From Candidatus Micrarchaeota archaeon (lineage in GTDB: Archaea > B1Sed10-29 > JAJRYS01): a DNA stretch of 35,205 nucleotides. Positions 1 through 35,205 of this stretch are shown in pieces. The notes beneath the pieces were generated by a model. That model did no database searches. It was not told the origin of the DNA and worked only from the letters and a program-made list of their open reading frames with translations. Numbering within the stretch: position 1 is the first letter of the stretch; the number at the start of each line of letters is the position of its first letter. Both the position numbers and the translations under genes were made by a program. The DNA is taken from NCBI GenBank assembly GCA_964643685.1, contig CAZXTN010000007.1, positions 1 through 35,205 on the forward strand, given 5' to 3'.

Positions 1-407
1 CTGTTTTTCCATTCATTTTCCTTAAAGCCAATGAAATCAAAACCGTTTTTCAACAATAAAACAAGCATGCTCTTCCATTTATTAGAACTTTTAACATACA
101 TTGAATCATAACCTTGTTCTCTTGCAAAACTCTCCTGATGAGCCAGTAGCTTCTTTCCAATTCCCTTGCCTCTGTGTTCAGGAAGCACACCCATCATCCA
201 CAAGTAATACTTTCCTTTCTTCTCATAACCAAAAGCATACCCAGCAACTTTACCTTCATCCTTGCACAAAGAAATAAAACAATTCCTGTAAGTCGCCAGC
301 CTGTTTTTCATTTTTTCAACAGAATTCTCTTCATTAAAAACAACCTTATTTACTTTTTCAATGCTTTCAAAATCAATTTCACTTCCTTTAATACACTCAA
401 GAGCCAT
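1..407 (-). CDS. GNAT family N-acetyltransferase (3' end runs off the window)
   Basis: Hand translation from ATG at 407: MALECIKGSEIDFE...YYLWMMGVLPEHRGKGIGKKLL...KNGF. Contains the acetyl-CoA motif A (V.PEHRGKGIG). No stop before base 1, so it is absent from the ORF track. Confidence 0.85.
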   Translation of the reverse strand, partial: MALECIKGSEIDFESIEKVNKVVFNEENSVEKMKNRLATYRNCFISLCKDEGKVAGYAFGYEKKGKYYLWMMGVLPEHRGKGIGKKLLAHQESFAREQGYDSMYVKSSNKWKSMLVLLLKNGFDFIGFKENEWKN

Positions 408-474
408 AAACAACCACCTTCTTTAATTAATAAATAACTTTAACATTAAAAAAACATAGTAAAAAGTGATTTTT

Positions 475-912
475 ATGAAATACATTAAAAAAGTTTTTCA
501 AAGCAAACCCTGTCTCGCTACATTTACCCTATCGCTTATACTTAGCTACTTCTTAATTCCAAAAAAAGTGTTCTATGAGTCATTTATTTTAATTGCTTTT
601 GCTTTCATGTTCCTGTTTGCATTAATTATCACATGCACCATCAGGAACTTTAAAGAAAAAATAAAGCTGGCAAAAGGAACCAAAGCATCAGGATTGGCTG
701 CTTTTGCAACTGCGCTTGGCTTGATTTCACTGCAAGTCTGCGGAGTCGGAGCGCCGGTATGCGGAGCAACAGTAGGCATAGGCATACTGTCAATTTTCCT
801 GCCTGCAACAGCAATAGGACTAATAGAAAATTATGAAATAGAAATAATAATAGCAACAATCCTCTTGCAATTCATTTCATTAAAGTATATGAACTGTTTC
901 AAAGAAGTATAA
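475..912 (+). CDS. Hypothetical integral membrane protein (about 4 TM) with several Cys, including VCGVGAPVCG
   Basis: ORF 466..912 with likely ATG at 475; several long hydrophobic stretches. Confidence 0.7.
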   Translation: MKYIKKVFQSKPCLATFTLSLILSYFLIPKKVFYESFILIAFAFMFLFALIITCTIRNFKEKIKLAKGTKASGLAAFATALGLISLQVCGVGAPVCGATVGIGILSIFLPATAIGLIENYEIEIIIATILLQFISLKYMNCFKEV

Positions 913-935
913 AAAACAAGAAAAAAAAGGGTTTT

Positions 936-2147
936 TTATTTCTTCAGTGGATTCATTATAAGCCAGCTTAAGGCTTGTTCATCCCAATTGCTTCTTGCGT
1001 TTTCAATTAATTCTTTTTCACTTATTTTCTTAACTATTTCTTCTTTTTCAGCAAGCAAATTAAGGTCATTAAATTGTGAAAAATAACGCAAGGTATTTAT
1101 TCTTCTTTCAAAACTCTGCTCGCTTAAATAAGAATTCATTAAATACGCTTTTTTAGTTGCATTAAACAATTTTTTCTTAATTTTTCCCTGCTGAATTTTT
1201 TCAATTTCTTTTTTTATAATTTTTTCAGCTAACCCTATTTTTTCAGGTTCAAGAGAAAAAGAAAAAAACTGAACAAAACCATTTTTTAAACCATAATTTC
1301 TTGAAATAGTAGAGTAAATCAAGCTTCTTTTATCTCTTAATTCATATGAAATTACTTTTTTCAGATAATCTCTGAAAATTATTGAATGAAAATGATTCTC
1401 TTTATCATCTCTTGCAACATAAGAAAAGTAAAGCTTCGGCTTTTTCAAAACTTCATTTTCAACAATCCCCTTCTCTCCTTTTTTTAACTTGAAATTTTTT
1501 ACTTGCTTTGTTTTTCCTTTTTTCAAAGAACCTAACTCATTTTCAAAAAAGTCAACAACCTCTCTTTCATTAAAATTGCCTATTATAACAGAATGCATGT
1601 TGTTAGGTTTTCGTATTTCATTCAGCCTTTTTTTAACCTTAGAAAAAGTCATTTTTTTAATATCCTCTTCTTGTCCAAGAGTCTTGAAAGGGCTGTATCC
1701 TTTAATCAGCCATTCTAAAAAAACAGAATCCTTCCTAACTCTTTCTTTTTTCAAAGCAAGCTCCTGCAAAATAACCTCTTTTTCCTTTTCAACATCTTCC
1801 TTGTTAAATTTAATTTGCTTAATTGAACCTGTTTCTAATTCCATTAGAAAATCCAGGTCTTCATTTAAAACAACTCCATTCAACTGCATTGAAAAAGGAG
1901 AAGTTGAGCCATTAGCTCTTCCTCCTCTTTCAGCTACTTTTTTCAAAAGCCATTCTCTTTTTCCTGAGCTAGAATCCCTTAAAAGCATGTGCTCTAAAAA
2001 ATGAGTGCTTCCATTCATGCCCCTAGATTCTGTCAATGAACCTGACTTGAATCCAATTGAAAAAGCAGACACAGGTGACTTTTTTTTCTCCATTACTATC
2101 TCAAATCCATTGCTTAATTTTTCAACTGCAATACTCAAACGCAACAC
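936..2147 (-). CDS. M16 (insulinase/pitrilysin) family zinc peptidase
   Basis: Inverted zincin motif HFLEH in GSTHFLEHML, preceded by GS..E...NG; downstream EKEVILQE; C-terminal ELRDKRSLIYS. Confidence 0.9.
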   Translation of the reverse strand: MLRLSIAVEKLSNGFEIVMEKKKSPVSAFSIGFKSGSLTESRGMNGSTHFLEHMLLRDSSSGKREWLLKKVAERGGRANGSTSPFSMQLNGVVLNEDLDFLMELETGSIKQIKFNKEDVEKEKEVILQELALKKERVRKDSVFLEWLIKGYSPFKTLGQEEDIKKMTFSKVKKRLNEIRKPNNMHSVIIGNFNEREVVDFFENELGSLKKGKTKQVKNFKLKKGEKGIVENEVLKKPKLYFSYVARDDKENHFHSIIFRDYLKKVISYELRDKRSLIYSTISRNYGLKNGFVQFFSFSLEPEKIGLAEKIIKKEIEKIQQGKIKKKLFNATKKAYLMNSYLSEQSFERRINTLRYFSQFNDLNLLAEKEEIVKKISEKELIENARSNWDEQALSWLIMNPLKK

Positions 2148-2315
2148 CCCTCTAATTTTTAAAAAACAAGCTGAATTTTTCCATTAACAATTGCGAAGTT
2201 GAGCAATAAAAAACAGTAGCAGACAAGCAAAAAAGAATTAACTTTATAAATGCCAAAAAGCATAATTAAAAGCAAGTAAACAAAAAATTATAATAAATGT
2301 ATGCTGTTGCTGTTT

Positions 2316-2999
2316 TTACAGCCCTCTTACTTCTACTTTTTTAACATATTTTTTCATGATGTCAGCGAATTCATAAAGCTTTTCCTTCTTGTAAGGCTCG
2401 ACATCGCTTGCTGCAAGCGTTTCCTTGTTCCTGAACTGCTGAACAAAGTAAATATTTGCTCCTTTAATCAGCTCACCTATTTTATGAAAATCGTCAGCAG
2501 TCAAAGAAGGGAACACTGTTGTTCTGAATTCATAACTTCCAAAATCCATCAGCAACTTAATGCTTTTTTTAATGTTTTCCTTGTTCACTGGCATTTGCAC
2601 TATTTCATCGTATTTTTCAAGAGAAGCTTTGATGTCCATTGCTACATAATCAGCAAGCCCTTCATCTAAAATCTCCTTTAAAATTCCAGGGTTAGTGCCG
2701 TTGCTGTCAAGCTTTACATAAAAACCCATGTCCTTCAATTTTCTTAGAAAATCTTTCAAGTCAGGCTGGAGAGTCGGCTCTCCTCCAGTTACAGTAACAG
2801 CGTCGACATAACCTTTTCTTTTTTCCAAGTAATCCCAAACTTCTTTCTCGTCAATCAAACCTGTTTCAGATTCAAGTGGAATTAAATTGTAATTGTGGCA
2901 GTAAACGCATTTGTAATTGCACCCTTGCGTAAAAATTATTGAACTTACTTTTCCTTTCAATTCAATGAAGCTTACTTTTTCAAAACCAGCAATTTTCAT
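2316..2999 (-). CDS. nrdG: Anaerobic ribonucleotide reductase activating protein (radical SAM)
   Basis: GCNYKCVYCHN CxxxCxxC motif, VTGGEPTLQ, KLDSNGT; downstream of nrdD; GGTGA RBS. Confidence 0.93.
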   Translation of the reverse strand: MKIAGFEKVSFIELKGKVSSIIFTQGCNYKCVYCHNYNLIPLESETGLIDEKEVWDYLEKRKGYVDAVTVTGGEPTLQPDLKDFLRKLKDMGFYVKLDSNGTNPGILKEILDEGLADYVAMDIKASLEKYDEIVQMPVNKENIKKSIKLLMDFGSYEFRTTVFPSLTADDFHKIGELIKGANIYFVQQFRNKETLAASDVEPYKKEKLYEFADIMKKYVKKVEVRGL

Positions 3000-3112
3000 T
3001 TATTCACACTCACCATAGGTAAATGAAAATGTTTGAGCAGTTTTAACTGCAATTTAATAAGCATGGTGATAAAACCTCTTTTGTAACTTTTTTAAAAAAA
3101 AAGAAGGAAGGT

Positions 3113-3289
3113 TTAATGATTTTTTATTTTCATTCCAGCTGAGTACTGCGGAAGCCCTTTCTTAATCAATTCCCTGTCTCTAAATTCCTCTTGCTTGCCT
3201 TCATTCCACTGGTTCACAGGCCTCAAATAACCGACTACTCTTGAATAAATTTCAGTTCTTGTCCTCAATTCATTTGGTAACTCATCCAT
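3113..3289 (-). CDS. 58-aa stand-alone NrdD C-terminal glycyl-radical peptide (second part of a split class III RNR)
   Basis: Hand translation: MDELPNELRTRTEIYSRVVGYLRPVNQWNEGKQEEFRDRELIKKGLPQYSAGMKIKNH. YSRVVGYLRP is the NrdD glycyl-radical motif. RBS-like GGAGTTGA upstream. Confidence 0.9.
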   Translation of the reverse strand: MDELPNELRTRTEIYSRVVGYLRPVNQWNEGKQEEFRDRELIKKGLPQYSAGMKIKNH

Positions 3290-3316
3290 TTTTTCATCAA
3301 CTCCTTCTTCTCTTTT

Positions 3317-6300
3317 TTATTTAATTAAATTAGCTTGTGACTGCTGGTTTGCATTCACTTGCTTGGTTTTCATTTTCTGCCTCAACTCTTCGTCGCAAAT
3401 CGGGCAGTATTCATGCTCACCTGCAATGTACCCGTGGATTGGGCAAATGCTGAACGTTGGAGTAATTGACAAGTAAGGCAAAGTGTACTTTTCAAACACT
3501 TTCTTGACAACTGTCTTAGCTGCATCCTTGTCAATTCTCTCTCCGAGGAAAGCATGGAACACTGTTCCGCCAGTGTATCTTGACTGAAGTGGGTCCTGGT
3601 TGTCAAGTATTTCAAACAAGTCGCCGCTCCAGCCGACAGGAGGTAAGCTTGAGTTAGTGTAATAAGGCTTGGCGTCATGCGCTCTGTAAGCTTGTTCATT
3701 AGCTACTATTATTTTAGGGTAATTTTTCTTGTCTATTCTAGCTAGCCTGTAAGTTGCTCCTTCAGCTGGACTTGCTTCTAAGTTGAACACATGCCCAGTT
3801 TCCTCTTGGTATTCAGCCAGCCTGTCTCTCATGAAATCCATGATTTTAATTGCAAACGCGTGGCCTTCAGGATTAGTCAAGTCAACACCCATGAAATTCA
3901 ACAATGCTTCGTTCATTCCAATCAAGCCGATTGTTGAAAAGTGGTTTTTCCAATACTCGTTGTACATGTCCTTGATTCCTCTCAAGTAAAATCTGGAGTA
4001 AGGGTACAATCCTTTTTCAGTGTAATGCTCGATGAATTTCCTTTTCAATTCAAGTGACTCCTTAGCCAAGTCCATTAAGTAAGATAATTTTTCAAAGAAT
4101 TTTTCCTCTGACTTTGACAAGTAGCCAATCTTAGGCAAGTTTATGGTGACAACACCTATGCTTCCTGTCAGAGGATTAGCTCCAAACAAGCCTCCTCCTC
4201 TTTTACGAAGCTCTCTTGTATCCAAACGCAGCCTACAGCACATGCTTCTTACGTCATCAGGGCTCATGTCACTGTTTATGAAGTTGGCAAAGTAAGGAAT
4301 GCCATATTTTCCAGTCATTTCCCAGATAGCATCCTGGTTTTCATTATCCCAGTCAAAATCCTTTGTAATGTTATAAGTTGGAATAGGGAAAGTGAATGGG
4401 CGTCCGCTTGCATCTCCTTCAAGCATCACTTCAGCAAAAGCGCGGTTAATCATGTCCATTTCATCTTGAAAACTGCCGTAAGTATCGTTAGTAATATTCC
4501 CGCCTATGATTGCCGGAAGGTTCTGCATGAACTTAGGCACTTTCAAATCCATTGTAATATTAGTGAAAGGAGTGTTTCCTGTGATGAAAACTTTGCCTTT
4601 TCTTCTTGCGATTATTGTTTCATTTTTTGTATGAGGGCACCAGATTACACCATCATAATCTACTTTTTTAATCTTCTGAATGTAAGTTTCAGAATGCTTG
4701 ATTAAGCGAAGCACAAAAATATCTTTTGTTCCTATTGTTGGTTTTCTAACAAGAGTGGTGAACCCGTATCCTGCATTCACTGCTATGATTTGCAAGGCGT
4801 CGAGAATTTCCCTGCTGGTAGTTGCAATTTTACTTTCTTCAAAACCATCTGCTTTCAAATAAGTTTCTAAAAACAGCTTGGATTGCTCTTGATTCAAGCC
4901 AAGGAGAATTGAAGGGATAAACTTAATTGTTTCCCTTGTTCCAAACCACTTGTGTACTTTCTTAGAACTTTCTGCATTCAGCCTCATTCTTCTAACAGGC
5001 TTTCCTAATCCAGTTGATTCAAATTCAGAGTAAGTTAATTTAAAATGATTCAATAATTTCTTGATTTCATTGTAGTGCTTTGAGTTTTTTTCTTTAGATT
5101 GGTAAATGGAAATCCTGTAACAACTCCTGTGATTAACTGGTTTTTCAACACTTCCTTCAGCAATAATCCATGCCATTAGCTTAATTTGTTCATCACTAAT
5201 TCCTGCTTTTTTGTTTGAATTTTCACCTGCAATTGGAATAATAAAAGGAGATTTTAGCTTGGCAACTTCTTCAATTGGTTCCAATACAAAAGAATCTGAA
5301 TTGAATAATTTTCTCACAACCCTATGTTTAGGTGAAATCAACTGATCCTGAATCCTGTTTTTTAAATTATACATCTTGCCCTTGTATCTTCTTTTAAAAA
5401 CATAAGTGACTTTCTGATCTTCAATTTTACCTGTTTTCAAGTTGAATGTTTTAATTGAACTGCCTTCATTAACCTCATCATAACTTTTCCAGCCTTCAGG
5501 AGTTAAAATTTCAGTGTCCTCAGAAACACATTGAAAACCGACACGAGTAGGCACATTCACATTGTAAATGAACTCCTGCATAGCCTGCTTTACTTCCTTG
5601 TAATCCATTTTGTCATAGGCTATGAAAGGAGCCAAGTAAGTGTCAAAATTAGAGAAAGCCTGCGCTCCAGCAGCTTCACCCTGCAAAGTATAGAAAAAAT
5701 TCACTATCTGCCCTAAAGCTGTTCTGAAATGTTTAGCTGGCTTAGAAGCTACTTTTCCAGGCACTCCCTTGAAACCGACGCTAAGCAAGTCCTGTAAGTC
5801 CCATCCAACGCAATAAGCAGCCAAGCTGCCCAAGTCATGAATGTGAAAATCACCCAGCTTATGCGCGTTTCCAATCTTGCTAGGATACAATTTATTCAGC
5901 CAATACTTGGCTACAAGCTCTGATGAAATGTGAAAATTCAATCCCTGCAGAGAGTAAGTCATGTTCGCATTTTCCTTGACTCTCCAGTCATTCTGGTTCA
6001 AATAAGCTTCCATTAAGTCAAAGTTGCCGAGCATGGAACTAAGTTCCCTCAAATCAGCGTGATTATGCCTGTAAAGAATGTAAGCCTTGGCTGTCTTAGC
6101 ATGCCCCTGTTCAATCAAGACTTTTTCAACAACATCCTGCACATCCTCTACATTAGGAATATTGTCATCATCAAAATTTTTTTCAAGTTCAGCAACGACA
6201 ATTTTAGTCAACTGCCTCGCTCTTTCAATGTCTCTGCCTCCAACAGCCCTAGCAGCTGCAAAAATGGCATTCACAATTCTTTCATCGTCAAAATCAACAA

Positions 6301-6334
6301 CAGTTCCGTCTCTTTTCTTAATTTTCGTCAACAT
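3317..6334 (-). CDS. nrdD: Anaerobic (class III) ribonucleoside-triphosphate reductase with N-terminal ATP cone and an intein; lacks the glycyl-radical loop
   Basis: IKKRDG ATP cone, HIHDL, SMCCRL finger loop, CPIH...CPIC zinc site. Start at 6334 or 6340 after GGAGGT. Confidence 0.95.
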   Translation of the reverse strand: MLTKIKKRDGTVVDFDDERIVNAIFAAARAVGGRDIERARQLTKIVVAELEKNFDDDNIPNVEDVQDVVEKVLIEQGHAKTAKAYILYRHNHADLRELSSMLGNFDLMEAYLNQNDWRVKENANMTYSLQGLNFHISSELVAKYWLNKLYPSKIGNAHKLGDFHIHDLGSLAAYCVGWDLQDLLSVGFKGVPGKVASKPAKHFRTALGQIVNFFYTLQGEAAGAQAFSNFDTYLAPFIAYDKMDYKEVKQAMQEFIYNVNVPTRVGFQCVSEDTEILTPEGWKSYDEVNEGSSIKTFNLKTGKIEDQKVTYVFKRRYKGKMYNLKNRIQDQLISPKHRVVRKLFNSDSFVLEPIEEVAKLKSPFIIPIAGENSNKKAGISDEQIKLMAWIIAEGSVEKPVNHRSCYRISIYQSKEKNSKHYNEIKKLLNHFKLTYSEFESTGLGKPVRRMRLNAESSKKVHKWFGTRETIKFIPSILLGLNQEQSKLFLETYLKADGFEESKIATTSREILDALQIIAVNAGYGFTTLVRKPTIGTKDIFVLRLIKHSETYIQKIKKVDYDGVIWCPHTKNETIIARRKGKVFITGNTPFTNITMDLKVPKFMQNLPAIIGGNITNDTYGSFQDEMDMINRAFAEVMLEGDASGRPFTFPIPTYNITKDFDWDNENQDAIWEMTGKYGIPYFANFINSDMSPDDVRSMCCRLRLDTRELRKRGGGLFGANPLTGSIGVVTINLPKIGYLSKSEEKFFEKLSYLMDLAKESLELKRKFIEHYTEKGLYPYSRFYLRGIKDMYNEYWKNHFSTIGLIGMNEALLNFMGVDLTNPEGHAFAIKIMDFMRDRLAEYQEETGHVFNLEASPAEGATYRLARIDKKNYPKIIVANEQAYRAHDAKPYYTNSSLPPVGWSGDLFEILDNQDPLQSRYTGGTVFHAFLGERIDKDAAKTVVKKVFEKYTLPYLSITPTFSICPIHGYIAGEHEYCPICDEELRQKMKTKQVNANQQSQANLIK
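4574..5530 (-). mobile_element. 319-aa intein with LAGLIDADG homing endonuclease, inside nrdD
   Basis: RVGFQ|CVSEDTEILTPEGWK ... KVFITGN|TPFTN. Cys1, block B SPKH, LAGLIDADG-like MAWIIAEGS and FLETYLKADG, terminal Asn, Thr+1. Confidence 0.93.
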
Positions 6335-6419
6335 CCTCATCCTACCTCCGCATAACAATACAAAAATGAAACAAAACCCCCCCTTGAAAAAATGAGAGTG
6401 ATATTTCAAACTCAAAAAA

Positions 6420-6440
6420 GGTATATTAATAAAAAGGTTT
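6420..6440 (-). promoter_or_regulatory. Putative BRE-TATA promoter for nrdD in the divergent nrdD/rio1 intergenic region
   Basis: Minus strand AAACC-TTTTTATTAATATA about 90 nt upstream of the start. Confidence 0.4.
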
Positions 6441-6633
6441 GAAAAATTAATTTGTTAATTTGCAAAAGTTAAAAAAGCTTATTTTTGCAATCTTTTTGCT
6501 GAAACAGATAAGCAGTTTGTTTAAAAACAATTAGCTTTTCTAATCTGCTTTTTTTATCTGATTGGTGTTGTTTTCTTTTAATTTTTTCAAAAAAACTGTT
6601 TTTTAAACAAGTATGCCCATTAATTATGCTTGT

Positions 6634-7374
6634 ATGGTGCTAGCTGAAAAAAGCAGTTTCAAAATTTACCAGAGGGTTTTTGACAAATACACTTTCAAAA
6701 GCCTTGCGAAGCTCGTGGATAAAAAATACTTCACTGTGCTTGATTTTCCAATCAGCACTGGAAAAGAAGCTGATGTCTACAAAGCCACTAAAATAAGCAA
6801 GGACAAAACTAAAGAGCCTGTGGCTGTTAAAATTTACAGGATTGAAACAAGCAATTTCAAGAAAATGCAGGAATACATGATAGGAGACCCTCGTTTTGAA
6901 AAAGTCAAAGGAACAAAAAGAGGAGTAGTTGAAGCATGGTGCAGGAAAGAACACAGGAACTTGAAAGACGCTTATGAAGCAGGAGTGAAAGTGCCTAAGC
7001 CAATTGCTTTTGAAAAAAACGTCCTAGTCATGGAGTTTATTGGAAAAAAAGACGGCTCCCCTTATCCTCTTTTAAAAGAAGCTGAAGTCAGAAACTGGAA
7101 AAAGCTGGTTGACAAGATTATCAGATACATTGAAGTTCTTTGGATAAAAGCAGGCATAGTTCACGGCGACTTGAATGAATACAACATAATAATGAAAAAC
7201 CAGTCTCCTGTTTTAATTGATATCGGCCAAGCCATGAGCATAAAGCACCCAATAGCACCTGAACTATTAAAAAGGGATTTAAACCAAATAAACAAGCTAG
7301 CTAAAAAGCACGGAGTAAAAATAAAAACCAATGAAGTATATAACAAGTTAACAAAGGATGTTGATTATGATTAA
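6634..7374 (+). CDS. rio1: RIO1 family atypical Ser/Thr kinase/ATPase (SSU biogenesis)
   Basis: ISTGKEADVY, AVKIYR, HGDLNEYNI, IDIGQA; start 6634 (or 6613); conserved neighbour of dim2-top6B-top6A. Confidence 0.93.
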   Translation: MVLAEKSSFKIYQRVFDKYTFKSLAKLVDKKYFTVLDFPISTGKEADVYKATKISKDKTKEPVAVKIYRIETSNFKKMQEYMIGDPRFEKVKGTKRGVVEAWCRKEHRNLKDAYEAGVKVPKPIAFEKNVLVMEFIGKKDGSPYPLLKEAEVRNWKKLVDKIIRYIEVLWIKAGIVHGDLNEYNIIMKNQSPVLIDIGQAMSIKHPIAPELLKRDLNQINKLAKKHGVKIKTNEVYNKLTKDVDYD

Positions 7375-8551
7375 AGCAGTTTTATTTGATGTAGATGGCA
7401 CAATAATCCCACTCGACTATGTAGTGGAAGGAATAAAAAAAACTTCTAAAAAAATGGGATTGAAAGAACTGACAAAAGAAGAAATTTACTCAAAAATAGT
7501 CGGACACACCTTGACTGAAAGGCTTAAAAACATTTACAAAAACCTTACAGACAAAGACGTTGAAAAATTCAGAAAAATTTACCATGAAGAATACAAAAAA
7601 ATAATTGAAAAACCCTTCCCAAACACAATAAGCACAATCAAAAAACTAAAACAAATGAACCTCAAAATAGGAATAGTTACAACCAAAAGCAGAGAAACAG
7701 CAACAGAAGCATTAAAAGAATCCAAAATACCATTCGAAGCCCTTGTAACAAGCAGCGACGTTGAAAACATCAAGCCATCACCAGAACCAGTGCTGAAAGC
7801 ATGCAAAAAACTCGGAGTAAAACCAGAAGAAGCAGTAATGATAGGAGACCACATATTCGACATGCAGTCAGCAAAAAACGCAGGAGCAACAGCAATTGGA
7901 GTAACAACAGGAGCAAGCACCAGACAAGAGCTTGAAAAAGAAGCAGATTACGTAATAGATGAAATAAGCGAAGCAATTGAAGTGATTGAAAAAATCAAGC
8001 AAAAACAAGATGAAGAACAGGAACTTGAAGAAACATTTGACATAATCAACATTCCAAAAGACAGAGTCGCTGTCCTCATAGGAAAAAAAGGAGAAACGAA
8101 AAAAGCAATTGAAAAACAAACAGACACGAAAATAGAAATCAGTTCAGACGGTGAAGTGATAATCAGAAGAAAAATAAACACCCAGGACCCCCTGAAGCAG
8201 CTGAAAGCGCATGAAATCATAAAAGCAATAGCAAGAGGATTCTCCCCTGAAAAAGCATTCAAGCTGCTGAAGCCTGAAAATTACCTGGAAATAATAAGCC
8301 TGACTGAACACGTTTCAGACAAAAGCCTTAAAAGAGTGCGTTCAAGAATAATAGGAAAAGAAGGCAAGGCAAGGAAATTCATCTCAAGGCTTACAAAAAC
8401 AGAAATAGTTATATATGGCAAAACAGTTTCTATAATAGGAAAAATTGAAAACAATCAAATTGCAAAAAAAGCAATCATGAAAATTGTTGAAGGAGCACCG
8501 CACAGTGCTGTTTTTAGGTTCCTGGAAAGGAACAGAATAAAAATAAAATAA
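7367..8551 (+). CDS. Fusion of a HAD-superfamily phosphatase (N-terminal) and the archaeal Dim2/Pno1 KH-domain rRNA-processing protein (C-terminal)
   Basis: HAD motifs FDVDGT, VTTKS, KPSP, IGDHIFD; acidic linker; KH motifs IPKDRVAVLIGKKG, AIARGFSPEKA, RIIGKEGK, GAPHSAV; single open frame. Confidence 0.9.
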   Translation: MIKAVLFDVDGTIIPLDYVVEGIKKTSKKMGLKELTKEEIYSKIVGHTLTERLKNIYKNLTDKDVEKFRKIYHEEYKKIIEKPFPNTISTIKKLKQMNLKIGIVTTKSRETATEALKESKIPFEALVTSSDVENIKPSPEPVLKACKKLGVKPEEAVMIGDHIFDMQSAKNAGATAIGVTTGASTRQELEKEADYVIDEISEAIEVIEKIKQKQDEEQELEETFDIINIPKDRVAVLIGKKGETKKAIEKQTDTKIEISSDGEVIIRRKINTQDPLKQLKAHEIIKAIARGFSPEKAFKLLKPENYLEIISLTEHVSDKSLKRVRSRIIGKEGKARKFISRLTKTEIVIYGKTVSIIGKIENNQIAKKAIMKIVEGAPHSAVFRFLERNRIKIK

Positions 8552-8608
8552 CCAAACTAATAAAAAACAAACCTTCTTTTCTTAAAAAAAAGAGGAAAAA
8601 AATTCAAG

Positions 8609-10240
8609 GTGGCGTTAAACTTGACAGAAGCAATCAACATACACAAAGGATTCAAAGAATACTCAGTAGCAGAATTCTTCAAAAAAAACAGGCAAATGCT
8701 CGGATACTCAGGAAAAATAAAATCCCTAACCACAGCAGTGCACGAATACGTGACAAACGGACTAGACGCCTGCGAAGAAGCAGGAATACTCCCAGACATA
8801 TACGTAAAACTAGAAAAACTAGGGCCAGACCACATAAAGCTAATTGTAGAAGACAACGGGCCAGGCATACCTAAAAAAATAGTAGGCAAAGCCTTCGGCT
8901 CAATGCTCGCAGGAACCAAATTCCACAGATTCCAACAAGCAAGAGGACAACAAGGAATAGGAGCAGCCGGAGTAATCATGTTCTCACAAGTCACAACAGG
9001 AAAACCAACAAAAATAATAACATCACAAGGAAACGGCGTAATCTACGAAACAAAACTATCAATAGACATCAAAGCAAACCAGCCGAAACTAGAAGACCAA
9101 AGAGAATACAGCGGCGAAATGAGAGGAGTGCGCCTAGAAAGCGAACTAAAAGGAGTCAAATACCAAAAAGGAGACTACTCAGTAGACGAATACCTCAGAA
9201 GAACAGCACTAGCAAACCCGCATGCAAAAATAACATACGTCGACCCAGACGGATTGACAACAGTCTACGACAGGGCAGATGCAAAACTGCCTAAAAAACC
9301 AAAATCAACAAAGCCGCACCCAAAAGGAATAGAAGTAGACGACTTACTAACATACGCTTCAGTTACAAAAGCAAGAACAGTGAAATCATTCCTAGTGAAC
9401 GAACTTTCAAGAATGAGCGTGGCAAAAGTAAAGGAAATAGAAGATAAAGTAAGCTTCGACATGAACAAGATCCCAAAAGAGTTAAGGTGGGACGAAGCAG
9501 AAGAAATAATCAAAGCAATCAAACAAATCAACTTCATAGCACCGCCAACAGACGTGCTAATACCAATAGGAGAAAAACAATTAGAAAAAGCAGTAGTCAA
9601 CGTAATCCAACCTGAATTCAAAACAATAATCACGCGTCCAGCTTCAGTGTACAGAGGAGGAGTGCCCTTCATAGTAGAAGTAGCACTTGCATTCGGAGGA
9701 AAAGCAGGCAAAAAAAATGCTGACGATAAAAACAGAATGGAAATAATGAGATTCGCAAACAGAGTGCCTTTGCTGTTCGACTCAGGAGGCTGCGCAATAA
9801 CAAAAGCAGTGCAGTCAGTAAACTTTAAAAAATACAAAATAAGCGACGACACTCCAATAACAGTAATGGTGAACTTCACATCAGTATACGTTCCATACAC
9901 AGGAGCAGGAAAAGAATCAATAGCAGACGAAGAAGAAATAATAAAAGAAATACGCCTAGCCTTAATGGACACAGGAAGAAGACTAGGAAGCTACGTCGCA
10001 GGAAAACTAAGAGAAGCTGAAAAAGAAAAAAAGAAAAGAAACCTCGAAATATACACTCCAATCGTAGCAGAAGCACTAGCAGACATACTAAAAAAAGATG
10101 AGAAAAAAATAGAAAACAAACTCAAAGAAATAATTGAAAAAAAATACAACGAAATCGAAGAAGAAACACCAGAAGAAAAAAAACTAGAAGAAGAGGAAGA
10201 AAAAGAAATAGAAGAACTTGAAAAAGAAGGACTCCTATAA
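8609..10240 (+). CDS. top6B: DNA topoisomerase VI subunit B
   Basis: SVAEFFKKN, HEYVTNGLDA, EDNGPGI, RGQQGIG (GHKL), RFANRVPLLF. Confidence 0.97.
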   Translation: MALNLTEAINIHKGFKEYSVAEFFKKNRQMLGYSGKIKSLTTAVHEYVTNGLDACEEAGILPDIYVKLEKLGPDHIKLIVEDNGPGIPKKIVGKAFGSMLAGTKFHRFQQARGQQGIGAAGVIMFSQVTTGKPTKIITSQGNGVIYETKLSIDIKANQPKLEDQREYSGEMRGVRLESELKGVKYQKGDYSVDEYLRRTALANPHAKITYVDPDGLTTVYDRADAKLPKKPKSTKPHPKGIEVDDLLTYASVTKARTVKSFLVNELSRMSVAKVKEIEDKVSFDMNKIPKELRWDEAEEIIKAIKQINFIAPPTDVLIPIGEKQLEKAVVNVIQPEFKTIITRPASVYRGGVPFIVEVALAFGGKAGKKNADDKNRMEIMRFANRVPLLFDSGGCAITKAVQSVNFKKYKISDDTPITVMVNFTSVYVPYTGAGKESIADEEEIIKEIRLALMDTGRRLGSYVAGKLREAEKEKKKRNLEIYTPIVAEALADILKKDEKKIENKLKEIIEKKYNEIEEETPEEKKLEEEEEKEIEELEKEGLL

Positions 10241-10256
10241 AAAAAAGTGATTGACA

Positions 10257-11375
10257 ATGGCAAAAAAAATTGAATCAGAAGAAATCAAGAAAAAAAGAGA
10301 ACAAAATGCAATGAAAAAAATAGAAGAACTCATGCTCGACATTGAAAAACAAATAGAAAGAGGAGAAGCGCCTGAATTCGAACTCCCATTAAGAGGAAGA
10401 GGAAACGCAGTATACAACCCAGACAAGAAAATGATACTAATGGGAGAAAAGAAAACAAGAAGAAAATTCCTAAACACAGCGCACACCAGGAAATTCGCGC
10501 AAACAATGCTAGTAGCAGAAGCAGCATACAACGAGTTATTAAAAAAAGGAAAAACAGGGACAATCAGGGACCTCTACTACAGCATACTAAGAACAATACC
10601 AGGCACCAAAATAAAAACAGTCGAAGACCAAAGAGAATCAGATGCAGTAAGCGTAGACCTCGAAGTAGCATTAGGGCTCTTAAGAGAAGACTTGAACCTA
10701 AAAGCAGAAAAAAACGGAGCAGTAGCAGGAAACGTAGTAATAGAAGACAGAGGAGACATAATCGACTGGAGCAAAATGGGCTCAGGAGGATGGGCAATAC
10801 CCTCAATGACAGGAGACATAGTATTCAAAGAAGTCAAAGCAGACTTCGTGCTATACGTAGAAAAAGCAGCTATCTGGGAACGTCTAAACGAAGACAAAGT
10901 ATGGAAAAAACTAAACTGCGTGCTCCTAGCAACGCAAGGACAAGCAACAAGAGGAGCAAGACTACTCCTAAGAAGACTAAGCGAAGAACACAACCTACCA
11001 GTATACGTATTCACAGACGCAGACCCATGGGGATGGTACATATACTCAGCAATCAAATATGGTTCAATGGCATTAAGCCACGCAACTGAAAAACTAGGAG
11101 TGCCAAAAGCAAAATTCATGGGAATGACAATGGAAGACATAGAAAAATACGGACTAGAAAAATACACAATCAAACTCACTCCACAAGACATAAAAAGAGC
11201 ACACGAAATAAGCAAATACCCATGGTTCCAATCAGAACAATGGCAAAAAGAAATACAAACAATACTAAAAAAAGGATACAAAGCAGAACTTCAAGCACTA
11301 TCAAAACACGGAATAGAATTCATCAGCGAAACATACATACCAGAAAAACTCAAGAAAAAAGAATACATAGAATAA
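10257..11375 (+). CDS. top6A: DNA topoisomerase VI subunit A
   Basis: TIRDLYY catalytic Tyr, Q.ESD, YVEK, FTDADPWG TOPRIM, KAELQAL. Confidence 0.97.
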   Translation: MAKKIESEEIKKKREQNAMKKIEELMLDIEKQIERGEAPEFELPLRGRGNAVYNPDKKMILMGEKKTRRKFLNTAHTRKFAQTMLVAEAAYNELLKKGKTGTIRDLYYSILRTIPGTKIKTVEDQRESDAVSVDLEVALGLLREDLNLKAEKNGAVAGNVVIEDRGDIIDWSKMGSGGWAIPSMTGDIVFKEVKADFVLYVEKAAIWERLNEDKVWKKLNCVLLATQGQATRGARLLLRRLSEEHNLPVYVFTDADPWGWYIYSAIKYGSMALSHATEKLGVPKAKFMGMTMEDIEKYGLEKYTIKLTPQDIKRAHEISKYPWFQSEQWQKEIQTILKKGYKAELQALSKHGIEFISETYIPEKLKKKEYIE

Positions 11376-11473
11376 AAAAAGTGATGAAAAAATGAAATCA
11401 GTCACAGGTGAAGCAAGTGAAGATTCCAACTTTCATTTTTCACTGTGGAAAAAAGTGATGAAAAAATGAAATC
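11375..11473. repeat. 25-bp exact direct repeat AAAAAAGTGATGAAAAAATGAAATC (11375-11399 and 11449-11473)
   Basis: Read directly; the copies flank a 49-bp spacer with an imperfect inverted repeat (CACAGGTGAA / TTCACTGTG). Confidence 0.9.
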
Positions 11474-11523
11474 GGCTGACGCCTCAAACATTTTAATTGT
11501 ATGAGAACAGGTGAAGAATTAAA

Positions 11524-11916
11524 ATGAAATACTTAACAGGCAAAACAAAAAAAGAACTGCTTGAAGAAATAGAAGCAATAAACACGCCATACCAAGAAAT
11601 ATACATCCCCCTCCGCCCAACAAACGAAATAATAAACAAAATACTTGAAAAAAACCAATACCTGAAAAAAATCACATGCCCACACAGTTTATACCTACAA
11701 GTATCAAAAAAAACATTCAAAAAACTAAGAGAAAAAAACATAAACATACAACCAGGAGACGTGCACGTAGGACGCCCAATGAAACACGACCCTGAACTAA
11801 TCAAAAGAATAATAAACGAAAAAGCAAACGGCAAGCCAGTTAAAAAAATAGCAGAAGACTACGACGTGCCAGTAAGAACAATATACTACTACTTAAAAAA
11901 CGGCTTAAACGAGTAA
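11524..11916 (+). CDS. DUF1699-like protein with C-terminal helix-turn-helix
   Basis: IYIPLRPTN...ITCPHSLY..VSK...GDV pattern resembles archaeal DUF1699; GRP...GKPVKKIAEDYDVPVRTIYYYL HTH; AGGTGA RBS. Confidence 0.7.
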   Translation: MKYLTGKTKKELLEEIEAINTPYQEIYIPLRPTNEIINKILEKNQYLKKITCPHSLYLQVSKKTFKKLREKNINIQPGDVHVGRPMKHDPELIKRIINEKANGKPVKKIAEDYDVPVRTIYYYLKNGLNE

Positions 11917-11918
11917 AA

Positions 11919-11933
11919 AAAAGGTTTTAAAAA
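11919..11933 (+). promoter_or_regulatory. BRE-TATA promoter of tRNA-Asn
   Basis: AAAAGG-TTTTAAAA about 40 nt upstream of the tRNA. Confidence 0.55.
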
Positions 11934-11972
11934 CCAAAACAAATACAAAAAACAACAAAATTAAAAAAAACT

Positions 11973-12046
11973 GCCCTGGTAGCTTAGTCCGGTAAAGCGT
12001 ACGGCTGTTAACCGTAAGACCGCCGGTTCAAATCCGGCCTGGGGCG
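11973..12046 (+). tRNA. tRNA-Asn (anticodon GTT), intronless, CCA not encoded
   Basis: Acceptor GCCCTGG/CTGGGGC, D arm GCTT/AAGC, anticodon arm TACGG-CTGTTAA-CCGTA, T arm GCCGG-TTCAAAT-CCGGC, discriminator G. Confidence 0.97.
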
Positions 12047-12365
12047 TTTTCTAAAAAAGAAAACAACTAAAAAAAGAAGCCACTGAGCAAAGCGAAAATG
12101 GCTTTAATTCTTTTAGTGCAGTTTTTCTTTTCTAAAGAAAAACGCTTGAGGCGACAGCCGATTAAGTTTTTCTTTTAAGAAAAAGTGCCGAAGATCCTGC
12201 CTGGGGCGCTACAAACTCTAAGAGTTTGTATCAGTGAGGCTATCTCAATCGCCTAATGGCTCAAACGTTTTTCTTGTAAAAAACAAGAAAAACTTCACTT
12301 TGTTCGATAGCCATGTTCAAGGCTCTTGCGAGCCTTGAAAAGGTTTTGCCTCTAACGAGGCAAAA
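12046..12365. repeat. Cluster of at least 7 short inverted repeats plus a second copy of the tRNA 3' end (12194-12208)
   Basis: Hairpins at 12046-12064, 12077-12104, 12121-12143, 12210-12230, 12267-12293, 12316-12339 and 12344-12365; ATCCTGCCTGGGGCG matches the tRNA's ATCCGGCCTGGGGCG at 14/15. Confidence 0.85.
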
Positions 12366-12438
12366 ATGAGGCAAACATATAATAACAAGTCATTTAACTA
12401 TTTCTTTTTTATATTAAAAAGGAGTTAAAGTTAAAACA

Positions 12439-12777
12439 ATGCAGTCGTGGAGCAGAGTAGTAGCAGCAGTGACATTAATCTTCATACTAATAGGAATAGG
12501 TACTTTTGCTTACTCCCAACTAGAAGGATGGAACTTAATAGACTCCCTTTACTTCTCAACAACCACCTTGACTACAATCGGCTACGGCGACTTACATCCA
12601 ACCCATAACATTTCAAAACTATTCACAGCTGTTTACATAATAATAGGAGTAGCATTGACTCTAGTTGCATTAACTTCAATAGCCACTTACTTCTTTGAAA
12701 AAAATTACGAAAGAACAGCAGAAACAGTTGAAAAAAACATCTGGAACAAAATCAAAAGAAAAAAATACAGAATCTAA
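12439..12777 (+). CDS. Minimal 2-TM potassium channel (KcsA-like pore, no RCK domain)
   Basis: DSLYFSTTTLTTIGYGDLHP selectivity filter between two TM helices; GGAG RBS. Confidence 0.93.
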   Translation: MQSWSRVVAAVTLIFILIGIGTFAYSQLEGWNLIDSLYFSTTTLTTIGYGDLHPTHNISKLFTAVYIIIGVALTLVALTSIATYFFEKNYERTAETVEKNIWNKIKRKKYRI

Positions 12778-13469
12778 CTCTTTTTAATTTCAAAAATTTT
12801 CTGTTCAAATTCAAATTTTCCATTTGTTAAATTTTCTTTGAAAAAAGCTAGAATCTCTTTTTTAGCTTTTTCATATTCAAAAGGACAAGATTCAAAAAAC
12901 AACTTAAGCAAATTAAACAGTTCTTCATATGAAGAAAAATAAAGCTCTGAATGCAAAGAATGCTCGCTAAAATCAACACCTAAACCCTGCAAAACTTTTT
13001 TAACCTCCTCATAAGTAGATGCATATTCTTTGCCTGAAACATTTGAAAACATTTTTTTAAAAGAACCATAATCGCTTCCAGTTCCATTCACAACAATGAA
13101 AGCTTTTCCTCCTTCTTTTAAATGAGAAATTATCTTCTTCAAAGAGCCTCTTTTATCATTAAAATAATAAAAAACATGAGAAGCAATTATAACATCAAAT
13201 TTTTCACTAAGTTCAACATCCTCCCAATCACTTTTTATAAAAAAAACATTATCAGGAAAAAAAGAAGAAAAAGATTCTTTTTCAACAACCACGTACCTGC
13301 TAAAAAGAGAAGAAAGGGAGTTATAAAAAAAAGCAAAATCACCAGGCCCAATTTCAAGACAAGATTCCTTTTTTTCTCCAATAAGATTTTTAATGCCTTT
13401 AACTAAAACCTCTTTTTCATTTGACTTTTCAATAAAGGAATCAAACAAAGCAGGATTAAATTGAACCAT
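12774..13469 (-). CDS. Class I SAM-dependent methyltransferase
   Basis: CLEIGPGDF motif I, FDVIIASHVFYY, LKEGGK; likely start MVQFNP. Confidence 0.85.
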   Translation of the reverse strand: MVQFNPALFDSFIEKSNEKEVLVKGIKNLIGEKKESCLEIGPGDFAFFYNSLSSLFSRYVVVEKESFSSFFPDNVFFIKSDWEDVELSEKFDVIIASHVFYYFNDKRGSLKKIISHLKEGGKAFIVVNGTGSDYGSFKKMFSNVSGKEYASTYEEVKKVLQGLGVDFSEHSLHSELYFSSYEELFNLLKLFFESCPFEYEKAKKEILAFFKENLTNGKFEFEQKIFEIKKS

Positions 13470-13504
13470 GATAAAAATAACAACCTGAAAATTTATAAAA
13501 ATAA

Positions 13505-14815
13505 TCAATTCAACTCGCTTATTCTTTTTCTCAAGTTCTCCAAAGCAAGCTTAGTAGCAACTGGGTTCTTCTCATCCTTCACTTGCTCGTAAACGCTTTC
13601 ATCAAATAAGTTAATCAACTCAATGCCAAGTTCAATGCATGCTTTTTTCAACGCCTGGTAAGTTTCGCTTGAAGGCTTCAAGTAACTGAAATACTTCTCA
13701 TACTTATGAACAGACAAGTAATTCTTAATCCTCCTGCTAATTACTTCAACGTACTCCTTCTTAATTTCAGGAGTCTCCTCCCATTCAGGCCAATCATATG
13801 CATTAAAAGGATAGTAATTGTCAAACTCCATTGGAATAACGCCAGGCGTGCTGAGAACAACCAAATGCGTCTTAGAAACAAAACCAGGAAACTCATTCAA
13901 CACTTTACTAATTGCCTTATGAGTCTTTGAACGAGAATAAGGCTTTTTGAAACTGCATTGCAAAAACAAAACCCACTTCTTCTCTTTTGGTTTTTCATAA
14001 AACCTCTGGAAGTAATCCTGCCAAACTTCAAAAAACCTGTGATTCAAAATTTCACTGTTAGCTCCTTTAAGCAGCTTCCTCTGTTCAGGTGGAAACTTAG
14101 GCACGAACAAGTAATTCTGAGAATCAGTTTCAATATTATCATACTTTTCAACATGCTTGGAAACAATCTCCTCAAACTCACGGGTAGTAATAGGGCTCCA
14201 GCCACCTTCAACCCACAGTTTAAACAGCTTCGACTTGCTGTGAGGAAAAGTATTAATCAAAACCAAGCTATCGCCTGGCTCTGCATGCTCTTCCACAAAC
14301 TCCACACTCCTGTCAAGCAACTCAACAGAGCCGAAAGGAATATTAACCATCAAGTAAGTGCGCACATGCATGCCATTCTTATGAAGCAACTCAACTGCTT
14401 TTAAATAATCCTCTACAGTAAAGCCCTTTTCATATTTTTTCAGAACTTCATTGTCAGCGCATTCCAAGCCAATGCCAACAGTCAAGTCAAAATCACTGAA
14501 GTCACTTAAGTTCTCCTGCGTTACATACTCAGGACGCGCTTCCACAACCAGCTTCTTAATTCCCTTTTGCTTCAAGAAATTCGCTAGCCATTGCCTGAAT
14601 TCACGTGGAAACTGCGCGTCGTCTAAAAAACTTCCTGACACGAAAATTTTCACAGTATCATAGCCTTCAAAAGACTCTGACTCTATCCTCTTTTTCAAAA
14701 AATCAATGTTAACAGGAGCTTTCAACTGCCCCCAGCCGCATGCAAAGCATTTCCTCCAACTGCATTGCCCAGAAGCCAAAATAATCTTCTTAATTCCTTC
14801 ATTGTTTACAGTCAT
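13505..14815 (-). CDS. RaSEA-like archaeosine radical SAM enzyme fused to a DUF5591 (ArcS-type) domain
   Basis: N-terminal CSWRKCFACGW, KIFVSGSFLDD, VEARPEYV, GIGLECAD, KGFT; C-terminal LQCSFKKPYSRSKTH and STPGVIPMEFDNYYPFNAYD. Confidence 0.8.
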   Translation of the reverse strand: MTVNNEGIKKIILASGQCSWRKCFACGWGQLKAPVNIDFLKKRIESESFEGYDTVKIFVSGSFLDDAQFPREFRQWLANFLKQKGIKKLVVEARPEYVTQENLSDFSDFDLTVGIGLECADNEVLKKYEKGFTVEDYLKAVELLHKNGMHVRTYLMVNIPFGSVELLDRSVEFVEEHAEPGDSLVLINTFPHSKSKLFKLWVEGGWSPITTREFEEIVSKHVEKYDNIETDSQNYLFVPKFPPEQRKLLKGANSEILNHRFFEVWQDYFQRFYEKPKEKKWVLFLQCSFKKPYSRSKTHKAISKVLNEFPGFVSKTHLVVLSTPGVIPMEFDNYYPFNAYDWPEWEETPEIKKEYVEVISRRIKNYLSVHKYEKYFSYLKPSSETYQALKKACIELGIELINLFDESVYEQVKDEKNPVATKLALENLRKRISELN

Positions 14816-14832
14816 TTAAAAAAACCTTTTTT

Positions 14833-15600
14833 TTAATTCATGATTTGCTTGACTAAATCCACCAAGTCCTCGTCTTTCAACTCCCTTACTTTCCTGTCAT
14901 CTTGAACCTGCTTGTTGAAAGCTATTTTCACTGCATTTGAAACAGTCTTGTTCTTGTACCTGAACAATTCCCTTACAAGCAAATTGAAGTTGTCGTCCTT
15001 CACAACACCCTTCTTCCTCTTCAACAAAACAACAACTGAATCAACTTTCGGCTGAGGATAAAAAGAAACACGCGGAACAACTTCCTTGATTTCAACTTCA
15101 TTATAATGCTGAGCCATGACACTCAACCTGCCATAACCCTCCTGCCCAGGACGCTTAATCATCCTGTACCCAAACTCCTTTTGAAAAAATAAAACAGCCA
15201 ACTCAAAATCATAATTCAACAGCTTCTCGCTCAAAGGGCCTGAAATAGAATAAGGAATATTAGAAACAATCTTGTTAAAAAAAGGAATGTCAGTTTTTAA
15301 CACGTCGCTGAAAATCAATTCAACATTACTTAAATCACTTAACTCCTCTTTCAAAACAGGAACAAGCTTCTTATCCCTTTCAATAGCAATTACTTTGCCT
15401 GCTTTTTCAGCAATTTCACGAGTTAAAAAACCAAGCCCAGGTCCTATTTCAAGAACAGTGTCTTTCTTGCTAACATCAGCGTACCTCACAGCCCTTTCAA
15501 TAACGCTTTTGTTAATTATAAAATACTGATCTAAAACAGGGCTTGCTCTAAAACCATACTTGGCATAAATCTGCCTTACTTTCTGAGTCAAATTAATCAT
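14833..15600 (-). CDS. ksgA: 16S rRNA m6,2A dimethyltransferase KsgA/Dim1
   Basis: LDQYFI, VLEIGPGLGFLT, IVSNIPYSIS, QKEFG.R, FYPQPKVDS. Confidence 0.95.
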   Translation of the reverse strand: MINLTQKVRQIYAKYGFRASPVLDQYFIINKSVIERAVRYADVSKKDTVLEIGPGLGFLTREIAEKAGKVIAIERDKKLVPVLKEELSDLSNVELIFSDVLKTDIPFFNKIVSNIPYSISGPLSEKLLNYDFELAVLFFQKEFGYRMIKRPGQEGYGRLSVMAQHYNEVEIKEVVPRVSFYPQPKVDSVVVLLKRKKGVVKDDNFNLLVRELFRYKNKTVSNAVKIAFNKQVQDDRKVRELKDEDLVDLVKQIMN

Positions 15601-15716
15601 TTCAACACCTTTTTTTCAAATTTTCCTACAAACAAAAAAAAATACTTAAAAGAAAAGAAGAAACAAGAAAAACAAAAAAAACTAAAAAAAAATAATTAAA
15701 AAAAAAAATTAAACAA

Positions 15717-16289
15717 TCAATACCTTCTGTTCCTCCTGTTTCTCCTAGGCGCAGCTGGCCTTACAAACAAGTAATGCTTCTCACCGCCCATCATCTCCTG
15801 AATAATCCTGTCAACAATCAACCTCTTAGGATCAGGCATTAAATTAATCCTGTCAACAATATCCTTAAAACTCTCAAAAGGCTTAACTTCCCTTTCTTTC
15901 AAAATCTCCTTCATATGCTTCTTACCAATACCAGGCAACAACTCAAGAGAATGCTGCCTAACAGTAATAGGCCCAGCCTTGTTGAAAAAATTAACAAAAA
16001 ACTCCTCCTTATCAGCCACAATCTTCTCCAAATTAGCTTTCAATTCACTCCTAGCAGTAGCAGTCAACTTCTGATAATCCAACCTGCCTTTAATAAACTT
16101 AATCTTATCCCTCTTCTCAGGCCCAATATACACTTCCTCGCCAATGCTAATACTAGCCTCATCCCTAGCAACCAACTCCAACAAAGCCAAATACTTAGGC
16201 CCAAGAGCCTGAACAACCGGCTCCTTCCTAAAAGAACTCACATACCCATTCGGCAAAAAATCCAACACAATAGCACTATCCTCACGCAT
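15717..16289 (-). CDS. DUF655 family putative RNA-binding protein (OB fold plus HhH)
   Basis: AIVLDFL..G, LLEL, FFNKAGPITVRQHSLELLPGIGKK, PFESF; conserved position between rpoF and ksgA. Confidence 0.9.
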   Translation of the reverse strand: MREDSAIVLDFLPNGYVSSFRKEPVVQALGPKYLALLELVARDEASISIGEEVYIGPEKRDKIKFIKGRLDYQKLTATARSELKANLEKIVADKEEFFVNFFNKAGPITVRQHSLELLPGIGKKHMKEILKEREVKPFESFKDIVDRINLMPDPKRLIVDRIIQEMMGGEKHYLFVRPAAPRRNRRNRRY

Positions 16290-16321
16290 AAAAACCAACA
16301 CCCCAAAAAAGGATTTTTCAC

Positions 16322-16657
16322 TCAATCCTCTTTAAACAAGGAAACAATCTCCTTAACCTTGTCATCAGTCAATTCAAACCTAGACTTCTCAAAGAAAAGC
16401 TTCACCAACTCAGGCGAAGTCGGACGAACATTAACCAAACTAACAGCAGTCTCCTCATCAACGCCCATTTCCTTAAGCTTCTCAACAAGCTTCAAAGCAG
16501 AATCAACCCTGCCCTTGCCAAACTCCTTAACATACTCCAAAGTCACTTTCTGCTCGTAACTCAACTCCTCATCCTCCTCAGCTTTCTTCTTATCCTCTAA
16601 AATCTTCCTAACTTCCTGCAAAGTCAAAAACCTTGAACCAACAACTTCAGTACTCAT
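16322..16657 (-). CDS. rpoF: RNA polymerase subunit F (Rpo4)
   Basis: LSYEQKVTLEYVKEF, A..LVNVRP pattern; synteny with rpl21e. Confidence 0.9.
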   Translation of the reverse strand: MSTEVVGSRFLTLQEVRKILEDKKKAEEDEELSYEQKVTLEYVKEFGKGRVDSALKLVEKLKEMGVDEETAVSLVNVRPTSPELVKLFFEKSRFELTDDKVKEIVSLFKED

Positions 16658-16670
16658 TCAAAAACCACCT

Positions 16671-16970
16671 TTACATTTTAACAGGACTCAAATGCGCAGG
16701 ATGAACAATAATCCTCTTCAACGCATTCATATCCCTAACTTCAACAATAAAACAAGAACCGCGTTTTCCAACAACAGTTCCAGTCGCGCCATTAAACCTC
16801 CTATGAGGCATGGCACTATGAACACTTGAATTAATCTTAACATGCACCTTCTCCCCTTCACTAAACTCCTGAAGCATCTTATTAACACTAGGCATGCCCT
16901 TATCCCTCTTATGCTTACCAGCCACATGCCTGCTCTTAGCCCTAGGGCCCTTGTGCTTTGCCTTAACCAT
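16671..16970 (-). CDS. rpl21e: 50S ribosomal protein L21e
   Basis: G.R.KSR, F.EGEKVHVKINSSVH..MPHRRFNG.TG.V.GKRG, HPAHL; GGAGG RBS. Confidence 0.96.
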   Translation of the reverse strand: MVKAKHKGPRAKSRHVAGKHKRDKGMPSVNKMLQEFSEGEKVHVKINSSVHSAMPHRRFNGATGTVVGKRGSCFIVEVRDMNALKRIIVHPAHLSPVKM

Positions 16971-17073
16971 TTCACAAAACCTCCTAATTAAAAAATAAAA
17001 TTAAAAAGTGCAAAGAAAAGAACCTTCACACTACATAAAATAAACAATGCTCTTAATTATTCTAACCAAACGC

Positions 17074-17089
17074 ATTTATAAAGCTTTCA
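17074..17089 (-). promoter_or_regulatory. BRE-TATA promoter of the rpl21e operon
   Basis: Minus strand GAAAGC-TTTATAAAT, a canonical archaeal BRE plus TATA. Confidence 0.7.
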
Positions 17090-17135
17090 ATAAAAAAAAA
17101 CAAATAAATACCACTTAAAACAAACAATAAAAACC

Positions 17136-17417
17136 ATGGCAGACGACAGCACAGACTTTGAAAAAATAGCACTAGGAACATTCATCATACTCACAGCACT
17201 AGCATACATAAAACCAAACCTAACAATCACACCCCTCATATTCCTACTTGCAGGAATAACAGCAATCGCCTACCTAATCAAAGGAACAATCAACTTCATA
17301 CTAAAAGGAGACGCTGAACAAATACTCTCAGGAATAGCACTAATAATACTAATAACCCTACTAATACCAAACGGACAAACACTCATAAACAACCTACTCC
17401 ACACAATAGGACTCTAA
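17136..17417 (+). CDS. Small hypothetical membrane protein (about 3 TM)
   Basis: 93-aa hydrophobic ORF with the local A/C-ending codon bias. Confidence 0.7.
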   Translation: MADDSTDFEKIALGTFIILTALAYIKPNLTITPLIFLLAGITAIAYLIKGTINFILKGDAEQILSGIALIILITLLIPNGQTLINNLLHTIGL

Positions 17418-17443
17418 AACCAAACCCCCTCCCCTTTTTAAAT

Positions 17444-17464
17444 ACCTTTATAAAGGTTTATAAA
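17444..17464 (+). promoter_or_regulatory. Tandem TTTATAAA boxes upstream of tbp; the first lies inside a 14-bp palindrome
   Basis: ACCTTTATAAAGGT at 17444-17457; TTTATAAA at 17447-17454 and 17457-17464. Confidence 0.65.
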
Positions 17465-17535
17465 CAGAATAATTAAACACTCTTTCTAAAAAGAAAGAAC
17501 TAATTTTCACAAAAAAACTTAAAGGAAGTGGTTAA

Positions 17536-18084
17536 ATGGCTAAAAAAATAGACTTCACAATCCAAAACATCGTAGCATCAGCCAACCTAAACGTAGAATT
17601 AGATTTATACGGAATAGCAAGGGAAGTTGACAACGTAGAATACGAACCAGAACAATTCCCAGGAGCAATACTAAAACTAGACAAACCAAAAACATCACTA
17701 CTACTATTCAAAAACGGAAAAGTAATCTGCACAGGAGCAAAATCAGAAAAAGACGTAGCAAAAGCAATCAAAACAGCATACCAAAACATAAAACAAAACG
17801 TCAAATCAGGAAAAGCAAAAATGGAATACACAATCGTCAATATTGTCGCTTCAGCAGCACTAAACGTCGAACTTGATTTATACGGAATAGCAAGGGAAGT
17901 TGACAACGTAGAATACGAACCAGAACAATTCCCAGGAGCAATACTAAAACTAGACAAACCAAAAACAAGCTTGTTATTATTCAAGAATGGGAAGTTGATT
18001 TGTACTGGAGCAACAAACGAAAACGACGTAAAAAAAGCAATCAACAAAGCATACAATTTAATCAAACCAAATATTAGGAAATAA
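17536..18084 (+). CDS. tbp: TATA-box binding protein
   Basis: Two TBP repeats NIVASA..L..L...YEPEQFPG...PK...LF..GK.ICTGA. Confidence 0.97.
   Translation: MAKKIDFTIQNIVASANLNVELDLYGIAREVDNVEYEPEQFPGAILKLDKPKTSLLLFKNGKVICTGAKSEKDVAKAIKTAYQNIKQNVKSGKAKMEYTIVNIVASAALNVELDLYGIAREVDNVEYEPEQFPGAILKLDKPKTSLLLFKNGKLICTGATNENDVKKAINKAYNLIKPNIRK
17602..17967 (+). repeat. 93-bp perfect direct repeat inside tbp (17602-17694 = 17875-17967)
   Basis: GATTTATACGGAATAGCAAGGGAAGTTGAC...CTAGACAAACCAAAAACA present twice, 273 bp apart. Confidence 0.97.
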
Positions 18085-18248
18085 GACAAAAGGAGAAATA
18101 ACAACAAAAGAATACAAAGAAAGAAAAAAAATACTCAACACATAAACCCCCCCTCCTTTCTTTTTTTATTTTCTTTCAAAACAAAAACAAGCAAAAACAT
18201 AAACTTCAGAGCAAACTAAAATAAACCAATAAAATTAATAATTATAAC

Positions 18249-18602
18249 ATGAAAGTTTTGTCATTACGCCAACCATACGCAAGCTGGGTAATACAAGGGA
18301 AGAAAACAATTGAACTACGTTCCTGGAACACTAAATACAGAGGAGAACTATTTATTCACGCAAGCGGAAAACACTCTACACTTCCAACTGGAGCCATACT
18401 TGGAAGCGTGGAACTAATCGGCGTCAAGGAATACGCAGACGAAAAACAATTCCTAAAAGACAAAGACAAGCATCTTGCCGGAGATTCCTGGAATCTGCCG
18501 TTCGCAAAAAAACCATTCAAATACGGCTTTATTTTAAAAAACCCTAAACCCCTCAAAAAACCAATCAAAACAAAAGGCAAACTTGGAATATGGGAAAAAT
18601 GA
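18249..18602 (+). CDS. ASCH domain protein
   Basis: LSLRQPYA..I..GKKTIELRSW.T.YRG.L.IHAS, P.GAILG.V. Confidence 0.9.
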   Translation: MKVLSLRQPYASWVIQGKKTIELRSWNTKYRGELFIHASGKHSTLPTGAILGSVELIGVKEYADEKQFLKDKDKHLAGDSWNLPFAKKPFKYGFILKNPKPLKKPIKTKGKLGIWEK

Positions 18603-18695
18603 GCACATTCCAGAAAGTATTATCAACATCAAAACCCAAAACACTAAACATAACAAATTAAACAAAAGAAGTTAAAATATAAAAAACAAAAGGGA

Positions 18696-19535
18696 TTAGG
18701 TTTTTTTACCTTCTTTAATAACTAGATGTACCTTTTTAACATCTCTTTCTTTGTAATATCTTTTTGCCCAATAAGTTGCATTTTCATCAATCGAATACAT
18801 CACAAGAATAACATCAGAATTATACCTCTCAACATAATCTTGAGCTTGAAAAAAAGCAGCTTGAACTTTATCTCTATTATAAACAATTTTTAATTCAACA
18901 GGAATTCCATTAACAATCAAATCAGGAATTCTTCTCTTTAATTTAACCTGCTTCTCAACACTAAATTCACCAGTATTTAACAAGGCTTCATATAACTTAT
19001 CTTCAAAATCAGCTTCACAACAAACTTCACTAGGCTCATCCCAAGAAAATAAAAAATTCAAAACATCTTTTAACTTATCTCTTTTAAAACCAATTTTTTT
19101 AAGTAACTTTTTTTTCCAATCTAAATCAAAATGCTTATCATAAAAAAAACAAAATAAAAGAACAACTTCAACAACTACAACAAAAAGCAAAGAAGGAATA
19201 AACCCTTTTTCAGATTTATCTAAAGTAATTAAAAAAAGTAATAAAATAAGACTGAAAAAAATCAACGCACCTAAATTAACAATTTTAAAAAAACTATTAA
19301 TTTTTTCTTTTACTCTCCTAATTTTACTTGTTAAGTAATAAATTTTCCAAACAAAGAGAATTAAAACTGAGATTAAAAAAGAAAAAAAGTAAGTAAGTAC
19401 TTTAAAACGATCTAAACTCATCCCAGAAGAAGAAACAGAAGAATAAGGAATAAAATAAAAAAGAAGATAAGAAATTAACATAAGAAAAAAACCATAAAAG
19501 AAAAAACTCAAAAAAAACCTCTTTACCAAACCCAT
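18696..19535 (-). CDS. Membrane protein (about 4 TM) with a C-terminal PD-(D/E)xK nuclease-like domain
   Basis: Hydrophobic N-terminal half, then EADFEDKLYEAL...VEKQV...IPDLIVNGIPVELK...Q...Y. Confidence 0.7.
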   Translation of the reverse strand: MGLVKRFFLSFFFYGFFLMLISYLLFYFIPYSSVSSSGMSLDRFKVLTYFFSFLISVLILFVWKIYYLTSKIRRVKEKINSFFKIVNLGALIFFSLILLLFLITLDKSEKGFIPSLLFVVVVEVVLLFCFFYDKHFDLDWKKKLLKKIGFKRDKLKDVLNFLFSWDEPSEVCCEADFEDKLYEALLNTGEFSVEKQVKLKRRIPDLIVNGIPVELKIVYNRDKVQAAFFQAQDYVERYNSDVILVMYSIDENATYWAKRYYKERDVKKVHLVIKEGKKT

Positions 19536-19631
19536 ACAATAAAACAAAATACAAAACAAGTATAAAAAAGAAAGTATTAAATTAAATGCAAAAAGAAGCA
19601 TTAAAAAGTTGAACTTTTTTAACTTTTAATT

Positions 19632-20102
19632 ATGAAAATTGAAACTCCTCGCAACTGGCTTTGGATGAACCGCAAAGCAGAAGTTGTCCTAGTAATTCAA
19701 AATAAAGAAAACAAAATCTTATTAATGAACAAAAAATTCTACCCAGAAAAAGTATTCAGACTGCCAACAGGAGGAATAAACGAAAACGAAGAACCAGAAC
19801 AAGCAGCAATCAGAGAACTGAAAGAAGAAACAGGAATCACTGAAAAACCAGAATTAATTGAAACAATTGAATACACTGAAAACAATCAAACTTTCTTCAC
19901 ATCATACATCTTCCTCATAAAATCAAACCAAAAACCAGCATGCGAAGACGAAAACGAACAAATAACACAATTCAAATACGTCACGCCAAACGAACTAACA
20001 AAAACAATTGAAAAACTAAACAACCTAACAGGAAAATGGAACACCTGGGGAAAATTCAGAACAATCACACACAAACAAATAGGAAAAAAACTAGAAGGAT
20101 AA
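19632..20102 (+). CDS. NUDIX hydrolase
   Basis: Nudix box GGINENEEPEQAAIRELKEETGI. Confidence 0.92.
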   Translation: MKIETPRNWLWMNRKAEVVLVIQNKENKILLMNKKFYPEKVFRLPTGGINENEEPEQAAIRELKEETGITEKPELIETIEYTENNQTFFTSYIFLIKSNQKPACEDENEQITQFKYVTPNELTKTIEKLNNLTGKWNTWGKFRTITHKQIGKKLEG

Positions 20103-20128
20103 AAGAAAAAAAGGTAATAAGTGATTGA

Positions 20129-20299
20129 ATGGGCATCATTGAAGGACTAAAGGATTTAATTATAGGTATTGAAAAGGGCTTAGGAATAAAAATAGAAATA
20201 AACAACTACTTCTTTCTAATTTTACTTATAATAATACTCGCATTAACAATATGGTTTTTTTATAAAAAAAACAATGAAATAGAGATAATTCCAGCATAG
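20129..20299 (+). CDS. 56-aa single-pass membrane protein (below the ORF-track cutoff)
   Basis: MGIIEGLKDLIIGIEKGLGIKIEINNYFFLILLIIILALTIWFFYKKNNEIEIIPA; GTGA upstream; fills the intergenic gap. Confidence 0.55.
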   Translation: MGIIEGLKDLIIGIEKGLGIKIEINNYFFLILLIIILALTIWFFYKKNNEIEIIPA

Positions 20300-20307
20300 C
20301 TCATCTT

Positions 20308-20805
20308 TTAAAAAAAATTCAAGAATAAAATTCTAATGTTAATAGGAGGATGAGTTAAAAGAGAGCTTTTTGAAGAAGGAACTTTCAGTTTTATCTTTCT
20401 TAAAACATTAAGATAAACTTTTCCAACTTTTCTAAATGCGTAATAATCACAAAAAAACTCTTCAAACCAATTTAAAAGTAGAATAGTAAAGACCATAACA
20501 AAACCCCAAAAAATACGATGAGTAACTTGAAAAAAAAGACCAGAAAAAATGAGAACAGCAAATATGAAAATAAGAAGTTGTAAAAACTTTAAAAGATAAC
20601 TAAATTTATGCAAATGACCTAACTCGTGATAAATAACTCCTACTTTTTCGTTATAATCCAACTGAGACATAAAAAAGGGACCTACAAAAAGTTTCCTACT
20701 TCCCATATCTGAAGAAGCAACTTTCTCAGAAGGATTAATAAAATAAAATTGAATAGAACCATCCGGTAACTTCAATTGTTCTTTAACTAACTTTTTCTTC
20801 TCCAT
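20308..20805 (-). CDS. M48/HtpX-like membrane zinc metallopeptidase (minimal)
   Basis: GVIYHELGH, two TM helices, EEFFCDYYA, THPP..IR. Confidence 0.8.
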   Translation of the reverse strand: MEKKKLVKEQLKLPDGSIQFYFINPSEKVASSDMGSRKLFVGPFFMSQLDYNEKVGVIYHELGHLHKFSYLLKFLQLLIFIFAVLIFSGLFFQVTHRIFWGFVMVFTILLLNWFEEFFCDYYAFRKVGKVYLNVLRKIKLKVPSSKSSLLTHPPINIRILFLNFF

Positions 20806-20884
20806 ATCTTCTTATTTTCTATTTAGTTATTTAAAAGAATTGTTTAAACAAAGCTTTTATTAAAAAAAAGTTATAATCTTGTTG

Positions 20885-22402
20885 ATGAAAAAAGAAGAAA
20901 CGTTGAATTTAGAAGAAAGATTATGGAAAACTGCTGATAAACTAAGAAATAGTATGGATGCTGCGGAGTACAAAAACGTTGTGCTCGGACTAATTTTTTT
21001 AAAGTACATCTCAGATAAGTTTAAAATTTTACATGACAAACTTGAAAAAGAAGAAAATGCAGATCCAGAGGATCCTGATGAATACAAAGCAGAAAATGCT
21101 TTCTGGGTGCCAAAAAAAGCAAGATGGGAGTACATTCAATCAAAAGCAAAACTACCTGAAATTGGAAAAATAATAGATGAAGCAATGGATGAAATAGAAA
21201 CAAAAAATCTTTCACTAAGAGGGATATTACCAAAGGATTATAACAGGCCAACACTTGATAAAAGAAAACTCGGCGAATTAATTGATTTAATAAGTACAAT
21301 TGGATTTGCAGATGAAAAAGAAATAGACTTACTTGGAAGAGTATATGAGTACTTCTTAGGAAAATTTGCAGATGCAGAAGGAAAAAGAGGAGGACAGTTC
21401 TACACTCCAGAAAGTATAGTAAAACTCTTAGTATACATGATAAGACCATACAAAGGAAGAGTATATGATCCATGTGCCGGTTCAGGGGGAATGTTTGTAC
21501 AATCAGAAAAGTTCATAAAAGCACACCAAGGAAAAATAAAAGAGATAAGCATTTACGGACAAGAAAGCAACCCAACAACCTGGAAACTCTGTAAAATGAA
21601 CTTAGCAATAAGAGGATTAGACAACTCACAAATAAAACTAGGAGACTCATTTCATGATGACCAACACAAAGACTTAAAAGCAGATTACATCCTAGCAAAC
21701 CCTCCTTTTAATGTTTCAGATTGGGGAGCAGAACACTTACAAAATGATGTGCGATGGAAATATGGAATTCCACCAAAAGGAAACGCTAACTTTGCATGGG
21801 TACAACACTTCATCCACCACTTATCACCAAAAGGAGTAGCTGGCTTTGTACTAGCAAACGGTTCAATGAGTTCAAACACTTCAAATGAAGGAGAAATTAG
21901 AAAAAAAATAATACAAGCAGATTTAATTGACTGTATTGTAGCTTTACCTTCTCAACTATTTTATAATACAATGATTCCAGCTTGTCTCTGGTTCATACGA
22001 AGAAGCAAAAACAAAAGGAAAGGAGAAATTTTGTTTATTGACGCTCGTAACATGGGACACATGATTAATCGTCGTAACAGAGAACTAAGCAAAGAGGATA
22101 TTTTAAAAATTTCTGACACTTATCATGCTTGGAGAGGGGAAGAAACAGAACAAAAAGACTTCGGAGAATACAAGGATATTCTTGGTTTTTGTAAAAGTGC
22201 AACACTTGAAGAAGTTGAAAAACAAGGCTTTGTCTTAACCCCTGGAAGATACGTTGGAATTCCAGAGGAAGAGGAAGACGAAAAAGAATTTGAAGAAAAA
22301 ATGAAAAAACTAACCTCACAGTTAGCTGAACAAATAAAAGAAGCACAAAAACTAGACCAAGAAATAAAGAAAAACCTAAAGGCGATTGGATTTGACTTAT
22401 AA
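20885..22402 (+). CDS. hsdM: Type I restriction-modification methyltransferase subunit M (m6A)
   Basis: [36 protein letters not shown]. Confidence 0.97.
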
Positions 22403-23195
22403 CATACAAGAAAATTTGAAAGGAAAAAAGCTTATAAGAGAGCATAATTTTAAACTAGTTTATGTTGGACCAAGTTTTGAGTCAGGAATTAAAATAAATT
22501 TTTTAGTTGAAAATCTAAAGGCTATTCATGAATTAGTTCATACAATAAATGAAATAGATTCAAAAGCTAAAAAAAATAAGATTAAAGAAATAAGAGTAAT
22601 ACCAAAAAAAGGAAGCATTGAAGAAGAAATAGTGATAATATTTTCTAATCCTGAAGTTAGATCAATGATAGTCAACATTATCATAGCTCTATTTTTTTAT
22701 TTAATAGGTAGAAGAGATAATGCTAAGAACAGAAAAGAGATTAAAGAGATGAATGAAAAATTAAATGAACTTATCTCATTAAATCAACTTAAAAACATTA
22801 AAGAGTTAACAAATCCCTTAGAACAAAAAAAAGATTCCCTAAAGATTATTGAAAATAACTCTACAAAACTTGAAGTAAACTATCAAAATAAAAAATTAAT
22901 AAATAAATCAATAAAAGAAATAGAAAAAGAGATCAAGAAAGAAGAAACTGAAGTTGAATTAGAAGGATATATCTCAGCTATGGATCTAGATACAAAAAGA
23001 TTAAAGTTCCATCCAAAAAATGATAAGAAAGCATATCCATTATCCTTCACACAACCACTTAAATTAATAATCCCTCTTCTTGGAAAAGAGATAAAAGCAA
23101 AGTTACGTGTAACAAAAATTAGAAGTAGGATAATAAAATTACACTTATTAGATTATAAATTATTACAAAGGGGACTAAATGAGTTTACAGAATAA
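22386..23195 (+). CDS. Hypothetical protein inserted between hsdM and hsdS
   Basis: 269-aa ORF overlapping both neighbours; central hydrophobic helix; start uncertain (TTG). Confidence 0.7.
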
Positions 23196-24423
23196 AACTA
23201 AATTTAAAAAAACTGAAATAGGATTAATTCCAGAAGATTGGGAAGTTAAAGGATTAAACAGTTTGGGAAAAGTAAGCACGGGCAAGGGAACAAAAAAATT
23301 ACTTCTCGGTAAATATAAAATAATCGGGTCTAATGGGGTTTTAGGGTATACTAACAACTATTTGGAAAATGATAACTTAATTTTTACAGGAAGAGTCGGC
23401 ACAATTGGTTCGGTAAATTTTCTTAAAAAAGAAAGAGTTTGGTTATCAGATAACACTTTATACTTTAAGACAGAAGATTTAGGATTGTTAAAATTTATTT
23501 ATTACTCATTGAAAAGAATTGACTTTTCTTATTTAAATGTAGGTAGCACTCAACCATTAATTAAACAGTCAGATTTTAGAAGATTAAAAATAGGTATTCC
23601 AACTCACAAAACAGAAATAAATGCTATTGTTAAGATTCTTTCTGATTTGGATGCTAAGATTGAGTTGTTGCAGAAGCAGAATGAAACCTTAGAAAAAATT
23701 GGTCAGGCGTTGTTTAAGCGTTGGTTTGTTGATTTTGAATTTCTTAATGAAGAAGGCAAGCCTTACAAATCTTCAGGCGGAAAAATGGTTTATAACAAAG
23801 AATTAGGAAAAGAGATTCCGAAAGGATGGGAAGTTTCAGAAGTAGGTAAAGAATTAAAAACTATTTTAGGTGGAACTCCTAGTAAAACAAGAAAAGAATA
23901 TTGGATTAATGGAACAATTCCTTGGATTAATTCAGGTGCATTAAATGCTTTTCCGGTTATGAATGCTTCACAATACATTACAAAAGAAGGGTTAAAAAAT
24001 TCTGCTGCAAAGCTTATGCCAAGAGGAACTATTGTTTTACCTTTTGTAATCTCTATTGGAAAAAAAGTGAATATTAGTATATTAGGTATAGACTCATCAG
24101 GAAATCAATCTGTTTTAGGGATATTAGAAAATAAGTTATTTTCATCAGCTTTTATTTACTATTGGATACAACATAAAAAACAGAAATTATACTTATCTGC
24201 AACAGGAGGAGCACAACAACACATTAACAAAAAAGAAGTTGATTCATTAGAATTATTAATTCCTTCAAAACAAGTTTTAATTGAATTTAATAATATCTCA
24301 ATGAAATTAATAAAAAAAATAATTTCAAATGCTGAACAAATTCAATCTCTTGAACAAATTCGTGATTCACTACTTCCAAAATTAATGACAGGAAAAATAA
24401 GGGTAAATTATGAAAAAGATTAA
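23179..24423 (+). CDS. hsdS: Type I restriction-modification specificity subunit S
   Basis: FKKTEIGLIPEDW / EIPKGW repeats, two TRDs, LDAKIELL conserved helix, RDSLLPKLMTGKIRV. Confidence 0.95.
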   Translation: MSLQNKTKFKKTEIGLIPEDWEVKGLNSLGKVSTGKGTKKLLLGKYKIIGSNGVLGYTNNYLENDNLIFTGRVGTIGSVNFLKKERVWLSDNTLYFKTEDLGLLKFIYYSLKRIDFSYLNVGSTQPLIKQSDFRRLKIGIPTHKTEINAIVKILSDLDAKIELLQKQNETLEKIGQALFKRWFVDFEFLNEEGKPYKSSGGKMVYNKELGKEIPKGWEVSEVGKELKTILGGTPSKTRKEYWINGTIPWINSGALNAFPVMNASQYITKEGLKNSAAKLMPRGTIVLPFVISIGKKVNISILGIDSSGNQSVLGILENKLFSSAFIYYWIQHKKQKLYLSATGGAQQHINKKEVDSLELLIPSKQVLIEFNNISMKLIKKIISNAEQIQSLEQIRDSLLPKLMTGKIRVNYEKD

Positions 24424-25054
24424 AGAGTTGATTTATGAAAAAGAGAGTTTTGGGGAGTTAAAACTACTTCTTATTCAATTGGAGAAATTTATAAAAGAGG
24501 ATAATTATAACGCTTCAATTGAAACTTCAAAGGCAGTTATTGAGTCCATTTGTAAAACAATATTAAAACAACTTAATATAAATATTCAAAAAAATATAAA
24601 GTTTCCAAAATTAGTTAAAATCGTTTTAAATAACTCCCCTTTTTTAAAAGAACTTGAAAAAGAGGATAAAGAGAGCACAAAAAAAATAATCGGTTCTATT
24701 TTAACACTTTCAAACTCAATCGCAAATCTAAGAAATAATTACAATTTTATTTCTCATGGACAAGGACCATCATTTAAATTATCAAATAAAAGAATAAGTG
24801 AATTATGCCTTCAATCAACTGAATTAATTGGCTCTTTTTTATTAGATATTCATTTAAACTATACCCCACCCTCTTATTATAATGAAGTTAGATATGAAGA
24901 TCATGAAGATTTTAACAGATGGTTTGATGAACAAAATAGCAATTTAAAAATTGGAAAATATGAGTTTTTACCTAGTAAGGTTTTATATACAGATATCGAA
25001 TTTTATAAACAAGAGTTACAATCTTTTAAAGAAAAGGGAGATTTTGTAATATGA
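24410..25054 (+). CDS. Abortive-infection (Abi_C, HEPN-related) family protein
   Basis: [13 protein letters not shown] and [14 protein letters not shown] motifs; embedded in the hsd operon. Confidence 0.75.
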
Positions 25055-28000
25055 CTAGTTTTGTAGTTGAGCAGGATATTGAAGATGCTGTTTTGGATAT
25101 TTTTCAAAGTGATTTGGGTTATTCTTATTATTTTGGTCCTGATATTTCACCTGATTCTGAAAATGCTTTAAGAAAAAGTTGGAGCGAGGTTATTTTAGAA
25201 TGGGAATTAAAAGAAGCAATTGAAAAGCTAAACCCTCAGTTAACAAGTGAAGTAATAGAAGAGGTAATTAAAAAAGTAAAAAGAATACCTTCACAAAATT
25301 TAATTGAAAACAATAAACACTTTCACAAGTTATTAGTAGAAGGAGTACCAATTTCTTATAGAAACAATGAAGGAAGAGTAGTTCATGATACTGCTAAATT
25401 GATAAGTGAGGATGTTGAAAAAAATAAGTTTACTGTAATTAATCAGTTTACCATTATTGAAAATGAAAAAAATAGGAGACCAGATTTAATTGTTTTTTTA
25501 AATGGTTTGCCAATAGCTGTTATTGAATTAAAAAACCCAATTAAAGAAAAAGCAAGTTTAACATCTGCTTATAAACAATTAGAAGTGTATAAAGAAGAGA
25601 TTTCAAGCTTGTTTAATTATAATGAGTTTTTAGTTATTTCAGATGGAACAAGTGCTAGGATTGGCACTATTACTTCTTCAAAAGAATGGTTTTTACCATG
25701 GAAGAGTTCAGAGGGTAAGACAATTGCTTCAAAAAAATTACCTCAACTTCCAGTGTTACTAGAAGGGGTTTTTAAGAAGAGCACTTTAATTGACTTGATT
25801 AAGTATTTTGTTGCTTTCAGTACTTCAGATAAAAAGGTTAGAAAGATTTTAGCTGGTTATCATCAGTATTATGCTACTAATAAAGCTATTAAGAGAACAA
25901 TTGAAGCTATTGGTAAGAGTAAAAAAGCAGGGGTTATTTGGCATACGCAGGGTTCTGGTAAATCTTTTACTCTTGCTTTTTATACTGGTAAATTACAACA
26001 AGAAGAAAAGTTAAAAAACCCGACTGTTGTTGTTTTAACTGATAGGAATGATTTAGATGACCAGTTATTTAATACTTTTTCTTCAATTGATTGTTTAAGA
26101 GAACCACCTGTACAAGCTAATTCAAAAGAGGAGCTAAAACAATTGCTTAAAAATCGCCCTTCTGGGGGGATTATTTTTGCGACTATTCAGAAGTTTGGAA
26201 CTGATGAAGGAAGTTTTGAGTTACTTTCTGATAGGAGTAATATTATTGTTGCTGCGGATGAAGCGCATAGGAGCCATTATGGTTTTAAAGCAAAAGTGGA
26301 TCAGAAAACAGGGGAGGTTAAGTATGGTTTTGCTAAGTACTTGAGGGATGCTTTACCTAATGCTACTTTTATTGGTTTTACTGGTACCCCAATTGATTTA
26401 AGTGATAGATCAACTCGTCTTATTTTTGGTGATTATATTGATGTTTATGATATTGAACAGTCAATTGAAGATGGTAGGACTGTTAAGATTTTTTATGAGT
26501 CAAGGCTTGCTAAGATTGGTTTAAATGAGAAGGAAATGGAGAAGTTAGATGAAGAACTTGAAGAAGTAACTGAAACAGAAGAGGAGGAAACAAAAGAAGA
26601 ATTGAAGTCGAAGTGGTCAAAGCTTGAGAAAATTGTTGGTTCTGATGAAAGATTAGAATTAATTGCTAAGGATTTAGTTAAGCATTTTGAAGAGAGACAA
26701 GAGGCAATGAATGGAAAAGCGATGTTTGTTGGGATGTCAAGAAGAATTTGTATTGAATTATATGAAAAGATTAAGAAGTTGAGACCTGAGTGGGTTAATG
26801 AAGAAGATGATTCAAAAGGTTTAATGAAGGTTGTTATTACTGGTTCTGCTGCTGATGGTAAAGAATGGCAGAAGCACATTAGAGATAAGAGAAGAAGGAG
26901 AGAATTAGGTGAACTTTTTAAGGATCCTTCTTCTGAGTTTAAGTTAGCTATTGTTAGGGATATGTGGCTTACTGGTTTTGATGTTCCTTCTTTGAATACT
27001 CTTTATGTTGATAAGCCTATGAAGGGACATGGTTTAATGCAGGCAATTGCTAGAGTTAATAGAGTTTATAAAGATAAACAAGGTGGTTTGATTGTTGATT
27101 ATATTGGAATTGCACCTGATTTGAAAACTGCTTTAGCAATTTACAGTAAAAGTAATGGTAGAGGCAGGTTAGTTGTTAATCAGGAAGAGGCTATTTCTGT
27201 TTTACTTGAAAAGTATGAAGTTGTAAGTCAAATGTTCCATGGTTTTAATTATAAAAAGTTCTTTGAAGGTTCTCCTAGAGAAAAAATGGAGATTATTCCT
27301 GAAGCTATAGATTTTATTTTGAGTAAAAAAGAGGGTAAGAAGAGGTTTATTAGGGAAGTTACTGCTTTGACTCGTGCTTATTCACTAGCAGTTCCTAGTA
27401 AAGAAGCTAGTGAAATAAGGGAGGATATTGGTTTTTTCCAAGCTATAAAAACAGCTATTATTAAAACAACTGAGGTTGAAAAGGAGGGAAAATCAGTTGA
27501 AGAAATGGATACTATTATGAAGCAACTTGTTTCAAAAGCAATAACAGGTGTTGGAGTTATTGATGTTTTTAAGTTTGCTGGGCTTGAAAAACCAGATCTT
27601 TCAATTCTTTCAGATGAATTTTTAGAAGAAGTTCAAAATGTAAAATACAAAAACTTAACTTTTGAAACACTCAGAAAGTTACTGAATGATGAAATTAAAG
27701 TGAGATTTAGAAAGAATAAAGTGAAGAGAGATAAGTTTTCTGAATTAATTAAAAAAGCTGTTTTGAAATATGAAAATAGAAATATTGATTCAGCAATGGT
27801 GATAAAAGAACTTGTTGAAATAGCTCATAAAATAAAAGAAGAAAAGAGCAAAGGAGAAGAGTTAGGTTTATCAGAAGAAGAGGAAGCATTTTATGATGCT
27901 CTTGCTAACAATGAATCAGCAAAAGAAATTTTAGGAGAGAGTATTTTGATTATGCTTGCTAGGGAAATTTCAAAAACAATAAGAGAAAATGCAACAATTG

Positions 28001-28164
28001 ATTGGACTTTACGAGAAAATGTACAAGCAAAACTAAGGGTGATGGTAAAAAGACTCTTAAAAAAATATGGCTACCCCCCAGACAAAAGAAAAATGGCGGT
28101 GGAGCTTGTTTTAAAACAAGCAGAAGAACAAGCAAAAGAAGAATCAGTTAGTAAAATGAACTAA
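25051..28164 (+). CDS. hsdR: Type I restriction endonuclease subunit R
   Basis: [56 protein letters not shown]. Confidence 0.97.
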
Positions 28165-28373
28165 TTTTTGATAGATTCAAAAGAAGGGATTAGATTAAAA
28201 AAGAAGAAAGGAAAACCTATTAGAATAACAATACCAAATATTAAAACTAGATTTGCTAATAAGGAATGAATAGACAATAGAGTAGTGTACAAAACATAAA
28301 AAAATAGAGCACCACTTATCTCTTCAAAAACAAATTTAACAGTTAACTGTAAAGGATTATTTTTCTTACTCAT
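28161..28373 (-). CDS. Small 2-TM hypothetical membrane protein
   Basis: 70-aa hydrophobic ORF directly downstream of the nuclease gene. Confidence 0.5.
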
Positions 28374-28378
28374 TTCTC

Positions 28379-29413
28379 TCATTCCCTTTCTTCTTTCAGC
28401 TTGCTTAAGTACAATGCTTCTGTTCTTTTTTCAACTAGCAACTGCTTGATTTTCTCTTGTAAATCTTTGTCTACTTCTCCTTGTTTTAAATGCTTGATTA
28501 ATGCAGTAGCATCCAACTTGGAGTTGTCTTTCCAGTAAGGAGATTCCCTAAGCAACTGCTCAAGCTGTGAATATTGTTCTGGGTTGCTTGTTTTTGTTGG
28601 AACTCCCACTTCTTCTTTGATTTTTACTCTCAGCTTCCTGTCGCTTCCTCTAATCACTTCTAATTCATTCTCCTTAGCGTATTTTACAATCGCTTCCTTC
28701 ACTTGCTCGATTTCGTTCTGTATCATTTTTCTTTGTTCAGTCAAGTCCCTGTACTCATTAACCAGCTTCACTCCGTCGTCCTTGTAAAACTTGTTAAGAG
28801 GCATTTGCTCTGTCTTGTAAATGTGCTTGTAATGCGGGCAAATGTCCTGGTAATCGCACCACTTGCACAAAACACTCTCCCTAGCTGGAAAATTATCCAT
28901 TTCAGTTGCTTCTTCAATTTCAGTAATCTTGCTAACCACGTCCTCCTCAAGCTTTTTCAGCTGTTCCGGCGTTTTTTTGACTTTGATTTCCTTGTTGAAC
29001 CTTAAAAAATGCCAGATTAACTCGGTGTTTTCAACGTCGTCCCATAACTGCTTCAAGCCAATTTCATAAAGAGCCAATTGCCTGTTTTCTTCCATTTTTG
29101 CTTGTTCAGGCAAAGTTCCGTTCGTCTTGTAGTCCCTTATTTCGTAAGTGCCGTCTTCCCTCTGCCCCAGCCTGTCAATAAAGCCAATAATCTTGTACTC
29201 TCCTAGTTTGAAAAGCAGTCTTTGCTCCAAGGCGATTATTTTGCTTTCTTCAAATGGAAAATAAGTGTTGTAATAATCAACTAGGCATTTTTTTCCAACG
29301 TCGTAGTAGTTTTTTTCGTTGTATTCTTTTTTCACGATTTTGACGTTTTCATGCCAGTTCTTATGCCAGTTAATGTCATAGTATTCTAGGATTTCATCTA
29401 AGGTGTCTTGTTT
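28379..29413 (-). pseudogene. RecB/AddB-like PD-(D/E)xK nuclease family protein, apparently 5'-truncated
   Basis: GFIDRL, IRDYKT, QLALY, CKWCDYQDICP. The frame is open without a start up to 29413, and the family's N-terminal S.S....CP segment is missing. Confidence 0.65.
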
Positions 29414-29808
29414 TCAATTAATTTTTTTGTCTTGTTAAAATCTTTCTGGTTCCAAGTGATCATATAATCTGCTTTTGATTGGATTGCAAGCGCGACGTGA
29501 ATGTTGTCTGGGAAGTGAATCCTGCAGTCTTTTTTAACTTGCTTTGATTTTTCAATTGTTTCTTTTGTTGTTTCTATTTCTTCGTGTCTTATTTGAAATT
29601 TGTTTAATAACTCTTTTATTTCTTTTCGCGTTAAATATGTTATTTTTTCAATTTCTTCAAACGTCAAGTCAGATAGGATTAAAACGTCTTTGTCAACACT
29701 TGTTTTTACTAGAAAGTCTTTTGTTCTTATGGAATGTGCTTTTGTCACTCCTCCAAACTCTGACTTTATATAGGTTATTAAAATATTGCTGTCCAGATAA
29801 AAGCGCAT
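29398..29808 (-). CDS. PIN domain (VapC-like) ribonuclease
   Basis: FYLDSNILI, LTFEEI, FPDNIHVALA, ITWNQKDF. Confidence 0.88.
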   Translation of the reverse strand: MRFYLDSNILITYIKSEFGGVTKAHSIRTKDFLVKTSVDKDVLILSDLTFEEIEKITYLTRKEIKELLNKFQIRHEEIETTKETIEKSKQVKKDCRIHFPDNIHVALAIQSKADYMITWNQKDFNKTKKLIENKTP

Positions 29809-29915
29809 TAAAAAGGATTATTAAAATAATCCTTTAAGTAAATTTTCAAACTGTTTCCAGTTTGAACTAGTTGCATTTTAACGAATTAAAAAGTTTTTTT
29901 GTTAGATACTGTTTA

Positions 29916-30530
29916 TCATAGGAGAGATAGTGTTTTTTTAATGATTCTTTTTTTTCTGTATTTTAAGTATTTTTTGTATTGCGTGTTTGTGATGATTTTT
30001 TGTTTAAGAAGTTCGTCGTAGGCTTGTTTTATTGTCAGGCAGGAGTGTATTGGCGTGTTTATTTTTTTTGCTGTTTCTTCGAAGTCAAGGAGGACGAGTA
30101 TTGCTGTTATTTTGAGGTCTGAGCGTGTTTTTTTTATTTTTTTAAGGAATTTTGTTTTTGCTTCTCCTGTTACAAGCGAATCGTCTATTACAAGCACTTT
30201 CGCATTTTTTGGAATTTCCCCTATTAAGCGGTTGTGTTGTTTTTTGTCGTAAGCGAAGTTGAATGGTTTTCCTTTCCATTCAGTTGCTATTGCTGAAACA
30301 ATTGGTATTGCTGAGTATGATATTGCAAGCAACGCATCAAATTCAAGTTTGTCTTGTTTGATTTTTTTAATGAATGCTTTTGCAATTGTTTTTATTGCAT
30401 TTGAGTTGTTTGTCCAAGCTGCTTTGTACCTGAACGGCTTTTTTTCACCTGTTCTCACTGTGTAATTGCCGAACCTAATTATTTTTTCTTCAGCTAAGTA
30501 TTTTGCCAGTTGCTTCTGCCATTTTTTCAT
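29916..30530 (-). CDS. Divergent orotate phosphoribosyltransferase-like protein (type I PRTase)
   Basis: IRFGNYTVRTG hood and VLVIDDSLVTGEA PRPP loop; catalytic loop shortened. Confidence 0.75.
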   Translation of the reverse strand: MKKWQKQLAKYLAEEKIIRFGNYTVRTGEKKPFRYKAAWTNNSNAIKTIAKAFIKKIKQDKLEFDALLAISYSAIPIVSAIATEWKGKPFNFAYDKKQHNRLIGEIPKNAKVLVIDDSLVTGEAKTKFLKKIKKTRSDLKITAILVLLDFEETAKKINTPIHSCLTIKQAYDELLKQKIITNTQYKKYLKYRKKRIIKKTLSLL

Positions 30531-30537
30531 CAAAGTA

Positions 30538-30630
30538 TCACATCAAACACTGCTTTGGCTTGGTTTTAAGTTCAGAGTAGTCTTTTGTCACTTGCTCTGC
30601 TAATTGCTTCCAGTTCACAGAATTAGCCAT
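30538..30630 (-). CDS. Possible 30-aa leader peptide or gene remnant upstream of the PyrE-like gene
   Basis: MANSVNWKQLAEQVTKDYSELKTKPKQCLM; ATG about 25 nt after a TTTAAATA box. Confidence 0.3.
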   Translation of the reverse strand: MANSVNWKQLAEQVTKDYSELKTKPKQCLM

Positions 30631-30704
30631 GATTAAGTTAAAGTTCTTAATTTATTTAAAACTGTTTTTTAAAAGTGTTGATCGTTGTTAGTAAAAACTT
30701 TTTC

Positions 30705-31154
30705 TTATTCTTTTTTAAGCTGCATTGTTTGCTTGATTGTTTTAAATCCTTGCTTTTCATAGAGTTTTTTTGCAGGCGCGTTGCTTGTGAACACGTCTAT
30801 TCTTATTTCATCAACTTGCTTCAGGAATTCCTTTGTTATTTTTTGAATCAACTTAGTTACAATTCCTTTTCCCCTGTACTTTGGTTTTACATACAAGCTT
30901 ATTATGTATGCAATGTCTTTTTTCTGAGCATAAGCTTCTGCTTTCATTACTCTTCCTGTTACGAATGCAGTCAATTTTCCATCTTGTTCATAGACATAAG
31001 CAGTTAGCTTGTTTTGTTCAACTGCTTTTGCTTCTGACTTCACTTGTTTTTCAGGCAAGGCGTTAACACTGTATTTTTTTGAATGCTCTTTGTAGTAATT
31101 TAGCAGCATTTTTTCAAACTGCTTTCTCTCATGTTTTTTTAATTTATGAATCAT
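30705..31154 (-). CDS. GNAT family N-acetyltransferase
   Basis: YIISLYVKPKYRGKGI, N.PAKKLYEKQGF. Confidence 0.9.
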   Translation of the reverse strand: MIHKLKKHERKQFEKMLLNYYKEHSKKYSVNALPEKQVKSEAKAVEQNKLTAYVYEQDGKLTAFVTGRVMKAEAYAQKKDIAYIISLYVKPKYRGKGIVTKLIQKITKEFLKQVDEIRIDVFTSNAPAKKLYEKQGFKTIKQTMQLKKE

Positions 31155-31187
31155 TGCAAACAATTTTTTGTCTCCGTACCTGTTTTT

Positions 31188-31736
31188 TTATGAGTTTGCT
31201 TCTATGTATTCTTTTAATTGTTGTCTTGTAATTTGTTTTGAATTGTTTATACTATATTCGCAGATTATTTTGTCTGAGTATATTTTTTTGTTAACTCTGC
31301 CTAAATTTAGTATGGTGTTATTAAAGCCAACTGCTGAACCTGCTTGAATAACCTCTTTTGAATCAAGTTTGTTGTATAAATTTTCTAAACAGTCAACAAA
31401 ATTTAAATCCCTTGTGCAATTTTCACAATTTAGTTTGAAGTAAGTTGTTTTTTGCACTTCAAAGGATATTCCTCCGTTTTGTATTCCATTTCCAGTTAAG
31501 TACATAAATATAGGTATAAGCAAAACAAGAATAATTACAGCTGTTTTTAAGCTTAATTTTTTAGCTTCTATTAATCTTTTTCTCTCAGTTGTTTTTTCAG
31601 CTTTTGTTGAAAGTTTTTTATTTTTTACTTTTACTGCTTCTTTTTTAATTATTTTTTTATTTTGTTGTTTTGAAACTTTTTTACCCGAAGTTTTTTTAAT
31701 TGTTTTTGAAGCTTTTTTCTTGGTTTTAGTTCCCAT
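31188..31736 (-). CDS. Hypothetical type II membrane protein (Lys-rich N-terminal tail, one TM, Cys-containing outer domain)
   Basis: ORF translation; GGAGGG RBS. Confidence 0.7.
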   Translation of the reverse strand: MGTKTKKKASKTIKKTSGKKVSKQQNKKIIKKEAVKVKNKKLSTKAEKTTERKRLIEAKKLSLKTAVIILVLLIPIFMYLTGNGIQNGGISFEVQKTTYFKLNCENCTRDLNFVDCLENLYNKLDSKEVIQAGSAVGFNNTILNLGRVNKKIYSDKIICEYSINNSKQITRQQLKEYIEANS

Positions 31737-31758
31737 AATAATCCAACCCCTCCAATTT

Positions 31759-32445
31759 TTACTTGTATTTTTCCTCTCTTCTATGCCTTGGCTTGTGTTT
31801 GTAAAGCTTTGCTTGCTTTTCTCTTGATTCCTCTTCTCTCTGCTGTTGTTTCTGTTCTTTTTCTTTTTCTCTCGCCATTTTTTGAATCATTTCAATATTC
31901 TCTAAAAGAAGAAGTAATTCGTAAACCATGTCTAGTTTCGGCGGCTTGTTAATCAATTCCTTAAACTGCTTCCTAAGAACCTCCACATACTTGGCTTCAA
32001 TTCCAAGCCTGTCATGTTTTTTCAACAACTTTTTAATTTCAGAGATTAACAAGTGTTCATCTTGCAAAACTTCAGAGTCAGGCTGCACGTTAGCAGCTGC
32101 GAACTGCGCAAACTGCTGAATCTGCTCCAAAGGCATTTTAGTCTTGTAAGGCACTGCCTTGTAAGTCAACTGCCTGTGATAATACTCCTTTTGAGGAACA
32201 TCGTCAAAAACTTCCTCACAGAACTGGTGAATTTTAGTGAACTTGTTAGAGTAGTAAGTAGCAGCATAATCCTCACCTTTCTTAAGCAAATCCTCTGCTG
32301 CGTCTCCGTACATGTCAGCTAAAAAACCAAGAGAGTAAAAAATCACTGCCTTCTTGTCATCTTCGCCTAAAAAAACGCTAGCCAAGTCGCTTGAATGCAT
32401 TTTAAGCCTGTGCAGTATTTCTTCAAAGTCATCAGGTTCAATCAT
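31759..32445 (-). CDS. Hypothetical helical protein with a charged C-terminal tail
   Basis: 228-aa ORF with a TATA-like box about 25 nt upstream; no recognised motif. Confidence 0.7.
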   Translation of the reverse strand: MIEPDDFEEILHRLKMHSSDLASVFLGEDDKKAVIFYSLGFLADMYGDAAEDLLKKGEDYAATYYSNKFTKIHQFCEEVFDDVPQKEYYHRQLTYKAVPYKTKMPLEQIQQFAQFAAANVQPDSEVLQDEHLLISEIKKLLKKHDRLGIEAKYVEVLRKQFKELINKPPKLDMVYELLLLLENIEMIQKMAREKEKEQKQQQREEESREKQAKLYKHKPRHRREEKYK

Positions 32446-32554
32446 ACAAATTAAATAAACGAAGAGTTAATTTAAAACCCTTTTCAAAAACAAAAAATAG
32501 ATATATTTATATACTTGTTTGATATATAATTATACTTAAAAGGTGGTTGTTTGT

Positions 32555-32833
32555 ATGGCTAATGTTGTTGTTTCAAGGAGTTATTCTGTCGCTCATTCCC
32601 CTACTCTTAACACTATTTTAATGGTTGAGGATATTTTAAAAAAAGAAGATGTTTTAACTGTTGCTGATTTAAAGAAAAAGCTCCCTAGAAAGGTTATGCA
32701 TTCTACTTTGATGCAAATTCTGGATTACTTGCAATTAAGCGGGAAGATTTTAATCACTCCTAAAGGCATTGTTTGGATTTTTTCACCTAGAAGTGAAATT
32801 GAGAAACTGAAAAAAAGGGGAATTGAGTTGTAA
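32555..32833 (+). CDS. Winged-helix DNA-binding protein, putative antitoxin
   Basis: HSPTLNTILMVE...LKKKLPRKVMHSTL..ILDYL..SGKI; AGGTGG RBS; directly upstream of the RelE-like gene. Confidence 0.65.
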   Translation: MANVVVSRSYSVAHSPTLNTILMVEDILKKEDVLTVADLKKKLPRKVMHSTLMQILDYLQLSGKILITPKGIVWIFSPRSEIEKLKKRGIEL

Positions 32834-32834
32834 A

Positions 32835-33200
32835 ATGGAGTCAAAAGTTGTTATTGTTGACGACGCTTTGAAGGCTTTTGAAAAAATTAATAAGATTGCA
32901 GGGGAGCAAAGAAGAAAGGGAATTCTTAACTCTGAAGAACAGCAGCTTTTAAAATCAATTAAAGCAAAAGCAGAGTTGATAAAGCAAAATCCTTCTTATG
33001 GTGACAAGATTGCCAAGAAACTTTGGCCTAAAAAGCTTGTGAAAAAGTATTCACTGACAAACTTGTGGAGAGTTGAGTTGACTAATTATTGGGGAATGAT
33101 TTACACAATCAAAGGAGATAAGATAGAGATAATAAGTTTTATACTTGAAATAATCAACCATAATGACTATAACAAATTATTTGGTTACAGGAAAAAATAA
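32835..33200 (+). CDS. RelE/ParE-superfamily-like putative toxin
   Basis: NP.YG..I.K, NLWRVEL..YW.MIYTI, ILEI..H..Y pattern. Confidence 0.6.
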   Translation: MESKVVIVDDALKAFEKINKIAGEQRRKGILNSEEQQLLKSIKAKAELIKQNPSYGDKIAKKLWPKKLVKKYSLTNLWRVELTNYWGMIYTIKGDKIEIISFILEIINHNDYNKLFGYRKK

Positions 33201-33204
33201 TCAA

Positions 33205-33972
33205 TTAATTTAAAACCCTTTCCAATAACTCTTCAACTTCTTTTTCAGTTAATCCAATCAAAGGAGCAAACAAAACCATGTCTGACTTTTTTTGCTTTTC
33301 AATAAAATCTTCAACACTCAAGCACCCTATCACTTTTCCAACTGCCTTGCCCTCAGTAAAGCCGTAACTCCATTTTTTAAGTTTTTCATTGAATGGAACG
33401 ACAATAACTCCTCTTTTCATCATCATCCAAGCAGCAGCCAAGTCAAAATCATTTTCAAAACTGCATTTCAGCCTCAACCCAGCGCTTCCAAGAGGCAAGC
33501 CACCAGGCCCTTGAAAAAAATCAGAAAACACAAAAGCAGAATCCTTTAAAATTTCAACTCCAATTTTAGTACCTGGTTTTTTCAAGTCAACTTTGAGAAG
33601 AGGGTTTTTTTCAAGCACATGTTCTCCTATTTTTTCATTCACTTCCTGTGAAGTCAGTGGAAAGTTTTTGTCAATTCTTTTAGTGTCAATTGCAAAACTG
33701 CCTTTCGCAGGAATGAATTCATCAACAGCTTCAATTATTTCTTTTAAAACTGGCTTTGTTTCAACTGCTTTTGAAAAACTCACAACTCCAAAGGCATGCT
33801 TTAATGCATCAATTGCTTCTTCAGAGTCATTGTGAATCAAAATCCTCCATCTCTTAGCTTCAATTTTAACTCCAGGCAAAGCCAATCTCAAATTGTCAAC
33901 TAATCTTTTGATGAACTGTTTTCTTACAAACTCTGACTTCGTGTAAATTTCCCCGTGCCTAACTAGCAACAT
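33205..33972 (-). CDS. ThiI-like THUMP-domain protein with a degenerate, truncated PP-loop domain
   Basis: LVRHGEIYTKS..VR..F, FGVVSFS, SFAI.TKR, VDLKKP, GPGGLPLG, AAWMMMKRG; SGGIDS absent. Confidence 0.8.
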   Translation of the reverse strand: MLLVRHGEIYTKSEFVRKQFIKRLVDNLRLALPGVKIEAKRWRILIHNDSEEAIDALKHAFGVVSFSKAVETKPVLKEIIEAVDEFIPAKGSFAIDTKRIDKNFPLTSQEVNEKIGEHVLEKNPLLKVDLKKPGTKIGVEILKDSAFVFSDFFQGPGGLPLGSAGLRLKCSFENDFDLAAAWMMMKRGVIVVPFNEKLKKWSYGFTEGKAVGKVIGCLSVEDFIEKQKKSDMVLFAPLIGLTEKEVEELLERVLN

Positions 33973-34012
33973 TAGTTGAATTAATAAACTTGAAAGTTAA
34001 TAAAATAAAACC

Positions 34013-35205
34013 ATGACAACCATTCTTTTGAAAAACTGCAGGTATGTAATTACTCAGAATGAAAAAAGAGAAGTTTTGGAAAACGCAAGCGTGTTAATTG
34101 AAGGCAATTTAATCAAGGAAGTTAATACTTCAGTTGAAGAAGCTGATGAAGTGATTGACTGCTCCAACTTTGCCTTGATGCCTGGGTTAATCAACATGCA
34201 TACTCATTCTGGCATGGGGCTGTTGAAAGGAGTTGCTGAAGACCTGCCTTTTTTCCAATGGCTTGACAAGCTGATTAAAAAAGAAGCTCTGTTGAAAAAA
34301 AAAGATTTTTACAAAGGCTCGTTGCTTTCATGCAGGGAAATGATTAGAACAGGAACAACTGCATTCAATGACATGTACTCTGACTTGGAGCAAACAGCAA
34401 AAGCAGTTGAAGAAACTGGCTTAAGAGCTTACTTGAGCTGGGGAATAGTTGATGAAGACAAGACAAATCAAGAAGGCAACCCCCTTGAAAACGCAGAGCA
34501 ATTCATAAAAGACAACCAAGGCAAAGAGTTAATAAAACCAGCAGCAGGACCGCATGCAATTTATTCAACAAAACCTGAGTTAATCAAGCAAAGCAAAGAA
34601 CTAGCAGACAAATACAACACTTTCATGCATATTCATGCTGCTGAAACCAGGAAAGAAGTAAGCGACTGTTTTAAAAAATACGGCAAAAGAGTAATTGAAC
34701 TCCTTGATGAGATAGGCGTTTTAGATGAGAACACTTGCTTGGCTCACGTTGGATGGATAACTAAAAAAGAAGCCAAGACAATAGCTGAAAACAAATCAAC
34801 TGTTACTCTCAACCCTACTTCTAACATGAAACTAGGCACAGGAGGAAACCCTCCTCTGCCTGAAATGATTGAATACGGCGTTAACGTAACTCTTGGAACT
34901 GATTCAACAGCATCAAACAACAGCTTGGACATGTTTGAAGCAATAAAATACACTGCTTTGTTACAGAAGCACATGAGATGGGACAGCGGAGTAATCACTG
35001 CGCAACAGGTGCTTGACTTTGCTACAATCAACGCAGCTAAATTTCTTAAATTAAATGCTGGAAGTATTGAAGAAGGCAAGCTAGCTGACTTGATTTTAAT
35101 TGATTTGAATGAGCCTGTAATGCAGCCAGTGAACAGCATCATTCACAACTTGGTTTACTCTGCTAATGGAAACTGCGTTGACACAGTAATCATCAACGGA
35201 AAAAT
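34013..35205 (+). CDS. Amidohydrolase family protein, MTA/SAH deaminase-like (3' end runs off the window)
   Basis: Hand translation: MTTILLKN...MPGLINMHTH...GTTAFNDMY...GPHAIY...HIHAAET...AH...NPTSNMKL...LGTDSTASNNSLDMF. Confidence 0.9.
   Translation, partial: MTTILLKNCRYVITQNEKREVLENASVLIEGNLIKEVNTSVEEADEVIDCSNFALMPGLINMHTHSGMGLLKGVAEDLPFFQWLDKLIKKEALLKKKDFYKGSLLSCREMIRTGTTAFNDMYSDLEQTAKAVEETGLRAYLSWGIVDEDKTNQEGNPLENAEQFIKDNQGKELIKPAAGPHAIYSTKPELIKQSKELADKYNTFMHIHAAETRKEVSDCFKKYGKRVIELLDEIGVLDENTCLAHVGWITKKEAKTIAENKSTVTLNPTSNMKLGTGGNPPLPEMIEYGVNVTLGTDSTASNNSLDMFEAIKYTALLQKHMRWDSGVITAQQVLDFATINAAKFLKLNAGSIEEGKLADLILIDLNEPVMQPVNSIIHNLVYSANGNCVDTVIINGK

Follow-up and report, generated by a model that had tools for sequence, protein, structure and literature searches.

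The genome of a Candidatus Micrarchaeota archaeon (G000; 0.695 Mb at 91.75% completeness, a size that would suit a DPANN-like organism) encodes a HAD phosphatase and the ribosome-biogenesis factor Dim2/Pno1 as one continuous protein, and this HAD-Dim2 fusion is genuine and recurrent. The fusion gene occupies positions 7367..8551 of the forward strand (394 aa plus stop) in the window analysed here, a 35,205-nt stretch of contig CAZXTN010000007.1 (assembly GCA_964643685.1). We see an even chance that stop loss between translationally coupled genes gave rise to a tolerated single-chain protein of two modules, in which the HAD would be a small-molecule enzyme and the modules would be independent. 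No description of a phosphatase fused to Pno1/Dim2 was found in the literature searched, in agreement with the first-pass annotation of this locus, which knew of no such fusion.

The fusion gene is preceded by rio1 (6613..7374, +), whose open reading frame encodes a 253-aa RIO-type kinase/ATPase with a Pfam RIO1 domain (PF01163, residues 54-238, E 7.2e-57); a Rio1 model is also its best NCBIfam match, at 241 bits, which is under the cut-off of 480 set for this haloarchaeal equivalog model. The gene-caller form of the fusion (P0001) begins at ATG 7367 and runs for 394 aa in a single frame, as had been described, while an alternative upstream ATG at 7358 gives an uninterrupted open reading frame of 397 aa (7358..8551, +). 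The start at 7367 overlaps the rio1 stop (TAA 7372-7374; ATGATTAA), an arrangement already recognized in the first-pass annotation. Downstream, top6B (8609..10240, +; Topo-VIb_trans E 1.7e-53, HATPase_c) follows 57 nt past the fusion stop, and top6A (10251..11375, +; TOP6A-Spo11_Toprim E 8e-61, TP6A_N) closes the conserved cluster. The view that rio1-dim2-top6B-top6A is a conserved archaeal arrangement was borne out by 13 outgroup loci, in 11 of which rio1 lies upstream of dim2 and in 11 of which top6B lies directly 3' of it. A HAD was present in the rio1-dim2 cluster at none of the 13, and the open reading frames in the rio1-dim2 gap of outgroup loci L031 and L032, as well as the G005 spacer, had no Pfam match. 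The HAD is an order-specific insertion into the rio1-dim2 cluster. PMC5007285 notes that archaeal genes for RIO and KH-domain proteins cluster together.

The N-terminal half, a HAD phosphatase module (7367..7963, +; residues 1-199), combines a Rossmann-like core carrying motifs I-IV with a C1 cap. It matches HAD_2 in Pfam along the whole profile (PF13419; 141.9 bits against a cut-off of 23.8, residues 8-182, profile positions 1-178 of 178) and contains all four motifs (in 394-aa numbering, DVDGT 8-12, VTTKS 104-108, IKPSPEP 135-141 and GDHIFD 160-165), in keeping with the intact HAD domain reported earlier. Motifs I-IV are kept in 22 of the 22 cluster-linked HADs, including those of both fused clades. 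In the AF2 model of the G000 fusion (pLDDT 95.3), helices at residues 17-29, 37-43, 49-56 and 62-77 are inserted after the strand at 4-7 and before the rest of the core, forming a four-helix C1 cap (nt 7406-7597, +; about residues 14-77). The G012 model has the same HAD cap, of ~60 residues. Among the Foldseek matches listed, the structural neighbours of the HAD half (3s6j, 2hsz, 4ex7, 3d6j, 4uar, 3qu2 and 2nyv; TMt 0.77-0.86) are all C1-capped small-molecule phosphatases, with no protein or polynucleotide phosphatase among those listed.

C1-capped small-molecule HADs such as 2nyv and 2yy6 (Aquifex phosphoglycolate phosphatase), 3qu2 (the inorganic pyrophosphatase BT2127), PpaX, beta-phosphoglucomutase, CbbY and AlnB have the four motifs, the Rossmann-like core and a cap after motif I in common with the HAD half, which is, however, only 22-29% identical to the solved structures (Foldseek); unlike HAD-Dim2, none of these comparators is joined to an RNA-binding protein. 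The N-terminal half would accordingly be a C1-capped HAD phosphomonoesterase, catalytically intact by its motifs, acting on a small phosphorylated metabolite, with a sugar phosphate, phosphoglycolate, a nucleotide or PPi as the predicted substrate class. Closer assignments were considered and set aside. Identity as a PpaX-type pyrophosphatase or a phosphoglycolate phosphatase was not assigned because the scores lie below all three curated NCBIfam cut-offs (152 bits against 218 for PpaX, NF009804; 112.6 against 225 and 84.5 against 180 for the phosphoglycolate phosphatase models NF009695 and TIGR01449). A PpaX-like HAD serving as the only pyrophosphatase of the cell was discarded in view of a family I pyrophosphatase at G000:C1:159245-159706 (183.9 bits); no H+-PPase was found in the G000 genome at its 91.75% completeness. 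A capless C0 macromolecule phosphatase of the FCP/SCP or PNKP types was rejected on account of the four-helix cap.

The C-terminal half (8027..8548, +; residues 221-394) appears from its sequence to be an ordinary archaeal Dim2/Pno1-type protein. It comprises two KH domains, each with a GXXG loop (GKKG 239-242 and GKEG 330-333; nt 8081-8092 and 8354-8365, +), is matched by KH_1, KH_KRR1_2nd and KH_PNO1_2nd at residues 230-388 (Pfam), and scores 195.2 bits against a cut-off of 114.2 with the NCBIfam model TIGR03665 (arCOG04150; residues 230-396, model positions 2-168 of 173), so that the earlier description of a complete Dim2 KH protein stands. Stand-alone forms of Dim2 measure about 165-230 aa, in line with the figure of about 180 aa previously given for the usual, stand-alone protein. 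At residues 221-394 the chain matches aDim2p (PH1566) of Pyrococcus horikoshii (2e3u; 3aev, with a/eIF2alpha and rRNA) over its full length (E 4.4e-48), with 51-53% identity and close structural agreement in Foldseek (3aev_B, TMt 0.92, rmsd 1.4; 2e3u, TMt 0.94). The gene context is also shared, with rio1 before and top6B after; HAD-Dim2 differs from aDim2p in that Dim2 forms the C-terminal half of a 394-aa chain.

Eukaryotic Pno1/Dim2 works with Nob1 and Rio1 at the final 40S maturation step, according to PMC4231747 and PMC6934326. The KH fold is common to Pno1 and the Dim2 half (6g18_x, TMt 0.84), and both Pno1 partners are also encoded in G000, rio1 adjoining the fusion gene and a Nob1-type PIN_6 domain lying at G000:C5:33607-33870. 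Pno1 has extra residues N-terminal to KH1 (the 6g18_x match begins at chain residue 116), which suggests that the N-terminus tolerates an appendage, although the Pno1 extension is non-enzymatic, unlike the HAD of HAD-Dim2. By homology to aDim2p (3aev) and eukaryotic Pno1, the Dim2 half would bind the 16S rRNA 3' region on the nascent small subunit and act with Nob1 and Rio1.

The two halves are joined by a K/E/Q-rich linker (7964..8026, +; residues 200-220) that prolongs the last HAD helix. In the AF2 model, residues 200-220 form one unbroken helix, followed by a strand at 222-228 that is the first KH strand, the block having a pLDDT of 86-97. The acidic linker reported in the first-pass annotation is present, its string (KQKQDEEQELEE) corresponding to residues 211-222 (nt 7997-8032). 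The AF2 models of the G000 and G012 fusions both have a pTM of 0.78, which could mean a defined mutual orientation of the two modules. The junction is free of stop codons and frameshifts. Read support across it, a matter raised with the first description, came from contigs of runs X3 (7927-8077) and X5 (7832-8100), which span the junction with 0 differences and neither a stop nor an indel; the contig of run X4 covers 7617-8017, and that of run X1, which may be the source run, shows no variant at a word depth of 73.6. Uniqueness to one assembly, an earlier concern, can be set aside, as the fusion is present in 7 of the 18 genomes of the order and in further protein clusters. The G000-type fusion is represented by five 90%-identity clusters from several sources (P0001-P0005), and a second fused type by P0060. 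The fused proteins P0002-P0005 derive from other assemblies, show 63-73% identity to that of G000 and differ in linker length.

The survey of the order covered all 18 species genomes. HAD and dim2 are fused in seven of them and adjacent but split in nine, giving adjacency, fused or split, in 16 of the 17 HAD-bearing genomes, across eight families. In G010, rio1 and HAD are kept together and dim2 lies elsewhere; in G007, the cluster is without HAD, and the best other HAD match in the genome has 32% identity. The Dim2 start falls between -22 and +21 nt from the HAD stop in eight of the nine split genomes. In G001, the nearest relative of G000 and a member of the same family, the TAA is followed directly by the ATG in the same frame, and in G007 the rio1 TAG is likewise followed directly by the GTG of dim2, again in frame. 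Two long open frames were examined as additional fusions or read-throughs and rejected on translation: that of G005 (524 aa) is split, with several stops in the spacer, and that of G007 (430 aa) contains the rio1 TAG and the GTG of dim2. A related-locus search of genome contigs returned two loci, both with HAD only and no fused example.

The origin of the fusion was traced on trees of markers outside the trait, Top6B and Rio1+Top6B. G000 clades with four split genomes of its own family (SH-aLRT 95 for Top6B and 98 for Rio1+Top6B), and forcing all fused genomes into one clade costs 21.6 lnL (p-AU 0.034); with Top6B alone, one clade of all fused genomes survived the AU test (p 0.114), and the concatenated HAD+Dim2 gene tree had an unresolved backbone. 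The modelled junctions differ: G000 has a 21-residue helix, whereas G012 has a helix of 8 residues and about 5 further residues. Because of the marker trees and the unlike junction structures, two independent fusions are probably the most parsimonious account, a single origin being only marginally rejected.

HAD is promiscuous in fusion in these genomes. The only other HAD_2 gene in the G000 genome encodes a 660-aa HAD-PGM/PMM fusion (L013:2180-4162; P0070), whose HAD is paralogous to the Dim2-linked one (41% identity), and SET-HAD and HAD-HAD forms occur among the protein matches; a 43%-identical HAD in a Candidatus Aenigmatarchaeota MAG is stand-alone and adjoins metG. Dim2 is itself found fused to Rio1 in one metagenome cluster (P0120, 449 aa). 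Like HAD-Dim2, P0120 and HAD-PGM/PMM each join two neighbouring genes of a compact archaeal genome, the upstream one onto the downstream one, the former indicating that the Dim2 N-terminus accepts a whole enzyme and the latter that HAD domains of this lineage sit N-terminal to other enzymes. Since P0120 exists and rio1 and dim2 abut in frame in G007, the gene upstream of dim2 tends to fuse onto it, whatever its identity. The comparison has its limits: a functional partnership with Dim2 is known for Rio1 but not for the HAD, and the paralogous HAD has in PGM/PMM a clear sugar-phosphate context, for which the Dim2-linked HAD has no counterpart.

In the preferred reading, stop loss between independent modules, the starting point would have been an order-specific rio1-HAD-dim2-top6B-top6A cluster, tightly packed and translationally coupled, in which loss of the HAD stop codon placed the enzyme in one chain with Dim2. 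Both modules would fold and work independently, the fusion setting their co-production at 1:1 and the helical spacer tethering the enzyme to Dim2, and the tethered HAD would act neither on Rio1 nor on rRNA ends. A C1 cap and listed structural neighbours of the small-molecule kind argue against phospho-Rio1 or an RNA end as substrate. We know of no functional link between top6B and dim2 or ribosome biogenesis; that top6B nevertheless trails dim2 in most outgroup loci suggests that shared gene order need not mean a shared pathway. Other observations stand against stop loss as the whole account. With no cluster HAD in G007 and no close HAD elsewhere in that genome, the HAD looks tied to the cluster and not to general metabolism, and retention of the motifs in both fused clades suggests that selection acts on the enzyme in its Dim2-tethered state. 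Rosetta-stone logic points the same way, given the near-universal adjacency, the usually overlapping or abutting stop and start, and the probable double fusion, as does the persistence of HAD beside rio1 in G010 after dim2 had moved. Also on this side are a cap rule that holds for most and not all HADs, the marginal rejection of a single fusion origin, and PpaX and phosphoglycolate models that remain below their cut-offs.

It is possible, in a tentative way, that the HAD is a lineage-specific small-subunit maturation cofactor acting at the pre-30S with Rio1 and Dim2. It would have entered the rio1-dim2 operon in the ancestor of the order, the fusion formalising an earlier partnership, and its role might be the turnover of a small phosphorylated ligand or product at the pre-30S or the gating of Dim2 release. 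Such functional coupling is favoured by the rio1-HAD-dim2 order, conserved within the order and absent from all outgroup loci, by the tight stop/start coupling in the split genomes, by a fusion that probably arose twice, by the rio1-HAD pair of G010 and by the uniformly intact catalytic motifs. P0120, in which the known partner Rio1 is the fused enzyme, adds that true partners of Dim2 can be found fused to it. A loose precedent is found in Bacillus and other Firmicutes, where the HAD-type gene yqeG shares an operon with yqeH, encoding a 30S-assembly GTPase, and yqeI, encoding an RNA-binding protein; like the Dim2-linked HAD, YqeG is a phosphatase-like hydrolase whose gene is kept beside small-subunit assembly genes. 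The likeness is an analogy only, as YqeG belongs to another domain of life and to another HAD subfamily, and is unfused. In PMC3814617 the yqeG hydrolase gene is grouped with yqeH and yqeI, the cluster having an "RNA metabolism flavour".

Several features weigh against functional coupling. The C1 cap and small-molecule neighbours tie the HAD to neither RNA nor protein substrates, and the two fusion clades have unlike junction geometries, which makes an exactly placed active site less likely. Fusion of HAD domains is promiscuous in these genomes, and the cluster also holds top6B and top6A, which have no known link to ribosome biogenesis. We regard as doubtful the more specific proposal of an order-specific HAD ribosome-assembly cofactor tethered at the 16S 3' end, with catalysis (on a metabolite or, exceptionally, phospho-Rio1) coupled to Rio1-driven release of Dim2/Nob1.

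The first-pass annotation had gone further and suggested a kinase-phosphatase switch or tailoring of rRNA ends, in which the tethered HAD dephosphorylates autophosphorylated Rio1 or strips a terminal phosphate from pre-rRNA. This is improbable, as the C1 cap and small-molecule neighbours, with no protein or polynucleotide phosphatase listed among them, point elsewhere. Protein and polynucleotide phosphatases do exist among HAD enzymes, EYA-type protein phosphatases carry a helical cap as an insert, and the rio1 and fusion genes adjoin and overlap. Nob1-type PIN nucleases, however, leave a 3'-OH at the mature rRNA end, so that no 3'-phosphate would need removal there. Autophosphorylation of Rio-type enzymes, as described in PMC5007285, is compatible with a switch, but macromolecular substrates are mostly taken by capless C0 HADs, in a rule that PMC11164532 words as "most", and the HAD here is fully C1-capped. 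The step from fusion to mechanism is further weakened by the separation of HAD and dim2 in 9 of the 16 genomes that have them adjacent or fused and by the fused state of the only other HAD_2 gene.

There is likewise little likelihood that Dim2 is also, or mainly, made separately from a start codon within the gene, GTG 7982 for example. This codon is the sole in-frame start-type codon in the G000 linker (residue 206 of 394) and lies 23 codons ahead of the IPKDR motif, and in several f3 fusions an ATG or GTG in frame lies at most 40 codons from the junction. The seven fused loci, however, share no internal start codon at a conserved position, which answers the doubt raised on this point in the earlier reading, and in G012 in-frame ATG, GTG and TTG are absent from the 46 codons examined at the junction. 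No SD-like motif occurs in the G000 linker; in split members of its family, by contrast, GGAG or GGTG precedes the Dim2 ATG by 8-12 nt. The confidently modelled continuous helix also argues against a separate start. Least probable is a sequencing or assembly error that erased a stop or frameshift between separate genes. One wrong base could mimic the fusion, given that a single in-frame stop divides the two genes in G001, the closest relative sampled, but the X3 and X5 contigs cover the whole junction unchanged, with X4 reaching into it and X1 free of variants, four further fused 90%-identity clusters come from other assemblies, and a plain read-through of the G001 junction would yield a linker up to 17 residues shorter than that of G000.

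Dim2/Pno1, Nob1 and Rio1 form a conserved last checkpoint in small-subunit maturation; to our knowledge, this checkpoint is poorly understood in archaea, and we know of no lineage-specific accessory enzymes acting at it. A phosphatase gene with intact motifs sits between rio1 and dim2 through one order of tiny vent archaea, with G007 as the genome without it. If the link is not functional, the locus would be a well-sampled case of how overlapping or abutting genes become multidomain proteins in compact genomes by single stop-codon changes, and would warn against reading mechanism from fusions of promiscuous domains. A functional link would instead provide a new archaeal assembly cofactor, with a tethered enzyme bearing a mutable nucleophile as an experimental handle. 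Should the cofactor reading prove true, a host-dependent archaeon of minimal genome size would have the final licensing of its small subunits tied to metabolite or phosphate status.

An uninterrupted frame at window positions 7358..8551 (+) encodes a HAD phosphatase fused to a Dim2/Pno1-type KH protein. Read from the ATG at 7367, the form held in public protein collections (protein cluster P0001), it comprises 394 residues, the length given in the first-pass annotation, whose observations on the sequence are confirmed in every detail. The Pfam HAD_2 profile is covered completely (141.9 bits), with KH_1, KH_KRR1_2nd and KH_PNO1_2nd matches C-terminal to it, and the NCBIfam model of the universal archaeal KH protein, arCOG04150/TIGR03665, scores 195.2 bits (cut-off 114.2). 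All four HAD motifs (4/4) and the GXXG loops of both KH domains are present, in keeping with the claim of an intact HAD domain and a complete Dim2 protein. The acidic linker described earlier, KQKQDEEQELEE, occupies residues 211-222, and the ATG and the TAA stop of rio1, the RIO-domain gene lying upstream (6613..7374), overlap within ATGATTAA, as had been noted. Downstream lie top6B (8609..10240) and then top6A (10251..11375). The Dim2 half is an arCOG04150 member by score, fold, GXXG loops and synteny; its RNA binding is predicted.

Right after top6A, a 130-aa protein (11524-11916, +), whose DUF1699 and HTH matches are weak and in every case under the cut-off, is followed by a tRNA-Asn (GTT; 11972-12047, +). 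The window also encodes a minimal two-helix potassium-channel-type protein of 112 aa (12439-12777, +; Ion_trans_2, E 7.5e-20); its filter sequence is TTIGYGD, and it lacks any attached regulatory domain. The 1032-aa anaerobic ribonucleotide reductase NrdD with an ATP-cone (3317-6415, -) is matched by the NRDD profile in two stretches flanking an insert of about 300 residues; in the translation, this insert begins with Cys and ends with Gly-Asn before a Thr, and it looks like an intein with a penultimate Gly instead of His. A complete type I restriction-modification system (20879-28164, +) accounts for roughly one fifth of the window, the whole genome being 0.7 Mb, and consists of hsdM (20879-22402, +), an ORF (22386-23195, +), hsdS (23179-24423, +), a second ORF (24410-25054, +) and hsdR (25051-28164, +).

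The state of the locus was determined for all 18 species genomes of the order in the collection, including the window's own genome, G000 (695,104 bases, 12 contigs, 91.75% complete). A continuous HAD-Dim2 frame is present in 7/18, namely G000 and every one of the six f3-family genomes (G006, G012, G014, G015, G016 and G017, the last ending at a contig edge at query residue 322, beyond the junction). One f3 genome, G014, carries two full-length copies on separate contigs (G014:C2:10523-11683 and G014:C22:3573-4733), each 45% identical to the query, which may stem from a true duplication or from the binning of two strains into one genome. HAD and dim2 are separate but adjacent in nine genomes: G001-G004, which belong to G000's own family f1, and G005, G008, G009, G011 and G013. 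In G010, rio1 and HAD are adjacent and dim2 lies 3 kb away on the opposite strand, and G007 has rio1-dim2-top6B-top6A without a HAD, its best other HAD match being only 32% identical. All 17 HAD-bearing genomes except G002 have a same-strand rio1 within about 550 nt upstream; in f3 the spacer from rio1 to the fused gene is 250-530 nt (loci L003, L005-L008 and L010), compared with the overlap in G000. Of 13 loci belonging to other orders and classes, 11 have rio1 upstream (one of the two exceptions stops at a contig edge), 11 have top6B directly downstream and none has a HAD in the cluster. The HAD, present in 17 of the order's 18 genomes and in none of these outgroup clusters, was thus inserted, specifically in this order, into a cluster that is old and widely conserved. 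A passage of a review (PMC5007285) likewise records that archaeal RIO and KH-domain genes form conserved clusters.

In eight of the nine split genomes, the distance from the end of the HAD stop to the Dim2 start is -22 to +21 nt, with an ATGA stop/start overlap in three; G005 is the exception (+354 nt). Among the sampled genomes, G001 gives the best full-length match to G000; there the HAD stop TAA is followed immediately by the Dim2 ATG in the same frame, and a single substitution would fuse the two. Similarly, in G007 (L016:3072-4289) the rio1 TAG is followed at once by a GTG-initiated dim2 in frame, one substitution short of a Rio1-Dim2 fusion, and one metagenome cluster, P0120, is such a fusion (449 aa, a RIO domain and two KH domains).

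Quick-search trees were built from neighbour genes that do not carry the fusion trait. In the Top6B tree (21 rows, leaving out G008, G010 and G017, which offered no single long Top6B match), G000 and its family's four split genomes form one clade (SH-aLRT 95); the same clade is recovered with Rio1+Top6B (742 columns, G002 and G018 without the Rio1 part; SH-aLRT 98), and the f3 fusions form their own clade with support 100. Constraining all fused genomes together was not rejected with Top6B alone (p-AU 0.114) and was marginally rejected with Rio1+Top6B (delta lnL 21.6, p-AU 0.034). The HAD+Dim2 gene tree (21 rows, the truncated G017 left out) contains two fused clades, each supported at 100/100, on a backbone without resolution. 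G000-type linkers are rich in K/E/Q, vary in length and exceed the joined G001 ends by about 17 residues at most, and f3 proteins have a short, fixed junction. On the most parsimonious reading, there were probably two independent fusions.

Structural models of both types were confident: mean pLDDT 95.3 and pTM 0.78 for G000 (142-row alignment), 94.1 and 0.78 for G012 (108-row alignment). In the G000 model, the final HAD helix and the charged linker form one continuous helix (200-220) that leads directly into the first KH strand, 222-228; in that of G012, an 8-residue last helix (206-213) and about five residues precede the KH strand 219-225. In a Foldseek comparison with the PDB, P. horikoshii aDim2p (3aev_B, TMt 0.92; 2e3u, TMt 0.94) matched the C-terminal half, and C1-capped small-molecule phosphatases (TMt 0.77-0.86) matched the N-terminal half. 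Matches of the HAD half include the Pseudomonas hydrolase 3s6j, the phosphoglycolate-phosphatase-like proteins 2hsz and 2nyv, AlnB, CbbY, BT2127 pyrophosphatase, beta-phosphoglucomutase and the MtlD phosphatase domain, whose TMt is only 0.26-0.27 because it is one domain in a chain of about 690 residues. Of the best curated sequence models, PpaX scored 152 bits against a cut-off of 218, and the phosphoglycolate phosphatase models were likewise below cut-off, so the HAD half is not an equivalog of either. It is a HAD_2 family member with a modelled C1 cap, a four-helix insert (17-77) right after motif I, and with predicted catalysis; the four catalytic motifs are kept in 22/22 cluster-linked HADs, fused or split. 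According to PMC11164532, macromolecular substrates are handled by capless C0 HADs, and most C1/C2 enzymes act on small molecules; the HAD half lacks the defining feature of the C0 type.

We give about an even chance to the reading that two independent modules were joined through stop loss and that the HAD enzyme would act on a small metabolite. A neutral stop-loss origin in a compact operon explains everything seen. The Dim2 half would do as archaeal and eukaryotic Dim2/Pno1 do, and should perform that usual role; G000 encodes the adjoining rio1 and a Nob1-type PIN domain.

That the HAD truly takes part in maturing the small subunit is possible but rather doubtful. A functional link is favoured by the tightly coupled, order-wide HAD-dim2 adjacency, the probable double fusion, the rio1-HAD pair retained in G010, the lack of a close HAD in G007 and the intact catalytic residues. 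However, the C1 cap and the differing junction geometry of the two fusion types speak against reading a mechanism into the fusion, as does HAD promiscuity in these genomes. In G000, the only other HAD_2 gene forms the N-terminal part of a 660-aa HAD-phosphoglucomutase/phosphomannomutase fusion (G000:C1:46685-47320; L013:2180-4162), its HAD 41-42% identical to the Dim2-linked one, and the 659-aa metagenome protein P0070 shares this architecture. Closely related HADs, again telling against a mechanism, occur in a SET + HAD protein (P0116, 383 aa) and a tandem HAD-HAD protein (P0072, 370 aa). The same holds for a stand-alone 212-aa HAD of a Candidatus Aenigmatarchaeota MAG (L039:1492-3599), 43% identical to the window's HAD, which overlaps the methionyl-tRNA synthetase (metG) start by 4 nt and is another case of this HAD type before a translation gene. 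Moreover, top6B and top6A, which are not known to be linked to ribosome assembly, have been in the cluster far longer. A loose bacterial analogy to the HAD beside rio1-dim2 is yqeG, of the yqeG-yqeH-yqeI operon. Grouping of this hydrolase gene with yqeH and yqeI is described in a passage of PMC3814617.

The mechanism proposed in the first-pass annotation, a kinase-phosphatase switch on phospho-Rio1 or tailoring of rRNA end phosphates, is improbable in light of the C1 cap and of the listed Foldseek matches, among which no protein or polynucleotide phosphatase appears. Nor does the cell need the HAD as its pyrophosphatase, since G000 has a family I enzyme of that kind; this too counts against reading a mechanism into the fusion.

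Translation of Dim2 alone from an internal start, which the first-pass annotation had considered, is similarly hard to credit. No position-conserved in-frame ATG/GTG/TTG occurs near the junction among the seven fused loci, and G012 has none of these codons within the 46 examined. The sole start-type codon near the junction in G000, GTG 7982, has no SD-like motif in that stretch; in the split f1 relatives, GGAG or GGTG precedes the Dim2 ATG by 8-12 nt. Without a conserved start or an SD-like motif, separate translation is unlikely, though conceivable in G000.

Five hydrothermal-vent metagenome runs contain the stretch, two of them possibly the window's own source. Sequence support at the junction, called for earlier, comes from contigs of runs X3 (7927-8077) and X5 (7832-8100), each with 0 differences and 0 indels; an X4 contig spans 7617-8017 with 0 differences, and the sole variant listed is C>T at 8242. 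As contigs, they attest the sequence itself and leave room for minor variants. When 5.8 billion proteins were searched by indexed words, with scoring by the Dim2 part and lengths limited to 218-695 aa, 59 of 814 candidates matched: five with both HAD and KH (P0001-P0005, 391-404 aa), 22 Dim2-only proteins (220-268 aa) and 32 irrelevant vertebrate KH proteins. When 1.84 billion 50%-identity representatives were searched exhaustively with HMMER, 36,090 proteins matched at E <= 0.001, the best 150 including exactly two full-length matches, P0004 (67% identity) and P0060 (45%); a third two-stretch match among them, P0072, is the tandem HAD-HAD protein. An artefactual origin of the frame is scarcely conceivable.

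No description of a HAD-Dim2/Pno1 fusion, or of a HAD within the rio1-dim2 cluster, was found in a literature search (supplementary files outside its scope), in line with the earlier statement that none was known. The fusion is real and recurrent, joins two known families and sits in the form that a conserved archaeal cluster takes in this order alone; it offers a concrete, cheap test of the part of a tethered phosphatase in archaeal 30S maturation.

What the first reader, a model, noticed from the sequence alone, without database searches (positions are those of the whole stretch)
13505..14815. Single-chain archaeosine synthase candidate: RaSEA radical SAM fused to an ArcS-type DUF5591 domain
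Seen: residues ~1-235 carry RaSEA-like motifs (CX4CX2C cluster motif, KIFVSGSFLDD, EARPEYV, GIGLE, KGFT). Residues ~245-436 carry CSFKKPYSRSKTH and TPGVIPMEF...YPFNAYD, matching the ArcS core pattern PCS.RKPYS.S.SH / SPLG.VP.E....YP...YD. No TGT barrel or PUA domain is present. Known: in Euryarchaeota ArcS attaches lysine to preQ0-tRNA and RaSEA, a separate complex partner, cleaves it to archaeosine (G+15). Inference: a streamlined two-step enzyme in one 436-aa chain that would define the minimal lysine-transfer domain. Its position directly after ksgA fits an RNA-modification role.
Basis: partly seen in the sequence, partly recalled or inferred. Interest (0 to 1): 0.8.

Follow-up and report, generated by a model that had tools for sequence, protein, structure and literature searches.

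The report
Single-chain archaeosine synthase candidate
This gene joins, in one small protein, shortened versions of the two enzymes that other archaea use as a complex to finish the tRNA base archaeosine, and the same fusion is common in tiny symbiotic archaea.

Summary
Window 13505-14815 (minus strand) is a 436-aa ORF. Residues about 1-232 are a RaSEA-type radical SAM domain (TIGR01210 E 3e-30). Residues about 236-436 are an ArcS C1/DUF5591 domain (Pfam E 3e-19, above cut-off). No TGT, C2 or PUA domain is present.

It is a conserved family, not an accident. 116 of the 120 best homologues carry both domains. 234 relatives occur in species genomes, mainly DPANN and Altiarchaeota, with a few in Thermoproteota and Asgard.

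In the window's 695-kb genome this ORF is the only DUF5591 or RaSEA-like gene. arcTGT is present; QueF-like, QueC and QueD are absent.

In its phylum the fusion and arcTGT are both present in 24 of 31 genomes and both absent in 3. arcTGT lies divergently upstream in 25 of 80 related loci.

The radical SAM domain forms a sister clade to canonical RaSEA and lacks its N-extension and Cys-rich tail.

The most likely function is a one-chain amine-transfer plus radical-cleavage synthase for G+15. No biochemistry exists. I found no accessible paper describing the fusion, but the 2019 RaSEA paper could not be read.

The parts
13505..14815 (-). Whole ORF, 436 aa plus stop: RaSEA-like radical SAM domain fused to an ArcS C1/DUF5591 domain
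   Evidence: ORF list. Pfam and NCBIfam hits. 116 of 120 best homologues have both Pfam domains at lengths of 356-457 aa. AlphaFold2 mean pLDDT 93.5, pTM 0.87.
14120..14815 (-). N-terminal radical SAM domain (residues about 1-232), RaSEA-type but trimmed
   Evidence: TIGR01210 match over residues 10-175, equal to model positions 17-196 of 313. In A2, 25 columns are invariant across all 10 rows; 24 of them lie in the radical SAM domain (M1-P160), among them SGS60-62, D65, E92, R94, P95, GLE116-118, KGF130-132, Y154 and P160. Foldseek best matches are Elp3 radical SAM domains (6iad, E 1.6e-10).
14738..14764 (-). Three-cysteine [4Fe-4S]/SAM cluster motif CSWRKCFAC (C18, C23, C26; CX4CX2C)
   Evidence: Translation. 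C26 is invariant and C18/C23 are at least 90% conserved in 40 family members. These cysteines align with the three cysteines of canonical RaSEA, which are spaced CX7-9CX2C.
13508..14110 (-). C-terminal ArcS C1 / DUF5591 domain (residues 236-436), including a helical tail (about 400-436) in place of the C2 and PUA domains
   Evidence: Pfam DUF5591, 69.7 bits. NF040592 ArcS model positions 248-410 of 575. PDB 2q07 (AF0587) matches by sequence at E 4.5e-7 and by fold at E 1.3e-6.
13919..13960 (-). ArcS signature QCSFKKPYSRSKTH, corresponding to the published motif PC-X3-KPY-X2-S-X2-H with P changed to Q in this lineage
   Evidence: Translation. C287, K291, P292, Y293 and S296 are invariant, and P286 and H299 are at least 90% conserved, in 40 members. 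The motif aligns to canonical ArcS and to AF0587. The motif as published was seen in passages of PMC10516641 and PMC5699537.
14833..15600 (-). Upstream neighbour ksgA/rsmA. This is context only, as the last gene of an L21e-Rpb4-DUF655-KsgA cluster at 14833-16970.
   Evidence: TIGR00755, 211 bits against a cut-off of 171. Pfam hits for the neighbours. The synteny is shared by only 6 of 80 related loci.

Best explanation
The ORF encodes a one-polypeptide archaeosine synthase that works downstream of arcTGT.

1. arcTGT, encoded on another contig, puts the preQ0 base at position 15 of tRNA. The base is presumably salvaged, because the genome lacks QueC and QueD.
2. The C-terminal ArcS-type C1 domain adds an amine donor to the nitrile carbon of preQ0. 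By analogy with Thermococcus ArcS the donor is the amino group of lysine.
3. The N-terminal RaSEA-type radical SAM domain uses a [4Fe-4S] cluster held by C18/C23/C26, plus SAM, to cleave the adduct. This leaves the formamidine group of archaeosine (G+15).

Covalent fusion replaces the obligatory ArcS-RaSEA complex. The TGT-like, C2 and PUA domains of ArcS are dispensed with, as are the N-extension and Cys-rich tail of RaSEA.

What is shown: the domain identities, motif conservation, family conservation, genomic linkage to arcTGT, and the absence of alternative G+ enzymes. What is inferred: the substrate, the donor, the product and the order of steps.
For: Domains and motifs:
- Both domains are identified and their key residues are conserved in 40 aligned members.

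Conserved family:
- 273 homologues have E <= 1e-3, and 116 of the 120 listed carry both Pfam domains.
- 234 relatives occur in species genomes.

Own genome (695 kb, 91.75% complete):
- This ORF is the only DUF5591 hit and the only RaSEA-like hit.
- There is one arcTGT with a PUA domain, at 515 bits.
- There is no QueF-like gene and no QueC/GAT-QueC; the two weak hits are ThiI-like and TtuA/NcsA.
- 20 of 21 tRNA genes have G at inferred position 15.

Phylum co-occurrence, 31 genomes:
- Fusion and arcTGT are both present in 24.
- Both are absent in 3, which make up one genus.
- The 4 discordant genomes are 61-81% complete.
- 0 of 31 have a canonical RaSEA over the cut-off.

Neighbourhood:
- A full-length arcTGT lies upstream and divergent in 25 of 80 related loci. 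That is 25 of the 63 loci with at least 2 kb of upstream flank. In 6 loci the gap is only 32-53 bp.
- One of these neighbours was checked and scores 493 bits on TIGR00432.

Five distant genomes (Thermoproteaceae, Asgard, Altiarchaeales, Desulfurococcales, Thermofilaceae):
- 5 of 5 have the fusion. 5 of 5 have arcTGT, 4 of them above the cut-off. 0 of 5 have a canonical RaSEA.

Independent links between the two domains:
- P0146 has the reverse order, DUF5591 then RaSEA.
- P0174 has ArcS C1-C2-PUA followed by RaSEA.
- Adjacent split genes occur in 3 of 151 sampled Thermoproteota.

Structure:
- The AlphaFold2 model is compact and confident, with pLDDT 93.5 and pTM 0.87.

Published biochemistry (PMC11298593, abstract and passages):
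- Free ArcS is inactive, and only the ArcS-RaSEA complex transfers lysine.
- ArcS acts even on preQ0 nucleoside 5'-monophosphate, so the tRNA-binding domains are not needed for the chemistry.
Against: - There is no biochemical or genetic data for any member of this family.
- Both domains score far below NCBI's equivalog cut-offs: 105.5 against 212, and 64 against 440.
- The radical SAM domain is a separate clade from canonical RaSEA (98% SH-aLRT split). It lacks the canonical N-terminal extension and the C-terminal HNCxxCD...CxC segment, and its cluster loop is shorter. Its chemistry could therefore differ.
- No recognisable RNA-binding domain is present.
- The C domain is 42% identical to a DUF5591 protein of a Methanobacterium virus. 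It also resembles the stand-alone viral ArcS2 type. That type reportedly yields dG+ in E. coli without RaSEA (PMC10516641 passages).
- M. jannaschii ArcS was reported to use NH4+, Gln or Asn rather than lysine (cited in PMC11298593), so the donor is uncertain.
- In this genome arcTGT is not adjacent to the fusion; it is on contig C1.
- No preQ0 synthesis genes or YhhQ-type transporter were found, so the source of the base is unknown.
Confidence: 0.72

Rival explanations
1. Same pathway, different chemistry. The fusion acts on preQ0-tRNA, but it uses another amine donor or makes a product other than plain G+, for example a stable adduct or a further-modified 7-deazaguanine. This could follow from its radical SAM domain being a divergent, trimmed relative of RaSEA.
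For: - The radical SAM domain forms a distinct clade.
- It lacks the Cys-rich tail and the N-extension, and has CX4CX2C spacing against CX7-9CX2C.
- It scores below the equivalog cut-offs.
- Different donors have been reported for different ArcS enzymes (PMC11298593 passage).
Against: - 25 columns are invariant across all 10 rows of A2 (fusion and canonical RaSEA); 24 of them lie in the radical SAM domain, including the three cluster cysteines.
- The ArcS motif is intact.
- No other G+ enzyme is present in the genomes tested, although arcTGT is kept.
Confidence: 0.15
2. The C domain alone is the amidinotransferase, like viral ArcS2 or the ArcS activity originally reported with NH4+/Gln. The radical SAM domain then has a different or accessory role. 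Alternatively, the enzyme acts on DNA or on free base rather than tRNA.
For: - The C domain is closest to stand-alone and viral DUF5591 proteins (42% identity to Methanobacterium virus PhiF1; 31% to STSV1/2).
- Phage nt-1 ArcS2 with DpdA2 gave dG+ in E. coli (PMC10516641 passages).
Against: - The three cluster cysteines and the SAM-domain residues are conserved across the family.
- The only TGT-family gene in the genome is a PUA-bearing tRNA arcTGT. DpdA matched only weakly, at 41 bits, on that same protein.
- The fusion is tightly linked to arcTGT.
- Repeated independent fusions or adjacency of DUF5591 with RaSEA-type domains argue for a joint reaction.
Confidence: 0.08
3. The protein has a function unrelated to 7-deazaguanine: a generic radical SAM enzyme with a DUF5591 scaffold.
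For: Only that no member has been characterised, and that the scores lie below the family cut-offs.
Against: - The ArcS catalytic motif is conserved.
- RaSEA is by far the best radical SAM match (E 3e-30, against 2e-12 for Elp3).
- The fusion co-occurs with arcTGT and is lost together with it.
- It is divergently adjacent to arcTGT.
Confidence: 0.05

Closest known systems
ArcS-RaSEA archaeosine synthase complex of Thermococcus kodakarensis (alpha subunit a lysine transferase, beta subunit a radical SAM lyase)
   Same: - The same two catalytic modules are present. The ArcS C1 domain carries the PCX3KPYX2SX2H-type motif. The radical SAM domain matches TIGR01210 best and has three aligned cluster cysteines.
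- It has the same genomic partner, arcTGT.
- The physical association that the complex needs for activity (PMC11298593) is made permanent here by fusion.
   Different: - It is one 436-aa chain instead of about 575 plus about 330 aa.
- It has no TGT-like N domain, no C2 and no PUA.
- The radical SAM part lacks the canonical N-extension and the Cys-rich C-terminal segment, and has a shorter cluster loop.
- The radical SAM domain forms a separate clade.
- It scores below both equivalog cut-offs.
- The donor and the product are untested.
AF0587 of Archaeoglobus fulgidus (PDB 2q07), a split ArcS C-terminal part of unknown function in the PDB record
   Same: The DUF5591 core aligns, including the ...PC..RKPY..S.TH... 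and SSP.V.P.EF..YP..YD motifs (E 4.5e-7). The fold also matches (E 1.3e-6).
   Different: AF0587 is 306 residues long and only its first ~120 align to the C domain; recalled, not tested: its C-terminal part is a C2+PUA extension. The fusion instead has a 35-residue helical tail, and the fusion family carries a YPFxxYDWxExEET signature.
Viral stand-alone ArcS2 (DUF5591 only; Vibrio phage nt-1, Sulfolobus viruses STSV1/2)
   Same: It has a minimal C1-only catalytic domain without TGT or PUA parts (PMC10516641 passages). The sequences are similar at 31-42% identity.
   Different: ArcS2 works with DpdA on DNA and has no radical SAM partner in the same chain. The fusion has a RaSEA-type domain and sits in genomes whose only TGT-family gene is the tRNA arcTGT.
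Elp3 radical SAM domain (PDB 6iad, 6ia8)
   Same: It is the closest solved fold and sequence for the N domain (E 4e-11 by sequence; E 1.6e-10 by Foldseek).
   Different: Elp3 carries a GNAT acetyltransferase domain and modifies U34. NCBIfam scores Elp3 far lower than RaSEA on this protein (2.4e-12 against 3.1e-30).

Membership tests
RaSEA (NCBIfam TIGR01210, archaeosine synthase beta subunit) | Radical SAM three-cysteine cluster motif aligned with that of canonical RaSEA | tested here: met
   C18, C23 and C26 align with the three cysteines of five canonical or near-canonical RaSEA sequences. The spacing is CX4CX2C against CX7-9CX2C. The cysteines are conserved in 40 family members.
RaSEA (NCBIfam TIGR01210, archaeosine synthase beta subunit) | Score at or above the curated equivalog cut-off (212.15 bits) | tested here: not met
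   The score is 105.5 bits. 0 of 31 genomes of the phylum and 0 of 5 distant genomes reach the cut-off. Canonical controls P0165, P0176 and P0181 score 310-356 bits.
RaSEA (NCBIfam TIGR01210, archaeosine synthase beta subunit) | Full-length architecture, including the N-terminal extension and the C-terminal Cys-rich segment (HNCxxCD...CxC) | tested here: not met
   Only model positions 17-196 of 313 are matched. Alignment A2 shows that both segments are absent from the fusion.
RaSEA (NCBIfam TIGR01210, archaeosine synthase beta subunit) | Placement inside the canonical RaSEA clade | tested here: not met
   In the quick IQ-TREE of 64 rows, a branch with 98% SH-aLRT separates two groups. One holds 24 rows: 20 fusions, P0129, P0144 and two probable fragments. 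The other holds 40 rows: 38 stand-alone RaSEA, P0146 and P0174. The tree is unrooted, so 'sister' is a reading of it and not a proof.
RaSEA (NCBIfam TIGR01210, archaeosine synthase beta subunit) | Physical association with ArcS, and cleavage of preQ0-Lys-tRNA to G+-tRNA | not testable with these tools
   Association with an ArcS C1 domain is covalent here. The activity needs anaerobic biochemistry.
ArcS (NCBIfam NF040592, archaeosine synthase alpha subunit) | C1 domain (Pfam DUF5591) above the gathering threshold | tested here: met
   69.7 bits against a cut-off of 26.
ArcS (NCBIfam NF040592, archaeosine synthase alpha subunit) | Motif PC-X3-KPY-X2-S-X2-H (as printed in PMC10516641 and PMC5699537) | tested here: met
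   The sequence is QCSFKKPYSRSKTH, so every position is met except P changed to Q. P is at least 90% conserved in the family, and C, K, P, Y and S are invariant.
ArcS (NCBIfam NF040592, archaeosine synthase alpha subunit) | TGT-like N-terminal domain plus C2 and PUA domains | tested here: not met
   No TGT, TGT_C2 or PUA hit at E <= 0.01. The ArcS model is matched only at positions 248-410 of 575, with 64 bits against a cut-off of 440.
ArcS (NCBIfam NF040592, archaeosine synthase alpha subunit) | Lysine transfer to preQ0-tRNA | not testable with these tools
   Needs an enzyme assay.
Archaeosine (G+15) pathway | arcTGT present in the same genome, and G at tRNA position 15 | tested here: met
   TIGR00432 scores 515 bits against a cut-off of 350 on G000 contig C1. 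20 of 21 ARAGORN tRNA genes have G at inferred position 15.
Archaeosine (G+15) pathway | A source of preQ0 (QueC/QueD/QueE, or a transporter) | tested here: not met
   There is no QueD hit. The QueC hits are ThiI-like and TtuA/NcsA. There is no YhhQ/Vut_1 hit. QueE was not tested. The genome is 91.75% complete, so salvage by an unknown route has to be assumed.
Viral ArcS2 / DpdA DNA-modification system | Stand-alone DUF5591 protein working with a DpdA DNA transglycosylase | tested here: not met
   The domain is fused to a radical SAM domain. The only TGT-family gene is arcTGT, on which DpdA scores only 41 bits against a cut-off of 200.

The most novel reading that the evidence does not exclude
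This monophyletic radical SAM-C1 fusion is the main archaeosine synthase of DPANN and Altiarchaeota, and of scattered Thermoproteota and Asgard archaea, and it has not yet been described. It is a self-sufficient 430-aa enzyme that marks the minimal catalytic cores of both ArcS and RaSEA. It shows that the PUA, C2 and TGT-like domains and RaSEA's Cys-rich tail are dispensable. Its confidently predicted inter-domain packing gives the first usable picture of the unsolved ArcS-RaSEA interface.
Probability: 0.5. Interest if true: 0.6.

Novelty: new variant of a known kind. Interest (0 to 1): 0.5.

Why it matters
Archaeosine synthesis after arcTGT is known through three routes: ArcS with RaSEA, QueF-like, and GAT-QueC. 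This fusion would be a fourth genetic solution built from the parts of the first. It would be the form used by many genome-reduced archaea.

It gives natural fused-partner ('Rosetta stone') support for the ArcS-RaSEA partnership. It also defines how little of each subunit is needed.

It offers a single small protein for structural and mechanistic work on a complex whose structure is not among the PDB matches found here. The authors of PMC11298593 state that such structural studies are still needed.

It also raises two open questions. How do symbionts without preQ0 synthesis obtain the base? How is tRNA recognised without a PUA domain?

Tried and rejected
**ksgA context.** ksgA adjacency as evidence of function was rejected as general evidence. 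It is shared by only 6 of 80 related loci, all near relatives that carry the L21e-Rpb4-DUF655-KsgA cluster.

**Downstream methyltransferase.** The class I methyltransferase at 12774-13508 overlaps the ORF by 4 nt. I considered it as an operon partner. No homologue was found in 0 of 80 related loci, so it was not pursued.

**C-domain tree.** The tree (66 rows, quick IQ-TREE) did not resolve the origin of the C domain. Canonical ArcS (3 rows) groups with the fusions at only 84% SH-aLRT, and the deep forks have 4% support. No claim is built on it.

**QueC hits.** The weak QueC hits were checked. They are ThiI-like and TtuA/NcsA proteins.

**Rows left out of the trees.**
- For the N tree I used 40 of the 56 eligible stand-alone rows (the first 40).
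- I used 11 full-length representative fusions, 8 hand-picked fusions, and the query.
- Fragments under 400 aa were left out of the fusion group.

**Literature.**
- Searches for RaSEA, ArcS, archaeosine, DUF5591, PF17884, TIGR01210, DPANN and fused/fusion found no paper that describes this fusion.
- PMC11298593 contains neither 'fused' nor 'fusion'.
- The key primary papers could not be read. These are Yokogawa 2019 (Nat Chem Biol), Phillips 2010 (JBC) and Phillips 2012 (ACS Chem Biol).
- Supplements are closed. They may list domain architectures, so 'not described' holds only for what I could search.
[quoted passage not shown] That statement may or may not refer to proteins of this kind.

I therefore could not measure the distance between the cluster site and Cys287, or map conservation onto the interface.
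Full report
**Observation.** The window holds a 436-aa ORF at 13505-14815 on the minus strand. It has an ATG start 17 nt after the stop of the upstream gene. CSWRKCFAC (C18, C23, C26) lies at nt 14738-14764. QCSFKKPYSRSKTH lies at nt 13919-13960.

The profile hits are as follows:
- Pfam Radical_SAM: residues 42-167, 41.5 bits.
- Pfam DUF5591: residues 265-400, 69.7 bits against a cut-off of 26.
- No other Pfam family at E <= 0.01, so there is no TGT barrel, C2 or PUA domain.
- NCBIfam TIGR01210 RaSEA is the best match for the N half: E 3.1e-30, residues 10-175 on model positions 17-196 of 313. The next family, Elp3, is at 2.4e-12.
- NCBIfam NF040592 ArcS is the best match for the C half: E 8e-18, residues 233-401 on model positions 248-410 of 575.
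- Both NCBIfam scores are well below the equivalog cut-offs (105.5 against 212, and 64 against 440).

**A conserved family.** A search of 5.8 billion proteins gave 273 hits at E <= 1e-3. Of the 120 listed, 116 carry both PF04055 and PF17884, at 356-457 aa and 43-87% identity. The other 4 are annotated with PF17884 alone. The sources name them only 'DUF5591 domain-containing protein', 'radical SAM protein' or, by automatic annotation, 'archaeosine synthase'.

In a 40-member alignment the following residues are conserved:
- Invariant: C26, SGS60-62, D65, Q68, E92, GLE116-118, K130, N188, P191, H192, C287, K291, P292, Y293, S296, and a YPF..Y.W.E..ET block.
- At least 90% conserved: C18, C23, P286 and H299.

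This protein and its nearest relatives have Q in place of the motif's first P.

Among species genomes, 234 stretches encode a relative. The 80 best are full length at 39-63% identity. Their record titles name Micrarchaeota, Aenigmatarchaeota, Iainarchaeum, Nanoarchaeota, Nanohaloarchaea, Altiarchaeota, Parvarchaeota and Woesearchaeota. They also name Thermoproteales, Desulfurococcales, Thermofilaceae, Thermodiscus, Methanomethylicota and an Asgard archaeon. In a sample of 151 Thermoproteota genomes the full-length fusion occurs in only 3, so it is mainly a DPANN and Altiarchaeota feature.

**Pathway logic in the window's genome.** The genome is 695 kb in 12 contigs and 91.75% complete.
- This ORF is its only DUF5591 match and its only RaSEA-like match.
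- It has one TGT-family gene, a 567-aa protein that scores 515 bits on TIGR00432 (cut-off 350) and ends in a PUA domain.
- QueF/QueF-like is absent and QueD is absent.
- The two weak QueC hits are ThiI-like and TtuA/NcsA proteins.
- No YhhQ-type transporter was found.
- ARAGORN finds 21 tRNA genes, and 20 of them have G at the inferred position 15.

The organism therefore keeps the enzyme that inserts preQ0. It has the target base in its tRNAs. It has no other known enzyme to finish archaeosine. It must obtain preQ0 from outside.

**Linkage to arcTGT.** In the 31 genomes of the window's phylum:
- 26 have one DUF5591 match each. In 25 of these it lies in the same 417-464-aa frame as a strong TIGR01210 match. 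In the 26th the two halves sit on two contig ends.
- None of the 31 has a RaSEA match above the cut-off.
- arcTGT is present in 26.
- Fusion and arcTGT are both present in 24.
- Both are absent in 3, which are all the members of one genus.
- The 4 discordant genomes are only 61-81% complete.

In the 80 related loci, a full-length arcTGT homologue (36-44% identity) lies upstream on the opposite strand in 25. That is 25 of the 63 loci with at least 2 kb of upstream DNA, and 23 of the 51 with at least 4.9 kb. In 6 loci the gap is 32-53 bp, which is the layout of a shared divergent promoter. One such neighbour was checked and scores 493 bits on TIGR00432.

I also tested five distant genomes that carry the fusion. 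All five have arcTGT (4 above the cut-off), and none has a canonical RaSEA. Their extra DUF5591 matches are mostly the C1 domain of arcTGT itself.

By contrast, ksgA is the neighbour in only 6 of 80 loci.

**Differences from the canonical enzymes.** I aligned the fusion with five stand-alone RaSEA sequences; three of them were scanned against TIGR01210 and score 310-356 bits.
- The fusion shares the three cluster cysteines and the core residues.
- It lacks the 30-45-residue N-terminal extension.
- Its cluster loop is shorter (CX4CX2C against CX7-9CX2C).
- It lacks the C-terminal segment with four cysteines (HNCxxCD...CxC). The C1 domain begins where that segment would be.

In a tree of 64 radical SAM domains, a 98% SH-aLRT branch separates two groups. 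One group holds all 20 fusions, two variants and two probable fragments. The other holds 38 stand-alone RaSEA sequences. This orientation of the fusion therefore looks like a single old event and a distinct subfamily.

Other architectures show that the two domains were joined more than once:
- P0146 (680 aa) has DUF5591 first and a near-full RaSEA second.
- P0174 has ArcS positions 317-564 (C1-C2-PUA) running straight into RaSEA positions 2-199. Both of these fall on the stand-alone side of the tree.
- Three of the sampled Thermoproteota have adjacent separate genes for a roughly 235-aa C1 protein and a roughly 245-275-aa radical SAM protein.

The C domain aligns to canonical ArcS and to AF0587 (PDB 2q07) through the signature motif. 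It carries a YPFxxYDWxExEET signature that it shares with stand-alone DUF5591 proteins. It is 42% identical to a protein of Methanobacterium virus PhiF1 and 31% identical to STSV1/2 proteins. The C-domain tree is unresolved.

**Structure.** AlphaFold2 with the 40-row alignment gives mean pLDDT 93.5 and pTM 0.87. 382 of 436 residues have pLDDT of at least 90, and only the cluster-binding N-terminal 40 residues fall to 63-78. A pTM this high for a two-domain chain implies a confidently packed unit.

Foldseek finds Elp3 radical SAM domains first (E 1.6e-10) and AF0587 for the C half (E 1.3e-6). None of the 15 PDB sequence matches, and none of the listed fold matches, is a RaSEA or an ArcS-RaSEA complex.

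**Mechanism.** The published work on Thermococcus (PMC11298593, abstract and passages) reports the following:
- ArcS adds lysine to preQ0-tRNA.
- RaSEA converts the adduct to G+.
- Free ArcS is inactive, and only the complex transfers lysine.
- ArcS accepts even preQ0 nucleoside 5'-monophosphate as a substrate.

These facts fit a fused minimal enzyme well. The partner needed for activity is built in, and tRNA-binding domains are not required for the chemistry.

I therefore commit to the two-step, one-chain archaeosine synthase, with confidence 0.72 for a role in G+15 formation. The donor (lysine) and the exact radical step rest on analogy, and I hold them at roughly 0.6.

The main rival keeps the pathway but allows a different donor or product, given the trimmed and divergent radical SAM domain (0.15). 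An ArcS2-like autonomous C domain, or a DNA or free-base substrate, is less likely (0.08). The cluster cysteines are conserved, and the only TGT-family gene is the tRNA enzyme.

**Novelty.** The components and the reaction are known. The fusion is visible in databases under generic names. Within the searchable library I found no paper that describes it.

The paper that discovered RaSEA 'through comparative genomics' (my recollection of its abstract) and the two Phillips papers could not be read. I rate it a new variant of a known kind, of moderate interest. A specialist would find it useful rather than astonishing, but it makes the minimal catalytic unit and the subunit interface directly testable.

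Noticed in passing
window 3317-6415 (-): This is a 1032-aa anaerobic ribonucleotide reductase (ATP-cone plus NRDD). The NRDD model is matched in two stretches, and the best covers only residues 614-1010. The protein is unusually long, so it may hold an insertion, possibly an intein.
   Followed up: no
window 7358-8551 (+): This 397-aa protein combines a HAD-type hydrolase domain (residues 5-206) with KH domains of the KRR1/PNO1 type (residues 230-388). It follows a RIO kinase gene at 6613-7374.
   Followed up: no
window 20879-28164 (+) and 28379-29335 (-): A complete type I restriction-modification system is present: HsdM at 20879-22402, HsdS at 23179-24423 and HsdR at 25051-28164. It lies in a low-GC stretch (0.27-0.31), and a PD-(D/E)XK nuclease gene follows it.
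   Followed up: no
window 12774-13508 (-): A class I SAM methyltransferase ORF has a longest frame that overlaps the fusion's end by 4 nt. No homologue lies next to the fusion in any of 80 related loci.
   Followed up: partly
window 11972-12047 (+) and genome G000: A tRNA-Asn gene lies 1.4 kb downstream of the fusion. Genome-wide, ARAGORN finds only 21 tRNA genes, and 12 of them are predicted to have introns. One of these is a 375-nt intron call in tRNA-Leu(CAG).
   Followed up: partly
proteins P0146, P0174, P0129, P0144: Other architectures exist. P0146 (680 aa) has DUF5591 followed by RaSEA. P0174 (497 aa, probably a fragment) has ArcS C1-C2-PUA followed by RaSEA. P0129 (635 aa) has about 200 extra residues between the two domains. 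P0144 (544 aa) has a 316-residue N-terminal part with no family match ahead of the radical SAM domain.
   Followed up: partly
G042:C5:4829-6039, G064:C6:22806-24001, G105:C5:54204-55441: In three of the sampled Thermoproteota genomes, a roughly 235-aa stand-alone C1 gene and a roughly 245-275-aa radical SAM gene are adjacent on one strand. Both gene orders occur, so this is a split counterpart of the fusion.
   Followed up: partly
genomes G024, G025, G026 (one genus of the window's phylum): All three lack both arcTGT and the fusion, at 84-89% completeness. This suggests the whole archaeosine step was lost in that genus.
   Followed up: partly
phage record MK994522.1, 72536-72979 (hit H1): Methanobacterium virus PhiF1 encodes a DUF5591-like stretch that is 42% identical to the fusion's C domain over 152 residues. 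It is annotated 'putative archaeosine tRNA-guanine transglycosylase'. Two Synechococcus phages also match, at 34% identity.
   Followed up: no

What the first reader, a model, noticed from the sequence alone, without database searches (positions are those of the whole stretch)
17536..18084. Near-symmetric TBP kept homogeneous by intragenic gene conversion
Seen: by hand alignment the two repeats are 69/86 (80%) identical, with an unbroken 45-aa identical run. A 93-bp stretch is identical at the DNA level, including all synonymous sites. Both stirrups carry the acidic EYEPEQFP sequence. Known: TBP arose by an ancient duplication; its halves are usually far more diverged (very roughly half or less identical), and TFB binds the C-terminal stirrup. 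Inference: recent or ongoing conversion between the halves gives a pseudo-homodimeric TBP that could bind TFB on either side, leaving orientation wholly to BRE. It is a living model of the ancestral symmetric TBP. Recombination across the repeat could also yield half- or 1.5-length alleles.
Basis: partly seen in the sequence, partly recalled or inferred. Interest (0 to 1): 0.8.

Follow-up and report, generated by a model that had tools for sequence, protein, structure and literature searches.

The report
Self-converting TBP gene; relatives keep half
The only TATA-binding protein gene of this tiny archaeon has two halves that keep copying each other, and many of its relatives carry just one half, which makes the long-supposed symmetric ancestor of this core transcription factor testable in living organisms.

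Summary
ORF 17536-18084 (+) is a two-repeat TBP. At an offset of 91 aa, 70 of 91 residues are identical, including a 45-aa identical run. A 93-nt stretch is identical base for base (17602-17694 = 17875-17967).

Gene conversion is well supported:
- Inside the tract, 31 of 31 same-residue codon pairs are identical; outside it, 19 of 39 are (p about 5e-7).
- Sister genera carry their own exact tracts of 78-98 nt, each with different codons.
- The central segments cluster by gene, while the flanks cluster by repeat position.
- A strain variant in two public runs has a shorter, 78-nt tract.

An assembly artefact is unlikely.

The wider context is more striking. In this small DPANN-type phylum, 14 of 20 good genomes have only single-repeat TBP genes of about 90 aa, and 38 of 60 do in a second phylum, including closed genomes. 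These genes are under strong purifying selection, and each genome checked has one ordinary TFB. One such gene, in the window's own family, reads as the start of repeat 1 joined to the end of repeat 2. That is the expected product of deletion by recombination within the tract. Three-repeat forms also exist.

TFB binding to either side, and dimer formation by the half-proteins, remain untested. I found no paper describing any of this.

The parts
17536..18084 (+). TBP gene, 182 codons plus stop; the only TBP match in the 695-kb genome
   Evidence: The AlphaFold2 model has pLDDT 95.4 and TM 0.90 to S. acidocaldarius TBP 1mp9.
17536..17808 (+). Repeat 1 (residues 1-91)
   Evidence: offset 91 aa; Pfam stretch 6-87.
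17809..18081 (+). Repeat 2 (residues 92-182)
17602..17694 (+). Copy 1 of the exact 93-nt tract (codons 23-53: DLYGIAREVDNVEYEPEQFPGAILKLDKPKT). It covers helix 1, the stirrup and strands 3-4.
   Evidence: secondary structure.
17875..17967 (+). Copy 2 of the exact 93-nt tract. In a strain variant seen in runs X1 and X2 the identity starts only at 17890.
17587..17721 (+). Copy 1 of the 45-residue identical protein run (residues 18-62). Outside the 93-nt tract the residues match but many codons differ.
17860..17994 (+). Copy 2 of the 45-residue identical protein run (residues 109-153)
16322..16970 (-). RpoF (Rpb4-like, 16322-16657) and ribosomal protein L21e (16671-16970). These diverge from TBP. 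The neighbourhood is conserved beside both two-repeat and single-repeat TBP genes of relatives.
   Evidence: Pfam; tblastn synteny.

Best explanation
The ORF is the cell's single, functional two-repeat TATA-binding protein.

Its two repeats recombine with each other. Non-crossover recombination (gene conversion) between the direct repeats, 273 nt apart, repeatedly overwrites the central part of one repeat with the other. This central part covers helix 1, the stirrup and strands 3-4. The region around EYEPEQFPG is the most constrained in protein sequence, so it stays most alike in DNA and remains the best substrate for the next event. The outer parts (strand 1, helix 2, the linker) escape conversion and diverge.

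The same homology also allows crossover or slippage between the repeats. That deletes exactly one repeat unit and leaves a single-repeat gene made of the start of repeat 1 and the end of repeat 2. Unequal exchange adds a unit and gives three repeats. In this and at least one other DPANN-type phylum, single-repeat genes have become the only TBP in many lineages. There they presumably work as homodimers that rebuild the saddle.

Both stirrups are then identical, and TFB remains an ordinary asymmetric protein. The direction of transcription must therefore come from TFB reading BRE.

Shown: the tract, its statistics, the lineage-specific tracts, the mosaic phylogeny, the chimeric single-repeat gene, purifying selection, and the presence of TFB and RadA.

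Inferred: the recombination mechanism, homodimer formation, and TFB binding on either side.
For: 1; 31 of 31 same-residue codon pairs are identical inside the tract and 19 of 39 outside (p 4.6e-7).

2; the two-repeat TBPs of G001, G004, G011 and G040 each carry their own exact tract (91, 98, 78 and 95 nt). The codon choices differ between species. For example, G004 uses GAT AAT GTT GAG TAT GAG CCT GAG CAG where the window uses GAC AAC GTA GAA TAC GAA CCA GAA CAA.

3; synonymous sites between G001 and G004 are saturated (pS 0.85-0.90), yet each gene's tract has no difference at all.

4; on the central 135 nt, the two halves of one gene pair up (G004 98/97, G011 100/98, G040 97/87, G001 94/83). 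Clades by repeat position are rejected there (AU p 0.0005-0.005).

5; on the flanks (43 columns) the tree groups G001_N with G004_N (97/94) and G001_C with G004_C (87/85). Holding the two halves of G004 together is rejected (p 0.017). For G000 the same test gives p 0.061.

6; both halves of the window's protein share 'KLDKPK'. The 93%-identical relative P0002 has KLTKPK and KLAKPK at that spot.

7; contigs of two runs from two studies bridge repeat 1 to repeat 2. They carry five clustered synonymous differences at 17872-17889, which shorten the tract to 78 nt.

8; the single-repeat gene of G003 (same family, same neighbourhood, on a 20.9-kb contig) matches the two-repeat relative P0010 at 86 of 91 columns as an N-start plus C-end chimera. 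It matches at 76 as N alone and at 82 as C alone.

9. RadA is present (301 bits).
Against: - No raw reads could be laid, only k-mer contigs that break at the tract. The repeat number in the source sample therefore rests on the assembler, on roughly doubled depth of the tract pieces, and on the same architecture in independently assembled relatives.
- Two of the five strain differences (17872, 17874) do not match copy 1 either. That polymorphism is not a clean single conversion event.
- On the flanks, the test for the window's own gene is only borderline (p 0.061), and the window's two central halves sit in an unresolved fork.
- The exact recombinant pairs P0002/P0121 and P0078/P0194 lie on contigs of 0.7-4.3 kb. 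They could be repeat collapse by an assembler.
- Shared codon bias within a genome pulls DNA trees toward clustering by gene.
Confidence: 0.85

Rival explanations
1. The gene is a young tandem duplication. The halves are alike only because little time has passed and the protein is constrained; no conversion is involved.
For: All halves of this phylum lack the ancient C-repeat signature. A whole-repeat event later than the original TBP duplication therefore did happen at some point.
Against: A single age cannot give both zero synonymous change in 31 codons and change in 20 of 39 neighbouring same-residue codons. The flanks of G001 and G004 group by repeat position, so the two-repeat state predates those genera. 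Yet each gene has its own exact tract.
Confidence: 0.05
2. The tract is an assembly artefact. A short-read assembler duplicated or threaded a repeat wrongly, and the true gene has one repeat or less similar repeats.
For: The k-mer contigs of all four runs break at the tract. In the relative G007 the TBP gene is split across two contig ends.
Against: In X1 and X2 (two studies), a 255-nt contig runs from tract copy 1 through the unique middle into copy 2. Flank contigs enter each copy, and the tract pieces have about twice the flank depth. Four other genomes from other assemblies show the same design with their own sequences. The tract (93 nt) is shorter than common read lengths; that comparison is my own knowledge.
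Confidence: 0.03
3. Identity is kept by selection on the nucleotide sequence itself (codon use, mRNA structure, or an internal DNA site) rather than by copying.
For: The shorter exact runs (20-54 nt) in many other archaeal TBPs also centre on EYEPEQFPG. These could partly reflect codon bias on invariant residues.
Against: Each species has a different tract sequence and different boundaries: alignment columns 15-44, 16-47, 23-53, 33-63 and 36-75. No common nucleotide motif is preserved. Directly beside the tract, identical residues (TSLLLFKNGK) use different codons.
Confidence: 0.04
4. On origin: the two-repeat genes of this family arose by re-duplication of a single-repeat ancestor. Single-repeat would then be the ancestral state of the phylum, rather than the result of repeated collapse of two-repeat genes.
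For: In the phylum, 14 of 20 good genomes have only single-repeat matches and 4 have two repeats. There is no ancient N/C signal in any half. The halves of G011 group together even on the flanks (97/91).
Against: Within the family the direction seen is two to one: G003 is an N-start/C-end chimera of a P0010-like gene. Forcing all family halves into one clade is disfavoured (AU p 0.027), though on only 43 columns and with the group named after the tree was seen. Conversion tracts can reach almost to the end of the repeat in P0014, so whole-repeat homogenisation needs no single-repeat stage. This rival concerns history only and is compatible with ongoing conversion.
Confidence: 0.35

Closest known systems
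Archaeal TATA-binding proteins with solved structures (S. acidocaldarius 1mp9, M. jannaschii 2z8u, P. woesei 1pcz/1ais)
   Same: The same family and fold: two TBP domains. Sequence matches are E 1.4e-43 to 1mp9 and 2.3e-40 to 2z8u. The model has TM 0.90 to 1mp9. The stirrup motif EPEQFPG and both phenylalanines of each repeat are invariant in alignment A2.
   Different: The repeats are far more alike. Adachi et al. 2016 (PMC4910066, Results read) report 39.9-61.5% nucleotide identity between repeats in 34 species, with M. jannaschii the most symmetric and N and C repeats forming two clean clades. Here identity is 77-81% with a 93-nt exact tract, and the central parts group by gene.
Monopartite TBP-domain proteins (halobacterial TbpA and a euryarchaeal group; Brindefalk et al. 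2013, PMC3597702, passages read)
   Same: Single TBP-domain ORFs exist in archaea. That paper already argued that a lone domain can be functional.
   Different: Those proteins sit beside a full-length TBP, and per that paper TbpA is not essential. In the relatives found here, the single-repeat gene is the only TBP-family match. It occupies the ancestral TBP neighbourhood and is 60-80% identical to the window's halves. The window's own gene has two repeats and is not a member of that group.
Concerted evolution by gene conversion between duplicated sequences (the general phenomenon; named from my own knowledge)
   Same: Sharp-edged identical tracts that include silent sites, trees that group copies by genome rather than by copy, and a link to deletion and expansion of repeat units.
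   Different: Here the partners are the two halves of one essential, pseudo-symmetric general transcription factor. Conversion therefore symmetrises a protein surface, and deletion produces a would-be homodimer. My searches found no report of this for TBP.
TFB/BRE-determined polarity of archaeal promoters (Bell et al. 1999, as cited in review PMC7289017, passages read)
   Same: It gives the mechanism by which a symmetric TBP can still support directional transcription.
   Different: It was established with ordinary, moderately asymmetric TBPs. A TBP with two identical stirrups, or a true homodimer, has not been tested.

Membership tests
TATA-binding protein (Pfam PF00352, archaeal TBP) | Two tandem TBP domains in one chain of about 180 aa | tested here: met
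   PF00352, 2 stretches, E 8.4e-61, 202 bits against a cut-off of 22.9.
TATA-binding protein (Pfam PF00352, archaeal TBP) | Saddle fold, S1-H1-S2-S3-S4-S5-H2 twice | tested here: met
   pLDDT 95.4, pTM 0.86, with the expected order of elements; the top 44 PDB matches are all TBPs, with TM 0.85-0.93.
TATA-binding protein (Pfam PF00352, archaeal TBP) | Two conserved phenylalanines per repeat and the acidic stirrup motif (their roles in DNA kinking and TFB contact are recalled, not tested) | tested here: met
   F41, F58, F132, F149 and E35-G43 / E126-G134 are invariant in 38 sequences.
TATA-binding protein (Pfam PF00352, archaeal TBP) | Partner TFB encoded in the genome | tested here: met
   one ORF of 352 aa with two TFIIB cyclin repeats (93 and 70 bits); the same in G001, G003, G009, G010 and G018 (5 of 5).
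TATA-binding protein (Pfam PF00352, archaeal TBP) | Binds and bends TATA DNA and recruits TFB | not testable with these tools
   Needs protein and DNA-binding or transcription assays.
Concerted evolution by intragenic gene conversion | A tract identical at silent sites, with flanks that differ at silent sites | tested here: met
Concerted evolution by intragenic gene conversion | Discordant trees: the converted part groups by gene, the unconverted part by repeat position | tested here: met
   This is clear for G001, G004, G011 and G040, and borderline for the window's own flanks (p 0.061).
Concerted evolution by intragenic gene conversion | Independent, lineage-specific tracts and within-population variation of tract ends | tested here: met
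   Searches show a strain variant with a 78-nt tract; two of its five differences are not explained by copy 1.
Concerted evolution by intragenic gene conversion | Homologous recombination machinery present | tested here: met
   RadA (301 bits) and a RadB-like ORF (93 bits).
Monopartite TBP-domain proteins (Brindefalk 2013) | A single TBP domain as the whole protein | tested here: not met
   The window's gene has two domains. The relatives' genes do meet this feature.
Monopartite TBP-domain proteins (Brindefalk 2013) | Co-occurs with a full-length TBP | tested here: not met
   Five of five single-repeat genomes at 91% completeness or more have one strong one-domain hit and no second canonical repeat. 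The closed genomes G075, G092, G097 and G101 have only single-repeat matches.

The most novel reading that the evidence does not exclude
A large share of DPANN-type archaea run all transcription with a homodimeric half-TBP. In these lineages the TBP gene moves between one, two and three repeats by recombination within a self-renewing conversion tract. The supposed first steps of TBP evolution (homodimer, duplication-fusion, asymmetry) would then be replayed in living organisms and open to biochemical test. The window's gene would be a two-repeat stage caught in the act.
Probability: 0.6. Interest if true: 0.9.

Novelty: new variant of a known kind. Interest (0 to 1): 0.8.

Why it matters
TBP is the textbook case of a pseudo-symmetric protein thought to descend from a homodimer. 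Until now that ancestor has been only an inference.

Three things follow from the results here:
- There are natural TBPs whose TFB-facing surfaces are identical on both sides.
- There are natural single-repeat TBPs that appear to be the sole TBP of their genomes, beside a normal TFB.
- The DNA mechanism that links the two forms is visible.

Several questions therefore become directly testable with a few small recombinant proteins:
- How a symmetric TBP supports directional initiation.
- What the asymmetry of ordinary TBPs is for.
- How easily a fused repeat protein reverts to a homodimer.

There are two practical consequences:
- Methods that use the distance between TBP repeats as an evolutionary clock (Adachi 2016) are invalid where conversion occurs.
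- Annotation pipelines currently label many of these half-TBPs 'hypothetical protein'.

Tried and rejected
I did not try another route to that question.

Reads:
- Only k-mer contigs were served, no raw reads.
- Runs X3 and X4 have no cover over part of repeat 2. That is not a finding.
- No joint that skips a repeat was listed, so no deletion allele was seen in those four runs.

Species tree of the family: topoisomerase VI B resolved only G001+G004, 1 of 8 inner branches. Whether G003 is nested among two-repeat genomes therefore rests on the TBP sequence itself. NrdD was useless as a marker because of paralogs and an insert.

Weak or ambiguous tests:
- The AU test against one clade for all family halves (p 0.027) rests on 43 columns, and the group was named after the tree was seen. 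I treat it as weak.
- G003's right flank alone is ambiguous against the window's halves (17/29 vs 19/29). The chimera became clear only against the closer relative P0010.
- P0129 equals the C half of G001's protein (90/90), but it may be a cut ORF. I did not count it.
- The two single-repeat paralogs of family f39 (G075, G082, G092) and types a/b of the window's phylum are not the ancient N and C halves. Their log-odds are about -10 to +25, against +12..+67 and -20..-75 in controls. The idea of an ancient split gene is rejected.

Literature:
- Searches were run.
- I read passages in PMC3597702, PMC7221094, PMC7289017, PMC12917281, PMC8407392 and PMC8204110, and the Results section of PMC4910066.
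- None of these describes a half-TBP as the sole TBP, or conversion within TBP.
- Subscription journals are not covered by the library. Supplements were closed, so the sequence lists of PMC3597702 and PMC4910066 were not seen.

Full report
**What is in the window.** ORF 17536-18084 on the + strand encodes 182 residues. It carries two Pfam TBP domains (PF00352, E 8.4e-61). It is the only TBP match in the window's genome, which has 695 kb in 12 contigs and is 92% complete. An AlphaFold2 model built on 38 relatives has mean pLDDT 95.4 and the expected strand-helix order twice. Its best structural matches are TBPs, with TM 0.90 to S. acidocaldarius 1mp9. By sequence, 1mp9 is also the closest solved chain (E 1.4e-43). 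The genome has one TFB with two cyclin repeats and a RadA recombinase. The 191-aa ORF on the opposite strand (17532-18107) overlaps the TBP gene exactly, and I take it to be a mechanical by-product.

- At an offset of 91 residues, 70 of 91 positions are identical.
- Residues 18-62 equal residues 109-153, a 45-aa run.
- The DNA is identical for 93 nt, 17602-17694 against 17875-17967 (found independently).
- The repeats differ at 64 of 273 positions. No random placement of those differences in 100,000 trials left a 93-nt gap.
- Codon pairs that encode the same residue are identical in 31 of 31 cases inside the tract and 19 of 39 outside (Fisher p 4.6e-7).
- Directly beside the tract, the shared peptide TSLLLFKNGK is written with different codons in the two repeats.

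**How unusual it is.**
- In 20 TBPs from other phyla, the repeats are 33-65% identical in protein and the longest exact DNA run is 5-54 nt.
- Adachi et al. 2016 (PMC4910066, Results read) give 39.9-61.5% nucleotide identity for 34 species, with N and C repeats in two clean clades.
- Among 166 distinct two-repeat genes collected here, mostly from DPANN-type genomes and metagenomes, the medians are 55% (protein) and 62% (DNA). Only 6 have an exact run of 60 nt or more: the window, G001, G004, G011, G040 and one Micrarchaeia record.
- The gene is therefore extreme among archaea, but typical of its own small clade.
- EPEQFPG in both halves is ordinary: 9 of 20 unrelated TBPs have it.

**Evidence for conversion.**
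- The codon alignment shows that each relative has its own tract, with its own codons and its own ends. In alignment columns these are 15-44 in G001, 16-47 in G004, 23-53 in the window, 33-63 in G040 and about 36-75 in G011.
- Between G001 and G004, silent sites are saturated (pS 0.85-0.90), yet within each gene the tract has no difference.
- A DNA tree of the central 135 nt pairs the two halves of one gene (G004 98/97, G011 100/98, G040 97/87, G001 94/83). The window's two halves are each other's nearest rows. Clades by repeat position are rejected (AU p 0.0005-0.005).
- A protein tree of the flanks (43 columns) does the opposite within the family. It groups G001_N with G004_N (97/94) and G001_C with G004_C (87/85). 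Holding the halves of one gene together costs 11-20 log-likelihood units (p 0.017 for G004, 0.061 for the window, 0.12 for G001). Positional clades are not rejected.
- At the protein level, both halves of the window share KLDKPK. The 93%-identical relative P0002 has KLTKPK and KLAKPK there.

**Is it an assembly artefact?** Only k-mer contigs were available.
- In runs X1 and X2 (two studies), one contig enters copy 1 from the left flank. One 255-nt contig runs from copy 1 through the unique middle into copy 2. One contig leaves copy 2 to the right.
- The short tract pieces have about twice the flank depth.
- The middle contig carries five silent differences at 17872-17889. These would shorten the tract to 78 nt. 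Three of them are positions where the window's copy 2 equals copy 1; two are not.
- Taken with four independently assembled relatives of the same design, I put an artefact at about 3%.
- The spanning-read test itself could not be run.

**The relatives.** The search of 60 related genomes gave an unexpected result: most same-order and same-phylum genomes match only half of the query.
- On fetched loci, 24 open frames of 88-216 codons (stop to stop) hold a single TBP domain each. They end right after it and have no second domain within 1.5 kb. For G003, a search at E up to 10 finds no remnant downstream.
- Of the 20 genomes of the phylum at 85% completeness or more: 4 have two repeats (G000, G001, G004, G011). 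14 have only single-repeat matches. G023 has single-repeat genes plus a distant (29%) two-repeat-length match. G007's gene is cut by two contig ends that overlap in the tract region.
- The Pfam model finds one strong one-domain hit and no second canonical repeat in 5 of 5 single-repeat genomes at 91% completeness or more.
- Each of 5 genomes checked has one normal TFB.
- In G040's phylum, leaving out one unpublished genome, 60 good genomes divide as follows: 20 have a two-repeat gene, 38 have only single-repeat matches, and 2 have none at E 1e-15 or below. The 38 include four one-contig genomes.
- The protein collection holds 773 clusters of 30-99 aa that match at E 0.001 or below. Of the 120 listed, 116 start with M and hold one domain. 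Many lie on long contigs, and NCBI mostly labels them 'hypothetical protein'.
- These genes are conserved. 24 columns are invariant in 44 sequences. pN is 0.035-0.18 against pS 0.40-0.86, and dN/dS is 0.06-0.08 where it can be measured.
- They sit in the ancestral place. The RpoF-L21e pair that diverges from TBP in the window is also beside the two-repeat genes of G001 and G040 and beside the single-repeat genes of 15 genomes: G003, G005, G009, G013, G018, G019, G020, G022, G023, G024, G025, G026 and G027 among them, 13 in all by name.

**The link between the forms.**
- G003 belongs to the window's family and has the same gene order. Topoisomerase VI B lies about 8 kb upstream in G000, G001 and G003.
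- G003's 96-aa TBP matches the close two-repeat relative P0010 at 86 of 91 columns when read as the start of repeat 1 joined to the end of repeat 2. It matches at 76 as repeat 1 alone and at 82 as repeat 2 alone. That is the product expected from recombination inside the shared tract.
- Two further pairs are exact. P0121 is 91 of 91 against P0002 as such a chimera (77 and 82 otherwise). P0194 is 91 of 91 against P0078 (72 and 73 otherwise). Both lie on short contigs and may be assembler collapse.
- Five of the 120 listed near-length hits have three repeats. These are also unverified.

**History.**
- A log-odds score trained on 20 unrelated TBPs separates old N repeats (+12 to +67) from old C repeats (-20 to -75) without error in leave-one-out tests.
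- Every half of this phylum, in two-repeat and single-repeat genes alike, scores about -10 to +24. The C halves of G000, G001, G004 and G011 score +5 to +13.
- In contrast, 119 of 160 other DPANN-type two-repeat genes keep a flank difference above 10.
- The present symmetry is therefore secondary. At some time a whole repeat was replaced.
- I cannot decide whether that went through a single-repeat ancestor followed by re-duplication, or through conversion of whole repeats followed by repeated collapse. Within the family, the only direction actually seen is two to one.

**Function.** The tract makes helix 1, the stirrup and strands 3-4 identical in both halves. The differences are confined to strand 1, helix 2 and the linker. 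Whether TFB uses either stirrup was not tested. That polarity comes from TFB and BRE is the accepted archaeal model (PMC7289017, passages read).

**Prior work.** Nine library searches and passages from seven papers (listed under Tried and rejected) gave no report of conversion within TBP, or of a half-TBP as the only TBP. The nearest is Brindefalk et al. 2013, on lone TBP domains that accompany a full TBP. Journals outside the library and the supplements were not seen.

**Verdict.** The feature is real and well supported. It is a new variant of a known protein family, with a context that deserves experiments.

Noticed in passing
window 3317-6415 (-), insert at about 4574-5530: The anaerobic ribonucleotide reductase NrdD (1031 aa) carries an insert of about 320 aa (residues 295-613). 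Relatives lack it: their matches to residues 25-294 and 614-1014 abut. The insert gives weak LAGLIDADG (E 2.7e-4) and intein-splicing (E 3.5e-3) hits, both below the Pfam cut-offs. It is probably an intein with a homing endonuclease.
   Followed up: partly
window 20879-28164 (+): A type I restriction-modification system. HsdM lies at 20879-22402 and HsdR at 25051-28164 (Pfam). The ORFs between them (22386-24423) are not annotated here and are presumably specificity subunits.
   Followed up: no
G011:C8:9526-10692 (not fetched): In a relative, a 726-codon open frame holds two further TBP-like matches, each spanning both repeats (27-30% identity to the window's TBP). That would be four TBP-like domains in one protein.
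   Followed up: no
L233-L236, L239-L240 (G075, G092, G082); L034/L035, L027/L044, L048/L049, L042/L050: Many single-repeat genomes carry two distinct single-repeat TBP paralogs at distant places, two closed genomes among them. Neither paralog is the ancient N or C type. They could form heterodimers or alternative homodimers.
   Followed up: partly
P0008, P0033, P0040, P0061, P0101: Three-repeat TBPs of 272-289 aa on contigs of 1-2.6 kb. In P0101 the first two repeats are almost identical N-type units followed by a C-type unit. These are either real expansions or assembly errors.
   Followed up: partly
L244, L245 (G007:C7 and C4 contig ends): In G007 the TBP gene is broken across two contig ends that overlap in the tract region. 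Its pieces resemble P0014, whose repeats are identical over about 66 residues. The internal repeat probably broke the assembly.
   Followed up: partly
window 17434-17467: An A+T-rich, partly palindromic stretch with two TTTATAAA-like boxes lies 70-100 nt upstream of the TBP start (I1). It is a candidate promoter region and was not analysed further.
   Followed up: no
L080, L083, L095, L105 (record titles): Several contigs that encode archaeal two-repeat TBPs sit in bins whose records are titled as bacteria or Thaumarchaeota (Falkowbacteria, Chloroflexi/Chloroflexota). These are probably mis-binned contigs.
   Followed up: no
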